From: a virus
Strand: one strand, 5' to 3'
Virus record (IMG/VR): IMGVR_UViG_3300044623_000784
Span: 32,001 to 96,000 of that record
Length of the DNA: 64,000 nucleotides
Below the pieces are notes generated by a model. That model was not told the DNA's origin, made no database searches, and saw only the letters and a list, made by a program, of their open reading frames with translations. Within the stretch, counting starts at the first letter, position 1. Every line of letters begins with the position of its first letter. Both the position numbers and the translations under genes were made by a program. Below are positions 1 through 64,000 of the stretch, one piece after another.

Positions 1-1887
1 AAGGTCTTCTGCAACTTCTACTTTTGCTTCTTGCGTCAATGCTTTAAGGGTTTGACTTACTGCTGTGACTTGTTCAGCAGAAAGTGTAACTAACTTATTA
101 TCCTTGCTTGTAAGGTTAGCAATAACTCCAGATAAATCTTCTGCTGTTCCTGTACCCTTTTCAGGAATAAGTTCTGCTAAAACCTCATCTTTAACTTCTA
201 CATCTGGCTCAGTCCATGGGTTTTCTTCAGGCTCAGGATCTGGTCCTGGTTCTGGTGAAGGTTCAGGAGTAGGCTCTTCTGTGGGTTCCTCAGTAGGCTC
301 TGTAGTTGGTTCTGTAGTTGGTTCTGGATCTGGTGTAGGTTCTATTGTAGGTTCAGGAGTTGGCTCCTCTGTAGGCTCCTCCGTAGGTTCCTCTGTAGGC
401 TTTGGGGATGGCTTTGGCGTAGGAGTAGGCTTTGTTTCCTCTGTAGGCTTTGGAGTTGGAGTTGGAGTTGGCTCTTCTGTTGGTTCAGGGCTTGGTTCCT
501 CTGTAGGTTCTTCTGTAGGTTCTTCTGTAGGTTCTTCTGTAGGCTTAGGACTTGGTTCAGGGCTTGTTTCTGGAGTTGGTTCTGGAGTAGGCTGATTGGC
601 TGCAGCGTTGGCTGCTGCTTGAGCAATGGCAGACTGAATTTCTCTTTGTAGTTGCTCATCATAGTAACGCCATGCGTCATCAATAGCATTATTTAAATCA
701 ATTATTGACTGATTGTATATTTCTATTTTGCTATTCTTTAACTCTAAAGCATCTTCTGTATCTGCAACGGCATCAAGATGTTCCTGTGTCTTAGTTTGCA
801 AAACCTGATTCATTGATGACAGTGTTGCATTCTCAGAGTTGTATACGCTTAGTTTGTCATTGTATACTGCCAACTTATTGTTATAGTTTGTTTGTGCTAT
901 ATCCTTTGCTGCAACAGCATCATTGTAAGCATCTGTCTGTGCTTGGGTTGGTCCTGATCCAGAGGAAAATGTATTAAGATTACAACTAAAGTTTTGTCCC
1001 CACACTCTTGGATCTCCAGCATAGTCGCAGCCTGCTCCAGTCCATCCTCCAGGAATTGCCCATCCAAGATGATAAGATCCTGGTCCTCCACCGTTATACC
1101 ACCAAATCTCTACACTCAATGTTTTATCTTCGCTAACATCATATACTGGTGAATAATCGCTCCAAGTAGTTCCTTGCTCTATCCATTGATCTATTGCAAG
1201 ATTTCCGTCTACATACATTCTAAATCCATCATCTGTATATCCTGCAAAATATGTTGATGTGAACCAGGACGGTACTGTTATTTGACCAGTAAATTTAACT
1301 ATAAAGTTTTCGTATCTGTTACCACAAACTGGTAGTTGCATGTGGCTTGAGTTCCAAGTACCAGAACAAAGAACAGATCCTGGGGTAGCAACATTACCCT
1401 GTCTAACAAGAGTATAAACAGTGTATGCCAAACCTGTTCCTCCAGCACTCTGCATACTTGATTGAGTAGTTTGAACATTAATATTGGCTATGCTGAGAGC
1501 ATCCTGTGCATCGTTTCTTTCTTCAAGAGCATTGTCTTTATGTTCAAGGGCTAAGGCTACTGTGGCTGTCTGCCCATCCACATTTGACTGAGCAAGGTTC
1601 TTTGATTCTAAGGCTGTGGCTTCTGCTTCTACTGCATCTTCGTGGGCATCATAGGCATCATCTTTAAGTTCCTTCGCATTTGTGGCTGAGGCAAACTTAT
1701 TTTCTGCTATCTCTATAAGATCTATAAAGTTATCCTGATAGCCAAGGTCATCTACGCTATCGTTAAGTTCCTGTATTTCTTGGGCTGCTACTGTGAGTGG
1801 ATCATCAGAGTGGGCTTCCTGGGGGGCTATAAGTAGCCAGCCAAAGGCTAAGACTGTGGCCGTTACTATTCTTAGTAGTCGTTTAAT
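1..1887 (-). CDS. Secreted PA14-domain protein with coiled-coil segments and a Pro/Thr/Glu-rich stalk (3' end runs off the window)
   Basis: Absent from the ORF track; translated by hand. Open from ATT at 1887: IKRLLRIVTATVLAFGWLLIAPQEAHSDD (signal peptide, AHS site); PA14-like FIVKFTGQITVP..GYTDDGFRMYVDG..EIWWYNGGGPG at about 1050-1435; PTEEP repeats at about 220-590. Confidence 0.8.
   Translation of the reverse strand, partial: MKRLLRIVTATVLAFGWLLIAPQEAHSDDPLTVAAQEIQELNDSVDDLGYQDNFIDLIEIAENKFASATNAKELKDDAYDAHEDAVEAEATALESKNLAQSNVDGQTATVALALEHKDNALEERNDAQDALSIANINVQTTQSSMQSAGGTGLAYTVYTLVRQGNVATPGSVLCSGTWNSSHMQLPVCGNRYENFIVKFTGQITVPSWFTSTYFAGYTDDGFRMYVDGNLAIDQWIEQGTTWSDYSPVYDVSEDKTLSVEIWWYNGGGPGSYHLGWAIPGGWTGAGCDYAGDPRVWGQNFSCNLNTFSSGSGPTQAQTDAYNDAVAAKDIAQTNYNNKLAVYNDKLSVYNSENATLSSMNQVLQTKTQEHLDAVADTEDALELKNSKIEIYNQSIIDLNNAIDDAWRYYDEQLQREIQSAIAQAAANAAANQPTPEPTPETSPEPSPKPTEEPTEEPTEEPTEEPSPEPTEEPTPTPTPKPTEETKPTPTPKPSPKPTEEPTEEPTEEPTPEPTIEPTPDPEPTTEPTTEPTEEPTEEPTPEPSPEPGPDPEPEENPWTEPDVEVKDEVLAELIPEKGTGTAEDLSGVIANLTSKDNKLVTLSAEQVTAVSQTLKALTQEAKVEVAEDL
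217..592 (-). repeat. Coding tandem repeat (PTEE/PTPE/PSPK)n
   Basis: Plus strand shows repeated TTCTTCTGTAGG / TTCCTCTGTAGG 12-mers; minus frame reads PTEEPTEEPTEEPSPEP... Confidence 0.85.
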
Positions 1888-1925
1888 TACCTTTCCCCCT
1901 TGCAGACGACATGTCTGATAGGATG

Positions 1926-1934
1926 ATTATACCA
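1926..1934 (-). promoter_or_regulatory. Extended -10 promoter TGGTATAAT
   Basis: Exact TGnTATAAT match in the intergenic gap upstream of the PA14 gene. Confidence 0.7.
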
Positions 1935-1944
1935 TTTTATTGCA

Positions 1945-1978
1945 CAAAAAAGGGGCTACCGTAATTGGTAACCCCTTT
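1945..1978 (-). terminator. Intrinsic terminator
   Basis: Minus strand AAAGGGGTTACC-AATTAC-GGTAGCCCCTTTTTT, just after the stop of 1992..3398. Confidence 0.8.
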
Positions 1979-1991
1979 AATGTTGGACGAA

Positions 1992-3398
1992 TTACTTTAG
2001 CAAAGCAACCTTTGCCTTTGGATTCTTCTTGTTCCATTGAAGAGCCAACTTGTTGAATGCAGTCTTTACAGACTTAAGTGCAGCAGCGTTATCTGCTGTC
2101 AACTTAGCAATCTGTGCATCCTTAGCAAGAAGAGCAGCATCTGATGCAGTCTTTGCATCTGCAAGTGACTTTGCACCCGCTACCTTCTCTGCTGCTACAG
2201 CATCTGCAACTGCCTTATCTGAAGCAGCCTTTGCATCTGCAAGTGCCTTATCTGATGTAGCCTTTAGATCAGCAAGTGCCTTGGCATGTGTAGCCTTTAG
2301 TTCTGCAAGTTCTGCAGTAAGTGTTGCAAGTGAAGCATTCGCTGCTTCCAAGTCCAACTTGAACTGTGCAATAATCTTATCTGCAGCAACGCCTGCATCT
2401 GCAAGTGCCTTTAGAGCGCTTGCTTCTGCCTTCTTTGCATCAGTTGCTTCTGCTGTTGCCTTTACTAGGTCAGCATTGGCCTTTGCTAGGCTTTCTGCAA
2501 GTGCAGACTTTGCCTTAATCTCTGCCTCTAGTTGAGCCTTTGTTGAAGCGTGTGCTGCTCTTTCAGAAGCAAGTGCTGCTCTTTCAGCAGAAAGTTCTGA
2601 TACTAGATCACGAACTGCGATCTCTGCAAAAGGTGCAAGTGCACGAGCAGGTAGACCAATTACATCTGCAGTTGTTGCATCTGAAGCAGTTGTTGGAGCA
2701 AATGTAATAAGTGAACGAGTTCCAGTTGCTGGGAGTGTTGCACTAAACTTTGCAACTCCAAAATCTGAAAGTGTAGCACCAGTTGTTACTGTTGCTGTGT
2801 CCATAACTGCTGTTGAAGCAAATACGGTTGCTGTAATTGACTTACCAGATACCTTGTTACCAAATGTATCTGTAGCAGTTACTGTAATCTCTTGCTTAGT
2901 TCCTGCTGCGCCTGTTGTAGGTGCTGAAACTGTTAGGTTGTTAATCTTTCCAGCAGTACCCTGTACATAGTATGTAAGAGTTGTTCCACCGTTGTTGATT
3001 ACAACTGTACCAATTGCTGTTGTCTTTGTGTAGACAAAAAATGTTGCAGTTGTTCCAGTACCTGTTGCAATTGTCAAAGATGATGATCCTGACGATGCTC
3101 CGACTGGTGCTGCTGATGTGTGTAGTGCTGATACGATTGTTGCGTTAGTTGCTGATGCAGTAACTGATGTTCCTGCTGCTACTGTTGCTACAAAACGCAA
3201 TGCATCTGCTGCATCGATTGTGTTATCTGCTGGGACTGGTAATGTAGCAGGTGTTGCGATTACACCGTTAGTAGTGTTTGCTACTGAGTCTAGTGTTACT
3301 GCGACTGTCATTACTGTAGCATTTGCAGGTGCTACTGCGACCATGCCCAAAGTCATGGCTGCAACCACGGCTAGTGCGATTTTCTTAAATGAATTCAT
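1992..3398 (-). CDS. Secreted Ala/Thr-rich surface (S-layer-like) protein with C-terminal coiled coil
   Basis: Signal peptide MNSFKKIALAVVAAMTLGMVAVAPANA; Ig-like motif ITVTATDTFGNKVSG; about 190-aa Ala/Lys coiled coil; basic tail QWNKKNPKAKVALLK. Confidence 0.6.
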   Translation of the reverse strand: MNSFKKIALAVVAAMTLGMVAVAPANATVMTVAVTLDSVANTTNGVIATPATLPVPADNTIDAADALRFVATVAAGTSVTASATNATIVSALHTSAAPVGASSGSSSLTIATGTGTTATFFVYTKTTAIGTVVINNGGTTLTYYVQGTAGKINNLTVSAPTTGAAGTKQEITVTATDTFGNKVSGKSITATVFASTAVMDTATVTTGATLSDFGVAKFSATLPATGTRSLITFAPTTASDATTADVIGLPARALAPFAEIAVRDLVSELSAERAALASERAAHASTKAQLEAEIKAKSALAESLAKANADLVKATAEATDAKKAEASALKALADAGVAADKIIAQFKLDLEAANASLATLTAELAELKATHAKALADLKATSDKALADAKAASDKAVADAVAAEKVAGAKSLADAKTASDAALLAKDAQIAKLTADNAAALKSVKTAFNKLALQWNKKNPKAKVALLK

Positions 3399-3413
3399 TT
3401 TATTCCTTTTCTG

Positions 3414-5210
3414 TTATAGTGTTTTTAGTCCATCCAAATAGTCTTGGATATCTGCTATTTGGCTAGGTTTATATTGTATCACATTTCGACTTTCTAAGTC
3501 AAATTGCTCTTCTGGAGTTTTTGGTCTATCCTTAAAAGTATGAACCTCTACTTCAGTGTCTATATTTTTTGGGGTATGTGATATTGCCCCAAATATTGCT
3601 CCACACACAGCATCAGCCAAGTCCTTTGACTTTTTGCGTGGGTGGTCAACTCTATCATTTTTCATAATCTTTAACTGTGTTAGTTCATCAAACAATAAAT
3701 CTATTGCAGGCATGGCAAGTCTTTCCTCATATACAAGCATAGCCATGTCCTCGTAGTGCTTCTTGGCAACAGAAACAGTATCAGTCTTCATTCCAACCTG
3801 CTTCAACTCATTTTGAATATCAAATGACTGCCAACGGTCAAAGGAAACCATTCCAATATCAAACCCAAGCCTTCTAAGGTTTTGGATCCACTGTTTTACT
3901 TCAGATAAATTAACTGGGCCTTCAACCTTTGGCTCCCACCATGCTACTGCATCTACTACTACGATAGGGGCTACCTGTTCATAATTATTAATTACTTGAA
4001 TGTTTACCCATTTTTCTACATGTGCAATTGCTACCGCACACTTATCGTGCTTCTGTGCAAGGTCAGCGTGTACATAATATTTTTTTGTTGGATCTGGTTT
4101 AAATGAATCGTCAAACCTTCTAAAGTTATCTACAGGGTTTCTTAATGTCATACAGGCTCTTACCTTGTCTGCCTGCTTAAAGAATGCATCAGAAGCAAAG
4201 GTTGGTACACATGCAAAGCGCATCATAGCATCTCCAAGGTCTGTCATGAATGCAATCATAAAGTCATCGATCTTGCGTGTAGGGTTTACTTCCCATGTAG
4301 GTCTCTTTAATGCGAATACTCCTGGATATTTGTATGAAATGATTTGATCTTCGTCCCACGAAATTTCAAAGTTGTTATCTGGACTATCTTCTGGTAGTAG
4401 TGGATTAATTGTAAACTTGTGACTTCTTTCTACAACTTCTTTCTCAGCAACAACATCATCATACTTTTCTGAAATAAAGTCACCTGGATAACGGGGGAAT
4501 GATAAAAGAACTACCTTGCCAAGATCTGGGAAGCGAGAGTCTACTGATCCACGGAAAGCCTTGTAGATATTATCAGCAGTCTTTCCTTGTTCATTGCCTG
4601 TTCCGACCTCAGATGCAAAACCAGAAATCTCATCAAGAACTGCAAGAAGAAGGTTCAAACCCTCATGGGATTCACGCTCTGAGTGACCAGAATAAACAGT
4701 GATTGCCTTATCAAACTCGATAGAGTCAGCCTTAGCATAATACTTTCCTGCAAACCATGGAGATCTTTCAATCTTTGACTTAAAACCTTTAAAGAAAACA
4801 TTCTTTGCTTGTTGAGCGTTAATAGCAACGTTAATCAAATCAATAGCATCTCCAGAGGGCTTACCAAAATACTTTGCTGGATCTTTAAGGCATAGAAGTT
4901 TGTATACAATGTATGAGCATGCTACGGTTGATGTGAAGTCTTTTCCAGATCCCTTGCCAAGTTGAAGAATGATTTCATTTTTTGTATACTTGTTGTAGTA
5001 CTGAGTTCCTTTTTCTTCCCCCAGCAAATTTATAAGATCTTCTTTTCGATAGATCTGACTCATGGCTTCTACGATGTCGTACTGAATATCAGACAGGGGT
5101 GGCTGTCCAAGGTATGCTTCACCTTCAACAAAAGTTCTTGCATCTACTGGAGTTTCTTCAAAGTGATCATCTTGAAGTGCTTCAAGAAACTCATTGAACA
5201 TCGTGGACAA
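3414..5210 (-). CDS. terL: Terminase large subunit
   Basis: Walker A LGKGSGKD, Walker B LAVLDE, RNase H-like nuclease residues HADLA..DKCA and KDLADA. Start is TTG 5210 (SD GAGGTGA) or ATG 5201. Confidence 0.9.
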   Translation of the reverse strand: MSTMFNEFLEALQDDHFEETPVDARTFVEGEAYLGQPPLSDIQYDIVEAMSQIYRKEDLINLLGEEKGTQYYNKYTKNEIILQLGKGSGKDFTSTVACSYIVYKLLCLKDPAKYFGKPSGDAIDLINVAINAQQAKNVFFKGFKSKIERSPWFAGKYYAKADSIEFDKAITVYSGHSERESHEGLNLLLAVLDEISGFASEVGTGNEQGKTADNIYKAFRGSVDSRFPDLGKVVLLSFPRYPGDFISEKYDDVVAEKEVVERSHKFTINPLLPEDSPDNNFEISWDEDQIISYKYPGVFALKRPTWEVNPTRKIDDFMIAFMTDLGDAMMRFACVPTFASDAFFKQADKVRACMTLRNPVDNFRRFDDSFKPDPTKKYYVHADLAQKHDKCAVAIAHVEKWVNIQVINNYEQVAPIVVVDAVAWWEPKVEGPVNLSEVKQWIQNLRRLGFDIGMVSFDRWQSFDIQNELKQVGMKTDTVSVAKKHYEDMAMLVYEERLAMPAIDLLFDELTQLKIMKNDRVDHPRKKSKDLADAVCGAIFGAISHTPKNIDTEVEVHTFKDRPKTPEEQFDLESRNVIQYKPSQIADIQDYLDGLKTL

Positions 5211-5727
5211 CTGTAATCACCTCGTTGTCTTTTGCAAATGAAGAAAGCCTACGCATAATCTCATCACGAACCTGTGGATATTCTGAGGCAATATCTTTTA
5301 AAATAAGAACAAGAATCTCTTGACGCTTTTCAATTTCCATCATCTCTTCAGCAAGTTCTTTGTTCTCAAGCAATCCAGCCTTCTGAAGCATGTCAATACG
5401 CTTTGACTCAATATCCATTACAAGTTTAATGGCTGCAGTCTTTGCACTGAGATTGTTAGTCATAGATGCCTCATCAATAACTTCATATGTGCGAGATACC
5501 AACTTGCTGTAGTGAGTGTCTGCTGCTGCCAGTGCCTCTTTAGCACGAGCACGAATAGCGTCGTTGGCTGAGGCCATGACCTTCCACTCATTAATAAGTG
5601 TTACTACTCTTTGTCTTGGTATAGCAAGTTGTTTTGAGATTACTGTTGGATCATTACCCTTTAGGTATTCTTCCACTACCAAGTTGACTTGGTCAAGATG
5701 CTTAACTAGATCGTCTTCAGTTGACAT
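5191..5727 (-). CDS. Putative terminase small subunit (N-terminal HTH, helical)
   Basis: Overlaps the terL start; HTH-like PTVISKQLAIPRQRVVTLI; likely start MSTEDD at 5727. Confidence 0.55.
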   Translation of the reverse strand: MSTEDDLVKHLDQVNLVVEEYLKGNDPTVISKQLAIPRQRVVTLINEWKVMASANDAIRARAKEALAAADTHYSKLVSRTYEVIDEASMTNNLSAKTAAIKLVMDIESKRIDMLQKAGLLENKELAEEMMEIEKRQEILVLILKDIASEYPQVRDEIMRRLSSFAKDNEVITVVHDVQ

Positions 5728-5959
5728 ACTTGCCTTCCAGCCTGTTGATCTCATCTTTAATATAGAAAATTGCCTTCTCTAAATCTTGTATGGTCTTTGC
5801 TTCATCCTTAAGTCCTGCTCTCCAAAGATACTTGAAAGCATTACCAATATTAAAATTACGATGACGAGTTATCTCAATGCACTCAATGCCAGATGGATCT
5901 GATGTGTAGTGCAGTGGATTATTTACTTGGTCAACGGTTATGTTTAGATTATCACTCAT
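5717..5959 (-). CDS. DUF3310-family phage protein
   Basis: DQVNNPLHY..GIECIE..FNIGNAFKYLWRAGLK..QDLEKAIFYI signature; likely start MSDNLN at 5959. Confidence 0.8.
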   Translation of the reverse strand: MSDNLNITVDQVNNPLHYTSDPSGIECIEITRHRNFNIGNAFKYLWRAGLKDEAKTIQDLEKAIFYIKDEINRLEGKYVN

Positions 5960-6086
5960 AAGATTCCTCTTCATCAGATTCCCAATCAAATGTTTCTGGA
6001 ATACCTTTTAACGCAGCAAACGCAAACGCAAAACCAACGCTACCTGCAACGGCAAGTGCTATCAATGCTTTTTCAAATTTATTCAT
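5952..6086 (-). CDS. Small membrane protein (44 aa)
   Basis: Hand translation MNKFEKALIALAVAGSVGFAFAFAALKGIPETFDWESDEEESYE; fills the gap with overlapping start/stop junctions. Confidence 0.6.
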   Translation of the reverse strand: MNKFEKALIALAVAGSVGFAFAFAALKGIPETFDWESDEEESYE

Positions 6087-6238
6087 CGTTTTGATTTCCT
6101 TAGTCCAAACTTAGCAAGATAAACATAGATAGTCTCTAATGAACATCCACATTCCTTTGCAATTTCTTCTGGTGTTTTTTTATCCATAAGGTACCTCTTA
6201 CGCATAAAGGTTTCACTTGTATATAGTTTAGCAGCCAT
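6083..6238 (-). CDS. Small HTH DNA-binding protein (51 aa)
   Basis: Hand translation MAAKLYTSETFMRKRYLMDKKTPEEIAKECGCSLETIYVYLAKFGLRKSKR; ATGA overlap with the next gene. Confidence 0.7.
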   Translation of the reverse strand: MAAKLYTSETFMRKRYLMDKKTPEEIAKECGCSLETIYVYLAKFGLRKSKR

Positions 6239-6242
6239 GATA

Positions 6243-6833
6243 CTAGTTGTCAACTCCAATTGCTTTTCCCCAATTCTTTAGTGCCCAGTGACCGATACCA
6301 CAAGCGTCTGCGACATCGTTATCTGTAATTGTCCTATCATAAATTGTATTAATAAACTTTATAGTTCTTTCTTTTCTAAGCATACGCTCATGCGCTTTAT
6401 AGTAAGACTCAGACTTTCCAGGTATTTGTGAACGAATAAACAACTGTTCATCCTTAGATATTTTTTTATTACCTATAAAATTTTGCCAAGTAATAGGAGA
6501 AACTTTTCCTATAACTTTTGTCCCAGTCTGTCCTGCTGATCCAAGTATTGCTCCCTGAACCAAAGCAAGATCTGCTGCAGTCTTTGGGCTATTCATAAAT
6601 ACAGTATGCTCAATTACAATTGCTTCAAAACCACCGTAAATATCAAAGAATGCTTTTACTTTTTTACCAGCATCCATAACCTTTTCGTATACATTATTTC
6701 CTTCAAAATATATTTTCCCTACAGACTCAAGATCATCGCCAGAAAATAATGCAAAGGCAAGGCTGTTTGTGCTGGCATCAATAGCACAAATTTTATCTGG
6801 CTTTACTTCTAGACCCCACTTATTTTTTACCAT
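6243..6833 (-). CDS. RuvC-like Holliday junction resolvase
   Basis: ICAIDASTNSLAFA, IVIEH and DNDVADACGIG catalytic motifs. Confidence 0.8.
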   Translation of the reverse strand: MVKNKWGLEVKPDKICAIDASTNSLAFALFSGDDLESVGKIYFEGNNVYEKVMDAGKKVKAFFDIYGGFEAIVIEHTVFMNSPKTAADLALVQGAILGSAGQTGTKVIGKVSPITWQNFIGNKKISKDEQLFIRSQIPGKSESYYKAHERMLRKERTIKFINTIYDRTITDNDVADACGIGHWALKNWGKAIGVDN

Positions 6834-7104
6834 TTATTTTTCCTTTTATTTCTTTTATTGCTTTAATGACTGCATCAGGATTTACGCTGCAAGATGAGCA
6901 AACTGGATCATCATTGTATATAGAAAGTGGTGTTGAACAGGACTTGCAAAGTCTTGTCTTGCCTTTTCTTTTTTGTCTTTTAGATTGAAGATACCTTGCT
7001 GCAATCTTTTCTTTTGTTGCGATGTCTCTACAGTTTGGAGAACAGTATATTTGATAAGATACTGTTGGCTCAAAGTTGTTGTCGCAGCATTTACAATTGT
7101 TCAC
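6820..7104 (-). CDS. Cys-rich zinc-finger protein
   Basis: CKCC, YCSPNC, CKSC and CSSC pairs. Confidence 0.6.
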   Translation of the reverse strand: MNNCKCCDNNFEPTVSYQIYCSPNCRDIATKEKIAARYLQSKRQKRKGKTRLCKSCSTPLSIYNDDPVCSSCSVNPDAVIKAIKEIKGKINGKK

Positions 7105-7906
7105 CGAGAATCTCCAAGGGTGCTATTTTTAACACGCCTGGACCTGCAGACTCACATGCTTTTTTAATTGGGCATGACTTGCATATCTTGGAGTTTGATC
7201 TATAGTTTTTGTTTGGCAGGGTTCTGTCTTCCCATGTCTTTCGAACTAGTCTCATCCAATCAAATGCCTGGTCTACCCACCGACGGTAATGATCGTTTAC
7301 ATCTACAGGTATCAAAAGAAGTTCATGATTATTTTTATTTTCATAAATCATGACACCTGTTGGTTTCTTTAAGATTTTCATATAGATAAGTAGTTGCATC
7401 AAGTGACCAGTCTTGGCCTTTCCAGATGCCTTTCTATATTCAAACCCTTCGTTCATCATTGTTTTAATTTCACCAATGAGTTCTTCTCCTTGCCAATTAA
7501 ACATGACATCCCCATACCCAAAGATAGGAGGATCTTCATTTATAATCTTAAACTCTGTTGTTGCTTCATTATTTTCATCACGAAAAACCTTAACAATACC
7601 AGCATTTAGCATTGCGTTTTGAATTCTTGCATGTGATAGAGTGCCAGCAGTCATATTGGCTGCGCTATAAGCATCTGCATTATCTTCGAACATCTGCCCA
7701 TCAAAAGCAAGGTACCAGTATCTTGCACACTCTCCATGTCCGTAGGCAATGGTTGATGGTGCAAAAGTCTTCTTTGTTGTGTGCTTATCTACACGAGTAA
7801 TCGTATAGCCTTCTTTAATCTTTGCCTCAAGTCCCGCTATATCCATGCGGTGAATCGGCTTTTCTTCTGGCTTTATCATTACAGTGTGCAGTAAATTCTT
7901 CGTCAT
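7091..7906 (-). CDS. Cas4-like PD-(D/E)xK exonuclease
   Basis: N-terminal Cys (ECARY), GYGD..GEIKT, QLLIY and C-terminal CKSCPIKKAC Fe-S pattern. Confidence 0.8.
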   Translation of the reverse strand: MTKNLLHTVMIKPEEKPIHRMDIAGLEAKIKEGYTITRVDKHTTKKTFAPSTIAYGHGECARYWYLAFDGQMFEDNADAYSAANMTAGTLSHARIQNAMLNAGIVKVFRDENNEATTEFKIINEDPPIFGYGDVMFNWQGEELIGEIKTMMNEGFEYRKASGKAKTGHLMQLLIYMKILKKPTGVMIYENKNNHELLLIPVDVNDHYRRWVDQAFDWMRLVRKTWEDRTLPNKNYRSNSKICKSCPIKKACESAGPGVLKIAPLEILGEQL

Positions 7907-7929
7907 CGTTTCTCATTTCAGTTAGTATA

Positions 7930-7938
7930 AGTATAGCA
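7930..7938 (-). promoter_or_regulatory. Extended -10 promoter TGCTATACT
   Basis: In the intergenic gap upstream of the Cas4-like gene. Confidence 0.6.
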
Positions 7939-7940
7939 GA

Positions 7941-8246
7941 TTAGCGTGTAATATATTTGAGTGCAGACACTAAATTATTAAGCGACTCTGCTGCCGTATA
8001 ATAAAGGTTCTTCTTTCCACGATCCGACTTGTCAACATTAGCCATCCAGGTAGCCTTAAAAGCCATCTTTGCAGCAATTGCCTGAAGCCTTACAATCTCT
8101 ACGTGAGCAACATTGATTGGGATGTCTGGCTTTATAATTAGTTTAGCAATCATTGTTAGTGCTACCGTAAGTTCTTCGTCTTGCATATAGTCTGCGATCT
8201 CTGAAAGACCATTGACCATGTCTATTGTTGTTCCCTGCTGTTCCAT
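7941..8246 (-). CDS. Hypothetical helical protein
   Basis: 101-aa ORF, SD GGAGGA, TAATG coupling to the upstream gene. Confidence 0.7.
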   Translation of the reverse strand: MEQQGTTIDMVNGLSEIADYMQDEELTVALTMIAKLIIKPDIPINVAHVEIVRLQAIAAKMAFKATWMANVDKSDRGKKNLYYTAAESLNNLVSALKYITR

Positions 8247-8527
8247 TATTCCTCCACCATGTCTTCTAGAATACTCATCTCAATTATAGCAAGTCTGACC
8301 TTAGAGTTGCCCTCGCCTATTACGACTACTATGGCTGGGTCCTTGCCATTCTTCATGGCATCAGTAGTAGCCTTTGCCCAAACCTCTTTATTCAATGTAA
8401 AAGATTTTCCAACTTCTTTAAAGTCTACGACAAAGTTTTTCCAAGAGGCATCTCCCTTTTGGGTATTACGCCCAGAGTTCTTGTGCTGCTTGGCACCTAT
8501 TCTTTTAGACTCACTCTTCTCCGTCAA
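8246..8527 (-). CDS. Small PD-(D/E)xK nuclease (Hjc-like resolvase)
   Basis: E..NSG..KGDA..VVDFKE..W.K..P motif pattern. Confidence 0.6.
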   Translation of the reverse strand: MTEKSESKRIGAKQHKNSGRNTQKGDASWKNFVVDFKEVGKSFTLNKEVWAKATTDAMKNGKDPAIVVVIGEGNSKVRLAIIEMSILEDMVEE

Positions 8528-8687
8528 AATCCTTCTTCTTTCTTTTACCTAAATAGACTTTTGTCAAGTGCTTATCTTTGCACATCCAACTTAACATTTT
8601 TTCATCTGCATAGCATCTTAGTGTTGGAACTATAGCCTTGCATGTGTGGCAAACCCATTGACCTTGATATATAGTAAAATTAGCCAT
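8511..8687 (-). CDS. Small zinc-ribbon protein (58 aa)
   Basis: Hand translation MANFTIYQGQWVCHTCKAIVPTLRCYADEKMLSWMCKDKHLTKVYLGKRKKKDFDGEE; CxxC plus CxxxH. Confidence 0.65.
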   Translation of the reverse strand: MANFTIYQGQWVCHTCKAIVPTLRCYADEKMLSWMCKDKHLTKVYLGKRKKKDFDGEE

Positions 8688-9690
8688 TTAGTTTGGCCTT
8701 GATTGATTCTTGCAAATCAAGATCCTCCCTTACACGATTAACAAATGCTTCCTTGCCTTGCACCTTTGTGCCGTCAGGAAGTATATACCAAGCACCAGTT
8801 CGTTCTACAATACCATTTAGTTCTGCGGTAGTAACCAGATCACCAATGGTATCAAGACCAATATCATCACCTCTAAAGTAAAAATCATACTCACCAGACT
8901 GGAACCCTGGAGAGGTTTTGGAGAACTGTAGTTCCCACTTAATAGTTCTACCAATCTTTTCTTCAATTAATTTATCTCCTACCTTGATCTTGCCCTTAAT
9001 CGCTTGATTGTCTGACTCTGAAGAAAAGAGTTTAACAATACATGAGGAATAAAACTTAGTAGCCTGACCACCAGAAGGCTGCTGGCTAGTATACATAGCA
9101 TTGATATTGTTACGAGACTGAGAAATAAGAACAAGCAAAGTTGGCTTAACTTTATTGTTTGCATAGTTAAGCATTTTCCATGCGTTACTAAAGTCACGGG
9201 ATTCGGCTCCAATCTGTTTAGTGTTTTCTAATGCCTTCATTTCATCTGTATCTTTTTCAAAATAGATTGCTGGAAGCATTGATGTAATAGAGTCTACCAC
9301 AATTAGGTCTACGCCAGCGTTCATTAACCCAACACCTACGTCTACCATGTCGCTAATAGTTCTTGCTTGTGAGTAGATTAATTTTTCTGGATCTACCCCC
9401 AAAGTTCTTGCCCAGTCTTCTGAGTATGACATCTCTGAGTCAATCCATGCACACAGTTTGCCTTCGGCCTGTGCCAAAGCAATCATCTGAAGGCACATAG
9501 ATGACTTTGCAGAAGACTTAGATCCCCAGATAAGTACTTGCCTGCCATACGGTAGTCCTCCACCTAGGGCACGGTTTAAGCCAAAACTAGGAGTAGGTTG
9601 ATACTCATAGTTGACACCTACCCCACTACCCAATCTCTTTCTTAACTTAGGGTCTAACTGTGCTAATGCTTCTTCTATACTAACTGACAT
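8680..9690 (-). CDS. recA: RecA-like recombinase
   Basis: LNRALGGGLPYGR, variant Walker A GSKSSAKS, IDSE, LIVVDS, GGQATKFYSS, GIVERTGAWY; start MSVSIEE at 9690 after GGAGG. Confidence 0.92.
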   Translation of the reverse strand: MSVSIEEALAQLDPKLRKRLGSGVGVNYEYQPTPSFGLNRALGGGLPYGRQVLIWGSKSSAKSSMCLQMIALAQAEGKLCAWIDSEMSYSEDWARTLGVDPEKLIYSQARTISDMVDVGVGLMNAGVDLIVVDSITSMLPAIYFEKDTDEMKALENTKQIGAESRDFSNAWKMLNYANNKVKPTLLVLISQSRNNINAMYTSQQPSGGQATKFYSSCIVKLFSSESDNQAIKGKIKVGDKLIEEKIGRTIKWELQFSKTSPGFQSGEYDFYFRGDDIGLDTIGDLVTTAELNGIVERTGAWYILPDGTKVQGKEAFVNRVREDLDLQESIKAKLNG

Positions 9691-12600
9691 GTACATCCTC
9701 CAATGTTACTGTTCCGTCTTTAGTCTTGCCAAAACTAAACTTGTACGACTTTCCTTCTTCAATATGCATATATGCTTTTGCAAATGATGTAGGGAATACT
9801 GTGATAGAGTGTAAGTCCCTGCTTGTGTCTGCAAGTGTAAGAGATGCCATCTTTTTTCCAGTCTTTGTAATTCTTGGCTTAAAAGAAACTACAAACATTT
9901 CATCATCCTTGTATGGTAACTGCTTGTAACTTAAGAACTTTACAAGAGCATGCGATGATTCTTTTATCTCGTCTGAAGGTATGAAAGAAACAATCCTGTT
10001 ATCATTACACAAGACAAGATAAGAACGACCCGTCTCAATAGTTGTATTTTCATCGTCAAATATACCGACACTGCCAGTTTTGTCCAAAATTTCAACTCGT
10101 GACCATCCTGTTCCTCGTTTAATTGATTTTACCATACCCATAAATATGTATGATCCTTTTTCTTCAAAGTCAACAATGTCCTGAATGAATGCATAATAAT
10201 GAGAAGGTATTGTGATATTAAACTCTGGAAGATTTAAATACTCATACAAATTCTCTTTAATCTCTTGATCATTTCTGGGATTGTCATTAAATGTTGCAGC
10301 GCCTATTGCTCTTAGTGCCTGTAGTGCACGACTGTTTACTCCGTTGCCCTTGGTAAATGTAAATTCTTCAAGTTCTTTATACGAATTGAATGGTCGTGCT
10401 GATATGTATCGCTCACCAATCTTGTCAGATATGAACTTGATAGAACTGAGTCCAAACCGAATGCCTTTACCCTCAATTTTAAAATCAATATCCGAATCGT
10501 TAATGTGAGGTAACTTAACGCTAATGCCCATTCTTTTTGCTTCAATAAGATATTCAGTTCTCGCATCTTTGTCCTTTTCATTCTTTAGCACTGAGTACAT
10601 AAACTCAAGTGGGTAATAATACTTTAGCCATGCTGTCCAATAAGACAGAGTTGAGTATGCTACTGCGTGAGACTTGTTAAACGAGTACCCTGCGTGAGCC
10701 TCAAAGTCATGCCATAGATCACGAGCAGCGTTGGGAGCAATAAACTTTGATGCACCTTCTACAAACTTTTCTTTAAACTGATCAAATTCTTTAGCATCCT
10801 TCTTCTTTCCAATGATCTTTCTAACTTTATCTGCTTCCGACATGGACATACCGCCAAGGTGTACGCATGCTTGCATAACTTGCTCCTGGTAAAGAATACA
10901 GCCATAGGTGTCCTCCGTAAATTGTTTTAATACTTGGTGCGTATAAGAAATGTTTTGACGACCATGCTTGCGATCAACATAGTCCTTTCCGATAGTGTTC
11001 ATTGCACCTGGACGAACAAGAGCATTTGATGCTGCAAGTTCGTTTAGATTCTTGACACCCATCTTAACAAGAAGGTTTGTGTACGGTGCTGCTTCACACT
11101 GGAATACACCCTTTGTATATCCATCAGATAGCATCTGATAAACATTAGCATCATCCATTTTAATTTTAAGAAGGTCAATCTTCTTTCCATCTCGTTCTTT
11201 AATAATATCGATTGTATTTTTCAGAACAGATAAAGTTTTAAGACCCAACGCATCAATCTTAATCAAGCCAATTCTTTCAGCCTCTTCCATGTCAACACCC
11301 ACAACAGGAATTCTTTCATCAGACCCAGTAGAAGATCTTGTTTCAAGTGGTGCGTACCTAAAGATTGGTTCTTTTGCAGTTACAACACCTGCAGCATGGA
11401 TTCCTGTACCACGAATTCGACCACGTAGTTGCTCTCCATAAATCTCCACCTCTGGATACTTTTCACGGAACTCGTATGTTGATTTAGATGTACAGAAGTC
11501 ATCCCATGTGTCTACAGTTTTCAATACTTTATTCACGTCCGATAGCGGAATGTTTAATACTCGTGCAACGTCTCTCACAATTCCCTTACCTGTAAACTCA
11601 AGGAAGGTGGCAATAGATGCAACATGTCGATACTGTCTAACAAGATAATCTTTAACTTCTTCACGACGAGTATCCTGAATATCTGTATCAATATCTGGAA
11701 AGTCATTACGCTCAGGATTAATAAAGCGGAAAAAGAGAAGGTTGTGCTCAATAGGATCAATATCTGTAATCTTTAGTGCATAACAAACCAGAGAGCCAGC
11801 AGACGAACCACGACCTGGACCAACCAGAATCTCTTCTTTCTTGGCCCAGTTGATCATGTTACTCACAACAAGGAAGTATGGAGCAAACTTTTTATCCTTA
11901 ATAATCTGTAACTCTTCTTCAAGTCTATCTAGATATTCTTGGTTTTCTGACAAACCTCGTTCTGCCAAACCTTCTAATGCTACCTTTGCAAGTTCTTTGT
12001 CAGGGCTTTTGTATTGTACTGGTAGAAGGTTTAGACCTTCTTGAATTCCATAGTCTCCTACTGTGTCTGCTAATAGGAGTGTGTTTGAGTATATGTCTGG
12101 TCGGTCAATACCCTGCGATTCCATGGCTGCTTTCATCTCTTCATATGATAGAAGGTGGATATCAAACTTATTAAATGTAATCTGACGGTCTTCGCCATAA
12201 AGATAGTCAAGGCGTTCCATCATGCTGCCCTTTTTCTTTGACTTTTCATATGTTGCATCTTTTACGAACTTGCCGTGTGTGTTCATGAGCAACTTAAACT
12301 CTTGAACTTCCTTTTGTGATGGATCGACATGGTGGCAGTCTGGTGTCACAATAACCTTAATACCAAACTCATCTGCAAGTTCTATTAAATACTTATTGAT
12401 GTGTGCTTCGTTATGGGGCATAACCTCAATGTAGTAGTCGTCAGCAAAGCGCTCTTTGAACCAAGAGATATATTTCTTTGCGAGAGCAAACTCTTCTTCC
12501 TCAAGTGCTTTAACTAAAACGCTACTTGGGCAAGCAGAAGAAACAATGATTCCTTCTTTATACTTTTCCAATATACTAAAATCAAATCTTGGCTTCTTAA

Positions 12601-12955
12601 AGAAACCATCTGTCCAAGACAGTTCGCTAATTTTATTAAGGTTTTCTAAACCAATTTGATTCTTGGCTAGAAGGATAATGTGGTTATAGACAAGATCTTG
12701 TTGACCTTCTCTTTCAGACTTATCTCGTGTATCAGATATGTCTGCACACATGTATCCCTCTAGCCCAAGAATTGGCTTAATGCCCTTTGCTTTTGCAATA
12801 CGGTGCAGTTCCCTATGCCCAGATAAAGTACCGTGGTCAGTGATGGCAATTGCTGGCATCCCTAACTCAACTGCACGGTTCACGTATTCTTCTGGAGTAG
12901 CAATCCCATCAAACAAACTAAAATGGGTGTGGACATGTAAGCCTACGTAGTTCAT
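9680..12955 (-). CDS. dnaE: DNA polymerase III alpha subunit (family C)
   Basis: PHP domain LHVHTHFSLFDG and ITDHG; GPGRGSSAGSLV; PDIDTD; HAAG; GYSFNKSHA; start MNYVGL at 12955. Confidence 0.95.
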   Translation of the reverse strand: MNYVGLHVHTHFSLFDGIATPEEYVNRAVELGMPAIAITDHGTLSGHRELHRIAKAKGIKPILGLEGYMCADISDTRDKSEREGQQDLVYNHIILLAKNQIGLENLNKISELSWTDGFFKKPRFDFSILEKYKEGIIVSSACPSSVLVKALEEEEFALAKKYISWFKERFADDYYIEVMPHNEAHINKYLIELADEFGIKVIVTPDCHHVDPSQKEVQEFKLLMNTHGKFVKDATYEKSKKKGSMMERLDYLYGEDRQITFNKFDIHLLSYEEMKAAMESQGIDRPDIYSNTLLLADTVGDYGIQEGLNLLPVQYKSPDKELAKVALEGLAERGLSENQEYLDRLEEELQIIKDKKFAPYFLVVSNMINWAKKEEILVGPGRGSSAGSLVCYALKITDIDPIEHNLLFFRFINPERNDFPDIDTDIQDTRREEVKDYLVRQYRHVASIATFLEFTGKGIVRDVARVLNIPLSDVNKVLKTVDTWDDFCTSKSTYEFREKYPEVEIYGEQLRGRIRGTGIHAAGVVTAKEPIFRYAPLETRSSTGSDERIPVVGVDMEEAERIGLIKIDALGLKTLSVLKNTIDIIKERDGKKIDLLKIKMDDANVYQMLSDGYTKGVFQCEAAPYTNLLVKMGVKNLNELAASNALVRPGAMNTIGKDYVDRKHGRQNISYTHQVLKQFTEDTYGCILYQEQVMQACVHLGGMSMSEADKVRKIIGKKKDAKEFDQFKEKFVEGASKFIAPNAARDLWHDFEAHAGYSFNKSHAVAYSTLSYWTAWLKYYYPLEFMYSVLKNEKDKDARTEYLIEAKRMGISVKLPHINDSDIDFKIEGKGIRFGLSSIKFISDKIGERYISARPFNSYKELEEFTFTKGNGVNSRALQALRAIGAATFNDNPRNDQEIKENLYEYLNLPEFNITIPSHYYAFIQDIVDFEEKGSYIFMGMVKSIKRGTGWSRVEILDKTGSVGIFDDENTTIETGRSYLVLCNDNRIVSFIPSDEIKESSHALVKFLSYKQLPYKDDEMFVVSFKPRITKTGKKMASLTLADTSRDLHSITVFPTSFAKAYMHIEEGKSYKFSFGKTKDGTVTLEDVHVS

Positions 12956-12956
12956 A

Positions 12957-13613
12957 TTACCAATCAGCGTTTGTTGCTGAGGTGGTAGATGGGCCATCAA
13001 AGCCCAAGTAGAACGCTTCTTGTTCTGCGTATGGAATCTTCTTTAGTGCTGACTCCAAAGGATAAGGCTCGATATCTTTCCAATCGAATGGTTCCTTATC
13101 TGGTGCTGATGGAATAAGTGTGTAATTGGTTTCAGTTCCCTGACCATTACGCTTTAACTTCCACATTACGTTTGAGATGCTTCCTGTTTCAAGGGCATAC
13201 TCACGAATTGTATTAAATGATGATTGCTTGCTGATACCCATTGACCAGATTGCAACATACGGTGCTTCAATTCCATCGTCAACTAGAACGTTGCAATAGA
13301 AGCGAAGACGGCCACGCCATCCTGCCTTTGGATCCTTACGGTGCATTTCTTCTGCCCAGTCACGGCCTTCTGACTCCATTGTATCTACAGCCTTACGCTT
13401 GTAGTCCTTTGGATTTACGTGTTCCTTAACAACAAGTGCTAGTCCACGCTTTTCGTTATAGTTTGCAGAATCCTCATCTAGTTCTTCAATGAATCGGATC
13501 TTTACTGATTGCCCATCGGCAAGTTTTAGCCACTTAACCTTTGGTCCTTCGTTTTCGTACTTTGGTCTGTCGAGCAGGGCGTTGATGTTCTTGATTCCCT
13601 TTACAATGCTCAT
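12957..13613 (-). CDS. Putative single-stranded DNA-binding protein (gp32-like)
   Basis: WLKLADGQSVKIRF..RFYCNV..WKLKRNGQGTETNY pattern, short acidic tail, position between primase and dnaE. Confidence 0.65.
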   Translation of the reverse strand: MSIVKGIKNINALLDRPKYENEGPKVKWLKLADGQSVKIRFIEELDEDSANYNEKRGLALVVKEHVNPKDYKRKAVDTMESEGRDWAEEMHRKDPKAGWRGRLRFYCNVLVDDGIEAPYVAIWSMGISKQSSFNTIREYALETGSISNVMWKLKRNGQGTETNYTLIPSAPDKEPFDWKDIEPYPLESALKKIPYAEQEAFYLGFDGPSTTSATNADW

Positions 13614-13637
13614 ATTTTTCTCCTTTGTGTGTTTGTA

Positions 13638-14582
13638 TTAGTTTAGCATAGACTCTATGGTTTTGTCAAACGAAGAACTTAAAGACTTAATTTCTTCATC
13701 TGGCATATCGCCTATGTCTTTATATTTTGTATTTAGTTGTATAACAGATACACGAGATCCAAGTTTTTCAATTATCCTGTCTTTCATGTTTCCTCCTGCC
13801 TCATCATTATCTGCAATAACAAGAATGTTATTGAAATACTTTTGAAGCAATTCTATTTGTGAACTTGATACATTTGCCCCTAGGGTTGCAACGGCTGGTA
13901 GACCTACCTGGTCAAGCCTAATTGCATCAAATGATGATTCCACTACATACACTCTATCAGATTTCTTAACTCTGTGCAAGTTAAAAAGTGTCTTGCTCTT
14001 TGGAAGACCTGGAGTATTTTTAAAATCTTTTCCTTCAATAGACCTACCAACAAACCCAATTGCAATTCCATCTGGACTATGTACTGGAACTGTGACCATG
14101 TCCTGCTTATCTGAATAACCTAAAGAAAACTTTGACCAAGATTCAATCTCAATATGCCTTGATATAAAATAATTTTTTGGTCTATCTAGTGATACTAGAT
14201 TGTTATAAAGCCTTTTTAGTATATCTACATCAAACTGTTTAAACTCTTTTTCTACCACAAGGCTTTTATTAATATCATCAACAAGATTGCTTAACTTTTC
14301 TTTTGACTTGATGTATCTGGCTCCTTCAAAATAAGTTCTGCCAGAAGTGTGCATAATTAACTCTATAAGGTCTGCTGTCTTTTGGCAAGAGAAACAAAAG
14401 AACAAACCGTTTAACTTGTGTACTTCTCCTGCTGGGGTTCTGTGATTATTGTGGAAGGGGCAAAAAATTATATAATTATCTGACAAGTCAGACTCAATGT
14501 CTATACCCGATCCTGTAAGGACTCTTCGGACTTGGTCTGCGGTATAAAGATTGGATTGGTTCCGTCTATACCTGCTATCCAT
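13638..14582 (-). CDS. DNA primase (CHC2 zinc finger plus Toprim)
   Basis: CPFH..CFSC, VVESSFD, IADNDEAG, KDIGD. Confidence 0.9.
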   Translation of the reverse strand: MDSRYRRNQSNLYTADQVRRVLTGSGIDIESDLSDNYIIFCPFHNNHRTPAGEVHKLNGLFFCFSCQKTADLIELIMHTSGRTYFEGARYIKSKEKLSNLVDDINKSLVVEKEFKQFDVDILKRLYNNLVSLDRPKNYFISRHIEIESWSKFSLGYSDKQDMVTVPVHSPDGIAIGFVGRSIEGKDFKNTPGLPKSKTLFNLHRVKKSDRVYVVESSFDAIRLDQVGLPAVATLGANVSSSQIELLQKYFNNILVIADNDEAGGNMKDRIIEKLGSRVSVIQLNTKYKDIGDMPDEEIKSLSSSFDKTIESMLN

Positions 14583-14854
14583 TCGCTTTTCCTCTTCCCT
14601 GCGTAAACTGCCTGTATCGATAATTCAAATTCGTAAAAGTTCTTGTTACTATTATATCTTATTGTGAAGTCTGGGTCAAGGTCAATCCTTGGCACATACC
14701 CGCTTAGTTTCATTTCTGAGACTAACAATCTTATGTATTCTATTTTGAGTCTGCCTATCATGGAATCATCGTGAATGATCCCATCAAGATAAAACCTTTT
14801 TATGGGCTTATGATGGTAGAACGTTGGTGGCAGGTTCTCTCTTTTTTCTGACAT
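14501..14854 (-). CDS. Hypothetical protein
   Basis: 117-aa ORF between helicase and primase, preceded by TATAAT 5 nt before its ATG. Confidence 0.65.
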   Translation of the reverse strand: MSEKRENLPPTFYHHKPIKRFYLDGIIHDDSMIGRLKIEYIRLLVSEMKLSGYVPRIDLDPDFTIRYNSNKNFYEFELSIQAVYAGKRKSEWIAGIDGTNPIFIPQTKSEESLQDRV

Positions 14855-14866
14855 ATCATATTATAA

Positions 14867-16087
14867 CTACTTATCTTCAAAGTCTTTGTACCTATAGTAT
14901 CCCTTGTCAAAATCGCACTGAACTAGGAAGTCTCCCATAAATCCATTACGGTTCTTTCTAAAGGCACACTCAATGATATCGCTATTGGTTCCACGCCCTA
15001 GAGCAAGTACCCAGTCAGCATCGTAGGCAATCTGTCTAGACCATGCTGTTTGACCCAGCGTAGGTACCGTAGAGAGGTCGTTAACGTCATCTGGTGTTGC
15101 AGATGATATAGCAATAATAGGAACTTCTTCACCAATAGCCATTAGTTTAAGTTCTCTTGAAAGGTTCTTCATTCGTACCGTTTCATTATCTGACTTCTGA
15201 TTAGGAGCCATCAACTGAAGGTAGTCAACGATTACAAAGTCTGGCCTATACTGATCAATTTTTCCACGAAGAACAGAAGGGTTGATCTCTCCACCTTGAT
15301 CGTTTGATATGATATGAAATTCTGGCTTTCCTGCAAGATTCTTTGCATGCCATTCCTTTAGCATGTCAATTTCAATCTCGCCATTGCTAATCTTTCTATG
15401 TGACCAGCGACCTTCACCCATAATAGTAAATACACGGTTTCTTACTTCTGTCTCTGACATCTCAAGGGATATCACAAGGGGTGTCTTACCCTGCTTCCAG
15501 GCCTGCACAGCAAAGTACAGGGCTAACCAAGACTTTCCTATACCTGGGTATGCCAAGAAGACTCCTAACTGCCCTGGCATAATTCCAGATGGCAAGTAGT
15601 TATCAAATCCTGGCAAGCCAGTCTTGATGCCAATATGTCCTAGGGCTTGTTGCTTCTTTACATTTTCAAAGTAAGCAACTGCAGACTCTAGGTCTGTGAC
15701 ATCAATATCACGAATAGCAGCGGTGTTCTTTTTTAACTCTGAGGTCTTTGTAATAAGATCGTTTAGGGCAATACTGCCTTGATTATTTTGTACATTTGTT
15801 GCTGCGGATCTAAGAATATCTTTTAGACTATCATTTAAATATTCTCCTTGAAGTTCTTCAAGATGATGCTTTGTTGCTCCAACCCCTGCTATTGGTTCAA
15901 AGTCTCTAAACTTTTCTGTAACTAATTCTTGTGGTGGCAAAGAAGCGTTTGCTTCAAAGTATAAACGAACAAACTCCCAGATATCTCCGTGGGTTCTTAG
16001 AAGATTATCAACATTGGCTTGAAGAAGAACATGCATCTGCTTATCTTTAAGGACTGCCGTAATTAGTTTTGACTCTGTATTATTCAC
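14867..16087 (-). CDS. dnaB: DnaB-like replicative helicase
   Basis: AYPGIGKS, SLEMS, VIVDYLQLM, YDAD, KNRNG. Confidence 0.92.
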   Translation of the reverse strand: MNNTESKLITAVLKDKQMHVLLQANVDNLLRTHGDIWEFVRLYFEANASLPPQELVTEKFRDFEPIAGVGATKHHLEELQGEYLNDSLKDILRSAATNVQNNQGSIALNDLITKTSELKKNTAAIRDIDVTDLESAVAYFENVKKQQALGHIGIKTGLPGFDNYLPSGIMPGQLGVFLAYPGIGKSWLALYFAVQAWKQGKTPLVISLEMSETEVRNRVFTIMGEGRWSHRKISNGEIEIDMLKEWHAKNLAGKPEFHIISNDQGGEINPSVLRGKIDQYRPDFVIVDYLQLMAPNQKSDNETVRMKNLSRELKLMAIGEEVPIIAISSATPDDVNDLSTVPTLGQTAWSRQIAYDADWVLALGRGTNSDIIECAFRKNRNGFMGDFLVQCDFDKGYYRYKDFEDK

Positions 16088-16388
16088 TTAGCCACTCCTT
16101 TGCCATTCGTCTACGCTCTTCCCTTTCTGAATTATCTTTTGCTTTGTCTCTTTGTGCCTGTAGTATTTTTTCTGCATTATATGCAAAGTAGTTCCATGAA
16201 GGATTCTCTGCAACATTAAAGTAATACTCAAGTATATCGTAACATCCTGGTAGCGTATATGATTCAACAAGAGCATCTGATGCCCACTGTTCTACATTTA
16301 GATTTAAGGATGGCTTTGATTCGTACCTTGCGGTATGATACTTGCTGTATCTTGAAAGCAAAGCCATTCGGTCTTTGCGTTCTGCCAT
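16080..16388 (-). CDS. Hypothetical protein (possible helicase partner)
   Basis: 102-aa ORF overlapping the dnaB start. Confidence 0.65.
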   Translation of the reverse strand: MAERKDRMALLSRYSKYHTARYESKPSLNLNVEQWASDALVESYTLPGCYDILEYYFNVAENPSWNYFAYNAEKILQAQRDKAKDNSEREERRRMAKEWLSE

Positions 16389-16618
16389 TATCCTTCAGCA
16401 GCCTCCGATTGGGCTTCTAAAATCTTTGCAGTTAGTTTGTCTTCAACAAACTTGTAAACACGCTCAAAAGATTGATCGACTGTCTCACCATTGCGTGAAC
16501 TATCAACAACGCCAAGATCAAGTCTTAGTGATTGGAAATTTCCTAGATTTAATGTGTATCCAAGTGTTACAGATACCTTTGTTGGCTCATTTGTTACTAC
16601 ATAATTGCTGTCTGACAT
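16388..16618 (-). CDS. Hypothetical protein
   Basis: KVSVTLGYTLNLGNFQSLRLDLGV core; likely start MSDSNY at 16618 after GAAGGG. Confidence 0.65.
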   Translation of the reverse strand: MSDSNYVVTNEPTKVSVTLGYTLNLGNFQSLRLDLGVVDSSRNGETVDQSFERVYKFVEDKLTAKILEAQSEAAEG

Positions 16619-16631
16619 TTTATACCCTTCG

Positions 16632-17174
16632 TTAAATAGACTCATTCCAGATTGGAATAAATCGCCCATCTTCTGTTCTCCTATATGTAAGTATACCATC
16701 GCCCATTCTTCGTGTCAACTCTTGTTTACTAGGCGTAATATCATTAGTAATTAACTTATCTTTTCTTGGTCTGCCAATATGATATGAAGCAAGTATATCA
16801 CGGATCTCTTTTACTTGTGATTCTGAGTAATATGATCTTACCTGAAATCCTCTGGCCCCACCCTTTTGAGATCCCGTTGGAAAAGGTATAATACCTTTCT
16901 TCATTAAGGTTGGCATATATTTTTTATGACGATTAACTAAATCAGCAGTCTGACCAACAGTGTATGCTCGCTCTCTTTTATTTTTAAAATCACTAATTAA
17001 ACAACTTTCAATCTGATCTTTAGTAATATTATAGACAGACATTATTCCATTAGAATGATTGTAGTGATGTATCCTAACAAGGTCCCCATTAAGAAACCAA
17101 ACCTTTTTGTTACCTGGTATTACAGGTGACTCATTGTATTTTTCGCTCTCGATTGTTCCCTTTTTAGTAACCAT
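16632..17174 (-). CDS. MerR-like HTH DNA-binding protein
   Basis: YTVGQTADLVNRHKKYMPTLMKKGIIP..RSYYSESQV. Confidence 0.6.
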   Translation of the reverse strand: MVTKKGTIESEKYNESPVIPGNKKVWFLNGDLVRIHHYNHSNGIMSVYNITKDQIESCLISDFKNKRERAYTVGQTADLVNRHKKYMPTLMKKGIIPFPTGSQKGGARGFQVRSYYSESQVKEIRDILASYHIGRPRKDKLITNDITPSKQELTRRMGDGILTYRRTEDGRFIPIWNESI

Positions 17175-17311
17175 CGTCCCTCCAAGGTGTGGCTAGGTGG
17201 ATGAAAGAATACTCTAAATCCACAACTCATACAATAAACTTCTAAATGATTAATCTCAGTATATTGTCTATCTATAAACATTCTGCCTTTGCATTTTTTA
17301 CATGACATCAT
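17120..17311 (-). CDS. Small zinc-ribbon protein
   Basis: CKKCKG..YCMSCGFR. Confidence 0.65.
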   Translation of the reverse strand: MMSCKKCKGRMFIDRQYTEINHLEVYCMSCGFRVFFHPPSHTLEGRWLLKREQSRAKNTMSHL

Positions 17312-17754
17312 TAGTTGGGGATTCCAACTACTATTAGGTTAAGACCAACGCTTGTGTCTCCTCCAGTATTAAACTTAACTGTTCCCTCTACTCTAGAAGT
17401 TGATACACTATTTATAGTTACCGTTACATCTTTTCCAGCATCAGTGTTTCCTACGTTAATCGGGGTTACTGTTACTATGGGAGCAAACTTAAAGTCTGTT
17501 GAAAAGTCATAGGAGAATGTTTTGGACGATCCTGCGATCTGGGTGGTACTTGTTGTTACCTGAACGTACCCACCGATTATACGAGCCTCTGATGACTTTA
17601 CGCTCTGCTTACCTGATGTCGGTGTGTCTACTGTAACATACTTGTAAACTGAGGTTGATATCTGAGATGAAAGATCATTAATAGCCTTAACAATCTGATA
17701 TATATAGGTTACGTCTAGAGGTTGTCCTCTTTCTGGCACAGGTAATATTGACAT
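17311..17754 (-). CDS. Hypothetical beta-rich protein, probably virion-associated
   Basis: Last gene of the tail block; FSTDFKFAPIVTVT motif; apparent leaderless promoter. Confidence 0.55.
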   Translation of the reverse strand: MSILPVPERGQPLDVTYIYQIVKAINDLSSQISTSVYKYVTVDTPTSGKQSVKSSEARIIGGYVQVTTSTTQIAGSSKTFSYDFSTDFKFAPIVTVTPINVGNTDAGKDVTVTINSVSTSRVEGTVKFNTGGDTSVGLNLIVVGIPN

Positions 17755-17760
17755 ACTCTA

Positions 17761-17769
17761 ATTATACCA
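17761..17769 (-). promoter_or_regulatory. Extended -10 promoter TGGTATAAT, leaderless arrangement
   Basis: TGGTATAAT-TAGAGT-ATG (6-nt spacer to ATG 17754), no SD. Confidence 0.7.
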
Positions 17770-18235
17770 GAGACCCTGTAACTGCGTTCCTGGTTCCTGA
17801 GTCAAAGATTTTGATAGTTTTACCTGGTGTTGGAGTTCCTGATATAACCTGTGGTTTTGTTGATGCTAATTGTACCAACACTCTAATTGTCTGAGGAGTT
17901 CCAGTTTTTAAAAATGAAATACTTGTTCCAGTTGGTGTTCCAATATGTGTCATTGTGGGGCTAGAATCATATTGAACAAAAACATCATACTTTGTTTGGT
18001 CTGCTGGATTTGACCCATTAGACCAGTTTACCAATACTAAGTTTCCAACTATAGTTATATCTCCTGGCAAAACCTGAACGAACTGTCCATTAATCATAAA
18101 AATCTGTGACCATGCAGACTTTCTATTCTTGTCTTCTGCTACTAGCCTAAACCTTATAACTCTTCCATTTTCTGAAGAAACTTTTCCTAAAAGTTCTTTT
18201 TTAACTATAACATTTTTGATTCCTGCATCTGCCAC
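17762..18235 (-). CDS. Putative minor tail protein
   Basis: 157-aa ORF coupled to the upstream tail genes. Confidence 0.55.
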   Translation of the reverse strand: MADAGIKNVIVKKELLGKVSSENGRVIRFRLVAEDKNRKSAWSQIFMINGQFVQVLPGDITIVGNLVLVNWSNGSNPADQTKYDVFVQYDSSPTMTHIGTPTGTSISFLKTGTPQTIRVLVQLASTKPQVISGTPTPGKTIKIFDSGTRNAVTGSLV

Positions 18236-19593
18236 TATAGCACATCCAAACCGAATCTAAATTCAATATAGTTTGTCGTATTCGCTGACTTAATGATTGT
18301 TTTTGCATTTGGAGTTCTCATAACAGAGTATCCTGTTAGCCCATAAACAGAATTTGTTGATGTAACATTCTCAAGTCTAAATCCATCTAGACAAACATAA
18401 AAGTCTGATGTTGGAGTATTGTTTCCATCTTTCATAACAGAAACATAAATTCTGGCAGTATTTATTTCTGCCCAAGAAAAGTCTGCACTTTTCTGTAGTT
18501 CCTGAAGTTGCTTTGATACAACCAGGTATCTGTTTGTTGAAAAGTTATTGTCTGCACTAGTAACGACTGCTTCAAAAAGTGCCCACTTACCAGTTTTAAA
18601 TGTGCCAGTAGAAGAAAACTCAACAATAATTCTAACAGATGTTGGTAGTGTTTGTGCATTGCCAACCTTATTAACTACAGAAAATGCCAGCCTGAGTTCA
18701 TCTGTTGGTGAGTTTTTGCTAAAATCTACCGCTGTTCCACTTAGTTGTACAAACTCTGATCCAGTTGCTGCAACTAGATGGTTATCAGACTCTATAGATA
18801 TTGTAGATGTATTACCTGACATTATAAGAATATTGTTTAGGAATCTACACCTTTCATGTCTGTCTACTCTATTCTCATTGGTAAAAATTTTATTATCTGC
18901 GTTTGTTTGAAACACAGGATATATTTGATTTATAATATTTGTATCAACATCATTAATTAAATATCCAGCAGTTTTAAATGTACCAACAACAGCAGAGTCT
19001 GCTACCAATGTAAAAGTTGTAGGAGATGGTACGGCCACAATTTCTTTATCCGTTAGATTAAAACTGCTTGGAGAAATTCCAGAAACAGAAACTTTGGTGT
19101 TGTTGTTAGGAGAAAAGCCGTGGGGTGCATCTGTTGTGTACGTTACATTTACTCCAGATGCTACTGCTCCTACTATGTTAACAAGTCTGTCATCTAGGGG
19201 GGAGTATATTACTGGAATCTCTTTACCCTGAGAAGAATACTTCCAGGACTCTGAATCAGAAAAGGCATAGATACTTTTACTATCAAATGCTCCTGCTGCT
19301 GGATTTGATGCTGCAGAAAATATACCTACCTCAGTAATTTCATATCTTTCTTGTGTTGGAAGTTCTGCCGTTAGCACAACCTTTGAGACTCCTGACTCGT
19401 CAACAAAACCTCTTGAAATAATAGGAACACGGAACATCTCAAAGTCAAGTGACTTCTTATCAGAAAAGTCTGGAAGAGTTCCATCCTGAGTCAATGGCTT
19501 TGGTCCACACCCAACAGCGATATGAGAAGCATAGGATGGTGTTTGGCCAACAAGGTACTTGGCTAAAATATTTTTACCTGTATTTGTTATCAT
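18235..19593 (-). CDS. Putative minor tail/baseplate protein
   Basis: MITNTGKNIL..IAVGCG..ITEVGIFS N-terminus typical of tail-tip/baseplate proteins; position after the tape measure. Confidence 0.6.
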   Translation of the reverse strand: MITNTGKNILAKYLVGQTPSYASHIAVGCGPKPLTQDGTLPDFSDKKSLDFEMFRVPIISRGFVDESGVSKVVLTAELPTQERYEITEVGIFSAASNPAAGAFDSKSIYAFSDSESWKYSSQGKEIPVIYSPLDDRLVNIVGAVASGVNVTYTTDAPHGFSPNNNTKVSVSGISPSSFNLTDKEIVAVPSPTTFTLVADSAVVGTFKTAGYLINDVDTNIINQIYPVFQTNADNKIFTNENRVDRHERCRFLNNILIMSGNTSTISIESDNHLVAATGSEFVQLSGTAVDFSKNSPTDELRLAFSVVNKVGNAQTLPTSVRIIVEFSSTGTFKTGKWALFEAVVTSADNNFSTNRYLVVSKQLQELQKSADFSWAEINTARIYVSVMKDGNNTPTSDFYVCLDGFRLENVTSTNSVYGLTGYSVMRTPNAKTIIKSANTTNYIEFRFGLDVL

Positions 19594-20232
19594 TTAATTT
19601 CCTCCATTGTATATTGTAGCATCATAAATCTCTCCACTTGTTAGCAACTGAACCTCTGCTTGTACTCCATCTTTTAGGTTAACAAGGTTTATTACCAGGT
19701 CCCCCGTTATTGGGTCTATGTATATAGATTTGCAATTTGGTACCTTTGTCCACTTAGTCTTATCTGGCTCAAGTGGGTTTTCAATTATGTCATATCCATT
19801 TCCACATACTGGCAGGTGATCCATTATTGCAATAGATAAAGACTTAAAGTATGAATCAGACTGCTGCAGCCTTAAAATATTATTTGGGTTGTACTGTAAA
19901 TAAAGATCTGTTAAATTTTTAATAGGTGCATAGACTACTTTTTGACCATTGACTAGGTCATGTCTGGATATTGTTGCAAGTTCTTGACCACCAATATCTT
20001 CAAATATTAGGTCTGTCATTATTTCAATAGACATAACCTCTGAATCTCTTATTATTAAGTCAGGGGTTGCAATTTTTATGGCTTTCACAGTTGACTTTAA
20101 TGAAGCACTTTGAGATGCTGCGTTGTCTACCAATGGTAGTGAAGCCGTAGCATTTGGTATTGGTAATGATGCTGTAGTATTTGGAGATACAGTTTCTCCG
20201 CCACCATCATGCATGGGACCTAGATATCTCAT
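19594..20232 (-). CDS. Putative minor tail protein
   Basis: 212-aa ORF with TGATG coupling inside the tail block. Confidence 0.55.
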   Translation of the reverse strand: MRYLGPMHDGGGETVSPNTTASLPIPNATASLPLVDNAASQSASLKSTVKAIKIATPDLIIRDSEVMSIEIMTDLIFEDIGGQELATISRHDLVNGQKVVYAPIKNLTDLYLQYNPNNILRLQQSDSYFKSLSIAIMDHLPVCGNGYDIIENPLEPDKTKWTKVPNCKSIYIDPITGDLVINLVNLKDGVQAEVQLLTSGEIYDATIYNGGN

Positions 20233-23200
20233 CAGACTACCTCACTCAAAAACAATGTCATATCTGGTCCATCTACACTCTTAGAATAATCAATGTTATA
20301 GATTACAAACCTACTTGATGAAGGAGATGCCATAGATACTCCGTTTTCTTCGTAGTCAAGGGTCACGATGTCTCCCAGTTGTAAGGTTGGTATTGCAAAC
20401 ACCTTAACACCAACAGACCTTCTTGGCTTTGCTATTTTTTCAATAAGCCATTTCATTAAACTATTTGCCTCATCATAAGATTGAATGTATGGAGTATCTA
20501 ATGAAAAATCTTTTTTACCATATGTCATTCTGCTTAACTTTATATCTTGATAGTCTTGTTTAAACTTATATGGGTTTGACAATAAAGTCTCTGCAACAAA
20601 CTGAGGGTTTGAGGTTAGTGTGTTTTTATTAAAATATTCATCAACCGTTAATCTGTTGTCGGACTGTTGTGTAAAAGTTACACCTTGAACTCTTAAATAG
20701 TTGCCAGTTGTTTCGTCTAAACTAATTGCTGTATCTGTTGCATTAAAAATCATAAACTCTGCTCCATACGAGCCTGCTCTAAAACCAGAAACGACATAGC
20801 CTTTTAGTTTATTAAATGTTGGAGAAATCTTTGCAGTTAAGGCTGGAAAGGCTTTGTCGTACTTAAAATTAAATGTTGCTGCTTCTCTCATTATGCTACC
20901 AAACTCTTCAAAGTATATGTTATACTTTGGGGCTTCTGAGTTTCCTATGCCTGCTAAGTATGTGTTTTGAATTAGTCCGCTGATAGAGTATTTTCTAAAA
21001 GATTCGTTAGCATTTATATCTGAGTCGCCAAACACAGAGTTGACTGGAGCGCCCAAAGAAAATGTTGTGTTCTGAGAATAGTTGTTGCATAGGGCATAAA
21101 CATTTTCAAACATGATCCTAGAAGAACCTCGTGTGAACAATGCAACATCTGAGTAGGCTGGAAGAGGATCTGTATCGTCTACTGTCTTAACTAGTTGGCC
21201 ATTTAGGTATAGATAGAATCTTCTTGTGCTACCTATGTCTTCGTATTCGGCTGCTAGATCATATACCGTTGAATTTTCTTCAGAAACAATTCTTGCCTGC
21301 CCAGTAAATTTTCCGTCATCTACAGTAATTTCTCCAAGACCTTGCCAAAGAGAGACTGGAACTGCTACGCCATTGTTAGATTTTATCTTATAAAAGAAAA
21401 CATTGCTAACACTTTGTCTTTCTTCATCTGACAAATTTCCAACACCTAGCGCTGCAATCTCAAAATAATAACCAACATTTGTTGTTGGGTTAAGCATAAA
21501 TGCAAGACCTCCAGAGCCACCAGATATATTTATATTTTTATCTGGAGTGCTACCATTAACAACGTAGTATGTTGAGGATCCATTAGATGTCTGACCTCTA
21601 TCTTCGTTGTTTTCAATCTTTCCAACAATTCTCATTCTTGTTCCAAAATGTTTGTACTTTTTGTCTTTTAAATTTTTATGCACATAAGATATAAAATCTC
21701 TTGGATTTTCTTTAGTTGTAAAGTTTGGTCCAGTAAGGGACAAAGCAGAAGATTGCAGAGTTCCAGTCTGTTGCTTTGTTGCCGTTGCAATCTCTCCAAT
21801 AAAAGATGTTGACATAAAGTTTTTAATGATTCCACTTCTTGAAGATGTTCTTGCAATCGCATCTGAAGAGTATCCTTCTCTAGTTGCCTTGCCAGCAGCC
21901 TTTAGAAGGTCTATCTCTTGTTGTGTCGCCCCTGGTGGTATTGTTATTTCAATATCTACTGATTCTACATCTTGATCAAATAAAAATTCTGAAAGCATTG
22001 AGCAACCCTTAACATTGTCATCTGATTTCCAGTAATCAGATATTCCAGCAGAGTGTGCTACAACTTCAGTCCCAAATTGACCACGGCCATGTTTTTGAAC
22101 AACTCCATTCTGTAGTTTAACTACACCATCTTTTTCAAAATACTTTGGCTCAGAGTATATTCTAACCAGTCCTGTTGGATATATCTTTCCGTTAAATGGC
22201 AGTTTTGCAAAATAGTTTTGATAATCTTCGGTTGATGTTATCCAAACATTACCAAACCCAGAAACATTATATTGAACAGCATCATATTTAATGATTTCTC
22301 CTTGAGAGTAGAAGTATCCGCTATACCTAGTGATCCAGTAGGCCGCCTCTCCAAGGCTAAATGTGTTATTAATAACAATGTTATTTTTTACTTCTGGTAC
22401 AGAAGCAGTTAGATCTGAGTTAAGAGGAATGGCACTGAGGACATAGGCAGACTGAGTTGCTACTTCGTTATTTATTGACTTAGTATTCTGTGTGCCAGAC
22501 ACTTCCCATAACAGTGCTGGCTTGTACGTATAGTATCTTTCATCATCTACAAGGCTTGCCTGTCTTAGTGATCCTATAGATCTCTGGATATATCTTGTAC
22601 TATAGTTAATTGCGCCATCATTGTATACCGCACTATCCTGGGTTGATACAGAAATAACATTTGCTAGTTTTGGCTTATTTGTTTTATTTCTTATTTCTCT
22701 ATCTTCTACAAAATCTTTTGTGCCCTTAAGATCAAAGGTTGTTGGCCTTTCTTCTATCGTTGGCATAATATAGTTTTTACTCATCATTACAAAATTATTA
22801 TATTCATCAAAGAACATTGCTGTCTGAGTTGAAACTGCCAAATCTTGAAGAACCTCTGCAACGCTAGTATCTGGTCCAACAAAGAAATATGGAATTATAA
22901 TTTCCTTTTCGTTTGCAACTCTTTTAAATGTATAGTTAGAAAAGCCTACATGGTCTAGAAGTAGAGATACTGCAGAACTTACAGAAACCTCTGTCATCAA
23001 TATCTCTGGAGCCCTGATTGATTCTAGGTACCAGTACAAATCCCTCAAGGTTATAGATACATGCTTTGACATTAGGTCTTGTTTTGGAAAGGCATCAGAA
23101 TATAATGCTTTAATTGGAACATAATAGTCCCACCCATTAACATCAACAATGACTTCATAGAATTTAAACTGAACATGTCTTGAAATATATTTAGCAATAA

Positions 23201-24563
23201 TACTATTTTTGTTATTAGTATTAAATGCCTGATCGTGATCAAAAAGAGTTATGCTTCCGTTAGATGCTATTAGTTGGCCAACTGGCAAACCAGAGAGGCC
23301 CAGATCGGAGGCACTCTTGTTGATAGAGTAGTCAATTGTTTTATCAGAAACATTCATAACAAGTCTTGGAGAAATCTCAATAAGGTCAAAAGTAGAATCT
23401 TTTACGTTCATTGTTTCTACTATAATTCTTATTCCGTTTATATACTCAAACTCTCTAAACTGCTCTTTCTTATCGATTGCCTTAATAAAAACATCTGGGG
23501 AGGTTGCGTCTGTTACAAAGTTTGTTAGCCTGTCTACTGTTTCATCTTGTATATACCAGCCATACTTTGGTGTTATTACTGTATATTGCGTACCGTCCCA
23601 AATATGGTAGGCACCTACTTCATCCTTATTTGGTTTAATTAGATAGGCATACCCAATTACAGATTGCTCTGGAAGCAGAGAAACACTTGTATATGTTTCT
23701 GCAAAAACAAAGTTTGCTCTCCACTCTTCTGGAACAATTAGGCCATAAGCAATTTCGACATACCCATCACTTTTAATAATAGAAGAGCCATCTCTTCTTG
23801 TGATTGATGGATCAAAAGAAACAACTGTTTCCCAACTGGTGTCTCTTAAGAACTGAATCTTCCACTTGCTTGGTGTCTTTTGATTTAACTCTCCGTAAAA
23901 AGGATCTGCATAGGCTCCTGTTGCTGATGAAAATGGGCCAAGGTTTTCGGTACCCGTATGGGTTTGCATTTTTACTACAACCCTATTTGTTGGAACTCTT
24001 TCTTTATATACAACAAATGGACAAGCATCCTCTATAGAGTTCTGAGAGTTACGAACCTTAGATGCAATTCCATACTCTTCTCCAGACTCTGTTCTATAGG
24101 ATGTCCAGTACTTAAACTTATCATTTTTATCTGGCATGTAGTATCTTGGTCTATCTGCCATAACTAGGTTTGGGTGATGCAGTTTACCTTTTTCAAAGAA
24201 CACTGCTTTATTTATTCCAGACCTAGGCCTAAACTGACCAAAGCAATCTTCTAAAGAGTAAAGCGTTTGTAATTTTTCTTTCTTGGTTAAAAATGTTGTC
24301 GGTATATCGTTATTATCAAATTCTCCATCTACAATAATATCTGCATCGGTTGCTCCTGTATAAAAGTTTCCAGCATCATTAACATCAAAACTGTTAGGCA
24401 GTGAAGAGTATATGGAACCAGACTGCGTTGGTCTATATCTATAGTTTCCTATATGTTTAATGTTTGTTGGAATATTCATATTCCATTCAGCAGTTATTAT
24501 TGACTTATTTCTTATTGTTGAGGATGTTTCTAAGAAATTTTGTAAGTCTTTGTCCTCAAACAT
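20232..24563 (-). CDS. Large minor tail (hub/central fibre-like) protein
   Basis: About 1440 aa; second gene after the tape measure; C-terminal PTLQLGDIVTL typical of tail hub proteins; start MFEDKD at 24563 (TAATG overlap). Confidence 0.65.
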   Translation of the reverse strand: MFEDKDLQNFLETSSTIRNKSIITAEWNMNIPTNIKHIGNYRYRPTQSGSIYSSLPNSFDVNDAGNFYTGATDADIIVDGEFDNNDIPTTFLTKKEKLQTLYSLEDCFGQFRPRSGINKAVFFEKGKLHHPNLVMADRPRYYMPDKNDKFKYWTSYRTESGEEYGIASKVRNSQNSIEDACPFVVYKERVPTNRVVVKMQTHTGTENLGPFSSATGAYADPFYGELNQKTPSKWKIQFLRDTSWETVVSFDPSITRRDGSSIIKSDGYVEIAYGLIVPEEWRANFVFAETYTSVSLLPEQSVIGYAYLIKPNKDEVGAYHIWDGTQYTVITPKYGWYIQDETVDRLTNFVTDATSPDVFIKAIDKKEQFREFEYINGIRIIVETMNVKDSTFDLIEISPRLVMNVSDKTIDYSINKSASDLGLSGLPVGQLIASNGSITLFDHDQAFNTNNKNSIIAKYISRHVQFKFYEVIVDVNGWDYYVPIKALYSDAFPKQDLMSKHVSITLRDLYWYLESIRAPEILMTEVSVSSAVSLLLDHVGFSNYTFKRVANEKEIIIPYFFVGPDTSVAEVLQDLAVSTQTAMFFDEYNNFVMMSKNYIMPTIEERPTTFDLKGTKDFVEDREIRNKTNKPKLANVISVSTQDSAVYNDGAINYSTRYIQRSIGSLRQASLVDDERYYTYKPALLWEVSGTQNTKSINNEVATQSAYVLSAIPLNSDLTASVPEVKNNIVINNTFSLGEAAYWITRYSGYFYSQGEIIKYDAVQYNVSGFGNVWITSTEDYQNYFAKLPFNGKIYPTGLVRIYSEPKYFEKDGVVKLQNGVVQKHGRGQFGTEVVAHSAGISDYWKSDDNVKGCSMLSEFLFDQDVESVDIEITIPPGATQQEIDLLKAAGKATREGYSSDAIARTSSRSGIIKNFMSTSFIGEIATATKQQTGTLQSSALSLTGPNFTTKENPRDFISYVHKNLKDKKYKHFGTRMRIVGKIENNEDRGQTSNGSSTYYVVNGSTPDKNINISGGSGGLAFMLNPTTNVGYYFEIAALGVGNLSDEERQSVSNVFFYKIKSNNGVAVPVSLWQGLGEITVDDGKFTGQARIVSEENSTVYDLAAEYEDIGSTRRFYLYLNGQLVKTVDDTDPLPAYSDVALFTRGSSRIMFENVYALCNNYSQNTTFSLGAPVNSVFGDSDINANESFRKYSISGLIQNTYLAGIGNSEAPKYNIYFEEFGSIMREAATFNFKYDKAFPALTAKISPTFNKLKGYVVSGFRAGSYGAEFMIFNATDTAISLDETTGNYLRVQGVTFTQQSDNRLTVDEYFNKNTLTSNPQFVAETLLSNPYKFKQDYQDIKLSRMTYGKKDFSLDTPYIQSYDEANSLMKWLIEKIAKPRRSVGVKVFAIPTLQLGDIVTLDYEENGVSMASPSSSRFVIYNIDYSKSVDGPDMTLFLSEVV

Positions 24564-25192
24564 TATACCTCTTCCAAGGTAACTGAGACATTCCAATAAT
24601 CAAAATTAGCGCCTCTTTTTTCTACAGAGTATGAAAAACTTGATATAAACATTTCTATAAGTTGGTTATACTGCTGTAGGTGATCATAGGGGGCCTCTGT
24701 CCCCTTGAAAATTCCTTTTCTATCATATGCTAAGAATACCCAGAAAGACCCCTTGTGTCCGTCATACCACTCAAGCATATCTGCTCCACCTGCTCCTCCA
24801 TCTGTTGTGTAGGATGTGTGTGGTGACTTTCCAGTTGTTATATTAAAACTTGGAACATTGGAGTGAGACCTAGAAGGTATCATATTCCAACTGGTGCTAA
24901 TTTTCATTTTGTCTGCAGTGTGATATGATCTCATACGACCATTTATCATTCGCTCACGTTTTTCAATACGCTCATCTGAGAAATCAAGCGGAGATCTATT
25001 ATCATCTGTAAGCATTAAGAATTGGTCTATTAGTTCTGGGTCTACCCCGTCTGTTGCTGCCCCTACTTCATATCCTTGAGGAATATACAAACCATTTAAA
25101 AGGGTACCAGAATTTTCAGACCAGAGCATACCGCTAGGCCTATTGTATCTTTTACGGCTCTGCATATAAGTAAACCTTGGATCATCTACCAT
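24563..25192 (-). CDS. Putative distal tail protein
   Basis: Directly follows the tape measure; RMINGRMRSY and terminal YWNVSVTLEEV. Confidence 0.6.
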   Translation of the reverse strand: MVDDPRFTYMQSRKRYNRPSGMLWSENSGTLLNGLYIPQGYEVGAATDGVDPELIDQFLMLTDDNRSPLDFSDERIEKRERMINGRMRSYHTADKMKISTSWNMIPSRSHSNVPSFNITTGKSPHTSYTTDGGAGGADMLEWYDGHKGSFWVFLAYDRKGIFKGTEAPYDHLQQYNQLIEMFISSFSYSVEKRGANFDYWNVSVTLEEV

Positions 25193-28100
25193 TTATTCCA
25201 ATCCCCCTGATTCTTCTATCGTCAACCTGCTTGATTGTTGACATTACTGCCTGTGCAATTTCATTTGGATTAGCATTTGTCTTTGCATTAACAGTTAACG
25301 TATATGTATTATTATACACTGCCCCGCCAGTTGGCTGACCACTATTTATTGCCTTCATTGTATTTACACCATGAGCATCTACAGCATACTTACTCATAAC
25401 AAACTCTCCTGGAGTTAGCATTGCTGGGACCGTATCAGTACCCTTTGCAAAACCGCCAAACGCAAACTTCATTGGATTAATTAGTCCACCCATGGCAGCC
25501 ATCTGCATTCCAAATCCACCGCCACTACCACCGCCCGATCCTCCGCCTGGAATCTTAACAGTTGTTCCAGACCAAATCATACTTCCACCCTTATACTTTG
25601 GATCTGTAGTAAACTTTGGATTAGCATCAAGAAGTTCTTCTAGAGAAATTCCATGCTGACTTGCAATTCCAGAAAGAGTGTCTCCAGGTTTAACAACATA
25701 GGTTGTTGCTGTTTTAGGAATTACGCTATATGATGGAGAATCTGATGCATTGTCTACCGCTGCTGCTGCTGCATCTGCTGCAGCCTTTGCTGCTGCTTCT
25801 GCTGCAGCCTTCTCTGCTGCAGCCTTTGCCTCTGCTGCTGCTTTTTCAGTTGCAGCCTTCTCTGCTGCAGCCTTTGCTGCTGCCTCTGCTGCTGCTCTAG
25901 CCTCTGCTTCAGCCTTGGCCTTTGCTTCTGCTGCCTTTCTGGCTGCCTCTGCTGCTGCTGCTTGCTCTGCTGCTGACTTGCCTTCTGCTGCAGCCTTCTC
26001 TGCTGCAGCCTTTGCTGCTGCCTCTGCTGCAGCCTTATCTGCTGCAGCCTTTGCTGCTGCCTCTGCTGCTGCCTTTGCTGCTGCTTCTGCTGCAGCCTTT
26101 GCTGCTGCCTCTGCTGCAGCCTTTGCTGCTGCTTCTGCTGCTGCTCTATCTGCTGCTGCTGTATTTACTGGCTGTGTTTGTACTCCATACTTCGCTATTA
26201 AATCTTTAGCCTGGAATTTGGTTAAGTCTGTTAGCCCCTGATCAAGAGCCTTCATTGCAGACTCAATACCCTTAACAAAATCTAATGCTCTTATTCTTGC
26301 AATCTCTACATTGCTTTGAATTTGTTCCCAGGCCTCTCTGCTTAAGCCAGCGATCTTGATTCCTGCAATATCTTCCTTTAAGGCAATTTGCTTAAGTCTA
26401 AGAAACTCTTGCTGTGGCTCTATTGCGGCTTCTTCTTTTTCAAATATCTTATCCTGTATTTCTTTAATTTCTTTTTCAAGTTGCTTTCTAGTTTTAAGTT
26501 GACCAAGTTTTGGATCTTTACTTCCCTGCTTGTCAAAACCAGTTGCTGTAGATAGTTCATATTTTCTGGACTGCTCAACTGCATCCTTTTGCTTTGTTAC
26601 TGCATCTGCTGCTTCTTGTGCTCTCATTTCTTGTGCAGCACGGGCTGCTGCTGCAATGTCTCCAGATGTTAGCGCCTCAGCAAGAGTTAACTGTCCCTTT
26701 TGCTGGTTAGCAATATTAGCATTTGCCTTTTCTACTGCATCTAAAGCCTCAATTCTTTTATCATATTTTTCGTTAATTGCTTGCTCTTGATCTTCAATTG
26801 CCTTTAGTGCTGCTTCTTTGTCATCACTAAGATACTGCATTGCTGCAATTTCATTTTGTGCTTTTTCAATTTCTGCATTAGCCTTCTTATTGTCAATATT
26901 CATTTCAAAGTCTATTTGAAGTTTTCTTTCTTCTGCATCAAAAGAATCCATGACATTGCTGAATAAATCATTAAACAAATCTTCATATAACCCGACAGTC
27001 TTTTTTAACTCAGTGATTCTTTCGTTCATAGCAGCCTCTGCCTCTGCTAAAAGTTTTGCTGCATCTTCTGCTGCTTTAATATCGGCTTTATCTTTTGTTT
27101 TTTTGGCTTTGGCTTCAAGTTTTGCAACATTCTTTTTTTGATTAAAAATAGAAACTTCTAATGCTTTTAGTTCATTGTCTGAAGAAATAGCAAAAGCATC
27201 TAGTCCGTTGCCCCCTGCTGCCATTTGTTTTAATCTTTGCTCTTGAAGCCTATCGTTTTTAAGTTGAGAAGTTGCAGTCTTTGTATCTTGAATTGATGCT
27301 GAGGCTTTCTGTGCTACAGTCAATGCGTTATATTTTGTAATTAGTTTGCCTAATGATTTTTCAGTTACGCCATTAGCAATTGCCTGTGCATATGCTTTAT
27401 TAGATACTAGTTCATAAGCGTCTGCAACTGGAACACCTAACTTTGAAAGTTTATCCATAGCCTTGCTTTGATCACTTATGGCCTTGGTTTCTGATTCCAT
27501 GCTTGAGTTCCACTCACCCATAGTTATAGAGTTAAGTGCTTCTTGAATGTTCTTTGCGTCTCTCTTTAGACCAATAATGTTTCCCTTGTTATCAAATTTA
27601 AATAGAGAGTTCTTTCTCTTCTCGTATTCCTTTGGATCCATACCAACGATTAGTTCAATAAAGTCTTGGCTACCGCCCAAACCTCGTAGATCGTTTTCTA
27701 TACCGCTAAATACATCTATAGTCTTCTTACCACCAAACAGGCCATCTAGGGCCTTGCGAGAGGCAGCCCAGCCTTCTGTGACCTTGATCTGGTTCTTTCG
27801 TACATCTCTTAGTTTCTTTACTAGGTCATCTAGTGGTGATGCTTGTACTTTACTTCCCGTACCAGTGCCAGTGCTGTTTCCTGGAATGTTTGTATCTACC
27901 TGCTTATTGTCTACAACAGCCTTAAACCCTTGTTGCTCGGTGTAGTGTGCAATCATCATTGCTTCTGGCAAACCCTTATATTGACCACCACCATATCTTT
28001 TTCCAGCAATTACTTCATCTTGTTTGAGCCAGTCTTGGTAGTCTTTTGTCGCAACAATTTGAGGAGCAGGGACATTTATAAGTGATGCAACAGTATAGGT

Positions 28101-31100
28101 ATAAGTTTTTTTCTGATCGTCCGTTAGTGTGTCAAAATATTTTTCATCAAATGCGTCTGTTTTGTCAGTTTTAAGTTCTGGAATAAGGTCATAAACAAAT
28201 GGAACATCTATATTCTTTTTTGTTTCAATTTGATCAAACATTGAATTTAATTTTTCATATGCGGCTTTGCTTTCTGGGCTTTCATTCGTGTAGTAACTAA
28301 CAAGAACGTCTGATGGAATAACAGTATTAAGGTTGTTTAACTTGATCATGTTCTTTGCAAAGTCTAAGGCATCTGAATCTTTTTCAAATGCTTGAACTCT
28401 TGTAACAAATTCTGTTTGAACTGTAGTGTTAACATCTCCCTTTGCATCAAGAATATTTTCTGCTGCGACTCCAATTGTTTCCGCAGTTGCTCCCGAAAAC
28501 TTTGTAATAATTTCCATTATTTTTGGAGCAATTGCAGTGTTATCGGTTGCTAAGAATAAAAGATTTTTAAGGACAGATGGTGGAAGGTCTCCACTTGCCA
28601 TCTTTGCTTGAATTAAAAACTCCTGGCCTTTAGTAATTAGTCCAGACGATACAAGATCGGCTGCTTGCTGATCTACTACTGGGGTGTAAGCAAGTTGGTT
28701 TGGATCATTTTTATACCTTGCTGCTGTAGCCTTTTTCATTCCGTTCATCATTGATTCTTGAAGTCCACCAGCAGAATCATACTGTGCAACAATGTCTCCC
28801 TGCAACTTTCCTTGTGCGTCGGTCAGTTTGTCTCTTTCGTTTATATACTTTGTTTGCAGCGCTTCTGCTTCATTGATTTTACCTTGTGTCCTAAGAAGTT
28901 CTATTTTCTTTTGATACTGAAGATCAAATGAGTCTAGAAGTTCTTTGTTTTGTTCCATTGCAATTTTTGCGTCTACTGCATACGCTGCTCCTAGTGCTCC
29001 TGCTCGTTTTGCAAACTTCTTTGATGCTAGGAATCCAAGAACTGCACCTGCTGCTGTTCCAATTCCAGCACCAATTACTGCTCCAATTGGCCCTCCTATC
29101 ATACCTCCGATGCCAGCACCTGCTGCTGCGCCTCCTAATGCTGATGCGCCTATTCCCGCTATTTGAACATTTTTTCTTCCAGCAAGTTTTGTAATAGGGT
29201 CTGTGTTTTTAATATTTTTAATACTATTGTCTAGATTTTTTTTATTTTCATTAATCATATTAATTCTAATATTTAGAGGATCATTAACAAGATTTTCTCC
29301 ATTTGGACCAAGAAGACTTTCTAGTTGAGCAATGACCTTTATACCAATAGACATATCTCCTGCTTGTCTAGCAGCATTCATTGCAAGGCTTTTTGCTTGT
29401 GACATATCTATAGCACCAGACATTAAGGATGCAGACAGTTGTCCAGTTAAATCTTTGGCTGCTTCATTACCCTTACCTGCAGCGCTTTGTTTTGCAAGTC
29501 TTCCTGTTAATGCTTTACCTTCTTCTGTTTGAACAAATGCTTCTCCATATGAAGTCTTTCCAGTTGCAGGGCCAAGCATTGAGAAAGAGTTCTTTCTTTT
29601 TAAATCCATCTGCTCTGATGCCGTTACTTTACCACTAAATTCCGCTATGGCCTGAATTGCAGATGAAGACCCCTTAAACTTTTCACCCTCTTGTAGTACT
29701 TGATCTGCTGCTTTATCAAATGCCATTCTTAAAGCAACAAATGATCCAACTGCTACCATTAATCCAGCAATAACTGCTGAGGTAGGACTCTTTAGCATTG
29801 GAAGAATCATGGATAATCCCATCAAAGGCATCATAACCTTTTGTGATATTTCTCCAACTTTTCCAGGAGCCATGGAGCCAATCATGGCTGCTCCAGATGC
29901 AACGCCAAGTGCGCCACCCATGCTTATGCGTGATTGCTTGCCTGCTGCTAGATTTGCTGCTCTTTTGTCTTGCCTATTTTGAACAAATGCTTTTATTCTT
30001 CCAGAAGGTGTTCTTCTTTTTGCTTCTGCTGCTGCTCTTTCAGAAATTACTTGCTGCTGGTATGCTACCTTTTCTGCTAGCCTGCTTCTTTTTTCTGCTA
30101 ATTCTGCTTGTTTTCTTTTACCTCTCATCACTGGATCGATTAAACCAGTTGTTCCGTACATAGAGGTTTTGTTTGCATTAATTCTTGCCTGTGTTTTTGC
30201 CCTTACCCTTTCTTGTTTTTCTAATTGACGACGAACAGACTTTGCTTCGGCATCAATTGGACCAGTTCCATATAGCAAAGTTCTTGATGCTGCTGCTGCA
30301 GATTGAGAAATATTTGTTCCAATGTTGGCACCAACTGCTTTTGCCTCTGCAATAGACCCTCTTGCCCCATCTATCAATGCCGTAGATGATGTTACTCTTG
30401 CTTCGGGAGCATTTGCCTTTCCAGGCATTACAAATCTTCCTACCTTTTTAGGAATTCCTTGAACAATACTTTTTCCTTCAGGCTCTTGCGTCATCAACTT
30501 ATCTTTTTTGCCTGCAGATGATTTTACATTAGCGGGAAGTTTTTCTGTCTTTGGCTTTGTTATCTTTCCAGTTTTATCATCTTGTAGAACTTCATCTGGC
30601 TTAATTGCAATAGATGTATGAAGTTTATGAATTGATTTCCAGTCTACCTTTTCCTTTAATCTATCAAGCATTGATGTATAGAGTGGTCTTTCTGCATCAC
30701 TTAACTGTAACTTTGGAATTAATTTTTCAAGGTTTGCAATAGACTTTTTAACTTCTTTTTTCATCGCTGATTCAAATTGTTCTGCTGACATACTTTTTGC
30801 AATGTCTGCAGTTTGATTTCCAAACCAGAATGGAGATCGTGCTGCTGCATCTCCCTTAACTCCACTTAGATTAGTTTTTGTCATCTCTTCAAGAGATGGC
30901 ATCTTCTCTGCATAGTCTCTTGCGCCAGATGCTTTTGAAAATACTCCAGCAGGACCAACATCTGTTAAAACATTTCCTCCTAGGTTGCCCCTCTTTAAGT
31001 CTTTATCTCCACGAAGTCCTGCTGCAAGCAACTGCTTTATATATTGCTTCTTACTAAACTTTTTTGGAATTGTCTCTGGATCAAACTTAGGATTAAATTC

Positions 31101-34100
31101 AGACTCAAGTGCGTACATTGTCTTACCAGTGATTGGGTCTTGAATTAATCTTAATTCTTGCTTTGGTGTTTCAAGACCGTGAACCTCTCTTGCAATCCTT
31201 GTTGCTCTTAGTTCAGCCATGGCAGATTTTTCATCTATCATTGGCTTTACATAAACTTTTCTTCCATCTTCTGTTATGTGTACACCAGAAAGGTGCTTGG
31301 CTCCAACATTGCTAAACCCTGTTCCTACAGATAGTTGCTCTCTATATTTAGTTATTGGCTTTCCTGCTGCTTTTGCATCTTCTAGTTTTTGTAATGCTAA
31401 AAGCGCTGCCTGACTTCTCTTACCTGAAACCGAAGCAACTTTTATTGTCCCAGACGAGCCGTCAGATCTTCCGCCTTTAAATGCTCCGTCTTCTAGGACT
31501 GCATTGTTCATTGTCTTTTTAAGTTCATTAGTTCTTGCACTTACTTCTGGTCTTTCGTATGCAATTATATTTCCTTTTGCATCCCTGCTTACTTTTACAA
31601 TCTGCCCTGGATAGTGATCAAAAAGTCTTTTTGCTGAAGCCTTTGTATTAGGCTTGCTCTTTGACTTCTCTACTGCTTCATAAAGTTCTTTAGCAGTTGC
31701 TGTGCTGTTGTACACCATCTTTGGCTTTTGAAAACTTGTAAGTCCCTGTGGCGCTAGAAGTGCTGAGACTCCTCCAGCATGCCTTGGGTCTCTTGCTAAT
31801 CCTCCAAGAATTCCAGACTTAATATTTCCCATTCTTGAGTAAACGTCTTTGTCTCCAATCAAAGGGATGCTGTGGCTACCGTCGCCAAGTGGTACTCTAG
31901 GAATTGCTTCTAATGCTTTGATTAGGTTTGTTCTAATCTGATCTGCTGTTTGGGCTGCTTTAGTTGGGCTCATGTTGCTTGGTGGCCCCATTAACTTAGA
32001 TGTCATTGTTTGTACTGATCTTGGCTTCTTTATTTCTTCTAAATACTCTACCAAGTTTGCTCTATTGTGTGTTAGATCTTTGTGAAGAGATTCTGGTATA
32101 TCAAACCCCACAGCAGTATATGTTGTTCCCTTTTCAAATCCTCTTACCTTGAGTGTCTGAGCCTTCTCTTTAAACTCATCTGGAACATTATTAAGGTCAA
32201 CCTTTGAATTACCTGTTGCATGTGCAAACACTGTGTCTGGTTTTGATTTTACTTTTGACTTTGCTTTTCCAGATTGTGTAACTTCATCAGTACCCTCATT
32301 AAAACCCTGAAGTCTTTTATTAACCATTGCACTAATGATTGGCTTAAACCTAGGGTCTTGTGCTACTTCTGCTGGGATAACTGCTTCTCCAGGAGTAAGC
32401 ATTGATGGAACTGTATCCTGATTTCCACTTCCTGGTACCCTGGTTGTTCCAGTTGAATACTTTCTTCTTGCCTGACTTCCCTTGCCACCCTTGGCTGGAC
32501 CAGTGAACCCCATCTGTGCTGCAATTGCTCTCTTATATGCATTTGCTAGTGCATTGACTGCTGTTGCTTCAGATGTAAAGGTTTGCCTTAATCTTTGATG
32601 GACCTGGTCAAGTGATGCTGCTACTGCAGATGCCTCAAGTTGTTCCTTAGTTAAATAATTAGTTTGCTCTCCTAGAACCTTACTTGCTCCGCCTGTTCTG
32701 TTGTACATAGACTTCATGCTTGCAAACATTTTAATAATATTGGCAACTGCGTTTGCTATCAAACCAAATGTCATGAGAAGTACTGGTCCTATACCTGCAA
32801 CTGCTACAGTAAAGATAGTTAAAAATTTCTTACTACCATCTCCAAGGTTATTGAACTTATCAAGAATCTTACCAACAAACTCTACAATAGGTGTCAGTGC
32901 TTTTAGGAACTGCTCTCCAACTGGAGCAATTGCCACCTTGAGGTCTTCCATTGACTTCTTAAACTTATATGTTGTTGTATTTTGAATCTTGTCTAATTCT
33001 CGCTGTGAGAGAATTGAAAGTTCTTCTGTTGTTGCTTGTGTTAATGCTAACACTCTTTGTGCTTGCGTACCCTGGGCTGTTACGTTTTGAAATAATGTAG
33101 ATAGTCTTGAGAACTGGAACTTGCCGAATAGTTGCTCAATAGCACGAGCACGGTTAAGTGGGTCAAGTGTGTCAAGTGCTTGTGCAAATCCAACAACCGT
33201 TGCTTTAATATCTCCCTTGTTAGCCTCAACAATTCCTGTGATATTTACTCCAAGGTCTCCAAGGAATGCACTGGCTTTTTTAGATGGATTAATTAATGAT
33301 GCAAGACCAGACTTGAGTGCGTTAGCGCCTTCTGATGCATTAATTCCACCTTCCTTCATTGCTGTAAGGAAGAACGCTAAATCTTCTACATCTCCTCCAA
33401 GTTGCTGAACAACTGGCCCAGCCTTTGGAATTGCTATTGTTAAATCTTCAATAGATACAACAGTCTGGTTTTCAACAGCGTTAAGGAAATCAATCTTTTT
33501 TGCAAGATCTTCTGCTGCAACACCAAATGCATTTGTAACTGAGATAGTTGTTTCTAGTGCTTGTGTTTGTTCTACCCCACCAAGCACTGCAAGTCTTGTT
33601 GCCTGAACAACCTGTGCCGTTAACTCTGCACCTTGCTTACCCATTGCTGCTGCATCGGCAGCCATTTTCATTGTTTCTTCTACTGCTACACCATACTTTG
33701 TATATTCTTTTGCAAGAGTCTGTATCTGCTTAACCATTGCATCAGTTTCTTCTTGGCTTGTAAACATTTCTCCATAAACACGCTTAAATCTAATTGCCTG
33801 CTCTTCAAGTTTCATAAAGGTCTTTGCAGCGGTTGTTCCAAGCATTGCTAGTGGAACCGTAAAGCCAACCATCAACTGACGGCCTGCCCACTGAGTATTC
33901 TTACCAAAGTTTAGAAGATTAGTAGAACCCTGCTTTAATAGTTGATTAAGTAGTTGTTGTCTTTGTGCTGCGATTGCTGTCTGTGTACCCAAGTTTTTCA
34001 TGTCAAGGGTTAGCGGTCTTACTGCAATTGCTTGTAGAGCACCGTTTGCTCCACGACCCAACTTTATATATTGGGTTTGAATATCTTTTACACGCTCTCG

Positions 34101-34451
34101 TGCTACTTTGTTTATTGTCTCAAATTCAGACCTAAAAAGTTTACCGAAGGTTTTTGTTGCTGCTCCAGTATATCTAAAATACTCTCGTGAGGTTAACTTA
34201 TTTCTTTCTAAAGCATCAGTAAAATGCTCTGTACTTGTTGTAACTGTTCGCATTGATGCTTGGAATTGTCCAGTAGCATTTATGCTGTTCATCAAGTTCT
34301 GTGCTTGATTTGCTGCCACTGCTGCTGCTGCAGTGCCAGACTTTGCCATCTGTGTATGGAAGGCTGATATTTGACGTTGTAGAAGTTTTAGACTTGCTAA
34401 AGCATCAGACGTATCAATATTTACATGAATATTGGATTCTACATCAGCCAT
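25182..34451 (-). CDS. Tail tape measure protein with kinase-like insert, (EAAAK)-type repeat and LysM
   Basis: 3089 aa; TP901-like core (AMKEGGINASEGANALKSGL, AIEQLFGK), hydrophobic segments, LysM YVVKPGDTLSGIASQHGISLEELLDANP at about 25548-25700; follows the tail chaperones. Confidence 0.92.
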   Translation of the reverse strand: MADVESNIHVNIDTSDALASLKLLQRQISAFHTQMAKSGTAAAAVAANQAQNLMNSINATGQFQASMRTVTTSTEHFTDALERNKLTSREYFRYTGAATKTFGKLFRSEFETINKVARERVKDIQTQYIKLGRGANGALQAIAVRPLTLDMKNLGTQTAIAAQRQQLLNQLLKQGSTNLLNFGKNTQWAGRQLMVGFTVPLAMLGTTAAKTFMKLEEQAIRFKRVYGEMFTSQEETDAMVKQIQTLAKEYTKYGVAVEETMKMAADAAAMGKQGAELTAQVVQATRLAVLGGVEQTQALETTISVTNAFGVAAEDLAKKIDFLNAVENQTVVSIEDLTIAIPKAGPVVQQLGGDVEDLAFFLTAMKEGGINASEGANALKSGLASLINPSKKASAFLGDLGVNITGIVEANKGDIKATVVGFAQALDTLDPLNRARAIEQLFGKFQFSRLSTLFQNVTAQGTQAQRVLALTQATTEELSILSQRELDKIQNTTTYKFKKSMEDLKVAIAPVGEQFLKALTPIVEFVGKILDKFNNLGDGSKKFLTIFTVAVAGIGPVLLMTFGLIANAVANIIKMFASMKSMYNRTGGASKVLGEQTNYLTKEQLEASAVAASLDQVHQRLRQTFTSEATAVNALANAYKRAIAAQMGFTGPAKGGKGSQARRKYSTGTTRVPGSGNQDTVPSMLTPGEAVIPAEVAQDPRFKPIISAMVNKRLQGFNEGTDEVTQSGKAKSKVKSKPDTVFAHATGNSKVDLNNVPDEFKEKAQTLKVRGFEKGTTYTAVGFDIPESLHKDLTHNRANLVEYLEEIKKPRSVQTMTSKLMGPPSNMSPTKAAQTADQIRTNLIKALEAIPRVPLGDGSHSIPLIGDKDVYSRMGNIKSGILGGLARDPRHAGGVSALLAPQGLTSFQKPKMVYNSTATAKELYEAVEKSKSKPNTKASAKRLFDHYPGQIVKVSRDAKGNIIAYERPEVSARTNELKKTMNNAVLEDGAFKGGRSDGSSGTIKVASVSGKRSQAALLALQKLEDAKAAGKPITKYREQLSVGTGFSNVGAKHLSGVHITEDGRKVYVKPMIDEKSAMAELRATRIAREVHGLETPKQELRLIQDPITGKTMYALESEFNPKFDPETIPKKFSKKQYIKQLLAAGLRGDKDLKRGNLGGNVLTDVGPAGVFSKASGARDYAEKMPSLEEMTKTNLSGVKGDAAARSPFWFGNQTADIAKSMSAEQFESAMKKEVKKSIANLEKLIPKLQLSDAERPLYTSMLDRLKEKVDWKSIHKLHTSIAIKPDEVLQDDKTGKITKPKTEKLPANVKSSAGKKDKLMTQEPEGKSIVQGIPKKVGRFVMPGKANAPEARVTSSTALIDGARGSIAEAKAVGANIGTNISQSAAAASRTLLYGTGPIDAEAKSVRRQLEKQERVRAKTQARINANKTSMYGTTGLIDPVMRGKRKQAELAEKRSRLAEKVAYQQQVISERAAAEAKRRTPSGRIKAFVQNRQDKRAANLAAGKQSRISMGGALGVASGAAMIGSMAPGKVGEISQKVMMPLMGLSMILPMLKSPTSAVIAGLMVAVGSFVALRMAFDKAADQVLQEGEKFKGSSSAIQAIAEFSGKVTASEQMDLKRKNSFSMLGPATGKTSYGEAFVQTEEGKALTGRLAKQSAAGKGNEAAKDLTGQLSASLMSGAIDMSQAKSLAMNAARQAGDMSIGIKVIAQLESLLGPNGENLVNDPLNIRINMINENKKNLDNSIKNIKNTDPITKLAGRKNVQIAGIGASALGGAAAGAGIGGMIGGPIGAVIGAGIGTAAGAVLGFLASKKFAKRAGALGAAYAVDAKIAMEQNKELLDSFDLQYQKKIELLRTQGKINEAEALQTKYINERDKLTDAQGKLQGDIVAQYDSAGGLQESMMNGMKKATAARYKNDPNQLAYTPVVDQQAADLVSSGLITKGQEFLIQAKMASGDLPPSVLKNLLFLATDNTAIAPKIMEIITKFSGATAETIGVAAENILDAKGDVNTTVQTEFVTRVQAFEKDSDALDFAKNMIKLNNLNTVIPSDVLVSYYTNESPESKAAYEKLNSMFDQIETKKNIDVPFVYDLIPELKTDKTDAFDEKYFDTLTDDQKKTYTYTVASLINVPAPQIVATKDYQDWLKQDEVIAGKRYGGGQYKGLPEAMMIAHYTEQQGFKAVVDNKQVDTNIPGNSTGTGTGSKVQASPLDDLVKKLRDVRKNQIKVTEGWAASRKALDGLFGGKKTIDVFSGIENDLRGLGGSQDFIELIVGMDPKEYEKRKNSLFKFDNKGNIIGLKRDAKNIQEALNSITMGEWNSSMESETKAISDQSKAMDKLSKLGVPVADAYELVSNKAYAQAIANGVTEKSLGKLITKYNALTVAQKASASIQDTKTATSQLKNDRLQEQRLKQMAAGGNGLDAFAISSDNELKALEVSIFNQKKNVAKLEAKAKKTKDKADIKAAEDAAKLLAEAEAAMNERITELKKTVGLYEDLFNDLFSNVMDSFDAEERKLQIDFEMNIDNKKANAEIEKAQNEIAAMQYLSDDKEAALKAIEDQEQAINEKYDKRIEALDAVEKANANIANQQKGQLTLAEALTSGDIAAAARAAQEMRAQEAADAVTKQKDAVEQSRKYELSTATGFDKQGSKDPKLGQLKTRKQLEKEIKEIQDKIFEKEEAAIEPQQEFLRLKQIALKEDIAGIKIAGLSREAWEQIQSNVEIARIRALDFVKGIESAMKALDQGLTDLTKFQAKDLIAKYGVQTQPVNTAAADRAAAEAAAKAAAEAAAKAAAEAAAKAAAEAAAKAAADKAAAEAAAKAAAEKAAAEGKSAAEQAAAAEAARKAAEAKAKAEAEARAAAEAAAKAAAEKAATEKAAAEAKAAAEKAAAEAAAKAAADAAAAAVDNASDSPSYSVIPKTATTYVVKPGDTLSGIASQHGISLEELLDANPKFTTDPKYKGGSMIWSGTTVKIPGGGSGGGSGGGFGMQMAAMGGLINPMKFAFGGFAKGTDTVPAMLTPGEFVMSKYAVDAHGVNTMKAINSGQPTGGAVYNNTYTLTVNAKTNANPNEIAQAVMSTIKQVDDRRIRGIGINGR
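25758..26160 (-). repeat. Coding Ala/Glu/Lys repeat (AAAEAAAK)n
   Basis: 24-nt units such as GCTGCTGCCTCTGCTGCAGCCTTT on the plus strand. Confidence 0.85.
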
Positions 34452-34469
34452 CCATTAACACCTCTTTAT

Positions 34470-34793
34470 TTAGTTATTTGCAAGATTGCCAAGTAGTGAT
34501 GCGTCAGAAAGTTTAATTCCTGATGCCTCTTCGACAATCTTGTATACTGTTGGAAGGTCTAGATTTTCTTCTAGTGCTTCCTTGTCTTCTGCCAATTCTG
34601 GCTTGTATTGCTTCATTGCTATTTGAACGCAGTCCATGAGTAAATCCATAGACTTTTCATTATCTTCTGCGACCTTTGCAATATCTTCAAACTTCTTCAT
34701 GAACGGACGTAGCAAAGAGATCTTAAGTGGTCTTACCTTGATCTTAGTGCCATCAATTAGTGTTACTGTCTTTTCTTCAGTGGCGGTTGCCAT
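34470..34793 (-). CDS. Tail assembly chaperone, short form
   Basis: Between major tail protein and tape measure; SD AAGGAGG; paralogous to the N-half of 34849..35529. Confidence 0.7.
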   Translation of the reverse strand: MATATEEKTVTLIDGTKIKVRPLKISLLRPFMKKFEDIAKVAEDNEKSMDLLMDCVQIAMKQYKPELAEDKEALEENLDLPTVYKIVEEASGIKLSDASLLGNLANN

Positions 34794-34819
34794 TTATTCC
34801 TCCTTATAAGGTTTAGTTA

Positions 34820-34828
34820 ATTATACCA
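34820..34828 (-). promoter_or_regulatory. Extended -10 promoter TGGTATAAT
   Basis: Intergenic, upstream of the short chaperone and tape measure. Confidence 0.7.
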
Positions 34829-34848
34829 TAGCGCAGGCTTATTTTTGA

Positions 34849-35529
34849 CTAATCGTAAGTCTCATAATCAAGTCCCATGCCTATTCCAAAACCAGCCCTC
34901 TCAGCATTTGCGCCTTGTAAAGCCAGAATATCATTTCCATCTCCAGCAGCACCTTTACTAAATACTCTGGCCTTCATATCTTCCCATTCATTACCCCTGC
35001 CGTTGTTTTTATCTAAATCTACACCCTGCATGGCAGCAGAAAACTTTTTGTCACTATAGTCTAGTTCTCTTTTTATTTTTAAAGTTGCTGTTAACTCTTG
35101 CATAGACATTGATGATTCTAATTCGTCATAGTCTTTCCATATGCCAATTAAAAAAACTTCTGACTCTAGTTTTGCCAAATCTAATGTATCCCAAGAAGAT
35201 CCACTATCAACGGCTTGTTCTTTAACAGGCTCTTCTGACTTTTCATTAATTTTTATTCCTGCAGCAATATCAATAACATCGTAGATAGTTGGCAAGTCTA
35301 GGCTGTCTTCTAAATCATCAATAGTTTTAATTGATGGGCAGTACTGCTGCATTGCAATAAGAGCGCAGTGGGCCAGGATAGATATTGATTCGTCGTCAGT
35401 CTTTGCTTCCTTGATTGTTTCAAAGGTATCTAAAAACTCTCTTAGATATTTTATTTTTAGTGGGGCAGCAATAACAACCCTATCGTCTACTAGGTATATT
35501 TTTTTTGTGTCATATATTTTTGTTGCCAT
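34849..35529 (-). CDS. Tail assembly chaperone, long form
   Basis: Start MATKIY at 35529; N-half resembles 34470..34793, C-half has LESEVFLIGIWKDYDELESSMSMQEL. Confidence 0.7.
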   Translation of the reverse strand: MATKIYDTKKIYLVDDRVVIAAPLKIKYLREFLDTFETIKEAKTDDESISILAHCALIAMQQYCPSIKTIDDLEDSLDLPTIYDVIDIAAGIKINEKSEEPVKEQAVDSGSSWDTLDLAKLESEVFLIGIWKDYDELESSMSMQELTATLKIKRELDYSDKKFSAAMQGVDLDKNNGRGNEWEDMKARVFSKGAAGDGNDILALQGANAERAGFGIGMGLDYETYD

Positions 35530-35535
35530 TATATA

Positions 35536-35544
35536 AGTATACCA
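35536..35544 (-). promoter_or_regulatory. Extended -10 promoter TGGTATACT, leaderless arrangement
   Basis: TGGTATACT-TATATA-ATG (6 nt to ATG 35529). Confidence 0.7.
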
Positions 35545-35548
35545 AACA

Positions 35549-35580
35549 GAAAGGCCCAACCCCGAAGGATTGAGCCTCTC
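35549..35580 (-). terminator. Hairpin terminator after the major tail gene
   Basis: Minus strand GAGAGGCTCAATCC-TTCG-GGGTTGGGCCTTTC-TGTTT, with a cUUCGg tetraloop. Confidence 0.8.
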
Positions 35581-35593
35581 ATATTAAGTTGTA

Positions 35594-36253
35594 TTATGCT
35601 GATGGTGCTGCGAGTGTGCGGTCTACGATCTTACCGTATGACGCATTGTCATTTGGAAGAAGACGGAATGAAACTTCAAACATTGAAGCCTCGTCACGCT
35701 TTGCAGATACTGTTACATTCTCAATTGAGAGTGCACGGTATGCTACGTAGATTCTTTCCTTGTTGATCGATGCTGAACCAGATCCTGGTCCTACTGCTAC
35801 GATACCACGCTCTAGTGGAACGTCGCCAATATCTCCTGCAGACATTCTTAGTGTCGATAGGTTAGATCCTGTTGCGATTTCCTCATTTGATGCAATTGCT
35901 ACTAGAAGATTTTCTAGTGTTGCCTCTGCAAAAGATGTATTTAGATTAACTGTCATACCTTGCTTGAATAAACGAGCAACGTCGAGAAGTTGATCTACTG
36001 CTACATCACCAAAGTCTGGCTGGAATGCGAGTTCCAAACCATTCGATGTGTATCCTATATTTGTGTAGTCAGTGTCATTTGACAAAGTTTCCTTATAAGA
36101 TGTTGTGGATGCTGTCATTGCTGGAAGATCTGTTGACGCTTGAGCGTCAGTAATTAATCCAGTATTTGATACGTATCCGATTGGGCCATCATGCGTAAAT
36201 AGTGCTGCTGCACCTACGATAATGTTACTACTTGAACCACGGCTGTATGCCAT
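35594..36253 (-). CDS. Major tail (tube) protein
   Basis: NIIVGAA..IGYTSNGLEL..VDQLLD..FAEATLENL..FEVSFRLLP; start MAYSRG at 36253 after GAGGTGA. Confidence 0.8.
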   Translation of the reverse strand: MAYSRGSSSNIIVGAAALFTHDGPIGYVSNTGLITDAQASTDLPAMTASTTSYKETLSNDTDYTNIGYTSNGLELAFQPDFGDVAVDQLLDVARLFKQGMTVNLNTSFAEATLENLLVAIASNEEIATGSNLSTLRMSAGDIGDVPLERGIVAVGPGSGSASINKERIYVAYRALSIENVTVSAKRDEASMFEVSFRLLPNDNASYGKIVDRTLAAPSA

Positions 36254-36301
36254 ATATTTCACCTCTTTCGTTTTATTAAAAGGGCTTGTTTCCTCACCTT
36301 A

Positions 36302-36310
36302 ATTATAACA
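36302..36310 (-). promoter_or_regulatory. Extended -10 promoter TGTTATAAT
   Basis: Intergenic, upstream of the major tail gene. Confidence 0.7.
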
Positions 36311-36317
36311 CCCTTTA

Positions 36318-36851
36318 TTAAGGGTTTAGTTCTAGAGGATGCCAGTCGTAGTCTATGATTATCTTATTCCCAGCATAAGTACGGGCTGTGCCAAAGTCAA
36401 CAATGTCTCTTGTCTCTTCTAGTTGATAGATCTTAAAATTATGGAAATACACAGGCTTAGAATCTAAGGTTTCATAATCTAGGTTTGCCACTGCCCACTC
36501 GTTTAGGTCTTGTGCTGAGTCATCTGCATTATCAAGCAAATCACTTACTTGCTGTTGAACCTTTATCATGTTTGCTTGTGCTGCCTCACCTACAGAATAA
36601 AAATAGTATAGCAACTGTTCACACTTGATGTATGGGAATGGAGTCCTTCTCATTTTAAACATTCTGTCATATACTCCAAACACACCATTACTTTGTGGAA
36701 ATGTTTCTGTCAATGAATCAATTTCTGTTGGTAGTGTTGGAAAAAAATACGTTGTTCCAACGCTTGTATTTGTATCTGGGTCAAAGTTTGGGCTTATCTT
36801 GGCTGCCAAGTAAGCATTAATAATTGTAGGTGGATGATGAATTGTAGCCAT
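36318..36851 (-). CDS. Putative tail terminator/neck protein
   Basis: Size and position directly before the major tail gene. Confidence 0.5.
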   Translation of the reverse strand: MATIHHPPTIINAYLAAKISPNFDPDTNTSVGTTYFFPTLPTEIDSLTETFPQSNGVFGVYDRMFKMRRTPFPYIKCEQLLYYFYSVGEAAQANMIKVQQQVSDLLDNADDSAQDLNEWAVANLDYETLDSKPVYFHNFKIYQLEETRDIVDFGTARTYAGNKIIIDYDWHPLELNP

Positions 36852-37525
36852 TATGCACCCAACCCTGCGTTAGCAATCCAGCGATATCCAGTTGCTATGC
36901 CCTTAGATCTACCCAAATTTTTTCCTGCTGGCAGATCTTTTTTGTATACCTGTGGATTTTCAAGATATCTTGCTATCCCGCTTGTTCTTAAGAATGCTTG
37001 TGAAAAATATCTATTAAAGAACATATCAAAGGTTTTTTCAAAACCACCCTCAACTTGTGTTCCTCCAGGATTTAAAACTTCAACTGGGCCACGAGTAAAG
37101 ACTGTTTCTCCATTGTCATCAAATGCCAAAACTTGTGCAGCCCTTGGTCTAATTGTAACTGGAATACCATTTTCCATAATTCTGGCCTTGTCATAAAAAG
37201 GTGTTCGTGATCCATCCTTGATTGATCTTGACTGACTAAAAGATGATTTAAAAGATAGTCCTAAATTACTGACTGTGTAAGATATGTCGTAAAGCCTTGC
37301 TTCTGGACTTCCAGTTAGATTCCACTCATATATGTGATGAAGCATCTCTGGGTTTACTCTTGCGTTAGAGTCTATAAATTCTTTCATTACTTCAACAGTT
37401 TCCATTCCCAGAGTTTTTAAAAATACTGTCTTGCCTTTGTGTACCCCATCTAAAAATCCAATAGAGTAGTTAACTATATTATTCATATCTTTTTTAAACT
37501 GCTTTGAGTTAAATGTTGTTATCAT
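36851..37525 (-). CDS. Putative tail completion/neck protein
   Basis: KARIMENGIPVTIRPRAAQVLAF..NPGG motif; neck position. Confidence 0.5.
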   Translation of the reverse strand: MITTFNSKQFKKDMNNIVNYSIGFLDGVHKGKTVFLKTLGMETVEVMKEFIDSNARVNPEMLHHIYEWNLTGSPEARLYDISYTVSNLGLSFKSSFSQSRSIKDGSRTPFYDKARIMENGIPVTIRPRAAQVLAFDDNGETVFTRGPVEVLNPGGTQVEGGFEKTFDMFFNRYFSQAFLRTSGIARYLENPQVYKKDLPAGKNLGRSKGIATGYRWIANAGLGA

Positions 37526-37971
37526 ACATCACCTGACTGATTCTCTGATCTTCTTATTACTAACTTGTAGGATTCTACAGTTCCAAACGGTCCAGTAAAA
37601 GGCTCAAAGGTTGCTATTTCAAAAAGTGTGCCTTTACCAGATCTAGGACCAGATGTCTCCATGTAGATAAGGTTACCTTCTTGATCTTTAATGTCAGATA
37701 TCAAGATATTGGTTAAAGCATTCTTACTATCAAGAGAAGAGATTCTGATATCAGACTTTGATCTTCCGACAAGAATTGAATTTTGTGTAATGTTGACATT
37801 TGGCTTTACTTCTTCTTTAAATGCAGAACCTCCAGTACTAAAACTACATGCAAAAACTCTATCTAAAACCCAGTGCTTTTTGATTGAACCAAAGTCTCCT
37901 TGTTCTACTATTGGATGATATACAGATGCCTGCATTGGAAACATGAAGTCGGGGCTTTCGCAAACTGTCAT
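37522..37971 (-). CDS. Putative head closure protein
   Basis: 149 aa, beta-rich, follows the adaptor gene. Confidence 0.5.
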   Translation of the reverse strand: MTVCESPDFMFPMQASVYHPIVEQGDFGSIKKHWVLDRVFACSFSTGGSAFKEEVKPNVNITQNSILVGRSKSDIRISSLDSKNALTNILISDIKDQEGNLIYMETSGPRSGKGTLFEIATFEPFTGPFGTVESYKLVIRRSENQSGDV

Positions 37972-38867
37972 TACAATACCCCAAGTTTTGTAATAGACTT
38001 AGTATACTTTGAAAGTATCTTGTCTACAATTATGTTTCCCGTTCCTTCGAAAAGACCCTTATCAAACTGAATTCTATATTGATCTGTGTTATAAGAAGAA
38101 ATAAATCTTTTGTAATAATCTAACTTTCCACACTCTAGATCGTGAATGAGCATCTCTGTTGCTCTAACAATATCTGATGGAACTGATGTGTACCCATACT
38201 CAACAGTTATTAAGTAATCCCAGGTCTTACCAAACCCTCTATAAATAAACTGTGGGTCCAGAGAATCTGATGCTGCTGCTGGTAAAACTAGTGGAGAAGA
38301 TTCTGCACGATTAATGTTGTCTGATGATTTCTCAATGATTGCTGTTTTATCTGATGAGACTTCGTATTCTCTATCTTCTACTAACTTATTGTTTTCATAT
38401 ACCGCCAAAACTTTCTTTACATCATCCCAGATTGGTAGGTAGTCTGCTCCAGTACCTGTAAAATGTAAAACTTTTTTCTTATAGTAAAATCCTTCTGTAA
38501 CTATTGAGTCAATGATTGCTCTTGCAATTTCTTCATTTGCTGTGTAGGTAGCAATGTCTGATGCTGTAGACGCTTTTGTTGATGGGTCTACATAGGGTCT
38601 TACAATTTCATAAGTTTCATCCTGAAGAATTACTTCTCCAACTGCTCCAAGATTTTTAACAATTTCAACTCTATAGGAAGAGTCGTAGTTTCCTGGCAAA
38701 GATATATCAATAATGTTTCCTGATGATTTATTTAAAAAGGTTAGTGTCGATACTGAAAGATCCGCCATATCTGTTACGTTGGCGGTTATAGTTGATGATG
38801 TTATTCCCGCAGGAACTAAAAAATCAACAGAGATTTCTGCATATGGCGAAACTCTCAATATCTCCAT
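37971..38867 (-). CDS. Head-to-tail adaptor
   Basis: ARAIIDSI..VEYGYTSVPSDIVRATEML..ILSKY pattern of gp6/gp15-like adaptors. Confidence 0.65.
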   Translation of the reverse strand: MEILRVSPYAEISVDFLVPAGITSSTITANVTDMADLSVSTLTFLNKSSGNIIDISLPGNYDSSYRVEIVKNLGAVGEVILQDETYEIVRPYVDPSTKASTASDIATYTANEEIARAIIDSIVTEGFYYKKKVLHFTGTGADYLPIWDDVKKVLAVYENNKLVEDREYEVSSDKTAIIEKSSDNINRAESSPLVLPAAASDSLDPQFIYRGFGKTWDYLITVEYGYTSVPSDIVRATEMLIHDLECGKLDYYKRFISSYNTDQYRIQFDKGLFEGTGNIIVDKILSKYTKSITKLGVL

Positions 38868-38873
38868 CTTTAA

Positions 38874-39299
38874 TTATCCAAAAGCCTTCTGGACTTCTTC
38901 TGGTGAAGCAATGCGAACATGCCCCCGAGTTAGCCATTTATTTGCTTGTGCTTTTGTAACAATGTTGTATCCCTTAGTAAGTGAGCCAACCTCTTCCCAA
39001 CGAACGCTTTTTGTTGAGTGAAGTGCCACCTTTTCTAAAAGGTCTACATCTGTGTTAATTGTCTTGCTTGGGCCGTCTGCTGCCATTGATCCAATAGCAC
39101 CTGTCTCTGTAAAGCCTAGTGCTTGAACTGGCTCTACTACTGCTGGTGCTTCTACTGCTGGTGCTTCTACTACTGGCTCAACTACAGGCTCTGCTACAGG
39201 AACATGTTCTACTGGTGCCTCTACTACTGGCGCATCCACATGTGCTTGCTCTTCAGCATTGTCTACTGAAAACGGCTTATTGTAATTATTATTTTCCAT
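38874..39299 (-). CDS. Hypothetical protein with acidic PVVE/APVVE low-complexity N-terminus
   Basis: SD AAGGAGG; own promoter; located after the capsid gene. Confidence 0.7.
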   Translation of the reverse strand: MENNNYNKPFSVDNAEEQAHVDAPVVEAPVEHVPVAEPVVEPVVEAPAVEAPAVVEPVQALGFTETGAIGSMAADGPSKTINTDVDLLEKVALHSTKSVRWEEVGSLTKGYNIVTKAQANKWLTRGHVRIASPEEVQKAFG

Positions 39300-39317
39300 T
39301 GTATCCTCCTTGTTTGT

Positions 39318-39326
39318 ATTATATCA
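39318..39326 (-). promoter_or_regulatory. Extended -10 promoter TGATATAAT
   Basis: Intergenic, just downstream of the capsid terminator. Confidence 0.7.
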
Positions 39327-39334
39327 TTAAAGTA

Positions 39335-39372
39335 TTAAGGGGGACAGGAGAGTGAACTCCCGCCCCCCATTA
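39335..39372 (-). terminator. Hairpin terminator after the major capsid gene
   Basis: Minus strand GGGGGGCGGGAG-TTCACT-CTCCTGTCCCCC-TTAATACTTT. Confidence 0.65.
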
Positions 39373-39389
39373 AAGGTACTGTTTACAGA

Positions 39390-40523
39390 TTATGAATCTG
39401 AAGCAGCGTCAGCGAATGCGATTGCATCCTCTTCTTCCCAGTTGATTCCGAAGCGAACGAATACAGTGTATTCAATTGTATCCTTCTTCGCTACGTACTC
39501 ACGGTTTACAGTGATGTCTCTTTGGAATCCCCATACACGGTTTGCAGGGAATGTCAAATCGATATAGCCTGCTGGGTAGTAAGGAACTTCCTGAACTTCA
39601 ATTCCGAGAACACGAGTTGTACGTGCTCCACCGAATGTCTGTCCGATACCATCAAGGTATGATTGGCGGTTTGCCTGGGTTGATCCTGGGACCTGTCCAG
39701 CAAATGCTTCTGCTACTGCATCAGCAAGTGTACCGTTGTTCTTAACGATTCCACCGAATGCATCTGTACCTGCGTAGAACTTAAGATTGTTCTTAAGTGC
39801 ACGGTACTTACGTGGCATTGCATTGATGATGCCCTGCATTACATCAGGTGTCCAAGCATTATCTGCTACGGTTACTACTGACTCATGTGCATCTCCGTTT
39901 GTCTTTGCCTTATTTACAAAGCCATCCATGATTGACAAGAATGATCCTGTTGCACCATCACCATTGATAGCGAGATCTTCGATATCATTTGCGAATGCGT
40001 TGGTCATCAAGCGTACTAAGTGATCTTCTAGAGCGTCACCTTCTACACCATCTTCCAATGATTCTGCTGTTACTTCCCAATCAAGACGAATCTTCTTGGT
40101 AGTAAGTTCGACCTTAGAGAATGTTGCGCCTGTGTTTGTGTATGTACCAATTGCTTGCGCTGCTGCACGAATTACACGCTCACCGACATTTACCTTCTCA
40201 AGTTCCATTGAATTAGCCTTCATTGTTACACGACGGCCATCCTTTGCTAATACTGTAGCGTCCCAAACATAGTCGATAAAACGACGTGCCTGCTCGGGGC
40301 GCAAAATTCCAGAAGCCGCTGAACCACTAGGGTTAACAGCGTTTGCTCCGCTTGTAGATCCAAGAGTTGCTGTTGGAATGTTACCAAGTGTATCTGCACC
40401 TGGGTTTGCTACTCCACCAATTCCACCTGATGCGAAAGCACCTTGGCCCTGGTAAAGTCCTGGTGCTGTTCCACCTAGATCTGAACCTGCGCCTGGCTGG
40501 TTTTTGATTATTTCTTCTGACAT
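39390..40523 (-). CDS. Major capsid protein (HK97 fold)
   Basis: GILRPEQARRFID, VTAESLED, DIEDLAINGD, LGIEV..VPY; start MSEEII at 40523 after AGGAGGTGA. Confidence 0.9.
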   Translation of the reverse strand: MSEEIIKNQPGAGSDLGGTAPGLYQGQGAFASGGIGGVANPGADTLGNIPTATLGSTSGANAVNPSGSAASGILRPEQARRFIDYVWDATVLAKDGRRVTMKANSMELEKVNVGERVIRAAAQAIGTYTNTGATFSKVELTTKKIRLDWEVTAESLEDGVEGDALEDHLVRLMTNAFANDIEDLAINGDGATGSFLSIMDGFVNKAKTNGDAHESVVTVADNAWTPDVMQGIINAMPRKYRALKNNLKFYAGTDAFGGIVKNNGTLADAVAEAFAGQVPGSTQANRQSYLDGIGQTFGGARTTRVLGIEVQEVPYYPAGYIDLTFPANRVWGFQRDITVNREYVAKKDTIEYTVFVRFGINWEEEDAIAFADAASDS

Positions 40524-40546
40524 ATTGTCACCTCCTAGTGATTTGT

Positions 40547-41125
40547 TCATTTGAATAGATCGGCTGTTTTGAGGAAACTACCGCCCCATAGGGATTTTTC
40601 AACCGTTTCAGGTTGATTCTGAAAGATATCGCCGATATCTCCAGACTTTCGGAATGCGGTGTCTGCTTCCACAGCGTCTACTCGTTTTCCAAATTCATTA
40701 AACTCATTTGATACTGCTGCAATATCTTTTGCAACTGCTGCAAATGAATCCTTTACTGTATCAACATCGACCTTTGAAGACTTAAGAAGTTCTACTTCTG
40801 CTTGCAAAGACTTTACTGTTGACACTAGATCGCTAAAGGCTGATTCTAGAGTATTTTTCATTTCAGTAACTGCTTCTGCAATTACCTCTTCTGACTTAGA
40901 TACTTCTACAACTGCTTCTGTTACTGCCTCGACTGCTTCAGCATCTTCTGCTTTTACAATCTCTTCTGCTACAACTTCATCAGTCTTGACAACATCTGCT
41001 GTCTCAACCTCTTCTGCCTTAGCAACTTCCTCAGTAACCTCTGCAACTGATGCATCTGCCTCTGGAGCGACCACAACATCTTCAATTACGTCTGTCTTTT
41101 CAACTTGTGTTTTTGATTTTGTCAT
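40547..41125 (-). CDS. Probable nested in-frame scaffold protein (192 aa)
   Basis: AAGGAGGT-ACAACCT-ATG inside the protease ORF, in frame (Met254, MTKSKTQVE). Confidence 0.6.
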   Translation of the reverse strand: MTKSKTQVEKTDVIEDVVVAPEADASVAEVTEEVAKAEEVETADVVKTDEVVAEEIVKAEDAEAVEAVTEAVVEVSKSEEVIAEAVTEMKNTLESAFSDLVSTVKSLQAEVELLKSSKVDVDTVKDSFAAVAKDIAAVSNEFNEFGKRVDAVEADTAFRKSGDIGDIFQNQPETVEKSLWGGSFLKTADLFK

Positions 41126-41884
41126 AGGTTGTACCTCCTTGTTAATCTTAGAAGTATTAATGCCTTTAGCACTATCAACTAAGAATTTTATCATGTCTGT
41201 CTTTTCGTTATCTGTTTTTTCAACGAAACCTATATTTGCCATTTGCTCACCAGTAGTTGGACTTAACTCTGACTCATTTTCTGAAACCATAACAATGCCT
41301 GATTCCTTATCATAAAAAACATTTTCTAGTACTGTCTCGTCGCCCTTAATGATGTCTACTCCATCTACCTTTTCAACAGATACAATGTTTGCAAACTGAT
41401 TTGCTGGGGAATCTACAAGACTCAACTCAACCAAATCATATTGCTTAATAATTCTAATTGCTTTTTCTGACTTTTCGTCATAACCGTCATCCCACTTGTT
41501 CATTCGTCCACCAATAGAAAAACCAGTTAGCGTTCCATCTAAAACTTTTTCCCAAGTATCTTGTGCACCCTTTGAAACATATGCTGATACGAATACGCCA
41601 TTATAAAACTTCTTTGAGTCTGGATCAAAATACTTATCTGCTTTAAATGAAACCATCTTTCCTACTGCTAGTGGCTGATGCATTTCTCTGATGTTCCCTC
41701 GGAATTTTGCAAATGCATCCATTGATGCTTCTGCTGTTACAATATCATCTTGCTTATCAATATTGTCTAAAGAGGCAAATCCAGAAACGATTCGACGCTC
41801 CTTGTCCACCTTAGTAAGTGGCATGGAAAGACGTAAATTTTCCCCATCTGAATTCCAATGGGCTTTGGATATATTGCTCACCAT
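40547..41884 (-). CDS. Prohead protease fused to scaffold domain
   Basis: VSGFAS..DKQDD, IREMH, GFSIGG, ELSLVDSPAN; acidic helical C-half. Confidence 0.88.
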   Translation of the reverse strand: MVSNISKAHWNSDGENLRLSMPLTKVDKERRIVSGFASLDNIDKQDDIVTAEASMDAFAKFRGNIREMHQPLAVGKMVSFKADKYFDPDSKKFYNGVFVSAYVSKGAQDTWEKVLDGTLTGFSIGGRMNKWDDGYDEKSEKAIRIIKQYDLVELSLVDSPANQFANIVSVEKVDGVDIIKGDETVLENVFYDKESGIVMVSENESELSPTTGEQMANIGFVEKTDNEKTDMIKFLVDSAKGINTSKINKEVQPMTKSKTQVEKTDVIEDVVVAPEADASVAEVTEEVAKAEEVETADVVKTDEVVAEEIVKAEDAEAVEAVTEAVVEVSKSEEVIAEAVTEMKNTLESAFSDLVSTVKSLQAEVELLKSSKVDVDTVKDSFAAVAKDIAAVSNEFNEFGKRVDAVEADTAFRKSGDIGDIFQNQPETVEKSLWGGSFLKTADLFK

Positions 41885-41936
41885 TATATTATAAACCCCC
41901 TTTTATAAATATATCACAATGTGGACATATTAGACA

Positions 41937-43529
41937 TTAAGGGTTGCTTCGACCCTCTCCCTTTGGGTTTCTTCCAGCAACGGTTGAAGTGCTATCAGAA
42001 TTATTATTTGTTCGTTCAGAGTCTCTTGCTCTTGTTGTATTTGCTTCTGCTGCCGTGGTTGGTTTAAGGTCTAAGACCTCATCGCCACCATCTCTTTGTG
42101 GCATATCCAAAACAACTCTTGCCTCGTTAGGAGTCATGATCTGATTCTTAACATAACGCTCAAGGATTTGAGACTGTGCAATTTCATCTGTCAATGTCAA
42201 CTCGTTAAATACAAACTCAATGATATCTGTCTTTTCACGAATAATCTTGTTGATCATTTTTTCAAGTTGTCTCTGTGCTGGTCTTGCAACCTGCTCCTTA
42301 AAGGTACGATCCTGTGCAAGTGCTGCTGCTATAGATCCAGAATCGCCACCTCCAAGTTTAGATAGTGGTACTTGATGTGCTACTAGGATGTCATCACGGT
42401 TTTGTTTACGATACTCTTTAAATGAGCCGTCCTGTATGCCGTCTTCGATGGGCTCCATCTTGAATTCAACTTTGTTATTTTCGCTATCACCTGGAAGTGG
42501 AATATATAGCGTTCTGTGTGACTGCCCTCTGAGATTTGTCTGCAAGAATCGGAACATCTTATCTTCTGCATCTCCAGAAAGTTTTGCACCCTTTAATGTT
42601 ACAACGTATCTTGGAACTGCCTTGTTTGCAAAGTAGTCGATGTTATATTGTGAGGCAAGTGAGTCTCCATGTAATGAGTTGATAGCCGACATAATGTCTG
42701 GCACTCCGTAGAATGTATTCAGAGGTGAGTACTGCTTAAAGTGAATAATCTCGTTTGGTCTAGCATCTGTTGTTAGTGGGTTTGGATTCTTTGCTCCGAA
42801 GTTACGGAAGTAGACAATCTTATTTCCAATGATCTGAACATAGCCGTCTTTGATTCTTCTTACTCGCATTGTTGTCGCTGGTATATGTCCAACGTATCCA
42901 ATTTCTCCACGAGTGGTTCTACCAATTTCAAGGTAACCATTTCCAGTTGACTGTAAGTCTGTGTAAACCTTTTCCATTGTGGCTGTAAAAGAGTCGTCGT
43001 CATTAAGTGACTCTAGCCAGTCTCTTGCTTCAATCTTTGTTCTTTCAATTCTCTTTCTTGCCTTCTGTGTTGCACTGTTATCTTCTGATGACTCAAGTCT
43101 CATCATTGTTCTTTGAGAAACCTTGAACTCATAACCAAGTCCAACGATGTTCTCTACCTTGGCATCAATTGCTGCGTGGTTTGCAAATGAAGTGTCATAG
43201 TAGTTTGCTAATTCATAAAGGTTCCATGGTGGTGTAATGACATCGAACATTCCGTAGCCGTTTACATATACTAACCCTGGGTTTATTTCTTTTGACTGTG
43301 CTCCATCAATACCGCTTTTTCCAGCAAGTGCTGCAGTTGTATATTGTGTTGTTGGCTCAACCATCTTGGTTGCAGATCTGCTGATGCGCCTTTTAAAATT
43401 TGCTTCTAGTCCGTCAAGAGACTTTAGTGTATCCCAGTTACCATTAAATGGATCTGACTTTGAAAAGGTGTCATCCTTCTTTATTGCATCATCAATTCTT
43501 GCACCGATTTCGTACTCATTATATTCCAT
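41937..43529 (-). CDS. Portal protein
   Basis: HAAIDAKVENIVGLG, TGNGYLEI, EIIHFK..YGVP, IMTPNEAR. Confidence 0.92.
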   Translation of the reverse strand: MEYNEYEIGARIDDAIKKDDTFSKSDPFNGNWDTLKSLDGLEANFKRRISRSATKMVEPTTQYTTAALAGKSGIDGAQSKEINPGLVYVNGYGMFDVITPPWNLYELANYYDTSFANHAAIDAKVENIVGLGYEFKVSQRTMMRLESSEDNSATQKARKRIERTKIEARDWLESLNDDDSFTATMEKVYTDLQSTGNGYLEIGRTTRGEIGYVGHIPATTMRVRRIKDGYVQIIGNKIVYFRNFGAKNPNPLTTDARPNEIIHFKQYSPLNTFYGVPDIMSAINSLHGDSLASQYNIDYFANKAVPRYVVTLKGAKLSGDAEDKMFRFLQTNLRGQSHRTLYIPLPGDSENNKVEFKMEPIEDGIQDGSFKEYRKQNRDDILVAHQVPLSKLGGGDSGSIAAALAQDRTFKEQVARPAQRQLEKMINKIIREKTDIIEFVFNELTLTDEIAQSQILERYVKNQIMTPNEARVVLDMPQRDGGDEVLDLKPTTAAEANTTRARDSERTNNNSDSTSTVAGRNPKGEGRSNP

Positions 43530-43531
43530 AA

Positions 43532-43918
43532 TTAGTCCTCGTCTCCATACTTAGCAATAGTATCTTTTGCTGCCTGAACTGCACCAAGGTCATTTAGAGA
43601 AGGAATAAGTCCAGCGTTTAGTCTATCAACTTGCTCAGAATACTCTTCTTCAGAAACTCTTGTTAGTCCTGGAACAAACACACAGGTACCATCTCCTGGG
43701 TCTCCATAATGCATTGCAGTCTTTTTTAATTCTGCCATTCTTGAAATATCGTTTTTGTCTGAAGGAATATTAAGCACAGAGCCATTGCCATCTGTAAACC
43801 ACTTGCCGTTTGCCTTCTTATACACATAAAGACCCCAGTCATAGTTTTTTTCAATGACTTGTCGTCTTACATTCTTTACAATTGGTTGACCAGTTTTTGG
43901 GTCTATTAATGAATCCAT
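43532..43918 (-). CDS. Hypothetical protein upstream of portal
   Basis: About 128 aa; ATG 43918 lies 7 nt after TGGTATACT (alternative ATG at 43924). Confidence 0.7.
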   Translation of the reverse strand: MDSLIDPKTGQPIVKNVRRQVIEKNYDWGLYVYKKANGKWFTDGNGSVLNIPSDKNDISRMAELKKTAMHYGDPGDGTCVFVPGLTRVSEEEYSEQVDRLNAGLIPSLNDLGAVQAAKDTIAKYGDED

Positions 43919-43925
43919 AACCATA

Positions 43926-43934
43926 AGTATACCA
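43926..43934 (-). promoter_or_regulatory. Extended -10 promoter TGGTATACT
   Basis: Upstream of the head gene block; leaderless spacing. Confidence 0.65.
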
Positions 43935-43936
43935 TA

Positions 43937-46900
43937 TCAAACTGGATCTACTACTACCTGGTTCCAATTTACATCCGAATAGGCAGTATATTTGTAATTG
44001 CCTAGACGTAAAACCTTATCAGTATCGACTATGATCTTGTTTGTTCCAGTATAACTTTTATAAACTTCAGAAGGGTTTACCCCATAATAACTTGTTTCTG
44101 ATAAAACCAGTACCTTATTCCAGTTAAACGAACCAGTATTCCAGAACTTCCAGTCCAAGTCTAGACCATTTAGTACCTTAACCCTAAACCATGGTCTCTC
44201 TGCTACATTCTGGACTTCTTGCAAGTTTGTTGACTGATAGAAAGAAATGTTGTTAAATAACAGTGGGCCAGTCAATCTTATTGCCCCCTCAAAATATGAA
44301 AAGTTTAAACTATCTGCAAACTCAATTCCCAAAAATCCCCAGTCTTCTAATGATATAACTGGCTCTCTTACTATCTTTCCGTTCCAATAAAAACCAATGC
44401 CGTCTTGAACTAGTCCAGTTTTTGTATCTATGGCATATACTTTTGCTCGTCTTCCGCTTGGGTCACAAGCAACCATATAGAACTTTATGTAAGACTCTTT
44501 ACTTTCTATCTCAAATATTTCTGTTGGAGCATATGGGAAATACTCACCATCAAACCTAACGGCAAGTTGCAAGGCAATTACTTTAAACCCGTCTGCTCTG
44601 CTTGTATTGACTGGAATCATAAGACCTCTATTTACTAGCGGATCATATGTTCCTTTTAGTTGTACTCCGCTTGTCTTTGTTAAATATAAGTATGGTGATG
44701 ATCCTGTATAAATTGAAAAAGGATTGTTCTTTTTAAAGTTATAATAAATTCCAGTTTTTGTGTATGGATAAATAGGAGTTCCAAATGTTGTTCCTATTGG
44801 GCTTGCGTCAGATTCATTTAATGCTTGAGAAGCATAAGACAATTTCTTAATGCTGACGTTATTGATTAAAGAGTTTTTTACATTTACGTCTATGTGTGTA
44901 ACAATTGATAGGTCATTAAAGTCAACTCCTGATGGTGGATAGATAATCATGTTATCTACTACTTCATATTTTGTTGTCATCCAATCGGTTCCTGGAATCA
45001 AAACTCCGTTTCTTGCTGGTCTTTCTATTTTAACAAAATAATCTGTTACTGCGTTAGCACCTAATTCTGTATATTGAAATGTAACATATGTTTTTACTAA
45101 TGCTCCATCTGTGTCATATTTGTAATCTTTTGATATCTTATTTTTTAAATCTTCATAATCGTTATATCCTGTAAATAAATAGTTATCGAGTGACTCATAA
45201 CTTCTTTGAACTGGAACTCCATACTCATTTGCAAGATCTGCGTATGTCCAATCAATTGGGTTTGTTTCTATGGCAATTGTTTTTGATGGGATTGGATAGT
45301 TTATGTTAAACTGTATAAAGTCAAGATCAAAATACTGATCCCCCCTTGTGTCAAAAACTGACTCTGCAAAATAGGTAAGAGGTAAGTTGTCCTCCCAGTA
45401 TCCATTGGCTGAAACAGCAAGAGTATATGTTTCAAATAAAATGTCTGGACACAATGTATAACTGGCTGTATGTTCAACTAGGTAATCTTCCTCTAAAGGT
45501 ATAACCCCTCCACCAGAGAGTGCTCCAGGGACTAAGTCAGTTAGACCACCGTAAGGAGGTAGAGACACTGTGTCATATCCACCATCTATGTCTATTGTTT
45601 GATTATTTTGATACATAAAAAATATGTCTTCATGAAGTTTTGGAACTCCGACTGAGTTAAACAAAGTTTTTATTTTTTGAAAATTATACTTTGTTGCAAA
45701 TCCAACATTGTATACCTTACCAGTAAATGTTTTAGTGTTATCTTTTTCTCCTGCAACATATAGTCTTAAATCTGCTAAAGATCCAAAGAACTCTGCCACA
45801 GGGTTTCCAAACAGTTCTACAAACCTTGGTATGTTGATGCCAACTTCAAAAAAGTCGTTTGCGTCTAGAACTTGCGAAGAATACAGCGTCTCTGAATTTC
45901 CATTGGTGTTAATTACGTATTCTAGGATATTATTCCTTACCCGTATAACAAAAGAATTTGATTTGTTTTCTTTTTCAATCTTAAAAAGTGTTTGTGGCTC
46001 TGTTACATTTCCTCTTAACTGGAAGCATCCATAAAATGCAGAGATAGGGGTTTGCAAAAAGTCAAATTTTTCAAAGAAAAGATGCCCATTAGTATCATTC
46101 CAAGTGCTATTTGGTCTAAAAGAAAAATAATCTTTTGCATCGTAGAAAAAATTTGATATGTCGGCTGTGTTGTTGGCAACCTTGTTGTCTTGAAATAACT
46201 GCTTCTCTGTTTTTGATGATAGAACAACTTTGGGAAGTGGGTGGTTAACTACTGAGATTGCTCTATTTGCAGTTGTAAGGTTATCGCTAAACCCTTGATT
46301 CCAATTACCAGTATCTGGGTATGAGTAGTTTGCTGTATAGTCTGCAAAAGAATAATCAATTGCAATAGACGTTCCACTATAGGATGTATTTATATTTTCT
46401 GGTATTTCAACACCCTGACCAAAAACAAATCGTCTTTTTGCAACAGCATTAGGCACTAGGTATGGATAAATGCCAACACAATCTATGTCTATTGGAGAAA
46501 CATCATCATACGCATAAAACCCTATCCAGTCTTGATTTTTTCCATCCGAGTTTAACTCGCTTGGAAGAACTGCTACATCTTGTGAATATGAGATAGAGAT
46601 TACCTCTTGACCATTAATCAACAAAGAAGCAGCGTCTTTGCCAACTTTAAAATGAAGAAGCATTGGTCTTGTCCATTCACCAACGTAGTTTGTTTTATAC
46701 TGGTTGTTGACTTTTATTCCTATTGATGGTCCATCTACATATATACCGTCGTTTGATCCAATTGGTCCAATAATTCTTTTAGTTGCATTTGTGTAGGAGT
46801 TTATTCTTATCCAGGTTTCAAGTGTGTATTGTTTGAATTGTCCAACCTCATTTAGCATACCAACTCCAGGAACGATAAGTGATGGAAGGTTATTGTTTGG

Positions 46901-47689
46901 ATATAAAATTGTGTGCCCTGGGGTTCCATAAACAATTGGCATACCAGCATTTTTTGCTTTTAGCATGTTGTCAGACACAAGGTAGTACCCGTCTAACTCT
47001 TGAAGACCGTAACACCTTGCAACTACTGCATCTTTCACAGATAATGCAATATTTTTATTAGTTATATCTACAGGCTTTACTCCAAGAGAAGTGGATGCAA
47101 ACTCTTCTGACCACTGTCCTAAAGTTAGTCCATTTATTCTAAAAACATTCTCTGAAGCAATTACTCCTACGTAATTTATCTTAAGCACGAGTCTAATTGC
47201 TGTGTCATCTGGAGGAGCATCAAAAGTTTCTGATATAAAGACCCAGTTGGTATTTACAACTGTATCAAAGTTTTTGAGGTGAGTTATAATTTGATTACTA
47301 GTTTGATCTGTATACTGGTAGCCAATTTCAAATCCAGAAATATATGCAGTCTCTGAATAAAAATATGCCCCTACAGAAAATGTTCTAAGATATTTATTAA
47401 ACTTTTTTATGTCAAATATATCTTTGCTTGTCAGCATTACAGACGCAGTCTTACTAACTGTTTGATTTGCAGTAATTCGTCCAACGTAACTGCCAAGAAA
47501 TGGCTCCCCTATGGACTCTGGATAGTCGGCAACTGTTCCGCCAACTATGTCCCACTTTGCAGTATTGGATAGAATCCTGTCAGACTCTGAGATTAAAGAA
47601 ATATAGTCTGCATTATCGTCTAATGACCATAACCCAGTAGGGTGCTCGGCAAAGACTTTTTCGGCATATAGGTTTGACGGAGTAGACAT
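43937..47689 (-). CDS. Large putative virion protein with concanavalin A/LamG-like segments
   Basis: 1250 aa; EHPTGLWSLDD, YTLETWIRI, SLLINGQEV, FTGKVYNV motifs. Confidence 0.55.
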   Translation of the reverse strand: MSTPSNLYAEKVFAEHPTGLWSLDDNADYISLISESDRILSNTAKWDIVGGTVADYPESIGEPFLGSYVGRITANQTVSKTASVMLTSKDIFDIKKFNKYLRTFSVGAYFYSETAYISGFEIGYQYTDQTSNQIITHLKNFDTVVNTNWVFISETFDAPPDDTAIRLVLKINYVGVIASENVFRINGLTLGQWSEEFASTSLGVKPVDITNKNIALSVKDAVVARCYGLQELDGYYLVSDNMLKAKNAGMPIVYGTPGHTILYPNNNLPSLIVPGVGMLNEVGQFKQYTLETWIRINSYTNATKRIIGPIGSNDGIYVDGPSIGIKVNNQYKTNYVGEWTRPMLLHFKVGKDAASLLINGQEVISISYSQDVAVLPSELNSDGKNQDWIGFYAYDDVSPIDIDCVGIYPYLVPNAVAKRRFVFGQGVEIPENINTSYSGTSIAIDYSFADYTANYSYPDTGNWNQGFSDNLTTANRAISVVNHPLPKVVLSSKTEKQLFQDNKVANNTADISNFFYDAKDYFSFRPNSTWNDTNGHLFFEKFDFLQTPISAFYGCFQLRGNVTEPQTLFKIEKENKSNSFVIRVRNNILEYVINTNGNSETLYSSQVLDANDFFEVGINIPRFVELFGNPVAEFFGSLADLRLYVAGEKDNTKTFTGKVYNVGFATKYNFQKIKTLFNSVGVPKLHEDIFFMYQNNQTIDIDGGYDTVSLPPYGGLTDLVPGALSGGGVIPLEEDYLVEHTASYTLCPDILFETYTLAVSANGYWEDNLPLTYFAESVFDTRGDQYFDLDFIQFNINYPIPSKTIAIETNPIDWTYADLANEYGVPVQRSYESLDNYLFTGYNDYEDLKNKISKDYKYDTDGALVKTYVTFQYTELGANAVTDYFVKIERPARNGVLIPGTDWMTTKYEVVDNMIIYPPSGVDFNDLSIVTHIDVNVKNSLINNVSIKKLSYASQALNESDASPIGTTFGTPIYPYTKTGIYYNFKKNNPFSIYTGSSPYLYLTKTSGVQLKGTYDPLVNRGLMIPVNTSRADGFKVIALQLAVRFDGEYFPYAPTEIFEIESKESYIKFYMVACDPSGRRAKVYAIDTKTGLVQDGIGFYWNGKIVREPVISLEDWGFLGIEFADSLNFSYFEGAIRLTGPLLFNNISFYQSTNLQEVQNVAERPWFRVKVLNGLDLDWKFWNTGSFNWNKVLVLSETSYYGVNPSEVYKSYTGTNKIIVDTDKVLRLGNYKYTAYSDVNWNQVVVDPV

Positions 47690-47698
47690 TATAAGTCT

Positions 47699-47707
47699 AT
47701 TTTACCA
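47699..47707 (-). promoter_or_regulatory. Extended -10-like TGGTAAAAT
   Basis: In the 25-nt gap, 9 nt before ATG 47689. Confidence 0.5.
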
Positions 47708-47714
47708 CAGAAGA

Positions 47715-49748
47715 CTACTTGTTTATTTTAATTTCACAGTAATCTGTTGTGCAGTATGCCTCACCTTGAGCCTCAAGATTATCTACACCGTCGTAAATTG
47801 CAGCAAAATCAATATGCTTTAACTTACCAACATAGGACTCATATTGCTCTTCAGTAATCTGAGTATATGGTTGTTGCGGATATGTGTGATTTCCCATTGG
47901 TAGGAATGAAACTGCCTTTAGTTGTCCCTCGTACATGTGAAGTGCTGGAACAACATGCTTTGACTCTGTTTCCTTATCAAATGACAGTGTTACAGAAACA
48001 CCATTGTCAGACCAGTACTTCTGAGCAGTTGCAGCAAGTGCAATCTTCTCAAACAATGTTACATCCTTTTCAGATCTTGGATGACCTGACTTGATTGGGA
48101 AGTAGACTACTGAGGTGTTTGCTGATACTACGTCATCTTCAATTGTGTACCCTGCTGCTTTGAACAAGTGCATCATTGGATCTGTGTTTCCAAATCGAAC
48201 TGCACGAAGGAAGAAGTTTCCTCCAGGTCCCCAGTGAACCCCAGGAGTTGCACCAGAAAGAATTGAAACTGATCCTGATGGCTTAACTGTTGTTACACGA
48301 ATTGATTCACGAACACAAAGCCATTCTGAATACTGGTGGTCATAGTGACGGATCTTGTTGTATCCCTCATCCATCCACTCACGAACAATTGGCAAACCCT
48401 TTTGATCTGCAAATGATGCTATACCTGTTAGTGACGTACCAATACGACGGTTGCGTTGCATGATACCGTTTGTTTGTGGCCAGTGTGTTGGAACAAGTGT
48501 TACGGTCTTTCCATAAAGGTATGCAAACTTAAGGGTACGCAGGAAGTCTTCCTTAGATTCATGACGATTCAAGTGCACTTCTACAAGTGTACATAGTTCG
48601 TATGATTCCAATGGCTGCTCCGCACATGGGTTAAATCCCATCACACGATAATCCTTACCGTCTGGCGCATCCTTTAGTCGTCCATAATTACGAGCAACAT
48701 CTAGCCAGATAAAACCTGGTTCTCCGTTTTCCGTAATTAAATCTACATAGTCTTCGTACTTTGTTCCTACTTCTGCTGAAATAGAATTGTTTGACATCCA
48801 GGCCCAACCTGGATTGTCTGGGTCAAACGAGTTACGCTCTGGAAATAGTTCTGCATTCTTTAGATTCATAAATGTTTCATCGCCTGCATTACCTAAAGCA
48901 AGAGTTGCTGATCTGCGGACATTGCCTGATACCACGCAGGTACCAATGAGGTTTACTAGGTCTACAATAGCACGAGAGTCTAGTGTTTCTCCGCCTCTGG
49001 AGCCGATTACACGGTCTATCTGGTCGTGCAACTTGATAAGAGGTGCAGGTCCTGATGCAACGCCTCCAAAGCCCTTGATAGGGGCTCCAAGAGGTCTGAT
49101 CAAATCATAGTTAAACTTCTGAATGCTCTGGTTTGCTCTCAAATATGAGTTGATTAGAAGTCTGACTGACTCTACCCAACCTTCACGAGTGTCTGGAATT
49201 TCGAACACCTGTTCTGGTTCTGTTGGGGCATAGATTGAAAAATTCTTATCCTGTCCCACTGTATCAAACCCTACACCAATGCCAAGCATCAATGCATCCA
49301 TAACCCAGGCAAATAGGGCTCCTGGATCATTCTTATCAAGGTCCTTTGTGGAGACCATGGCACAGTTCTGTAGTGCTGCTGAGTTCTTCTTCTCCATAGT
49401 CATAGGAGTTCCAAATGCCCACATACCACGACCTGGTGGTGTCCACTTTAATTCAAACATTCTTTGGAATGCTTCTTGTGCTGACTTCTGAGCCTTATAG
49501 TCATTCCATGGCAAACGGTTTTCTTTAGCATGATTCTTTTGAACTGAGTACATTCCCTCGATTACACGACGACAAACCTCGTGCCATCTTTCCTTAGTTC
49601 CATCTTCCTTCATACGAGAGTAAGTACGAATAAAAGTAATTTCTCCAAGTGAATTTTCTGCTGCATCTTTAAACCCGAATGGGCTTTCTTGGCTTTTGTA
49701 CTTTTCTACGAAGTCCTCTGGAAGTTTAAAACTAAAAAAATCTGACAT
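47715..49748 (-). CDS. nrdJ: Class II (adenosylcobalamin-dependent) ribonucleotide reductase, monomeric RTPR type
   Basis: RTYSR, PPGRG, LQNC, GNVRRSA, GFNPCAEQPL, TTVKPSG, C-terminal CTTDYC. Confidence 0.92.
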   Translation of the reverse strand: MSDFFSFKLPEDFVEKYKSQESPFGFKDAAENSLGEITFIRTYSRMKEDGTKERWHEVCRRVIEGMYSVQKNHAKENRLPWNDYKAQKSAQEAFQRMFELKWTPPGRGMWAFGTPMTMEKKNSAALQNCAMVSTKDLDKNDPGALFAWVMDALMLGIGVGFDTVGQDKNFSIYAPTEPEQVFEIPDTREGWVESVRLLINSYLRANQSIQKFNYDLIRPLGAPIKGFGGVASGPAPLIKLHDQIDRVIGSRGGETLDSRAIVDLVNLIGTCVVSGNVRRSATLALGNAGDETFMNLKNAELFPERNSFDPDNPGWAWMSNNSISAEVGTKYEDYVDLITENGEPGFIWLDVARNYGRLKDAPDGKDYRVMGFNPCAEQPLESYELCTLVEVHLNRHESKEDFLRTLKFAYLYGKTVTLVPTHWPQTNGIMQRNRRIGTSLTGIASFADQKGLPIVREWMDEGYNKIRHYDHQYSEWLCVRESIRVTTVKPSGSVSILSGATPGVHWGPGGNFFLRAVRFGNTDPMMHLFKAAGYTIEDDVVSANTSVVYFPIKSGHPRSEKDVTLFEKIALAATAQKYWSDNGVSVTLSFDKETESKHVVPALHMYEGQLKAVSFLPMGNHTYPQQPYTQITEEQYESYVGKLKHIDFAAIYDGVDNLEAQGEAYCTTDYCEIKINK

Positions 49749-49781
49749 GTGTATCGTCCTTTCAAAAACGGAATAGTCTTA

Positions 49782-49790
49782 AGTATAGCA
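49782..49790 (-). promoter_or_regulatory. Extended -10 promoter TGCTATACT of nrdJ
   Basis: Intergenic; flanked upstream by the inverted repeat AGAGTTTT..AAAACTCT (49790-49814). Confidence 0.65.
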
Positions 49791-49863
49791 GAGTTTTCTA
49801 AAAAGTAAAACTCTACCTAAATGTATTGTTTAGAGTTATGTAAAAACTAATTCAGTAATAGAA

Positions 49864-50490
49864 TTAGTGAATCCAGTGTTGCGGAACCATAATCTTTTCA
49901 CCACTCTTGACTAAGTGTGCTGTGTGGTGATAAGGTGGTGATGGAGGAAATACAATAATACTTCCTGCTTTTGGCTTAACAAAAAAATCATAAGCATTTT
50001 TATCTGCATTTGCAAAATCTGAATCTGGAGTTGGACCCTGGATAGGACCCTTTGGATCTCTAATTGTAAAAGAGATTTCTCCACCCTCATAATTATCATT
50101 AAGATACATTACAAAAGAAACCTTAAGTCTTTCGTCTCCTTCTTGCTGATCAAAGTGTGCACCCATAAATGTTCCTGCTTGATACTTCTTGATTGGGTAT
50201 TGAGGAAATAGTTTTGGCTCTTCAGTTATACCGTGGGCTGCTGCGTAGTCTCTTGCTACATCATCAAATGCTTTTTGCAAAGTATTATAGATATACTTAT
50301 TTTGTTCATCGGCATCTGGAGTGAGAGCAATAGTCTTATCTGTTCCGTAGACATAGTGCTGTCCGCTACATGCCATCCACTCTCCCCATTCATCCTTGTT
50401 GTCATTTTCAATTGCCTCAACAAGTTTCTTTGGGTCTTCAATTACATTTGTGTAGTAGTAAACCTTTTCTTCAAGTATTTCTCTGTCCAT
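49864..50490 (-). CDS. 2OG-Fe(II) oxygenase, prolyl-4-hydroxylase-like (7 of 7)
   Basis: HFD..YLNDNYEGGEI..FP..HTAHLVKSGEK. Confidence 0.88.
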   Translation of the reverse strand: MDREILEEKVYYYTNVIEDPKKLVEAIENDNKDEWGEWMACSGQHYVYGTDKTIALTPDADEQNKYIYNTLQKAFDDVARDYAAAHGITEEPKLFPQYPIKKYQAGTFMGAHFDQQEGDERLKVSFVMYLNDNYEGGEISFTIRDPKGPIQGPTPDSDFANADKNAYDFFVKPKAGSIIVFPPSPPYHHTAHLVKSGEKIMVPQHWIH

Positions 50491-50501
50491 TTTATATCTC
50501 C

Positions 50502-51164
50502 TTAAAATTTATTCTCTTCATAAAAACCTGTAATTTTTATAAAGCCTACTGTAACATAACGAATTGGTCCTTCTGTTACAAAACGAACTCCGTGTTCATA
50601 TTCTTCATTTCCTGGGAAAAGAAGTAATGTTCCTGGCTTTGGCCTTAAGTCTGAATTTTCTTTATTCTTAAAGAATAGAGTTCCATCCTTATAGTCATCG
50701 TTGATATACAGTATAGCAGCATATTTAATCGATGGGTCTGTGTGTTGGTCTGTGTGAGACTTTAACTCAACTCCAGCCTGCATTCTCTGGAGTGTTCCAA
50801 ATCCAGCAAGTTCTAGAGATGGATCTGCTAAGGTTAGAAGTTTTCCAAGTCTTAACTGAAGAGTTCTGCTAATCTCTTTATCTGTGATGTCTAGGTTTTT
50901 ATCTTCCCAACCTTGAGTTATTTCAAACTTACCTTCAGCAACTAGGTTGTCAACATCATCTCGTCCAAACTTTTCCATACAAAATCTAGCAAGATTCTTT
51001 GTATACTCGATTGACCAGTCTTCATTGGGCGTTATCTTGATTATGTCTAGCAACGTATCTAACTCATTGTCTTTTAAAAAGTCGTTAATAAATAAAACGC
51101 CATCGTGAAATACTTCGGTGTTATATCCTGCATCATCAAACTCTTTTTTTAAAAAGACTTCCAT
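50502..51164 (-). CDS. 2OG-Fe(II) oxygenase, prolyl-4-hydroxylase-like (6 of 7)
   Basis: HTD..YINDDYKDGTL..FP..HGVRFVTEGPIRY. Confidence 0.88.
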   Translation of the reverse strand: MEVFLKKEFDDAGYNTEVFHDGVLFINDFLKDNELDTLLDIIKITPNEDWSIEYTKNLARFCMEKFGRDDVDNLVAEGKFEITQGWEDKNLDITDKEISRTLQLRLGKLLTLADPSLELAGFGTLQRMQAGVELKSHTDQHTDPSIKYAAILYINDDYKDGTLFFKNKENSDLRPKPGTLLLFPGNEEYEHGVRFVTEGPIRYVTVGFIKITGFYEENKF

Positions 51165-51911
51165 TTATAGGTCCTCCACCTTATACTTATTTCCATTAGC
51201 ATCTAACTTCCAACCTTCTTTTAAAAGTTCTTGCCATTCGGCTCTTTCGATTTCTTGCTTGGCTCTAGTCTCTTTCATTTCTGCAGCCCAAGCATCTCTT
51301 AGTTCTTGCGGATAGTCTGACTCTTCTCTGTCATCCCAGAATGATCCAATAGTATATCTCACTCCGCTTGTAATAAGCGAGACTTCATGCATGTTGTTAA
51401 ATCCGCCGTCAAACACTGCAAGCATTCCAACCTTTGGCTGAATCTCAATATTCTGATCTGGAAACCTTAATAGTCCACCTTCAAAGTTATCGTTTAGATA
51501 AAGAAATCCTGCATACCTACTTCTTGTAAATGCCCCAGAGTTTCCTTTCTCGTCAGTATTATCTGAATGAATTCTTGCATATGCTCCAGGTTCCCACTTT
51601 TGTGTGTGGTAACCAATCTTAGAAATTATTTTTGGATCTAAATCATGCACTGAGGCAATTGCTTCTGGCATCTTGCTTTCAATATCTGAAAAGATTGTTG
51701 GCTCTAATCCAGCATCCAGGACTTCCTGATCATTATCTTGTGGAAGAACAGAGGAATATGACTCATAGAATGATATAGGCATCCAAGAGATTTTTCCGTT
51801 GTTTGCCTGAGCGTCTAACGCTTCTATCATTTTTTGACAAGTTTCTTCGTCAATAAAGTTTTCATAAACTACAATATCTTTTGTAATTCTTTTCTTGTTT
51901 TCTAGGTTCAT
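51165..51911 (-). CDS. 2OG-Fe(II) oxygenase, prolyl-4-hydroxylase-like (5 of 7)
   Basis: HSD..YLNDNFEGGLL..HEVSLITSGVRY. Confidence 0.88.
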   Translation of the reverse strand: MNLENKKRITKDIVVYENFIDEETCQKMIEALDAQANNGKISWMPISFYESYSSVLPQDNDQEVLDAGLEPTIFSDIESKMPEAIASVHDLDPKIISKIGYHTQKWEPGAYARIHSDNTDEKGNSGAFTRSRYAGFLYLNDNFEGGLLRFPDQNIEIQPKVGMLAVFDGGFNNMHEVSLITSGVRYTIGSFWDDREESDYPQELRDAWAAEMKETRAKQEIERAEWQELLKEGWKLDANGNKYKVEDL

Positions 51912-52768
51912 TTTATTCTCTTTTCTTTATCGGCATTCATTTTATTAGGATGGGCATCTCTAAACTTTTGCATAATATCTGGCTGCATTTCTTTCCAAAC
52001 ATCTTTTCCAAACTCAGCCTCTTTTTCAAACCACTCATCATCACCAATCTCATACTTCATCCAGTACATTCTGGAGATATACTTCTTTTCTCCTTTGGCT
52101 GGCATGACTCCATGAAGATATACTTGACCTTCTTTTGTTAGTATGTCTGGATGACCAGAAGGAAATATCAAGTAGTCTCCTGCTTCTGGCTTATACATAT
52201 AGGCTTCTCCATCAACAATAAAGTCAATCTCTCCACCAGTATAATCATCATTAAAGTATGTTAAAGCAGTAATTCCAAACTTATATCCTGGGCTGACAAT
52301 TGGCTCTCTAATAAAATCAGAGTGATAGGCCATTGCTAATGGGTCTTCTATATCTGTTTTATATCTTGCTATTGCTGGGCCATTAGTTGTCCACTGATTA
52401 AAAGATTCTCCTTCACGATTTACTAAGATTTTTTCTTTATCAAAATCAACATTATTCTTAAGTATGTAATCTTGTGTGGCTAAATGAAAGTTTTCAAAGA
52501 CTTCTAGCACTGCAACTTTTTGTGCTTCTTCTTTTTCTGTATTTGTTTTTATCTTCCTAATTTCTTCAATACTCATAGTGTGTGGATAATCTTTAAACAA
52601 TGGATTCATGTACTCTCCGAAGTGAGACCACTTTGTCCAAGGACTAAAAATAGCATCTTCGCTTTCGTCTTTTAATATCTCAAGTGTCTTAGTGATATCC
52701 TTAAAAAGATTCTTGTATACAAATATCTTTGGATAAAGTTCAATATGCTCTAGGAGTTTTTCTGTCAT
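51908..52768 (-). CDS. 2OG-Fe(II) oxygenase, prolyl-4-hydroxylase-like (4 of 7)
   Basis: HSD..YFNDDYTGGEI..FPS..HGVMPAKGEKKY; start MTEKLL at 52768 (ATGA overlap). Confidence 0.88.
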   Translation of the reverse strand: MTEKLLEHIELYPKIFVYKNLFKDITKTLEILKDESEDAIFSPWTKWSHFGEYMNPLFKDYPHTMSIEEIRKIKTNTEKEEAQKVAVLEVFENFHLATQDYILKNNVDFDKEKILVNREGESFNQWTTNGPAIARYKTDIEDPLAMAYHSDFIREPIVSPGYKFGITALTYFNDDYTGGEIDFIVDGEAYMYKPEAGDYLIFPSGHPDILTKEGQVYLHGVMPAKGEKKYISRMYWMKYEIGDDEWFEKEAEFGKDVWKEMQPDIMQKFRDAHPNKMNADKEKRIK

Positions 52769-53439
52769 GGTTTTCTGTCTCCTGTGTGCTCTGTTATCTC
52801 CCAGAAGAATGGACATGTGTATCTAATACCACTCTTAATCTCTGTTACTCCGTGGACATAATTCATATCCCCTGGGAAAAAATACGCTGCTCCCTTTTTA
52901 GGTTTAAACTGTACACCCTGTAATGGGAAGTATAACTCTCCACCTTCATAGTCCTCATTTAAATAAAATAGGCTTGAAAGATCATAGTTTGGAAAATCAT
53001 TTGGAAGTCCAGCATCTGGCCCTTCGTGCAGTTCCTTGTCTGCGTGAGGGTTCTGAAACTGGCCTGGAAGCCATCTGACGATAGTTGTCCCAGTAGGGGT
53101 AACCTTTACCTTATAGAACTCTTCAACGATTGGCTTAAGCCTTTGAAACAGGCCTGCGATTACTGGAGCGATTGTTGGATCATTTTTATCTAAAGTTGGG
53201 CTAGTGGCTACTCGATCTTTCCAGTACTCAGAGTCATATACAACTGTTCCGTTTTCGTTAACGTGGCTTTGAGTTACATCCCAGATTGTCAAAGACTTTG
53301 CAGCCTTCTCTAAAAACTCTATTTCTTCTTGAGTCATAAAATTTTCTAACTCAACAATCATCTCTTTACCATTACCAAACCAGCCAGATGGCGTTAGTGA
53401 CGGTTTTCTAATTACAACAGAAGCATCCATTTTGTCCAT
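52765..53439 (-). CDS. 2OG-Fe(II) oxygenase, prolyl-4-hydroxylase-like (3 of 7)
   Basis: HAD..YLNEDYEGGEL..FP..HGVTEIKSGIRY. Confidence 0.9.
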   Translation of the reverse strand: MDKMDASVVIRKPSLTPSGWFGNGKEMIVELENFMTQEEIEFLEKAAKSLTIWDVTQSHVNENGTVVYDSEYWKDRVATSPTLDKNDPTIAPVIAGLFQRLKPIVEEFYKVKVTPTGTTIVRWLPGQFQNPHADKELHEGPDAGLPNDFPNYDLSSLFYLNEDYEGGELYFPLQGVQFKPKKGAAYFFPGDMNYVHGVTEIKSGIRYTCPFFWEITEHTGDRKP

Positions 53440-53445
53440 AATTGA

Positions 53446-53454
53446 ATTATATCA
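53446..53454 (-). promoter_or_regulatory. Extended -10 promoter TGATATAAT, leaderless arrangement
   Basis: TGATATAAT-TCAATT-ATG (6 nt to ATG 53439); heads the run of five oxygenases. Confidence 0.7.
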
Positions 53455-53466
53455 TAGGGTTTTTCC

Positions 53467-53922
53467 CTACAATGTCCTCTCTATCTCTAGTTGTTTTAAG
53501 AATCTTTCTGTGTTGAATCTCCAATTATCTTTTGCAAAAGAAGTAACAATCTTAATACAGACATCCTCATAGTCTTTCTTGTCTAACTTATCCTTCAAAG
53601 AATGCAATGCTTCGACTGTATCAATATAGTTTTGCCTTACAAATGATGGATCTCCTGCGTGGTTTCTTTTTAAAACTTTTGTATTGATTTTCCCAGATGG
53701 CTCATACATAGAAACTGTGAGGTAGTCTTTTGCAAAACCAGCATCTTGATACATTTCATAACCCTCTAAGGCCTGCTCTAGATTATCAAAGGATATAATA
53801 GATCTTACAGGAGACTCTCCATCTCTTGAAACAGTTATCATGTAATGACCAACCTTTCCTTCTTTAGAACTTTTGATGTAGTCATTAACTATATCAGAGT
53901 GTGTTGGATTTAATTCATTCAT
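53467..53922 (-). CDS. Hypothetical protein inside the oxygenase cluster
   Basis: 151 aa, ATGA-coupled to the upstream DUF6065-like gene; no motif recognised. Confidence 0.7.
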   Translation of the reverse strand: MNELNPTHSDIVNDYIKSSKEGKVGHYMITVSRDGESPVRSIISFDNLEQALEGYEMYQDAGFAKDYLTVSMYEPSGKINTKVLKRNHAGDPSFVRQNYIDTVEALHSLKDKLDKKDYEDVCIKIVTSFAKDNWRFNTERFLKQLEIERTL

Positions 53923-54635
53923 GATCTGCCCTGAGTTGTTTGATCTTCTACAATAAGTTTTAAAGTCTTTACTTCATGAGACCCTAGAGACTCTTGCTTT
54001 TCGTTAACAGCATTTCTATACCAGTCAGTCCATTCTCCAGTAGAGTTTAGAACTTGGGCTGCTTCACCATATGAGATGTTTGCTTCTACCCTTTTTCTGT
54101 CCTCATCTTTATAGTCAACCATTTTTATAACTGTGTTATTTAGTTGTGTCAAAGATATTGGAATAATTGTTGCAACTGGAGTTCCTGCTTTAATGACTAT
54201 TCTTTTATTTGCTGTCTTTGCCTTAAGTGCTAAAGGGAAAGGGTTGTCATAGAAAGATGTGCTAATTAGTGAAGACATTGTCTCAAACTCATCACTAAAA
54301 TAGTTTACTGGATTTATAGCAAACATGCTAACGTCAGTGTCTGTTCTAAATATCAATCCAGTGTCCATACTTATTGATGATTGTCCTCTACCAGAATACG
54401 CTCTTTCTGGACTAAATATTTTAACACGATCAGGAGTTTGATCGTTTATTCCGTCCCACTCAAACTCTATGTCTTCTTTGCAGGAAAGGCTATATCCAAC
54501 TACGTTTGCTTGCGTTACTGGAAAGCATCTGTAGGCATGATTTTCTGAAGTAGCGTCCATCCAGTCTCTTTTAATAGACATAGGATTAATTTCAAATATG
54601 CAACCTGGAGCCTTTTCTACTAAGATGTTATACAT
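53919..54635 (-). CDS. DUF6065-like protein
   Basis: RDWMD..HAYRCFPVTQANVVGY..IKAGTPVATIIP..DWYR pattern. Confidence 0.7.
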   Translation of the reverse strand: MYNILVEKAPGCIFEINPMSIKRDWMDATSENHAYRCFPVTQANVVGYSLSCKEDIEFEWDGINDQTPDRVKIFSPERAYSGRGQSSISMDTGLIFRTDTDVSMFAINPVNYFSDEFETMSSLISTSFYDNPFPLALKAKTANKRIVIKAGTPVATIIPISLTQLNNTVIKMVDYKDEDRKRVEANISYGEAAQVLNSTGEWTDWYRNAVNEKQESLGSHEVKTLKLIVEDQTTQGRS

Positions 54636-55291
54636 TAGTCTGTATCCGCAACATACATTTCTGGAGTGTGGAACTTTTTATTGTAGTCAAGCATAGTAAC
54701 AATAGAGTATTTTGTTCCTGAATGTACTGGCATTGCACGATGAGGATACATGAATGTTGAAGGGAATATAAATAGATCTCCAGCCTCTGGCTTTACAGTC
54801 AAACCTTGTAATCTAAAGTTTAGTTCTCCACCATCGTAATCATCATTTACATAAGCAACAAGAGACACTGTACAGTTGTATGAGAAGCCGTGATCGTGGT
54901 GCTCTTGGAAGTGCTGGCCTGGTCCATACTTAATAAAGTTAAACGCTTCCCAGTACTTTAGTTCATGAATGTTGTGGATCTTGCAATAGTCTTCAACTGC
55001 TGGTGCCTGTGCGTCGTATACATCTTGCCACAGTTCCTGAAGTTTTAAACTTGTGGGGCTTTTATCATACTCTATATCTGTTTTCTTAAACTTAAAATCA
55101 TTACAATCTCTATAATCTGGCATTAACTGCTTGTAGCCCACATACGCAGGTAGCCAAGCATATCCTGTGGTATCTCCTACAGGCTTAAGATTAGACTCTA
55201 GTCTATTAATAACATCAATTTCTTTTTTGATTACACCCTTGTAGCAAAAGATTCCATTGCCAAGGTCTTGCTTATCTGTCCATGTTTGCAT
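54635..55291 (-). CDS. 2OG-Fe(II) oxygenase, prolyl-4-hydroxylase-like (2 of 7)
   Basis: HHD..YVNDDYDGGEL..FPS..HRAMPVHSGTKY. Confidence 0.9.
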   Translation of the reverse strand: MQTWTDKQDLGNGIFCYKGVIKKEIDVINRLESNLKPVGDTTGYAWLPAYVGYKQLMPDYRDCNDFKFKKTDIEYDKSPTSLKLQELWQDVYDAQAPAVEDYCKIHNIHELKYWEAFNFIKYGPGQHFQEHHDHGFSYNCTVSLVAYVNDDYDGGELNFRLQGLTVKPEAGDLFIFPSTFMYPHRAMPVHSGTKYSIVTMLDYNKKFHTPEMYVADTD

Positions 55292-55301
55292 TATGTATTC
55301 C

Positions 55302-56081
55302 TTATCTATATTCTCTTCTTGACCAAACTTTGTTCTTATATACCCCGCCGTCTGGCTGTCTATAAGTTTTCATATTAGTAACCATTCTATCATAAATTGT
55401 AACCTGATCCAATATTTCTATTTCATGATCCCAGTTTTCTCTTTTAAAAGGAAGAAACTGCATGTATGGCGTTCCTGCTGGTATCAAGCCTTCCCAACCT
55501 TCGGCAACGAAAAATGGAAAAGTTCCTGGTATAGAAACTTTATCACTATCAATAATTCCAGAAGTATTTAGGAATGGCAAATCAAATCTATTCATAGGAG
55601 TCATAAACAAAGCACTATAGCCTTCTGGAAGAGAGACTTCCCAGTCTGGGTACCATGCAAAATGGTGTTGGTAAAACCCCTTTGGATGTTCAAACTGTGG
55701 CATTGGCGGTCTTTTTGTAACAAAGTCTTTATATTTTGGATCACTAATTTTGACATCAATTGTGCCCTGAGCATTTTTAAAAAACTCTAAGTCACATGGA
55801 GTTTTTAAAACATATCCAGTTATAAAAGCATCAAGTATCGCTGGACAGGCTTTCCAGGTAGGAATTCTTCCATAATCATCATCGGTTCCTTCTTTAGGAA
55901 AAGGACAAGTTCCTTTGGGTGCTTTATAGTATTCTCCATTTGGCATTTTTGCAAATCTGTCAGCATCTTTATACCATTCTGGAATTTCATTTTGAGTTGA
56001 AGTTGGTACAGATTTGCTGTCTTTGTTTAGCCATGCTCTGAATGATCTAAAGGTTGCTATATTGTATTTTTCATCACTCAT
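55302..56081 (-). CDS. DUF6065-related protein
   Basis: IPEWYK..TWKACPAILDAFITGY..PEGYSALF..SGIIDSD..IPAGTPYMQFLPFKRE. Confidence 0.6.
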   Translation of the reverse strand: MSDEKYNIATFRSFRAWLNKDSKSVPTSTQNEIPEWYKDADRFAKMPNGEYYKAPKGTCPFPKEGTDDDYGRIPTWKACPAILDAFITGYVLKTPCDLEFFKNAQGTIDVKISDPKYKDFVTKRPPMPQFEHPKGFYQHHFAWYPDWEVSLPEGYSALFMTPMNRFDLPFLNTSGIIDSDKVSIPGTFPFFVAEGWEGLIPAGTPYMQFLPFKRENWDHEIEILDQVTIYDRMVTNMKTYRQPDGGVYKNKVWSRREYR

Positions 56082-56791
56082 TAGTGACTCAGTTCATTAA
56101 TATCTGTCATAATGACTACACAATATTTTGTGCCTGACTTCATTGGAAGTGACGCATGCTCATAAATATAGTTTGAAGGAAATACGGCAATATCTCCTAC
56201 TCTTGGCTTATATACCAAATTATCTAATCTTGGAAACTTTAAGTCTCCGCCTTCGTAGTCATCATTAATATAGATTACAGCAGAGACAGTGCAGTTATAT
56301 GCTGGTCCATGGTCAGCATGAATATTAAAATGAGTTCCTTCTCCTTCATACTTAACAAAGTTGAATGCTTCATAATATACAACATTGATTCCCCAATATT
56401 GTGCATAATCATCTATACACATTTTTAACTTTTGATATATTTCTTCATGAAGATCAATTAGTTCTGCATTATGCTCATCTTTTGGCCCTAGATTTTCTTG
56501 CTTATATTTAAAATCTACACAATCTCTTGCTTTTTTAATTGGTGTTGTTGAGTTTGTTACTTGGGCTTCTGACCATTTGTATTTACCTCCATGAGATAAG
56601 TTGGATTCAAGAACTCCTATGTATCTGTTTGCGTCTTCTAAAGAAAACGTGTCATGATATACATGTAAGCCCAAACCGAGGTTTTCAACACTAACGGTCT
56701 GATTCATTTGTCTTGTTGGAATTCTATTTGATGCTGTCTCTGATCTATCTTTTGTAAACCAGTGGTTTGAGTTTTCATCATATGCGCTCAT
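56081..56791 (-). CDS. 2OG-Fe(II) oxygenase, prolyl-4-hydroxylase-like (1 of 7)
   Basis: HAD..YINDDYEGGDL..FPS..HASLPMKSGTKY. Confidence 0.9.
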   Translation of the reverse strand: MSAYDENSNHWFTKDRSETASNRIPTRQMNQTVSVENLGLGLHVYHDTFSLEDANRYIGVLESNLSHGGKYKWSEAQVTNSTTPIKKARDCVDFKYKQENLGPKDEHNAELIDLHEEIYQKLKMCIDDYAQYWGINVVYYEAFNFVKYEGEGTHFNIHADHGPAYNCTVSAVIYINDDYEGGDLKFPRLDNLVYKPRVGDIAVFPSNYIYEHASLPMKSGTKYCVVIMTDINELSH

Positions 56792-56817
56792 GGAAACTAC
56801 CTTTCTTTGTTATAACC

Positions 56818-56826
56818 ATTATAACA
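56818..56826 (-). promoter_or_regulatory. Extended -10 promoter TGTTATAAT
   Basis: In an AT-rich gap, followed by a near-copy GGTTATAAC and SD GAAAGG. Confidence 0.65.
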
Positions 56827-56903
56827 TATACCTATAAAAATATGCCTAAAACATTGAGTGGTAACTCTTTTGCTTTAGACATATATTATTAAGATTTTTT
56901 ATT

Positions 56904-57335
56904 TTATTCAACTAGAGTAAGGTTTGTTCCGTCCCAATTAAAGGTTTTTCCAACCTTATCAATTGGTTCAGTTTCAGTTTTTACTAATATTGTTTCTCCA
57001 TCAAAGGCTGCGTCAATCATTTCTATGTTAGAAGAATCTTTTGCAGCCGTAATTGAAAATACAACTTTATTGTCAGATAAGAATACATATCTATTAATTC
57101 CATCTAAATATTCCTGATCTACCGCTATATTAAGGTTTTCTCCAACAAATGAATTTCCGTCCCATACTGCCCCTCTTGTTGCAGAGGTTTTGTGTAGCGA
57201 TGCATTCATACCAATAACTGGAAGACCAGCATCAAATGCTGCATCTATAACACTTGTATCTGCTAGGGAATAAGGATCTATTTGATCTATTGCGTCCCAG
57301 GTGTTGTCACCATTTTTTGTTAATATAACGTACAT
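56904..57335 (-). CDS. Small internally duplicated protein (two WDG-ended halves)
   Basis: MYVILT..IDAAFDAG..GAVWDGNSF and YVFLS..IDAAFDGE..TFNWDGTNL; SD AAGGAG. Confidence 0.75.
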   Translation of the reverse strand: MYVILTKNGDNTWDAIDQIDPYSLADTSVIDAAFDAGLPVIGMNASLHKTSATRGAVWDGNSFVGENLNIAVDQEYLDGINRYVFLSDNKVVFSITAAKDSSNIEMIDAAFDGETILVKTETEPIDKVGKTFNWDGTNLTLVE

Positions 57336-57357
57336 AAAGTGTATCTCCTTTTATTAT

Positions 57358-57366
57358 AGTATAGCA
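57358..57366 (-). promoter_or_regulatory. Extended -10 promoter TGCTATACT
   Basis: Just after the stop of the Pro/Phe-repeat gene. Confidence 0.6.
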
Positions 57367-57372
57367 TGTTCA

Positions 57373-58746
57373 TTAGTAGAAGCAGTTTCCACAGCATGGT
57401 GCTGTTGATGGGCAGTTCCACCATGGTCTATAACATGCTGGTCCGCAACCGCCACCGCCACCTGTGAAGTGTGGGAAGAATGGGAAGAACGGTGGGAAGA
57501 ACGGGAAGAATGGTGGGAAGAATGGGAAGAACGGGAAGAACGGTGGGAAGAACGGGAAGAACGGTGGGAAGAATGGGAAGAATGGGAAGAACGGTGGGAA
57601 GAACGGGAAGAATGGTGGGAAGAATGGGAAGAACGGGAAGAACGGTGGGAAGAACGGGAAGAACGGTGGGAAGAATGGGAAGAATGGTGGGAAGAACGGT
57701 GGGAAGAATGGGAAGAATGGTGGGAAGAATGGGAAGAATGGAGGGAAGAATGGGAAGAACGGTGGGAAGAACGGTGGGAAGAATGGGAAGAAAGGTGGGA
57801 AGAATGGGAAGAAAGGTGGGAAGAATGGGAAAAATGGCGGGAAGAATGGAGGGAAAAATGGCGGGAAGAATGGAAAGAATGGGAAGAATGGAGCAATAGT
57901 AGTTACGCTAGTAGATTCAGCAGATGTTCCAGATGTTCCGTTAGCGTTTATTGCACGAACAGTATAGGTCTGTGCAGTATTTGCTTCTTGGGTAACTTCT
58001 ACAGATGTTGCTCCTGTTGAATTGGTCTTACCATCTGATGCTGCCCAAACATAAGAAGTAATTGCACTTCCTCCATTTGATGGGGCTGTCCAAGAAACTG
58101 TATCCTTGTCTACTCCTGCTGTTGCTGTTGGGGCAGATGGAGTTGCTGGAACTGTTGTTGCTGTTATGGCGTTTGTTGTTGTTGCAGTAGATGTTCCGTT
58201 GGCATTTGTAGCAGTTACGCTAAATGTATAAGTAGTTCCACCTGTAAGAGATTGTACTGTTAGTGGTGATGCTCCAGATACTGAAGAAGCATTGTATGAA
58301 GATACTGTTTTTCCTCCGTTTACAGAAGATGCTGTAATTGTTGCTGCGCCATTTCCAAAAGCCCGTCCTGTTCCAACATTTGCTGCTGAAGCAGTAGGTG
58401 CTTGTGGTACAGTTGTTGCTAATACTCCAGCAGAAGCAGCAGAGGATGCTGAAGTTCCTGCAGCGTTAGTCGCTGTTACTGTAAATGTTGGTGTTGCTGA
58501 TGAGGAAATACCAGTTACAGTTAAAGGAGAAGATGCTCCAGTTGCTGTTTGTCCTGTGCTTGCTGTTACTGTAAAGGATGTTGCATTAGGGGAAAGGGCT
58601 GGTAAAGAAAAAGATACAGATACTGCAGCATCATTAAATGCTCTACCTGTTCCAAGGTCTGTTCCAACAACATTGATTGGTGCTAATGGCTCCAAAAAGT
58701 CATTTGACGCTTGGGACTTCTTACCTATTCTCTTACCTGATGCCAT
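57373..58746 (-). CDS. Fibronectin type III-domain protein with 140-aa Pro/Phe-only tract and Cys-rich C-terminal peptide
   Basis: Three FN3-like units (FTVTATNAAGTS, YTFSVTATNANGTS, VSWTAPSNGGSAITSY..YTVRAINANGTS); residues 286-425 contain only P and F; tail GGGGGCGPACYRPWWNCPSTAPCCGNCFY; SD AGGAG. Confidence 0.85.
   Translation of the reverse strand: MASGKRIGKKSQASNDFLEPLAPINVVGTDLGTGRAFNDAAVSVSFSLPALSPNATSFTVTASTGQTATGASSPLTVTGISSSATPTFTVTATNAAGTSASSAASAGVLATTVPQAPTASAANVGTGRAFGNGAATITASSVNGGKTVSSYNASSVSGASPLTVQSLTGGTTYTFSVTATNANGTSTATTTNAITATTVPATPSAPTATAGVDKDTVSWTAPSNGGSAITSYVWAASDGKTNSTGATSVEVTQEANTAQTYTVRAINANGTSGTSAESTSVTTIAPFFPFFPFFPPFFPPFFPPFFPFFPPFFPFFPPFFPFFPPFFPPFFPFFPPFFPFFPPFFPFFPPFFPPFFPFFPPFFPFFPPFFPFFPFFPPFFPFFPPFFPFFPFFPPFFPFFPPFFPFFPFFPPFFPFFPPFFPFFPHFTGGGGGCGPACYRPWWNCPSTAPCCGNCFY
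57472..57891 (-). repeat. Coding repeat: 21 PFF plus 19 PPFF units and a final P
   Basis: Plus strand GGGAAGAAY / GGTGGGAAGAAY 9- and 12-mers over 420 nt; a 51-nt higher-order unit occurs about 4 times near the 3' end. Confidence 0.95.
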
Positions 58747-58779
58747 TTTTAATCTCCTAATTTCTTATTGAATTTTGTA

Positions 58780-60636
58780 TTACGCTGTCAAGTCGCCAAA
58801 GACAACCCATGTATTTGCTGCTCTTTTAAGGAGAGTTGCAGATGACCAAGTTGTACGAAGTTTCAAGCCAGGTGTTGCATTAACTGTAACTGTTCCTGAT
58901 ACTGGGGCAATTGTTACTTGTCCCGCTCCAGTTTGGAGAATATCAATTGAAGTTCCAATTGGGAAGTTTAGTGTTGCATCTGTTGGAATTGTAAGGGTAA
59001 TTGGTGATGCTGAACCCATTTCAATTAGGTCGTCTCTTTCAGTTAGTGATGAAAGTGTGTATGATGCTGTCTTTTGTGAAATTGGGGTTAAAGAATCTAC
59101 CTTTAATCCAAGGTTAGTTGTTACTGTTGCTGCAAAGTTTTCGTCATCTCCAAGTGCTGCAGCAAGTTCATCAAGTGTGTTAAGGGCTGCTGGTGCTCCT
59201 GTTAATAGTGCATTAACTTGTGCTGTTGCATCTGCGATTGCTTCTGCCTTTGCAGTTGCGATTGCTTGTGACTGTGCAGTAGATACTGGCTTTGATGTAT
59301 CTGCTGTATTATCAACATTTCCAAGGCCTAGAGTAGTCTTTGTTACTGCTGCTACATCTGCTGTTGTTGCAAGTAATGATGTGTCTGCAATACCGTGAAC
59401 ATTTGTTGTGTCATTATTGTGTGTTGTAACTGCAGCGTCTGCATATACCTTTGTAGCAAGTGCTGCTGTGTCAGCAATGCCGTGAACGCTTGTAGTATCA
59501 GAGTTGTGTGTACCAATCTCAGTTCCCACATATGTTGTTGTTGCTACTGTTGAGTCAATATCAAAAGCATTTGTTGCGGAGTTGTAATCAAGTCCAACAC
59601 CAGCAAGGAGTGATTGATCTACTGCTGAGTTGCCAACTGCTGTATCAACATAATCTTGGGTTGCAAGAAGTGTAGTATTTGCAATTCCATGGACATTTAG
59701 TGTCTCATTATTGTGATCTGTTAAGTCTGAAAGGTAAGCAAGGTTTCCTGTGTTTGAAATTCCATGAACATTTAGTGTCTCACTATTATGATCTGTAATG
59801 TCTACAACATAGGCAAGGTTTGCTGTATTTGAAATTCCATGGATATTTTCTGTAAGTGCAGCATGTGTTGACACTGCTGTATCTGCATATGTTTTTGTAG
59901 CAAGGTCTGCGGTGTTTGTAATTCCATGAACACCTAATGTGTCATCTGAGTGTGTTGATACCGCTGTATCTGCATAATTTTTTGTTGCAAGATCTGCGGT
60001 GTTAGCAATACCGTGAACATTTTCTACATCGTTGTCATGTGTTTGAACTGCTGTGTCAGCATAAGTCTTTGTTGCGAGTGCTGCAGTGTCTGCGATTCCA
60101 TGAACTTCTGTTGAATCTGATTGGTGTGTTGACACTGCTGAGTCAGCATAATTCTTTGTAGCAAGATCTGCTGTATTAGCAATACCATGAACATCTGATA
60201 TATCTGAGTTATGTGTTGTTACTGCATTTCCAGCAAAAGTCTCTGCTGCTGTTTGTGCTGTAGAAACATTTGTTGTAGTTGCAAGTAGGGCAGTGTTTAC
60301 AATTCCATGAACATTTGTTGTCCCATTGTGCTGGTTGATAGATCCTGCAATGCTGGCTGCAATATTAGTAAAGAATGCTGGGTCATCACCGATTGCTGCT
60401 GCCAATTCATTAAGGGTGTCTAGCGTTCCTGGAGCAGCATCTATAAGGTTGGAAATTGCTGCATTAAGTTCTGTTGCGTTAGTAAAATATGTTAATGCTG
60501 CCCATGCTGAGGAGCCATTACCCATTTTAAACTTACTTGTATCGGTTTCAAATCCGATCTCGCCTGCTGCTAATACTGGGTTTGCAGCCGTCCATTGTGC
60601 TGCAGTACCTCTGCGCTGTTGCATTCTTGTTGCCAT
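58780..60636 (-). CDS. Fibre-like protein with Mtd-type N-terminal domain and His-repeat shaft
   Basis: MQQRRGTAAQWTAANPVLAAGEIGFETDT N-terminus; 10 H-x(6-7)-HGI repeats; two LDTLNELAAA-type motifs; C-terminal NFPIGT..QTGAGQV..WVVFGDL domain. Confidence 0.75.
   Translation of the reverse strand: MATRMQQRRGTAAQWTAANPVLAAGEIGFETDTSKFKMGNGSSAWAALTYFTNATELNAAISNLIDAAPGTLDTLNELAAAIGDDPAFFTNIAASIAGSINQHNGTTNVHGIVNTALLATTTNVSTAQTAAETFAGNAVTTHNSDISDVHGIANTADLATKNYADSAVSTHQSDSTEVHGIADTAALATKTYADTAVQTHDNDVENVHGIANTADLATKNYADTAVSTHSDDTLGVHGITNTADLATKTYADTAVSTHAALTENIHGISNTANLAYVVDITDHNSETLNVHGISNTGNLAYLSDLTDHNNETLNVHGIANTTLLATQDYVDTAVGNSAVDQSLLAGVGLDYNSATNAFDIDSTVATTTYVGTEIGTHNSDTTSVHGIADTAALATKVYADAAVTTHNNDTTNVHGIADTSLLATTADVAAVTKTTLGLGNVDNTADTSKPVSTAQSQAIATAKAEAIADATAQVNALLTGAPAALNTLDELAAALGDDENFAATVTTNLGLKVDSLTPISQKTASYTLSSLTERDDLIEMGSASPITLTIPTDATLNFPIGTSIDILQTGAGQVTIAPVSGTVTVNATPGLKLRTTWSSATLLKRAANTWVVFGDLTA
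59390..60330 (-). repeat. About 25-29-aa repeat H-x(6-7)-HGI-x-(N/D)T-x-x-LA, 10 copies
   Basis: Examples: HNSDISDVHGIANTADLATKNYADSAVST and HQSDSTEVHGIADTAALATKTYADTAVQT. Confidence 0.85.
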
Positions 60637-60689
60637 TTATATCTCCTTATGGGGGCTGCCCATTAACTTATCTTATTATAACCCCTGTT

Positions 60690-61139
60690 TTAATTGAAGT
60701 TATCTACTACACTGCCGCCATCGAATACAACTGTCCAAACTGTTGAGTCTGGTCCACCTGCATCCAAACCTACACCCAATGGGCTGTTGAATGATCCACC
60801 TTCATAGAACTGAGATACTATGAAACCAGTTCCATCAATTGCGGTATCGTGAATGTGCTGTGGTAAATTATTTGTATCATCAATAGTTGCTTGGGTATAC
60901 CAAGAACCATCGTAATAAAAATTAACTCTGTTTGTTAGAGTGTCTAACCACATTGTTCCATTAGTTGGTGAAGAAGGAGCAGTTGCGCCTACGGCCATTG
61001 AACGACTATCGACATACTCCTTGGTTGCTGCATGGGCATTAAGAGTTGGGGCTCCTACTGTTACTGCATCTCCGAATGTACCGCCGTTTGCTACGACTAA
61101 CCCATTCTTGACCTTAAAGTCTTTATCGACTGTTGCCAT
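60690..61139 (-). CDS. Putative virion fibre-associated protein
   Basis: MATVDKDFKVKNGL N-terminus, HAATKEYVD, APSSPTNGTMWLDT fibre motifs. Confidence 0.65.
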   Translation of the reverse strand: MATVDKDFKVKNGLVVANGGTFGDAVTVGAPTLNAHAATKEYVDSRSMAVGATAPSSPTNGTMWLDTLTNRVNFYYDGSWYTQATIDDTNNLPQHIHDTAIDGTGFIVSQFYEGGSFNSPLGVGLDAGGPDSTVWTVVFDGGSVVDNFN

Positions 61140-61174
61140 TTACTGCTCCTTCTTCCAACTATTTTTATTTTTTA

Positions 61175-63190
61175 TTACTTAAGAAGTGTACCCATAACAG
61201 TAACTGTTGAGTCATTGTTAGCGGTTGTTACCTGTAGTTGTACGTTTGCTCCTGAAATACCTGCTGAAACTGATGACGCTGAGCCATTTGTTCCAACAAT
61301 TCCGTATTCAGTGATTGCAATGTTATCTGAAGAGTCAAGTGTCAAAAGGACCTTTGATATTTCAGTATGTGTTCCGTAGGCAACCTTTACAAGGTATTCT
61401 GCTGAACGGTAGTCAGCCTTTGCGAAGGCGTGTGCTACTTGAATTCCTGCTGTTGGTGCTGAAAGTGTTGCTGCAACCTGCTTAGCAACTGAGTTTAACT
61501 CAACTGCTGTAAAGTTTGGAACAACTGCTTCAAGAGCGTCTACTGCACGAACATCTGTGAAGTACTTGTTTGTTGTACCTTCTACAAGGTCATCAGTATC
61601 AGAATCTGCTACACCGTTTTCTGCGGTAATAGTAAGTCCTGAACCATTTCCTGTAATTGTGATATTAGTCTTTGTAGCACCAACCAAAAGGTCTGCTGCT
61701 GAAGTCTTGGCACGAGCATCTGTGAAGTAAAGGTTTGTAGAACCCTCTTCAATGTCATCTGTGTTAAGTTCATCAATTGCATCGCCAATTGTTCCACCTA
61801 CAGCGTCAATTGCTCGCTGGTTTGTGAAGTAAAGGTTTGCTGAACCTTCTTCAATATCATCTGTGTCAAGTGCGTCTGCGTGATCAATTGCTGCTTGCTG
61901 TGCAAGACCAATTTCTGTGCCTGTCTTATATGCTGACCAAACTTCTGCTGAAGAAGATGATGCATCATTGATCAAGTCGTCTGCGTAGTCTTTTGCATCT
62001 TGTTCTGCTGTATCAGCGTATGACTGGTAAGCAGTTGTGATTAAGCCTTCACGAGTGTCTGTGTATGCCTTAGCATCGTCTTCTGCTGTGTTAGCATAAC
62101 CCTGTGCTGCTGCATCAAGAGTTGAAATTTCTCCATCTACATAACCCTTTGTTGCTGCATGTAATGTAAGTGTTGGTGCACCTGGAAGAACCAAGTCTCC
62201 AGTCATTGTATCGCCAGACTTTGCTACTCTACCAGCAACGGCTGCTGCTGCATCTGTAGCATAGTTTGGATTATCTGCAATTGCTGCAGCCAATTCATTA
62301 AGTGTATCTAGAAGTTCTGGTGCTGAATCTACAAGATCTGCAACCTTGCCGTCTGTGTAAGAGTTAGCGTCTGCAATTGCTTGACCCTTAGCAGTTGCAA
62401 TAGCAGAGTTACGGTTTGTAACTTCTGTGTTAATTGCTGAAGTAATTGCTGAGTTACGATCTGTAACTTCTGTTGCAATCTTTCCATCTGTGTAAGTGTT
62501 TGCATCCGCTTCTGCTGTATTAGCCTTTGAGGTAGCGTCTGCTGATGCTGTTGAAATTGCATCTGCTTCTGCTTGATCTGCATAGCCTTGTGTTGCAAGA
62601 ACATCTGCACCCCACTTGACTGAAGAACCTGCTGCTGGAGTAAGAACGATATGAGAATCAGAATTGATTGTCATTGCTCCTGCGCCAGTGAAGTTAAGTG
62701 TATCTCCAATAGTCTTGTTTGTTAATGTTTGTGTGTTGGTTGTTCCAACTACCGCACCTGTTGCACCGTGTGCGACTGTAGCATTTTCGTGATCTGTAAG
62801 ATCTGATGCTACTGCGTTTGCTGCTGTAGTTGCTGATCCTGCTGCATCATATGCAGCGTTAGTTGCATCAAGTGCTCTTTGGTTTGTGAAGTAAAGGTTT
62901 GAACCTTCTGCAAGATCTCCAGTGTCATGGTTTGAAATATCTGATACTTGACCAGTTACGTCACCAGTTAAATCTGCTGTAATTGTTCCTGCAGCAAAGT
63001 TACCATTAGCATCACGCTTTACAACTTTGTTTGCTTCGTTAGCAGATGTGGCTGTTCCGCCAATAAGATTAACTACGTAATCTTGATCTGCTTGCTTCTT
63101 TGTAAGAACGTCAAAACCGTTAACTGTCGCTGTTGTACCTTCAACGATTAAACCACTCTTAATTTTAAAATCTTTATTTACTGTTGCCAT
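61175..63190 (-). CDS. Putative virion fibre/structural protein with TDDxxEG..NLYFT..RA repeats
   Basis: Four EG(S/T)..YFT..RA repeats, APELLDTLNELAAA, GDTMTGDL..HAATKGYVD, C-terminal YRSAEY..EYG domain. Confidence 0.7.
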   Translation of the reverse strand: MATVNKDFKIKSGLIVEGTTATVNGFDVLTKKQADQDYVVNLIGGTATSANEANKVVKRDANGNFAAGTITADLTGDVTGQVSDISNHDTGDLAEGSNLYFTNQRALDATNAAYDAAGSATTAANAVASDLTDHENATVAHGATGAVVGTTNTQTLTNKTIGDTLNFTGAGAMTINSDSHIVLTPAAGSSVKWGADVLATQGYADQAEADAISTASADATSKANTAEADANTYTDGKIATEVTDRNSAITSAINTEVTNRNSAIATAKGQAIADANSYTDGKVADLVDSAPELLDTLNELAAAIADNPNYATDAAAAVAGRVAKSGDTMTGDLVLPGAPTLTLHAATKGYVDGEISTLDAAAQGYANTAEDDAKAYTDTREGLITTAYQSYADTAEQDAKDYADDLINDASSSSAEVWSAYKTGTEIGLAQQAAIDHADALDTDDIEEGSANLYFTNQRAIDAVGGTIGDAIDELNTDDIEEGSTNLYFTDARAKTSAADLLVGATKTNITITGNGSGLTITAENGVADSDTDDLVEGTTNKYFTDVRAVDALEAVVPNFTAVELNSVAKQVAATLSAPTAGIQVAHAFAKADYRSAEYLVKVAYGTHTEISKVLLTLDSSDNIAITEYGIVGTNGSASSVSAGISGANVQLQVTTANNDSTVTVMGTLLK

Positions 63191-63207
63191 TTTTTATATC
63201 TCCTTAG

Positions 63208-63654
63208 TTATGCCTTAAGTCCAATTCGTGCAAAACGAACTGTGACTGGCTTGATCGCTGGGTCTGGAGTGACTGTTAAGGCCACGGTATTTCCAGTGCG
63301 AGAGACATTAATGGTGCCAATATTCCCATCATTGTCGATTGTTCCGTATTCGCTGACACTTACATTTGTACCGTCAACGAGAATTGTTAGTTCGGTTGCA
63401 TAGAACTTATTGTCCCCTGCAGAGGTCTTTGATATTGAAACAATATACTTGACCATACGCCAAACTGTAGCGTCAAAGTTATCAACAACAGTTACGTTCT
63501 CAATACCAGTGATTGTATTTTCATTGTTACCAGCAGAACCCAAATCTGTTGCTTGGGCTGATGCGGTGTCAATTAAATCTTCATAATTTTCTTGAGTAGG
63601 TCTATCTCCTGTTTGAAATAGAGTCTTAACTGATGGAATTGATACTTTAGCCAT
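63208..63654 (-). CDS. Putative virion structural protein
   Basis: LFQTGDRPTQENYEDLIDT N-terminus; C-domain (KYIV..EYG..LTVT) related to the C-terminus of 61175..63190. Confidence 0.65.
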   Translation of the reverse strand: MAKVSIPSVKTLFQTGDRPTQENYEDLIDTASAQATDLGSAGNNENTITGIENVTVVDNFDATVWRMVKYIVSISKTSAGDNKFYATELTILVDGTNVSVSEYGTIDNDGNIGTINVSRTGNTVALTVTPDPAIKPVTVRFARIGLKA

Positions 63655-63660
63655 ATCGAT

Positions 63661-63669
63661 ATTATATCA
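63661..63669 (-). promoter_or_regulatory. Extended -10 promoter TGATATAAT, leaderless arrangement
   Basis: TGATATAAT-ATCGAT-ATG (6 nt to ATG 63654). Confidence 0.7.
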
Positions 63670-63686
63670 CCTGTTTAATAAGACTA

Positions 63687-63911
63687 TTAGAGGATGTAGT
63701 TGCTATATCCAATAACCTGTAGTGGAATTGCTGGGGTATTGCCCAAACCAATAGCCACAATTTGAATGGCTGAAAACTTAACTCTAAAAGGAAGTATGTC
63801 TGTGATTACGGTGTTTCTTGTTATTTCTTCTACTTGAACTACAGGATAATCAATAGAAAAAATTTTTTTGGTTTTACCATTAAGTTCATCAAGTATTAAT
63901 GCCGTGGCCAT
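63687..63911 (-). CDS. Hypothetical protein
   Basis: 74 aa, TAATG-coupled to the upstream partial ORF. Confidence 0.6.
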   Translation of the reverse strand: MATALILDELNGKTKKIFSIDYPVVQVEEITRNTVITDILPFRVKFSAIQIVAIGLGNTPAIPLQVIGYSNYIL

Positions 63912-64000
63912 TAATCTGTTACATCTTCAAGGATAACCATGCTACCCTGGCAAACTGTCCAGACTCTTGTTGGGTCGCTAACCTGAATATCAAAGATGTC
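63911..64000 (-). CDS. 3' end of a hypothetical (baseplate/wedge-like) protein entering from outside the window
   Basis: Reads DIFDIQVSDPTRVWTVCQGSMVILEDVTD-stop. Confidence 0.55.
   Translation of the reverse strand, partial: DIFDIQVSDPTRVWTVCQGSMVILEDVTD

Follow-up and report, generated by a model that had tools for sequence, protein, structure and literature searches.

A candidate virion-protein tailoring module of prolyl-hydroxylase-like oxygenases and DUF6065 proteins behind a Pro/Phe-tract gene in a freshwater actinophage

Hydroxyproline-rich glycoproteins (plant extensins and Chlamydomonas wall proteins) and collagen have long Pro-rich repeat shafts that are made by P4H-type enzymes. 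Among viruses, the chlorovirus PBCV-1 encodes a small P4H-type 2-oxoglutarate (2OG) oxygenase, vCPH (PDB 5c5t/5c5u), which is the closest solved relative of the enzymes described here. According to the passages of a review that deal with this enzyme, vCPH hydroxylates peptides containing Pro in vitro to yield Hyp peptides, whereas its in vivo role is called unknown and hydroxyproline was not detected in PBCV-1 virions (PMC7019647). The initial annotation of the present locus had cited this enzyme as acting on Pro-rich viral repeats; the in vitro activity holds, but the precedent is weaker than stated. For the cyanophage Syn9 (Synechococcus phage), the part of Iyer et al. (2010, PMC2938197) that concerns the cluster describes 10 dioxygenases in tandem, accompanied by two halogenases and by a protein of dUTPase fold that has a conserved Cys. 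In synthetic systems, Pro-Phe-Phe tripeptides assemble into stiff helical-like sheets via a Phe zipper, and hydroxylated Pro (Hyp-Phe-Phe) alters the material properties of the tripeptide assemblies (PMC8113556).

The locus studied here belongs to an uncultured lake (freshwater) phage, the host of which was assigned to actinobacteria based on WhiB. In the window, i.e., the whole analysed stretch of 64,000 nucleotides, eleven same-strand genes downstream of a Pro/Phe-tract protein were confirmed as seven PF13640 oxygenases, two DUF6065-type genes, and two genes without family (Table 1). For the latter two, at 56904-57335 and 53467-53922, Pfam and PHROG searches found no family. Whereas PBCV-1, a eukaryotic virus, has a single gene without a DUF6065 partner or an adjacent dedicated repeat gene, this array places seven paralogues and two DUF6065 genes directly behind the tract. 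Syn9 gp41-gp54 resembles the array in that tandem classical 2OG dioxygenases and a dUTPase-fold Cys protein directly follow the tail-fibre block. However, the Syn9 array further includes two tryptophan halogenases as well as a JmjC enzyme, neither of which was detected by Pfam scans among the eleven genes, and the present array has a Pro-rich tract protein as its constant neighbour. The likeness to hydroxyproline-rich glycoproteins and collagen lies in the enzyme matches, which include Chlamydomonas P4H and collagen P4H/P3H, and in a nearby GlcNAc-transferase family gene. Unlike extensins and collagen, the tract is a two-letter P/F sequence without Gly-X-Y or Ser-Pro, it belongs to a bacteriophage in a bacterial cytoplasm, and its hydroxylation and glycosylation are putative. 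The tract shares its tripeptide unit with Pro-Phe-Phe as well as Hyp-Phe-Phe, but these are free tripeptide crystals and not a 139-residue polymer within a protein, so that the comparison is an analogy only.

Table 1 Features of the locus, with positions in the window.
Feature	Position	Strand	Remarks
Upstream fibre block: 671-aa fibre, 149-aa protein, 618-aa fibre with Mtd_N	58780..63190	-	Repeat protein closes the block; order conserved in relatives
Fibre-region protein, 457 aa	57373..58746	-	Ig-like (fn3/PKD) N-terminal 285 aa, Pro/Phe tract, Gly5, 6-Cys tail; homologues at same position in relatives
Pro/Phe tract, 139 residues, nothing else	57475..57891	-	Candidate hydroxylation substrate; variants synonymous only in P/F frame
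Protein without family, 143 aa	56904..57335	-	Fast-evolving; only in part of relatives, with 24-62% identity there
ox7, P4H-like 2OG-Fe(II) oxygenase, 236 aa	56081..56791	-	PF13640 8.1e-11; triad; first enzyme of the array
dufB, divergent DUF6065-type protein, 259 aa	55302..56081	-	phrog_7084 2.5e-30; hhalign against DUF6065 profile, probability 97.4
ox6, P4H-like oxygenase, 218 aa	54635..55291	-	PF13640 4.8e-15
DUF6065 protein, 238 aa	53919..54635	-	PF19541 3.6e-27; dUTPase-like beta-barrel model, pLDDT 95.5; invariant Cys37; dUTPases Z 8-11
Protein without family, 151 aa	53467..53922	-	Phage-only clusters; missing from part of relatives
ox5, P4H-like oxygenase, 224 aa	52765..53439	-	PF13640 4.9e-9; type fused to DUF6065 elsewhere; best match of model PBCV-1 vCPH
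ox4, P4H-like oxygenase, 302 aa as listed	51908..52816	-	PF13640 27.7 bits; absent in part of relatives
ox3, P4H-like oxygenase, 248 aa	51165..51911	-	PF13640 8.6e-9
ox2, P4H-like oxygenase, 220 aa	50502..51164	-	PF13640 7e-11
ox1, P4H-like oxygenase, 208 aa	49864..50490	-	PF13640 8.5e-11; last gene of the array, followed by class II ribonucleotide reductase

Next to the fibre block, the genome encodes a PF11397 GlcNAc transferase, an epimerase, and a radical SAM/SPASM enzyme, together with a collagen-like protein and a mucin-like fibre in which PPFFPYF occurs once. Overall, this region has the look of fibres accompanied by tailoring enzymes. The earlier remark that no glycosyltransferase is visible holds for the window, but the PF11397 gene lies only 1.6 kb past its end. 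Two further oxygenases are encoded far from the tract.

Residues 286-424 of the 457-aa protein consist of 80 Phe and 59 Pro, with 21 PFF and 19 PPFF units, and are followed by a 33-residue C-terminal tail, PHFTGGGGGCGPACYRPWWNCPSTAPCCGNCFY, containing Gly5 and 6 Cys. Thus, the Pro/Phe-only stretch, the linker, and the 6-Cys peptide described at the end of the fibre block were all confirmed. Collagen-type Gly-X-Y triplets do not occur, as the 139-residue tract contains zero Gly. Of the three FN3-like domains proposed, two were matched by Pfam in the N-terminal 285 residues as fn3 (4.5e-9) and PKD_6 (8.5e-6), whereas a third Ig-like unit is suggested solely by the internal repeat VGTGRAF. The tract uses the codons CCA (38), CCG (17), CCT (4), TTC (77), and TTT (3). 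Because the codon variants are synonymous in the P/F frame and residue-changing in the other five frames, and because the P/F frame is kept in 181 ORFs of related phage contigs, the tract is a real coding sequence, more than chance. Tyr often replaces Phe in the tracts of relatives. The tip after the tract is hypervariable: the window's protein ends in a 6-Cys knot, the place of which is taken in relatives by a different Cys knot, a short peptide, or a Hint-like domain that cleaves itself. The Hint domain is absent from the window's protein, in which only the 33-residue tail follows the tract. A Hint-type C-terminus in some relatives was indicated by precomputed PF14890 matches on P0013 and P0026 and by Cys...HNK ends; the Hint_2 match of another relative, L049, reached only 21.9 bits, under the 28.4 cut-off.

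All seven oxygenases reached the Pfam PF13640 cut-off (27.7-56.7 bits vs 27), ox4 barely so. For ox4, Met17, which adjoins the ox5 stop, is an equally possible start. In the alignment of the seven enzymes, the HxD..H triad (H131, D133, and H184) was invariant and a Y-x-N..G motif was common to all. A basic residue after the second His serves for the 2OG carboxylate in 2OG oxygenases, and Lys or Arg was present 9-11 residues past H184 in seven of seven. A profile built from the seven enzymes matched Bacillus anthracis P4H (2e-12), P3H1, PKHD-type hydroxylases, and PBCV-1 P4H (6e-9). The fold was compared with solved prolyl hydroxylases (double-stranded beta-helix) for ox5 only. The ox5 model (pLDDT 88.1) had PBCV-1 vCPH as its top structural match (E 1.3e-10), and Chlamydomonas P4H, PHD2, P3H1, and B. 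anthracis P4H were also among its best matches; among the matches listed (ranks 1-50), all were prolyl/PKHD-type hydroxylases or unnamed 2OG oxygenases. The prolyl-hydroxylase-like character assigned to these enzymes at first sight is therefore supported by the seven-enzyme profile and by the predicted fold of ox5.

The protein encoded at 53919-54635 matched DUF6065 (PF19541) with 95.8 bits vs the cut-off of 26.6. That at 55302-56081 had no Pfam match at E <= 0.01; nevertheless, it aligned over 200 columns with a 52-sequence DUF6065 alignment (hhalign probability 97.4, E 1.3e-11), and both proteins fall in the same PHROG, 7084. These comparisons indicate a distant DUF6065 relative, below Pfam-level membership. 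When the DUF6065 model (pLDDT 95.5) was compared with 15 dUTPase-family chains, VIA Z was 8.2-11.2; a Foldseek search with the model gave E 5e-5. C37 was invariant in the 52 DUF6065 sequences, and no dUTPase Pfam family matched the protein at E <= 0.01. Judging from the model, DUF6065 shares the dUTPase fold only and is not classed as a dUTPase. Among 17 long DUF6065 representatives, 13 fuse DUF6065 to an oxygenase part nearest to ox5/ox3, so that the two belong together; fusions of DUF6065 with sulfotransferases and with TPR domains also occur. Syn9 gp43 aligned to the DUF6065 profile as well (hhalign probability 91.3, E 9.6e-7) and is a distant relative.

Subsequently, the genomic linkage was considered. 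When at least 3 kb of downstream sequence was available, an oxygenase gene lay within 3 kb downstream of 134/141 P/F ORFs, and most of the remaining seven were second-site P/F proteins. Conversely, a P/F ORF was located 2.2-4.7 kb upstream in 30/30 DUF6065-found loci with at least 5 kb of upstream sequence. The order of fibre, Pro/aromatic repeat protein, and array was also kept in at least 43 of 77 more distant loci, in which the repeat was changed to (A/S)PPGFF or PFFPNFCPSFC. The repeat protein and the oxygenase/DUF6065 genes thus form a conserved unit. Ribonucleotide reductase was 81-100% identical among clade relatives, and within the clade the linkage mostly reflects a single gene order passed on by descent, so that it represents few independent events. 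In one relative (L166), the P/F protein is followed directly by the ribonucleotide reductase gene and the array is missing.

Other lineages were represented by a different DUF6065 subfamily, for which 48 loci had 3 kb or more of upstream sequence. In 20 of them, an ORF on the same strand within 4 kb upstream encoded a Pro tract of 20-35 residues; all 20 were among the 29 loci with an oxygenase, nine of which had no such ORF, vs 0/19 loci without an oxygenase. On the downstream side, a Pro-tract ORF was found in 0/67 loci. In most cases, some 550 nt separated the end of the Pro-tract ORF from the DUF gene, a space filled by the oxygenase gene alone. These lineages accordingly carry one oxygenase-DUF6065 pair just 3' of a polyproline-tract gene, and the co-occurrence on which the initial annotation had proposed to test its reading was found in separate lineages.

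Based on the gene content, conservation, reading frame, fold classes, linkage, and fusions described above, we infer that the locus is, on balance, probably a virion-protein tailoring module of a freshwater actinophage, in which array oxygenases would hydroxylate stalk prolines of the fibre-region protein. The P/F tract would be the likeliest target of the array enzymes, and a structural role for it is plausible. In the protein that closes the fibre block, Ig-like domains are followed by a long stalk of Pro and Phe, topped by a small, hypervariable tip. While late genes are expressed, some or all of the P4H-like Fe(II)/2OG oxygenases would hydroxylate the stalk prolines and, probably, prolines in further fibre proteins of this phage, with the DUF6065 proteins (dUTPase-like fold, conserved Cys) as putative partners. 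By analogy with extensins, hydroxyproline-rich glycoproteins, and collagen, an extremely hydrophobic, aggregation-prone tract could thereby become a stiff, more polar extended rod, and glycosylation may come after hydroxylation. The layout, with tailoring enzymes beside the substrate gene, is RiPP-like as first described; however, the candidate substrate is a 457-aa fn3/PKD fibre-block protein and not a short leader-core precursor.

A further-reaching version is possible but doubtful, namely a phage-made collagen/extensin-like (Hyp)-Phe-Phe polymer forming a rigid, extended rod of ~40 nm with aromatic zippers, the hydroxylation pattern of which is written by specialised prolyl hydroxylases. 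Such a rod would show a Cys-knot tip, or a Hint-released or -ligated tip, for host recognition, and each hydroxylase would pair with DUF6065 as a new dUTPase-fold partner recognising polyproline-type helices. If this were true, the orphan 'auxiliary' 2OG oxygenases of aquatic phages would gain a structural role in the virion instead of a metabolic one.

It seems rather unlikely that, instead of the P/F tract, the oxygenases act on proteins of the host or on other proteins of the phage (translation factors, ribosomal proteins, or mucin-/collagen-like fibres). The PDB relatives include the EF-Tu-modifying Bacillus P4H (title of 5v7y) and PKHD-type hydroxylases, the genome encodes other Pro-bearing fibre proteins in addition to the two oxygenases distant from the tract, and seven paralogues suggest several substrates. 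Nevertheless, the gene found most tightly and most repeatedly beside the enzymes, in several lineages, is that of the Pro tract, and extra fibre substrates are compatible with, rather than opposed to, tailoring of the stalk.

A secondary-metabolite or small-peptide pathway, for which the post-fibre site would merely be permissive and the P/F protein an unrelated structural protein, is less credible still. Metabolite synthesis is suggested for the Syn9 tandem dioxygenases in the pertinent part of Iyer et al. (PMC2938197), which, however, also predicts that linked bacterial dioxygenases hydroxylate collagen-like and tail-collar proteins. Syn9 gp43 is distantly related to DUF6065, and no Pro-rich protein was found among Syn9 gp32-gp40, where no stretch of 20 residues exceeds 20% Pro; like the fusions to sulfotransferases and TPR domains and an oxygenase repertoire that does not follow the repeat (see below), both would fit such a pathway. 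Against it, the ORF list and Pfam scans revealed no NRPS, halogenase, transporter, or precursor-peptide gene in the window, and the oxygenase-DUF pair is tied to polyproline genes in the other lineages, on the upstream side only.

The initial annotation had further supposed that Phe might be hydroxylated and that separate oxygenases serve PFF and PPFF contexts. Beta- or ring-hydroxylation of Phe, alone or together with that of Pro, might be expected as Phe accounts for 80/139 tract residues and is often replaced by Tyr in relatives. However, F-to-Y is an ordinary conservative substitution and the enzymes resemble prolyl and lysyl hydroxylases. Furthermore, the Pro-rich repeats across lineages are polyP, (TPPPP)n, (PPVV)n, (A/S)PPGFF, and PFF; polyP, TPPPP, and PPVV lack aromatics, and therefore the common element is proline, not phenylalanine. 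With no pointer to it found, Phe hydroxylation is highly improbable. In 46 complete arrays, neither the presence of individual orthologues nor the oxygenase number tracked repeat length, Tyr, or Gly, and the expected co-variation with repeat composition was limited to a weak rise of oxygenase number with Pro count (rho 0.30, p 0.03, uncorrected). Accordingly, the proposed substrate-plus-tailoring-enzyme cluster is supported in its linkage and enzyme class, but not in the Phe target or the division of labour between PFF and PPFF. The presence of seven paralogues is left unexplained by repeat composition, which counts against hydroxylation of the stalk prolines by the array, as do the missing array in L166, the seven P/F ORFs and the nine oxygenase-DUF loci that lack the expected neighbour, the Syn9 array with its fibre block devoid of Pro-rich proteins, and the negative result for hydroxyproline in PBCV-1 virions.

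Finally, action on nucleotides or DNA, with DUF6065 as a dUTPase-like nucleotide enzyme and the oxygenases as base hydroxylases, can be largely dismissed: the dUTPase-like fold, a weak Tet_JBP match of ox5 (19.8 bits, below the 34.9 cut-off), and the adjoining ribonucleotide reductase gene would agree with it, but DUF6065 lacks a dUTPase Pfam match, the upstream polyproline genes are left unexplained, and the seven-oxygenase profile scores Tet-like enzymes at only 3e-4, far behind its match to P4Hs.

All genes of the region lie on the minus strand of one 118,084-base phage contig, of which the window covers 32001-96000, and at several junctions neighbouring genes overlap by 1-4 bases. The listed ox4 could also start at Met17, next to the stop codon of ox5; this would give a 286-aa protein in the usual coupled arrangement. 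A promoter/terminator scan of the region was not above shuffled sequences (25 vs 33 expected; 8 vs 8.2), and operon boundaries were therefore not called. The ribonucleotide reductase (RNR) showed 81-100% identity across relatives, whereas the fibre and oxygenase genes were far more variable. The structural region also holds a 3089-aa ORF (25182-34451) and a 1454-aa ORF (20232-24596).

Features of the repeat-protein locus and of related loci. Positions refer to the window unless a stretch (L-number, from relatives or from this genome) is named; P-numbers are related proteins, ox1-ox7 the oxygenases, dufB a DUF6065-type protein, and unk143 and unk151 proteins of no family.
Feature	Position	Strand	Remark
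Fibre block		-	First in transcription order: 671-aa fibre, 149-aa protein, 618-aa fibre with Mtd_N domain
457-aa repeat protein	57373-58746	-	After the fibre block
Array of eleven genes		-	In transcription order: unk143, ox7, dufB, ox6, DUF6065, unk151, ox5, ox4, ox3, ox2, ox1
ox4 as listed	51908-52816	-	Overlap with ox5 of 52 bases
Class II (B12-dependent) RNR	47715-49748	-	Between oxygenase array and structural genes
1250-aa structural protein		-	Closes the gene order, with the RNR, past the array
Second fibre-plus-tailoring cassette	L213 (genome 96001-112000) 1621-9878	-	Just beyond the window end
Hint/intein-like cases	L049 3973-5286; L101, L115, L141, L150, L169, L182		Proteins P0007, P0013, P0026, P0029

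Residues 286-424 of the repeat protein consist exclusively of Phe (80) and Pro (59), in 21 PFF and 19 PPFF units, and are followed by the C-terminal tail PHFTGGGGGCGPACYRPWWNCPSTAPCCGNCFY; Pfam assigned fn3 and PKD-like segments to the first 285 residues. All 62 variant third positions of the tract (CCA/CCG/CCT, TTC/TTT) are silent in the Pro/Phe frame, and the other five frames give mixed residues, which indicates that selection acts on the tract as protein. An artefact of another reading frame was rejected on these silent variants, and a collagen-like tract on the absence of Gly. Codon use in the tract (57475-57891) is unusual, with TTC for 77 of the 80 Phe (TTC 56 and TTT 241 in six long window genes) and CCG for 17 of the 59 Pro (5/258 in the same genes); this may reflect avoidance of long T runs.

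Each of the seven oxygenases reached the PF13640 cut-off and shows the HxD..H triad, a K or R following the second His, and a Y-x-N..G motif. The seven-oxygenase profile matched solved prolyl 4- and 3-hydroxylases, PKHD-type hydroxylases, PHD2, and lysyl hydroxylase, and Tet-like enzymes scored far weaker than prolyl hydroxylases. The best structural match of the predicted ox5 model was a chlorovirus prolyl hydroxylase. Two further oxygenase genes of the same type occur elsewhere in the genome, and a protein atlas search with unk143 and unk151 returned phage hypothetical clusters only. The arrangement described in the initial annotation, a Pro/Phe tract with enzyme genes downstream, was borne out.

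The 238-aa DUF6065 protein gave a confident model (pLDDT 95.5), predicted to be a dUTPase-like beta-barrel with a C-terminal helix. It matched 15 dUTPase-family chains with Z of 8.2-11.2 and dCTP deaminases with Z of 6-7, and a cupin or an oxygenase was rejected by this comparison; the dUTPase profile gave no match to the protein. The adjoining 259-aa dufB was weak by direct BLASTP against DUF6065 (E 0.03), and its membership as a divergent DUF6065 protein was settled by profile comparison. The family comprised 777 representatives at E <= 0.001. Among 17 long representatives examined, 13 were fusions to a C-terminal oxygenase closest to ox5/ox3, and other long fusions carried sulfotransferases, TPR repeats, or DUF6932. 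Complex prediction for ox5 and DUF6065, run without controls, scored 0.00, a value that speaks neither for nor against a pairing. DUF6065 was unmentioned in the literature searched.

A comparable arrangement was found in the phage Syn9, where a dioxygenase cluster lies directly behind the fibre genes, as the array does in the window. According to the available text of Iyer et al. 2010 (PMC2938197), the Syn9 tandem dioxygenase cluster includes a dUTPase-fold protein with a conserved cysteine. Syn9 gp43, which sits in this cluster, aligned to the DUF6065 profile (probability 91.3), and we infer that it is related to DUF6065.

The region's DNA and three of its proteins had no match in the INPHARED phage collection, and the sole matches there of a fused DUF6065-oxygenase protein were oxygenase domains of cyanophages; no cultured relative was found by these searches. 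IMG/VR contained hundreds of relatives, with 503 stretches encoding relatives of the DUF6065 protein and at least 120 carrying the PFF DNA pattern. The single related protein P0133 gave no IMG/VR match as a query, whereas alignment A3 did. In 185,579 bacterial species genomes, the PFF DNA pattern occurred in 15 stretches, nine of which were single chance matches. The remaining six were genuine long tracts, all of them on short contigs of phage-like character, and a cellular family of such proteins was rejected because true tracts were confined to these six contigs. The contigs of the clade (L199, L202, L208, L209, L210, and L211) are binned into public MAGs whose taxon labels disagree (Luteolibacter, Bacteroidetes, Beijerinckiaceae, Acidimicrobiaceae, and Chitinophagaceae), which likely reflects mis-binning; MAG taxa therefore give no clue to the host.

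The 197 loci contained 181 ORFs with four or more Pro/Phe units, ending in 139 distinct C-terminal tails. Sorted by a crude rule, 59 of the tails are Cys-rich knots and 8 are Hint-like domains, 4 are open or missing, and the remaining 68 include amphipathic tails, Ig-like domains, and short peptides (e.g. GGNKWSPRAT). The N-terminal part was most often Ig-like and about 198 aa long; forms of 116 aa and giant ones of 959-1561 aa also occurred, and the wider protein collection added PASTA, Gly-rich, and Listeria-Bacteroides-repeat forms. With variable parts on both sides, the tract behaves as a putative stalk module joining a variable body to a hypervariable tip. More distant relatives carry an altered repeat, either (A/S)PPGFF or PFFPNFCPSFC units, which contain Cys. 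Some relatives have, in place of the Cys knot, a Hint/intein-like domain of about 170-210 aa, with Cys directly after the tract and ...HNK at the end, which suggests self-cleavage or ligation at the C-terminus of the tract.

The linkage between tract and oxygenases was examined within the clade and beyond it. An oxygenase lay within 3 kb downstream of 134 of the 141 clade Pro/Phe ORFs having at least 3 kb of downstream sequence, and all 30 loci found through DUF6065 with at least 5 kb upstream had a Pro/Phe ORF there. Among 77 deeper loci, 43 or more keep the order fibre, Pro/aromatic repeat protein, array. Much of this within-clade linkage is inherited synteny. More informative is another DUF6065 subfamily, in which a lone oxygenase-DUF6065 pair lies directly 3' of genes with 20-35 consecutive prolines. 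Their products are either small proteins (230-370 aa) or fibres 900-1800 aa in length; in other cases the repeat is (TPPPP)n, or it is (PPVV)n and a Cys-rich tail is present. A Pro-tract ORF lay upstream in 20 of the 48 loci with enough upstream sequence. All 20 fall among the 29 loci with an oxygenase, against 0/19 without one, and a downstream position was found in 0/67 loci. Several of these loci are near-duplicates, which leaves fewer independent events than loci counted, perhaps corresponding to four or five architectures of the protein. These other lineages provide the co-occurrence test called for in the initial annotation. Judged from the sequences, the element common to the linked tract genes across lineages is proline, and polyproline is a classic substrate or ligand of the P4H-type enzyme class. 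Furthermore, the (PPVV)n protein of another phage lineage (L285 17-589) ends in a Cys-rich tail (...CTSYDVSIDCCGSTGC...) resembling that of this genome's mucin-like fibre (...CTSFDVSIGCCASTGC...; L213 5012-7762), and a tip module thus appears to be common to different stalk types.

Several results argue against the tract as the substrate. In L166 (2432-5406) the Pro/Phe protein is followed directly by the RNR and the array is missing at that site, and second-site Pro/Phe proteins are mostly without an adjacent oxygenase (exceptions, L120 and L150). The oxygenase repertoire does not covary with repeat composition, apart from a weak rise in the number of array oxygenases with the Pro count of the repeat. 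Nine of the 29 oxygenase-DUF6065 loci of the other subfamily have no Pro tract upstream, and Syn9 has no Pro-rich neighbour gene. For the chlorovirus prolyl hydroxylase, the available text of PMC7019647 states that hydroxyproline was not found in virions. Phage virion prolyl hydroxylation and Pro/Phe tracts were not found in the literature searched, and the available main text of two freshwater actinophage papers (PMC6802176 and PMC10202952) leaves oxygenases unmentioned.

Taken together, the best available explanation, held with moderate confidence, is a module of a candidate tract substrate and predicted hydroxylases, in which the likely target is proline, not phenylalanine. The module would be a variant both of known systems of P4H and Pro-rich repeat protein and of the Syn9-type dioxygenase array. 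Few unexplained genes of aquatic phages are as common as tandem 2OG-oxygenases, which are usually classed as metabolic; the single detailed published proposal for them, by Iyer et al. 2010 (PMC2938197), is metabolite synthesis. Here the array gains a concrete candidate substrate, encoded next door and recurring across lineages with different Pro-rich sequences. If true, a bacteriophage virion protein would for the first time have a hydroxyproline system dedicated to it, DUF6065 would gain its first role, and peptide-materials research would have a natural two-letter Pro/Phe polymer to consider.

The mucin-like fibre of the second cassette is 916 aa long and Thr-rich, has a Cys-rich tail, and contains a single PPFFPYF motif (AAPPFFPYFAPA). 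The other genes of the cassette encode a 76-aa Cys protein, a radical SAM/SPASM enzyme, a GlcNAc transferase (PF11397, 1.7e-31), an NAD epimerase, and a 243-aa collagen-like protein. PF11397 is also the family that includes the Skp1 hydroxyproline glycosyltransferase. As to the host, a WhiB-family transcription factor gene (PF02467, 2.8e-11; L371 567-848, minus strand, genome 22567-22848) points to an actinobacterium; WhiB is used as an actinophage marker in the available text of PMC6802176 and PMC10202952. The PASTA-domain forms of the tract protein would fit a Gram-positive wall.
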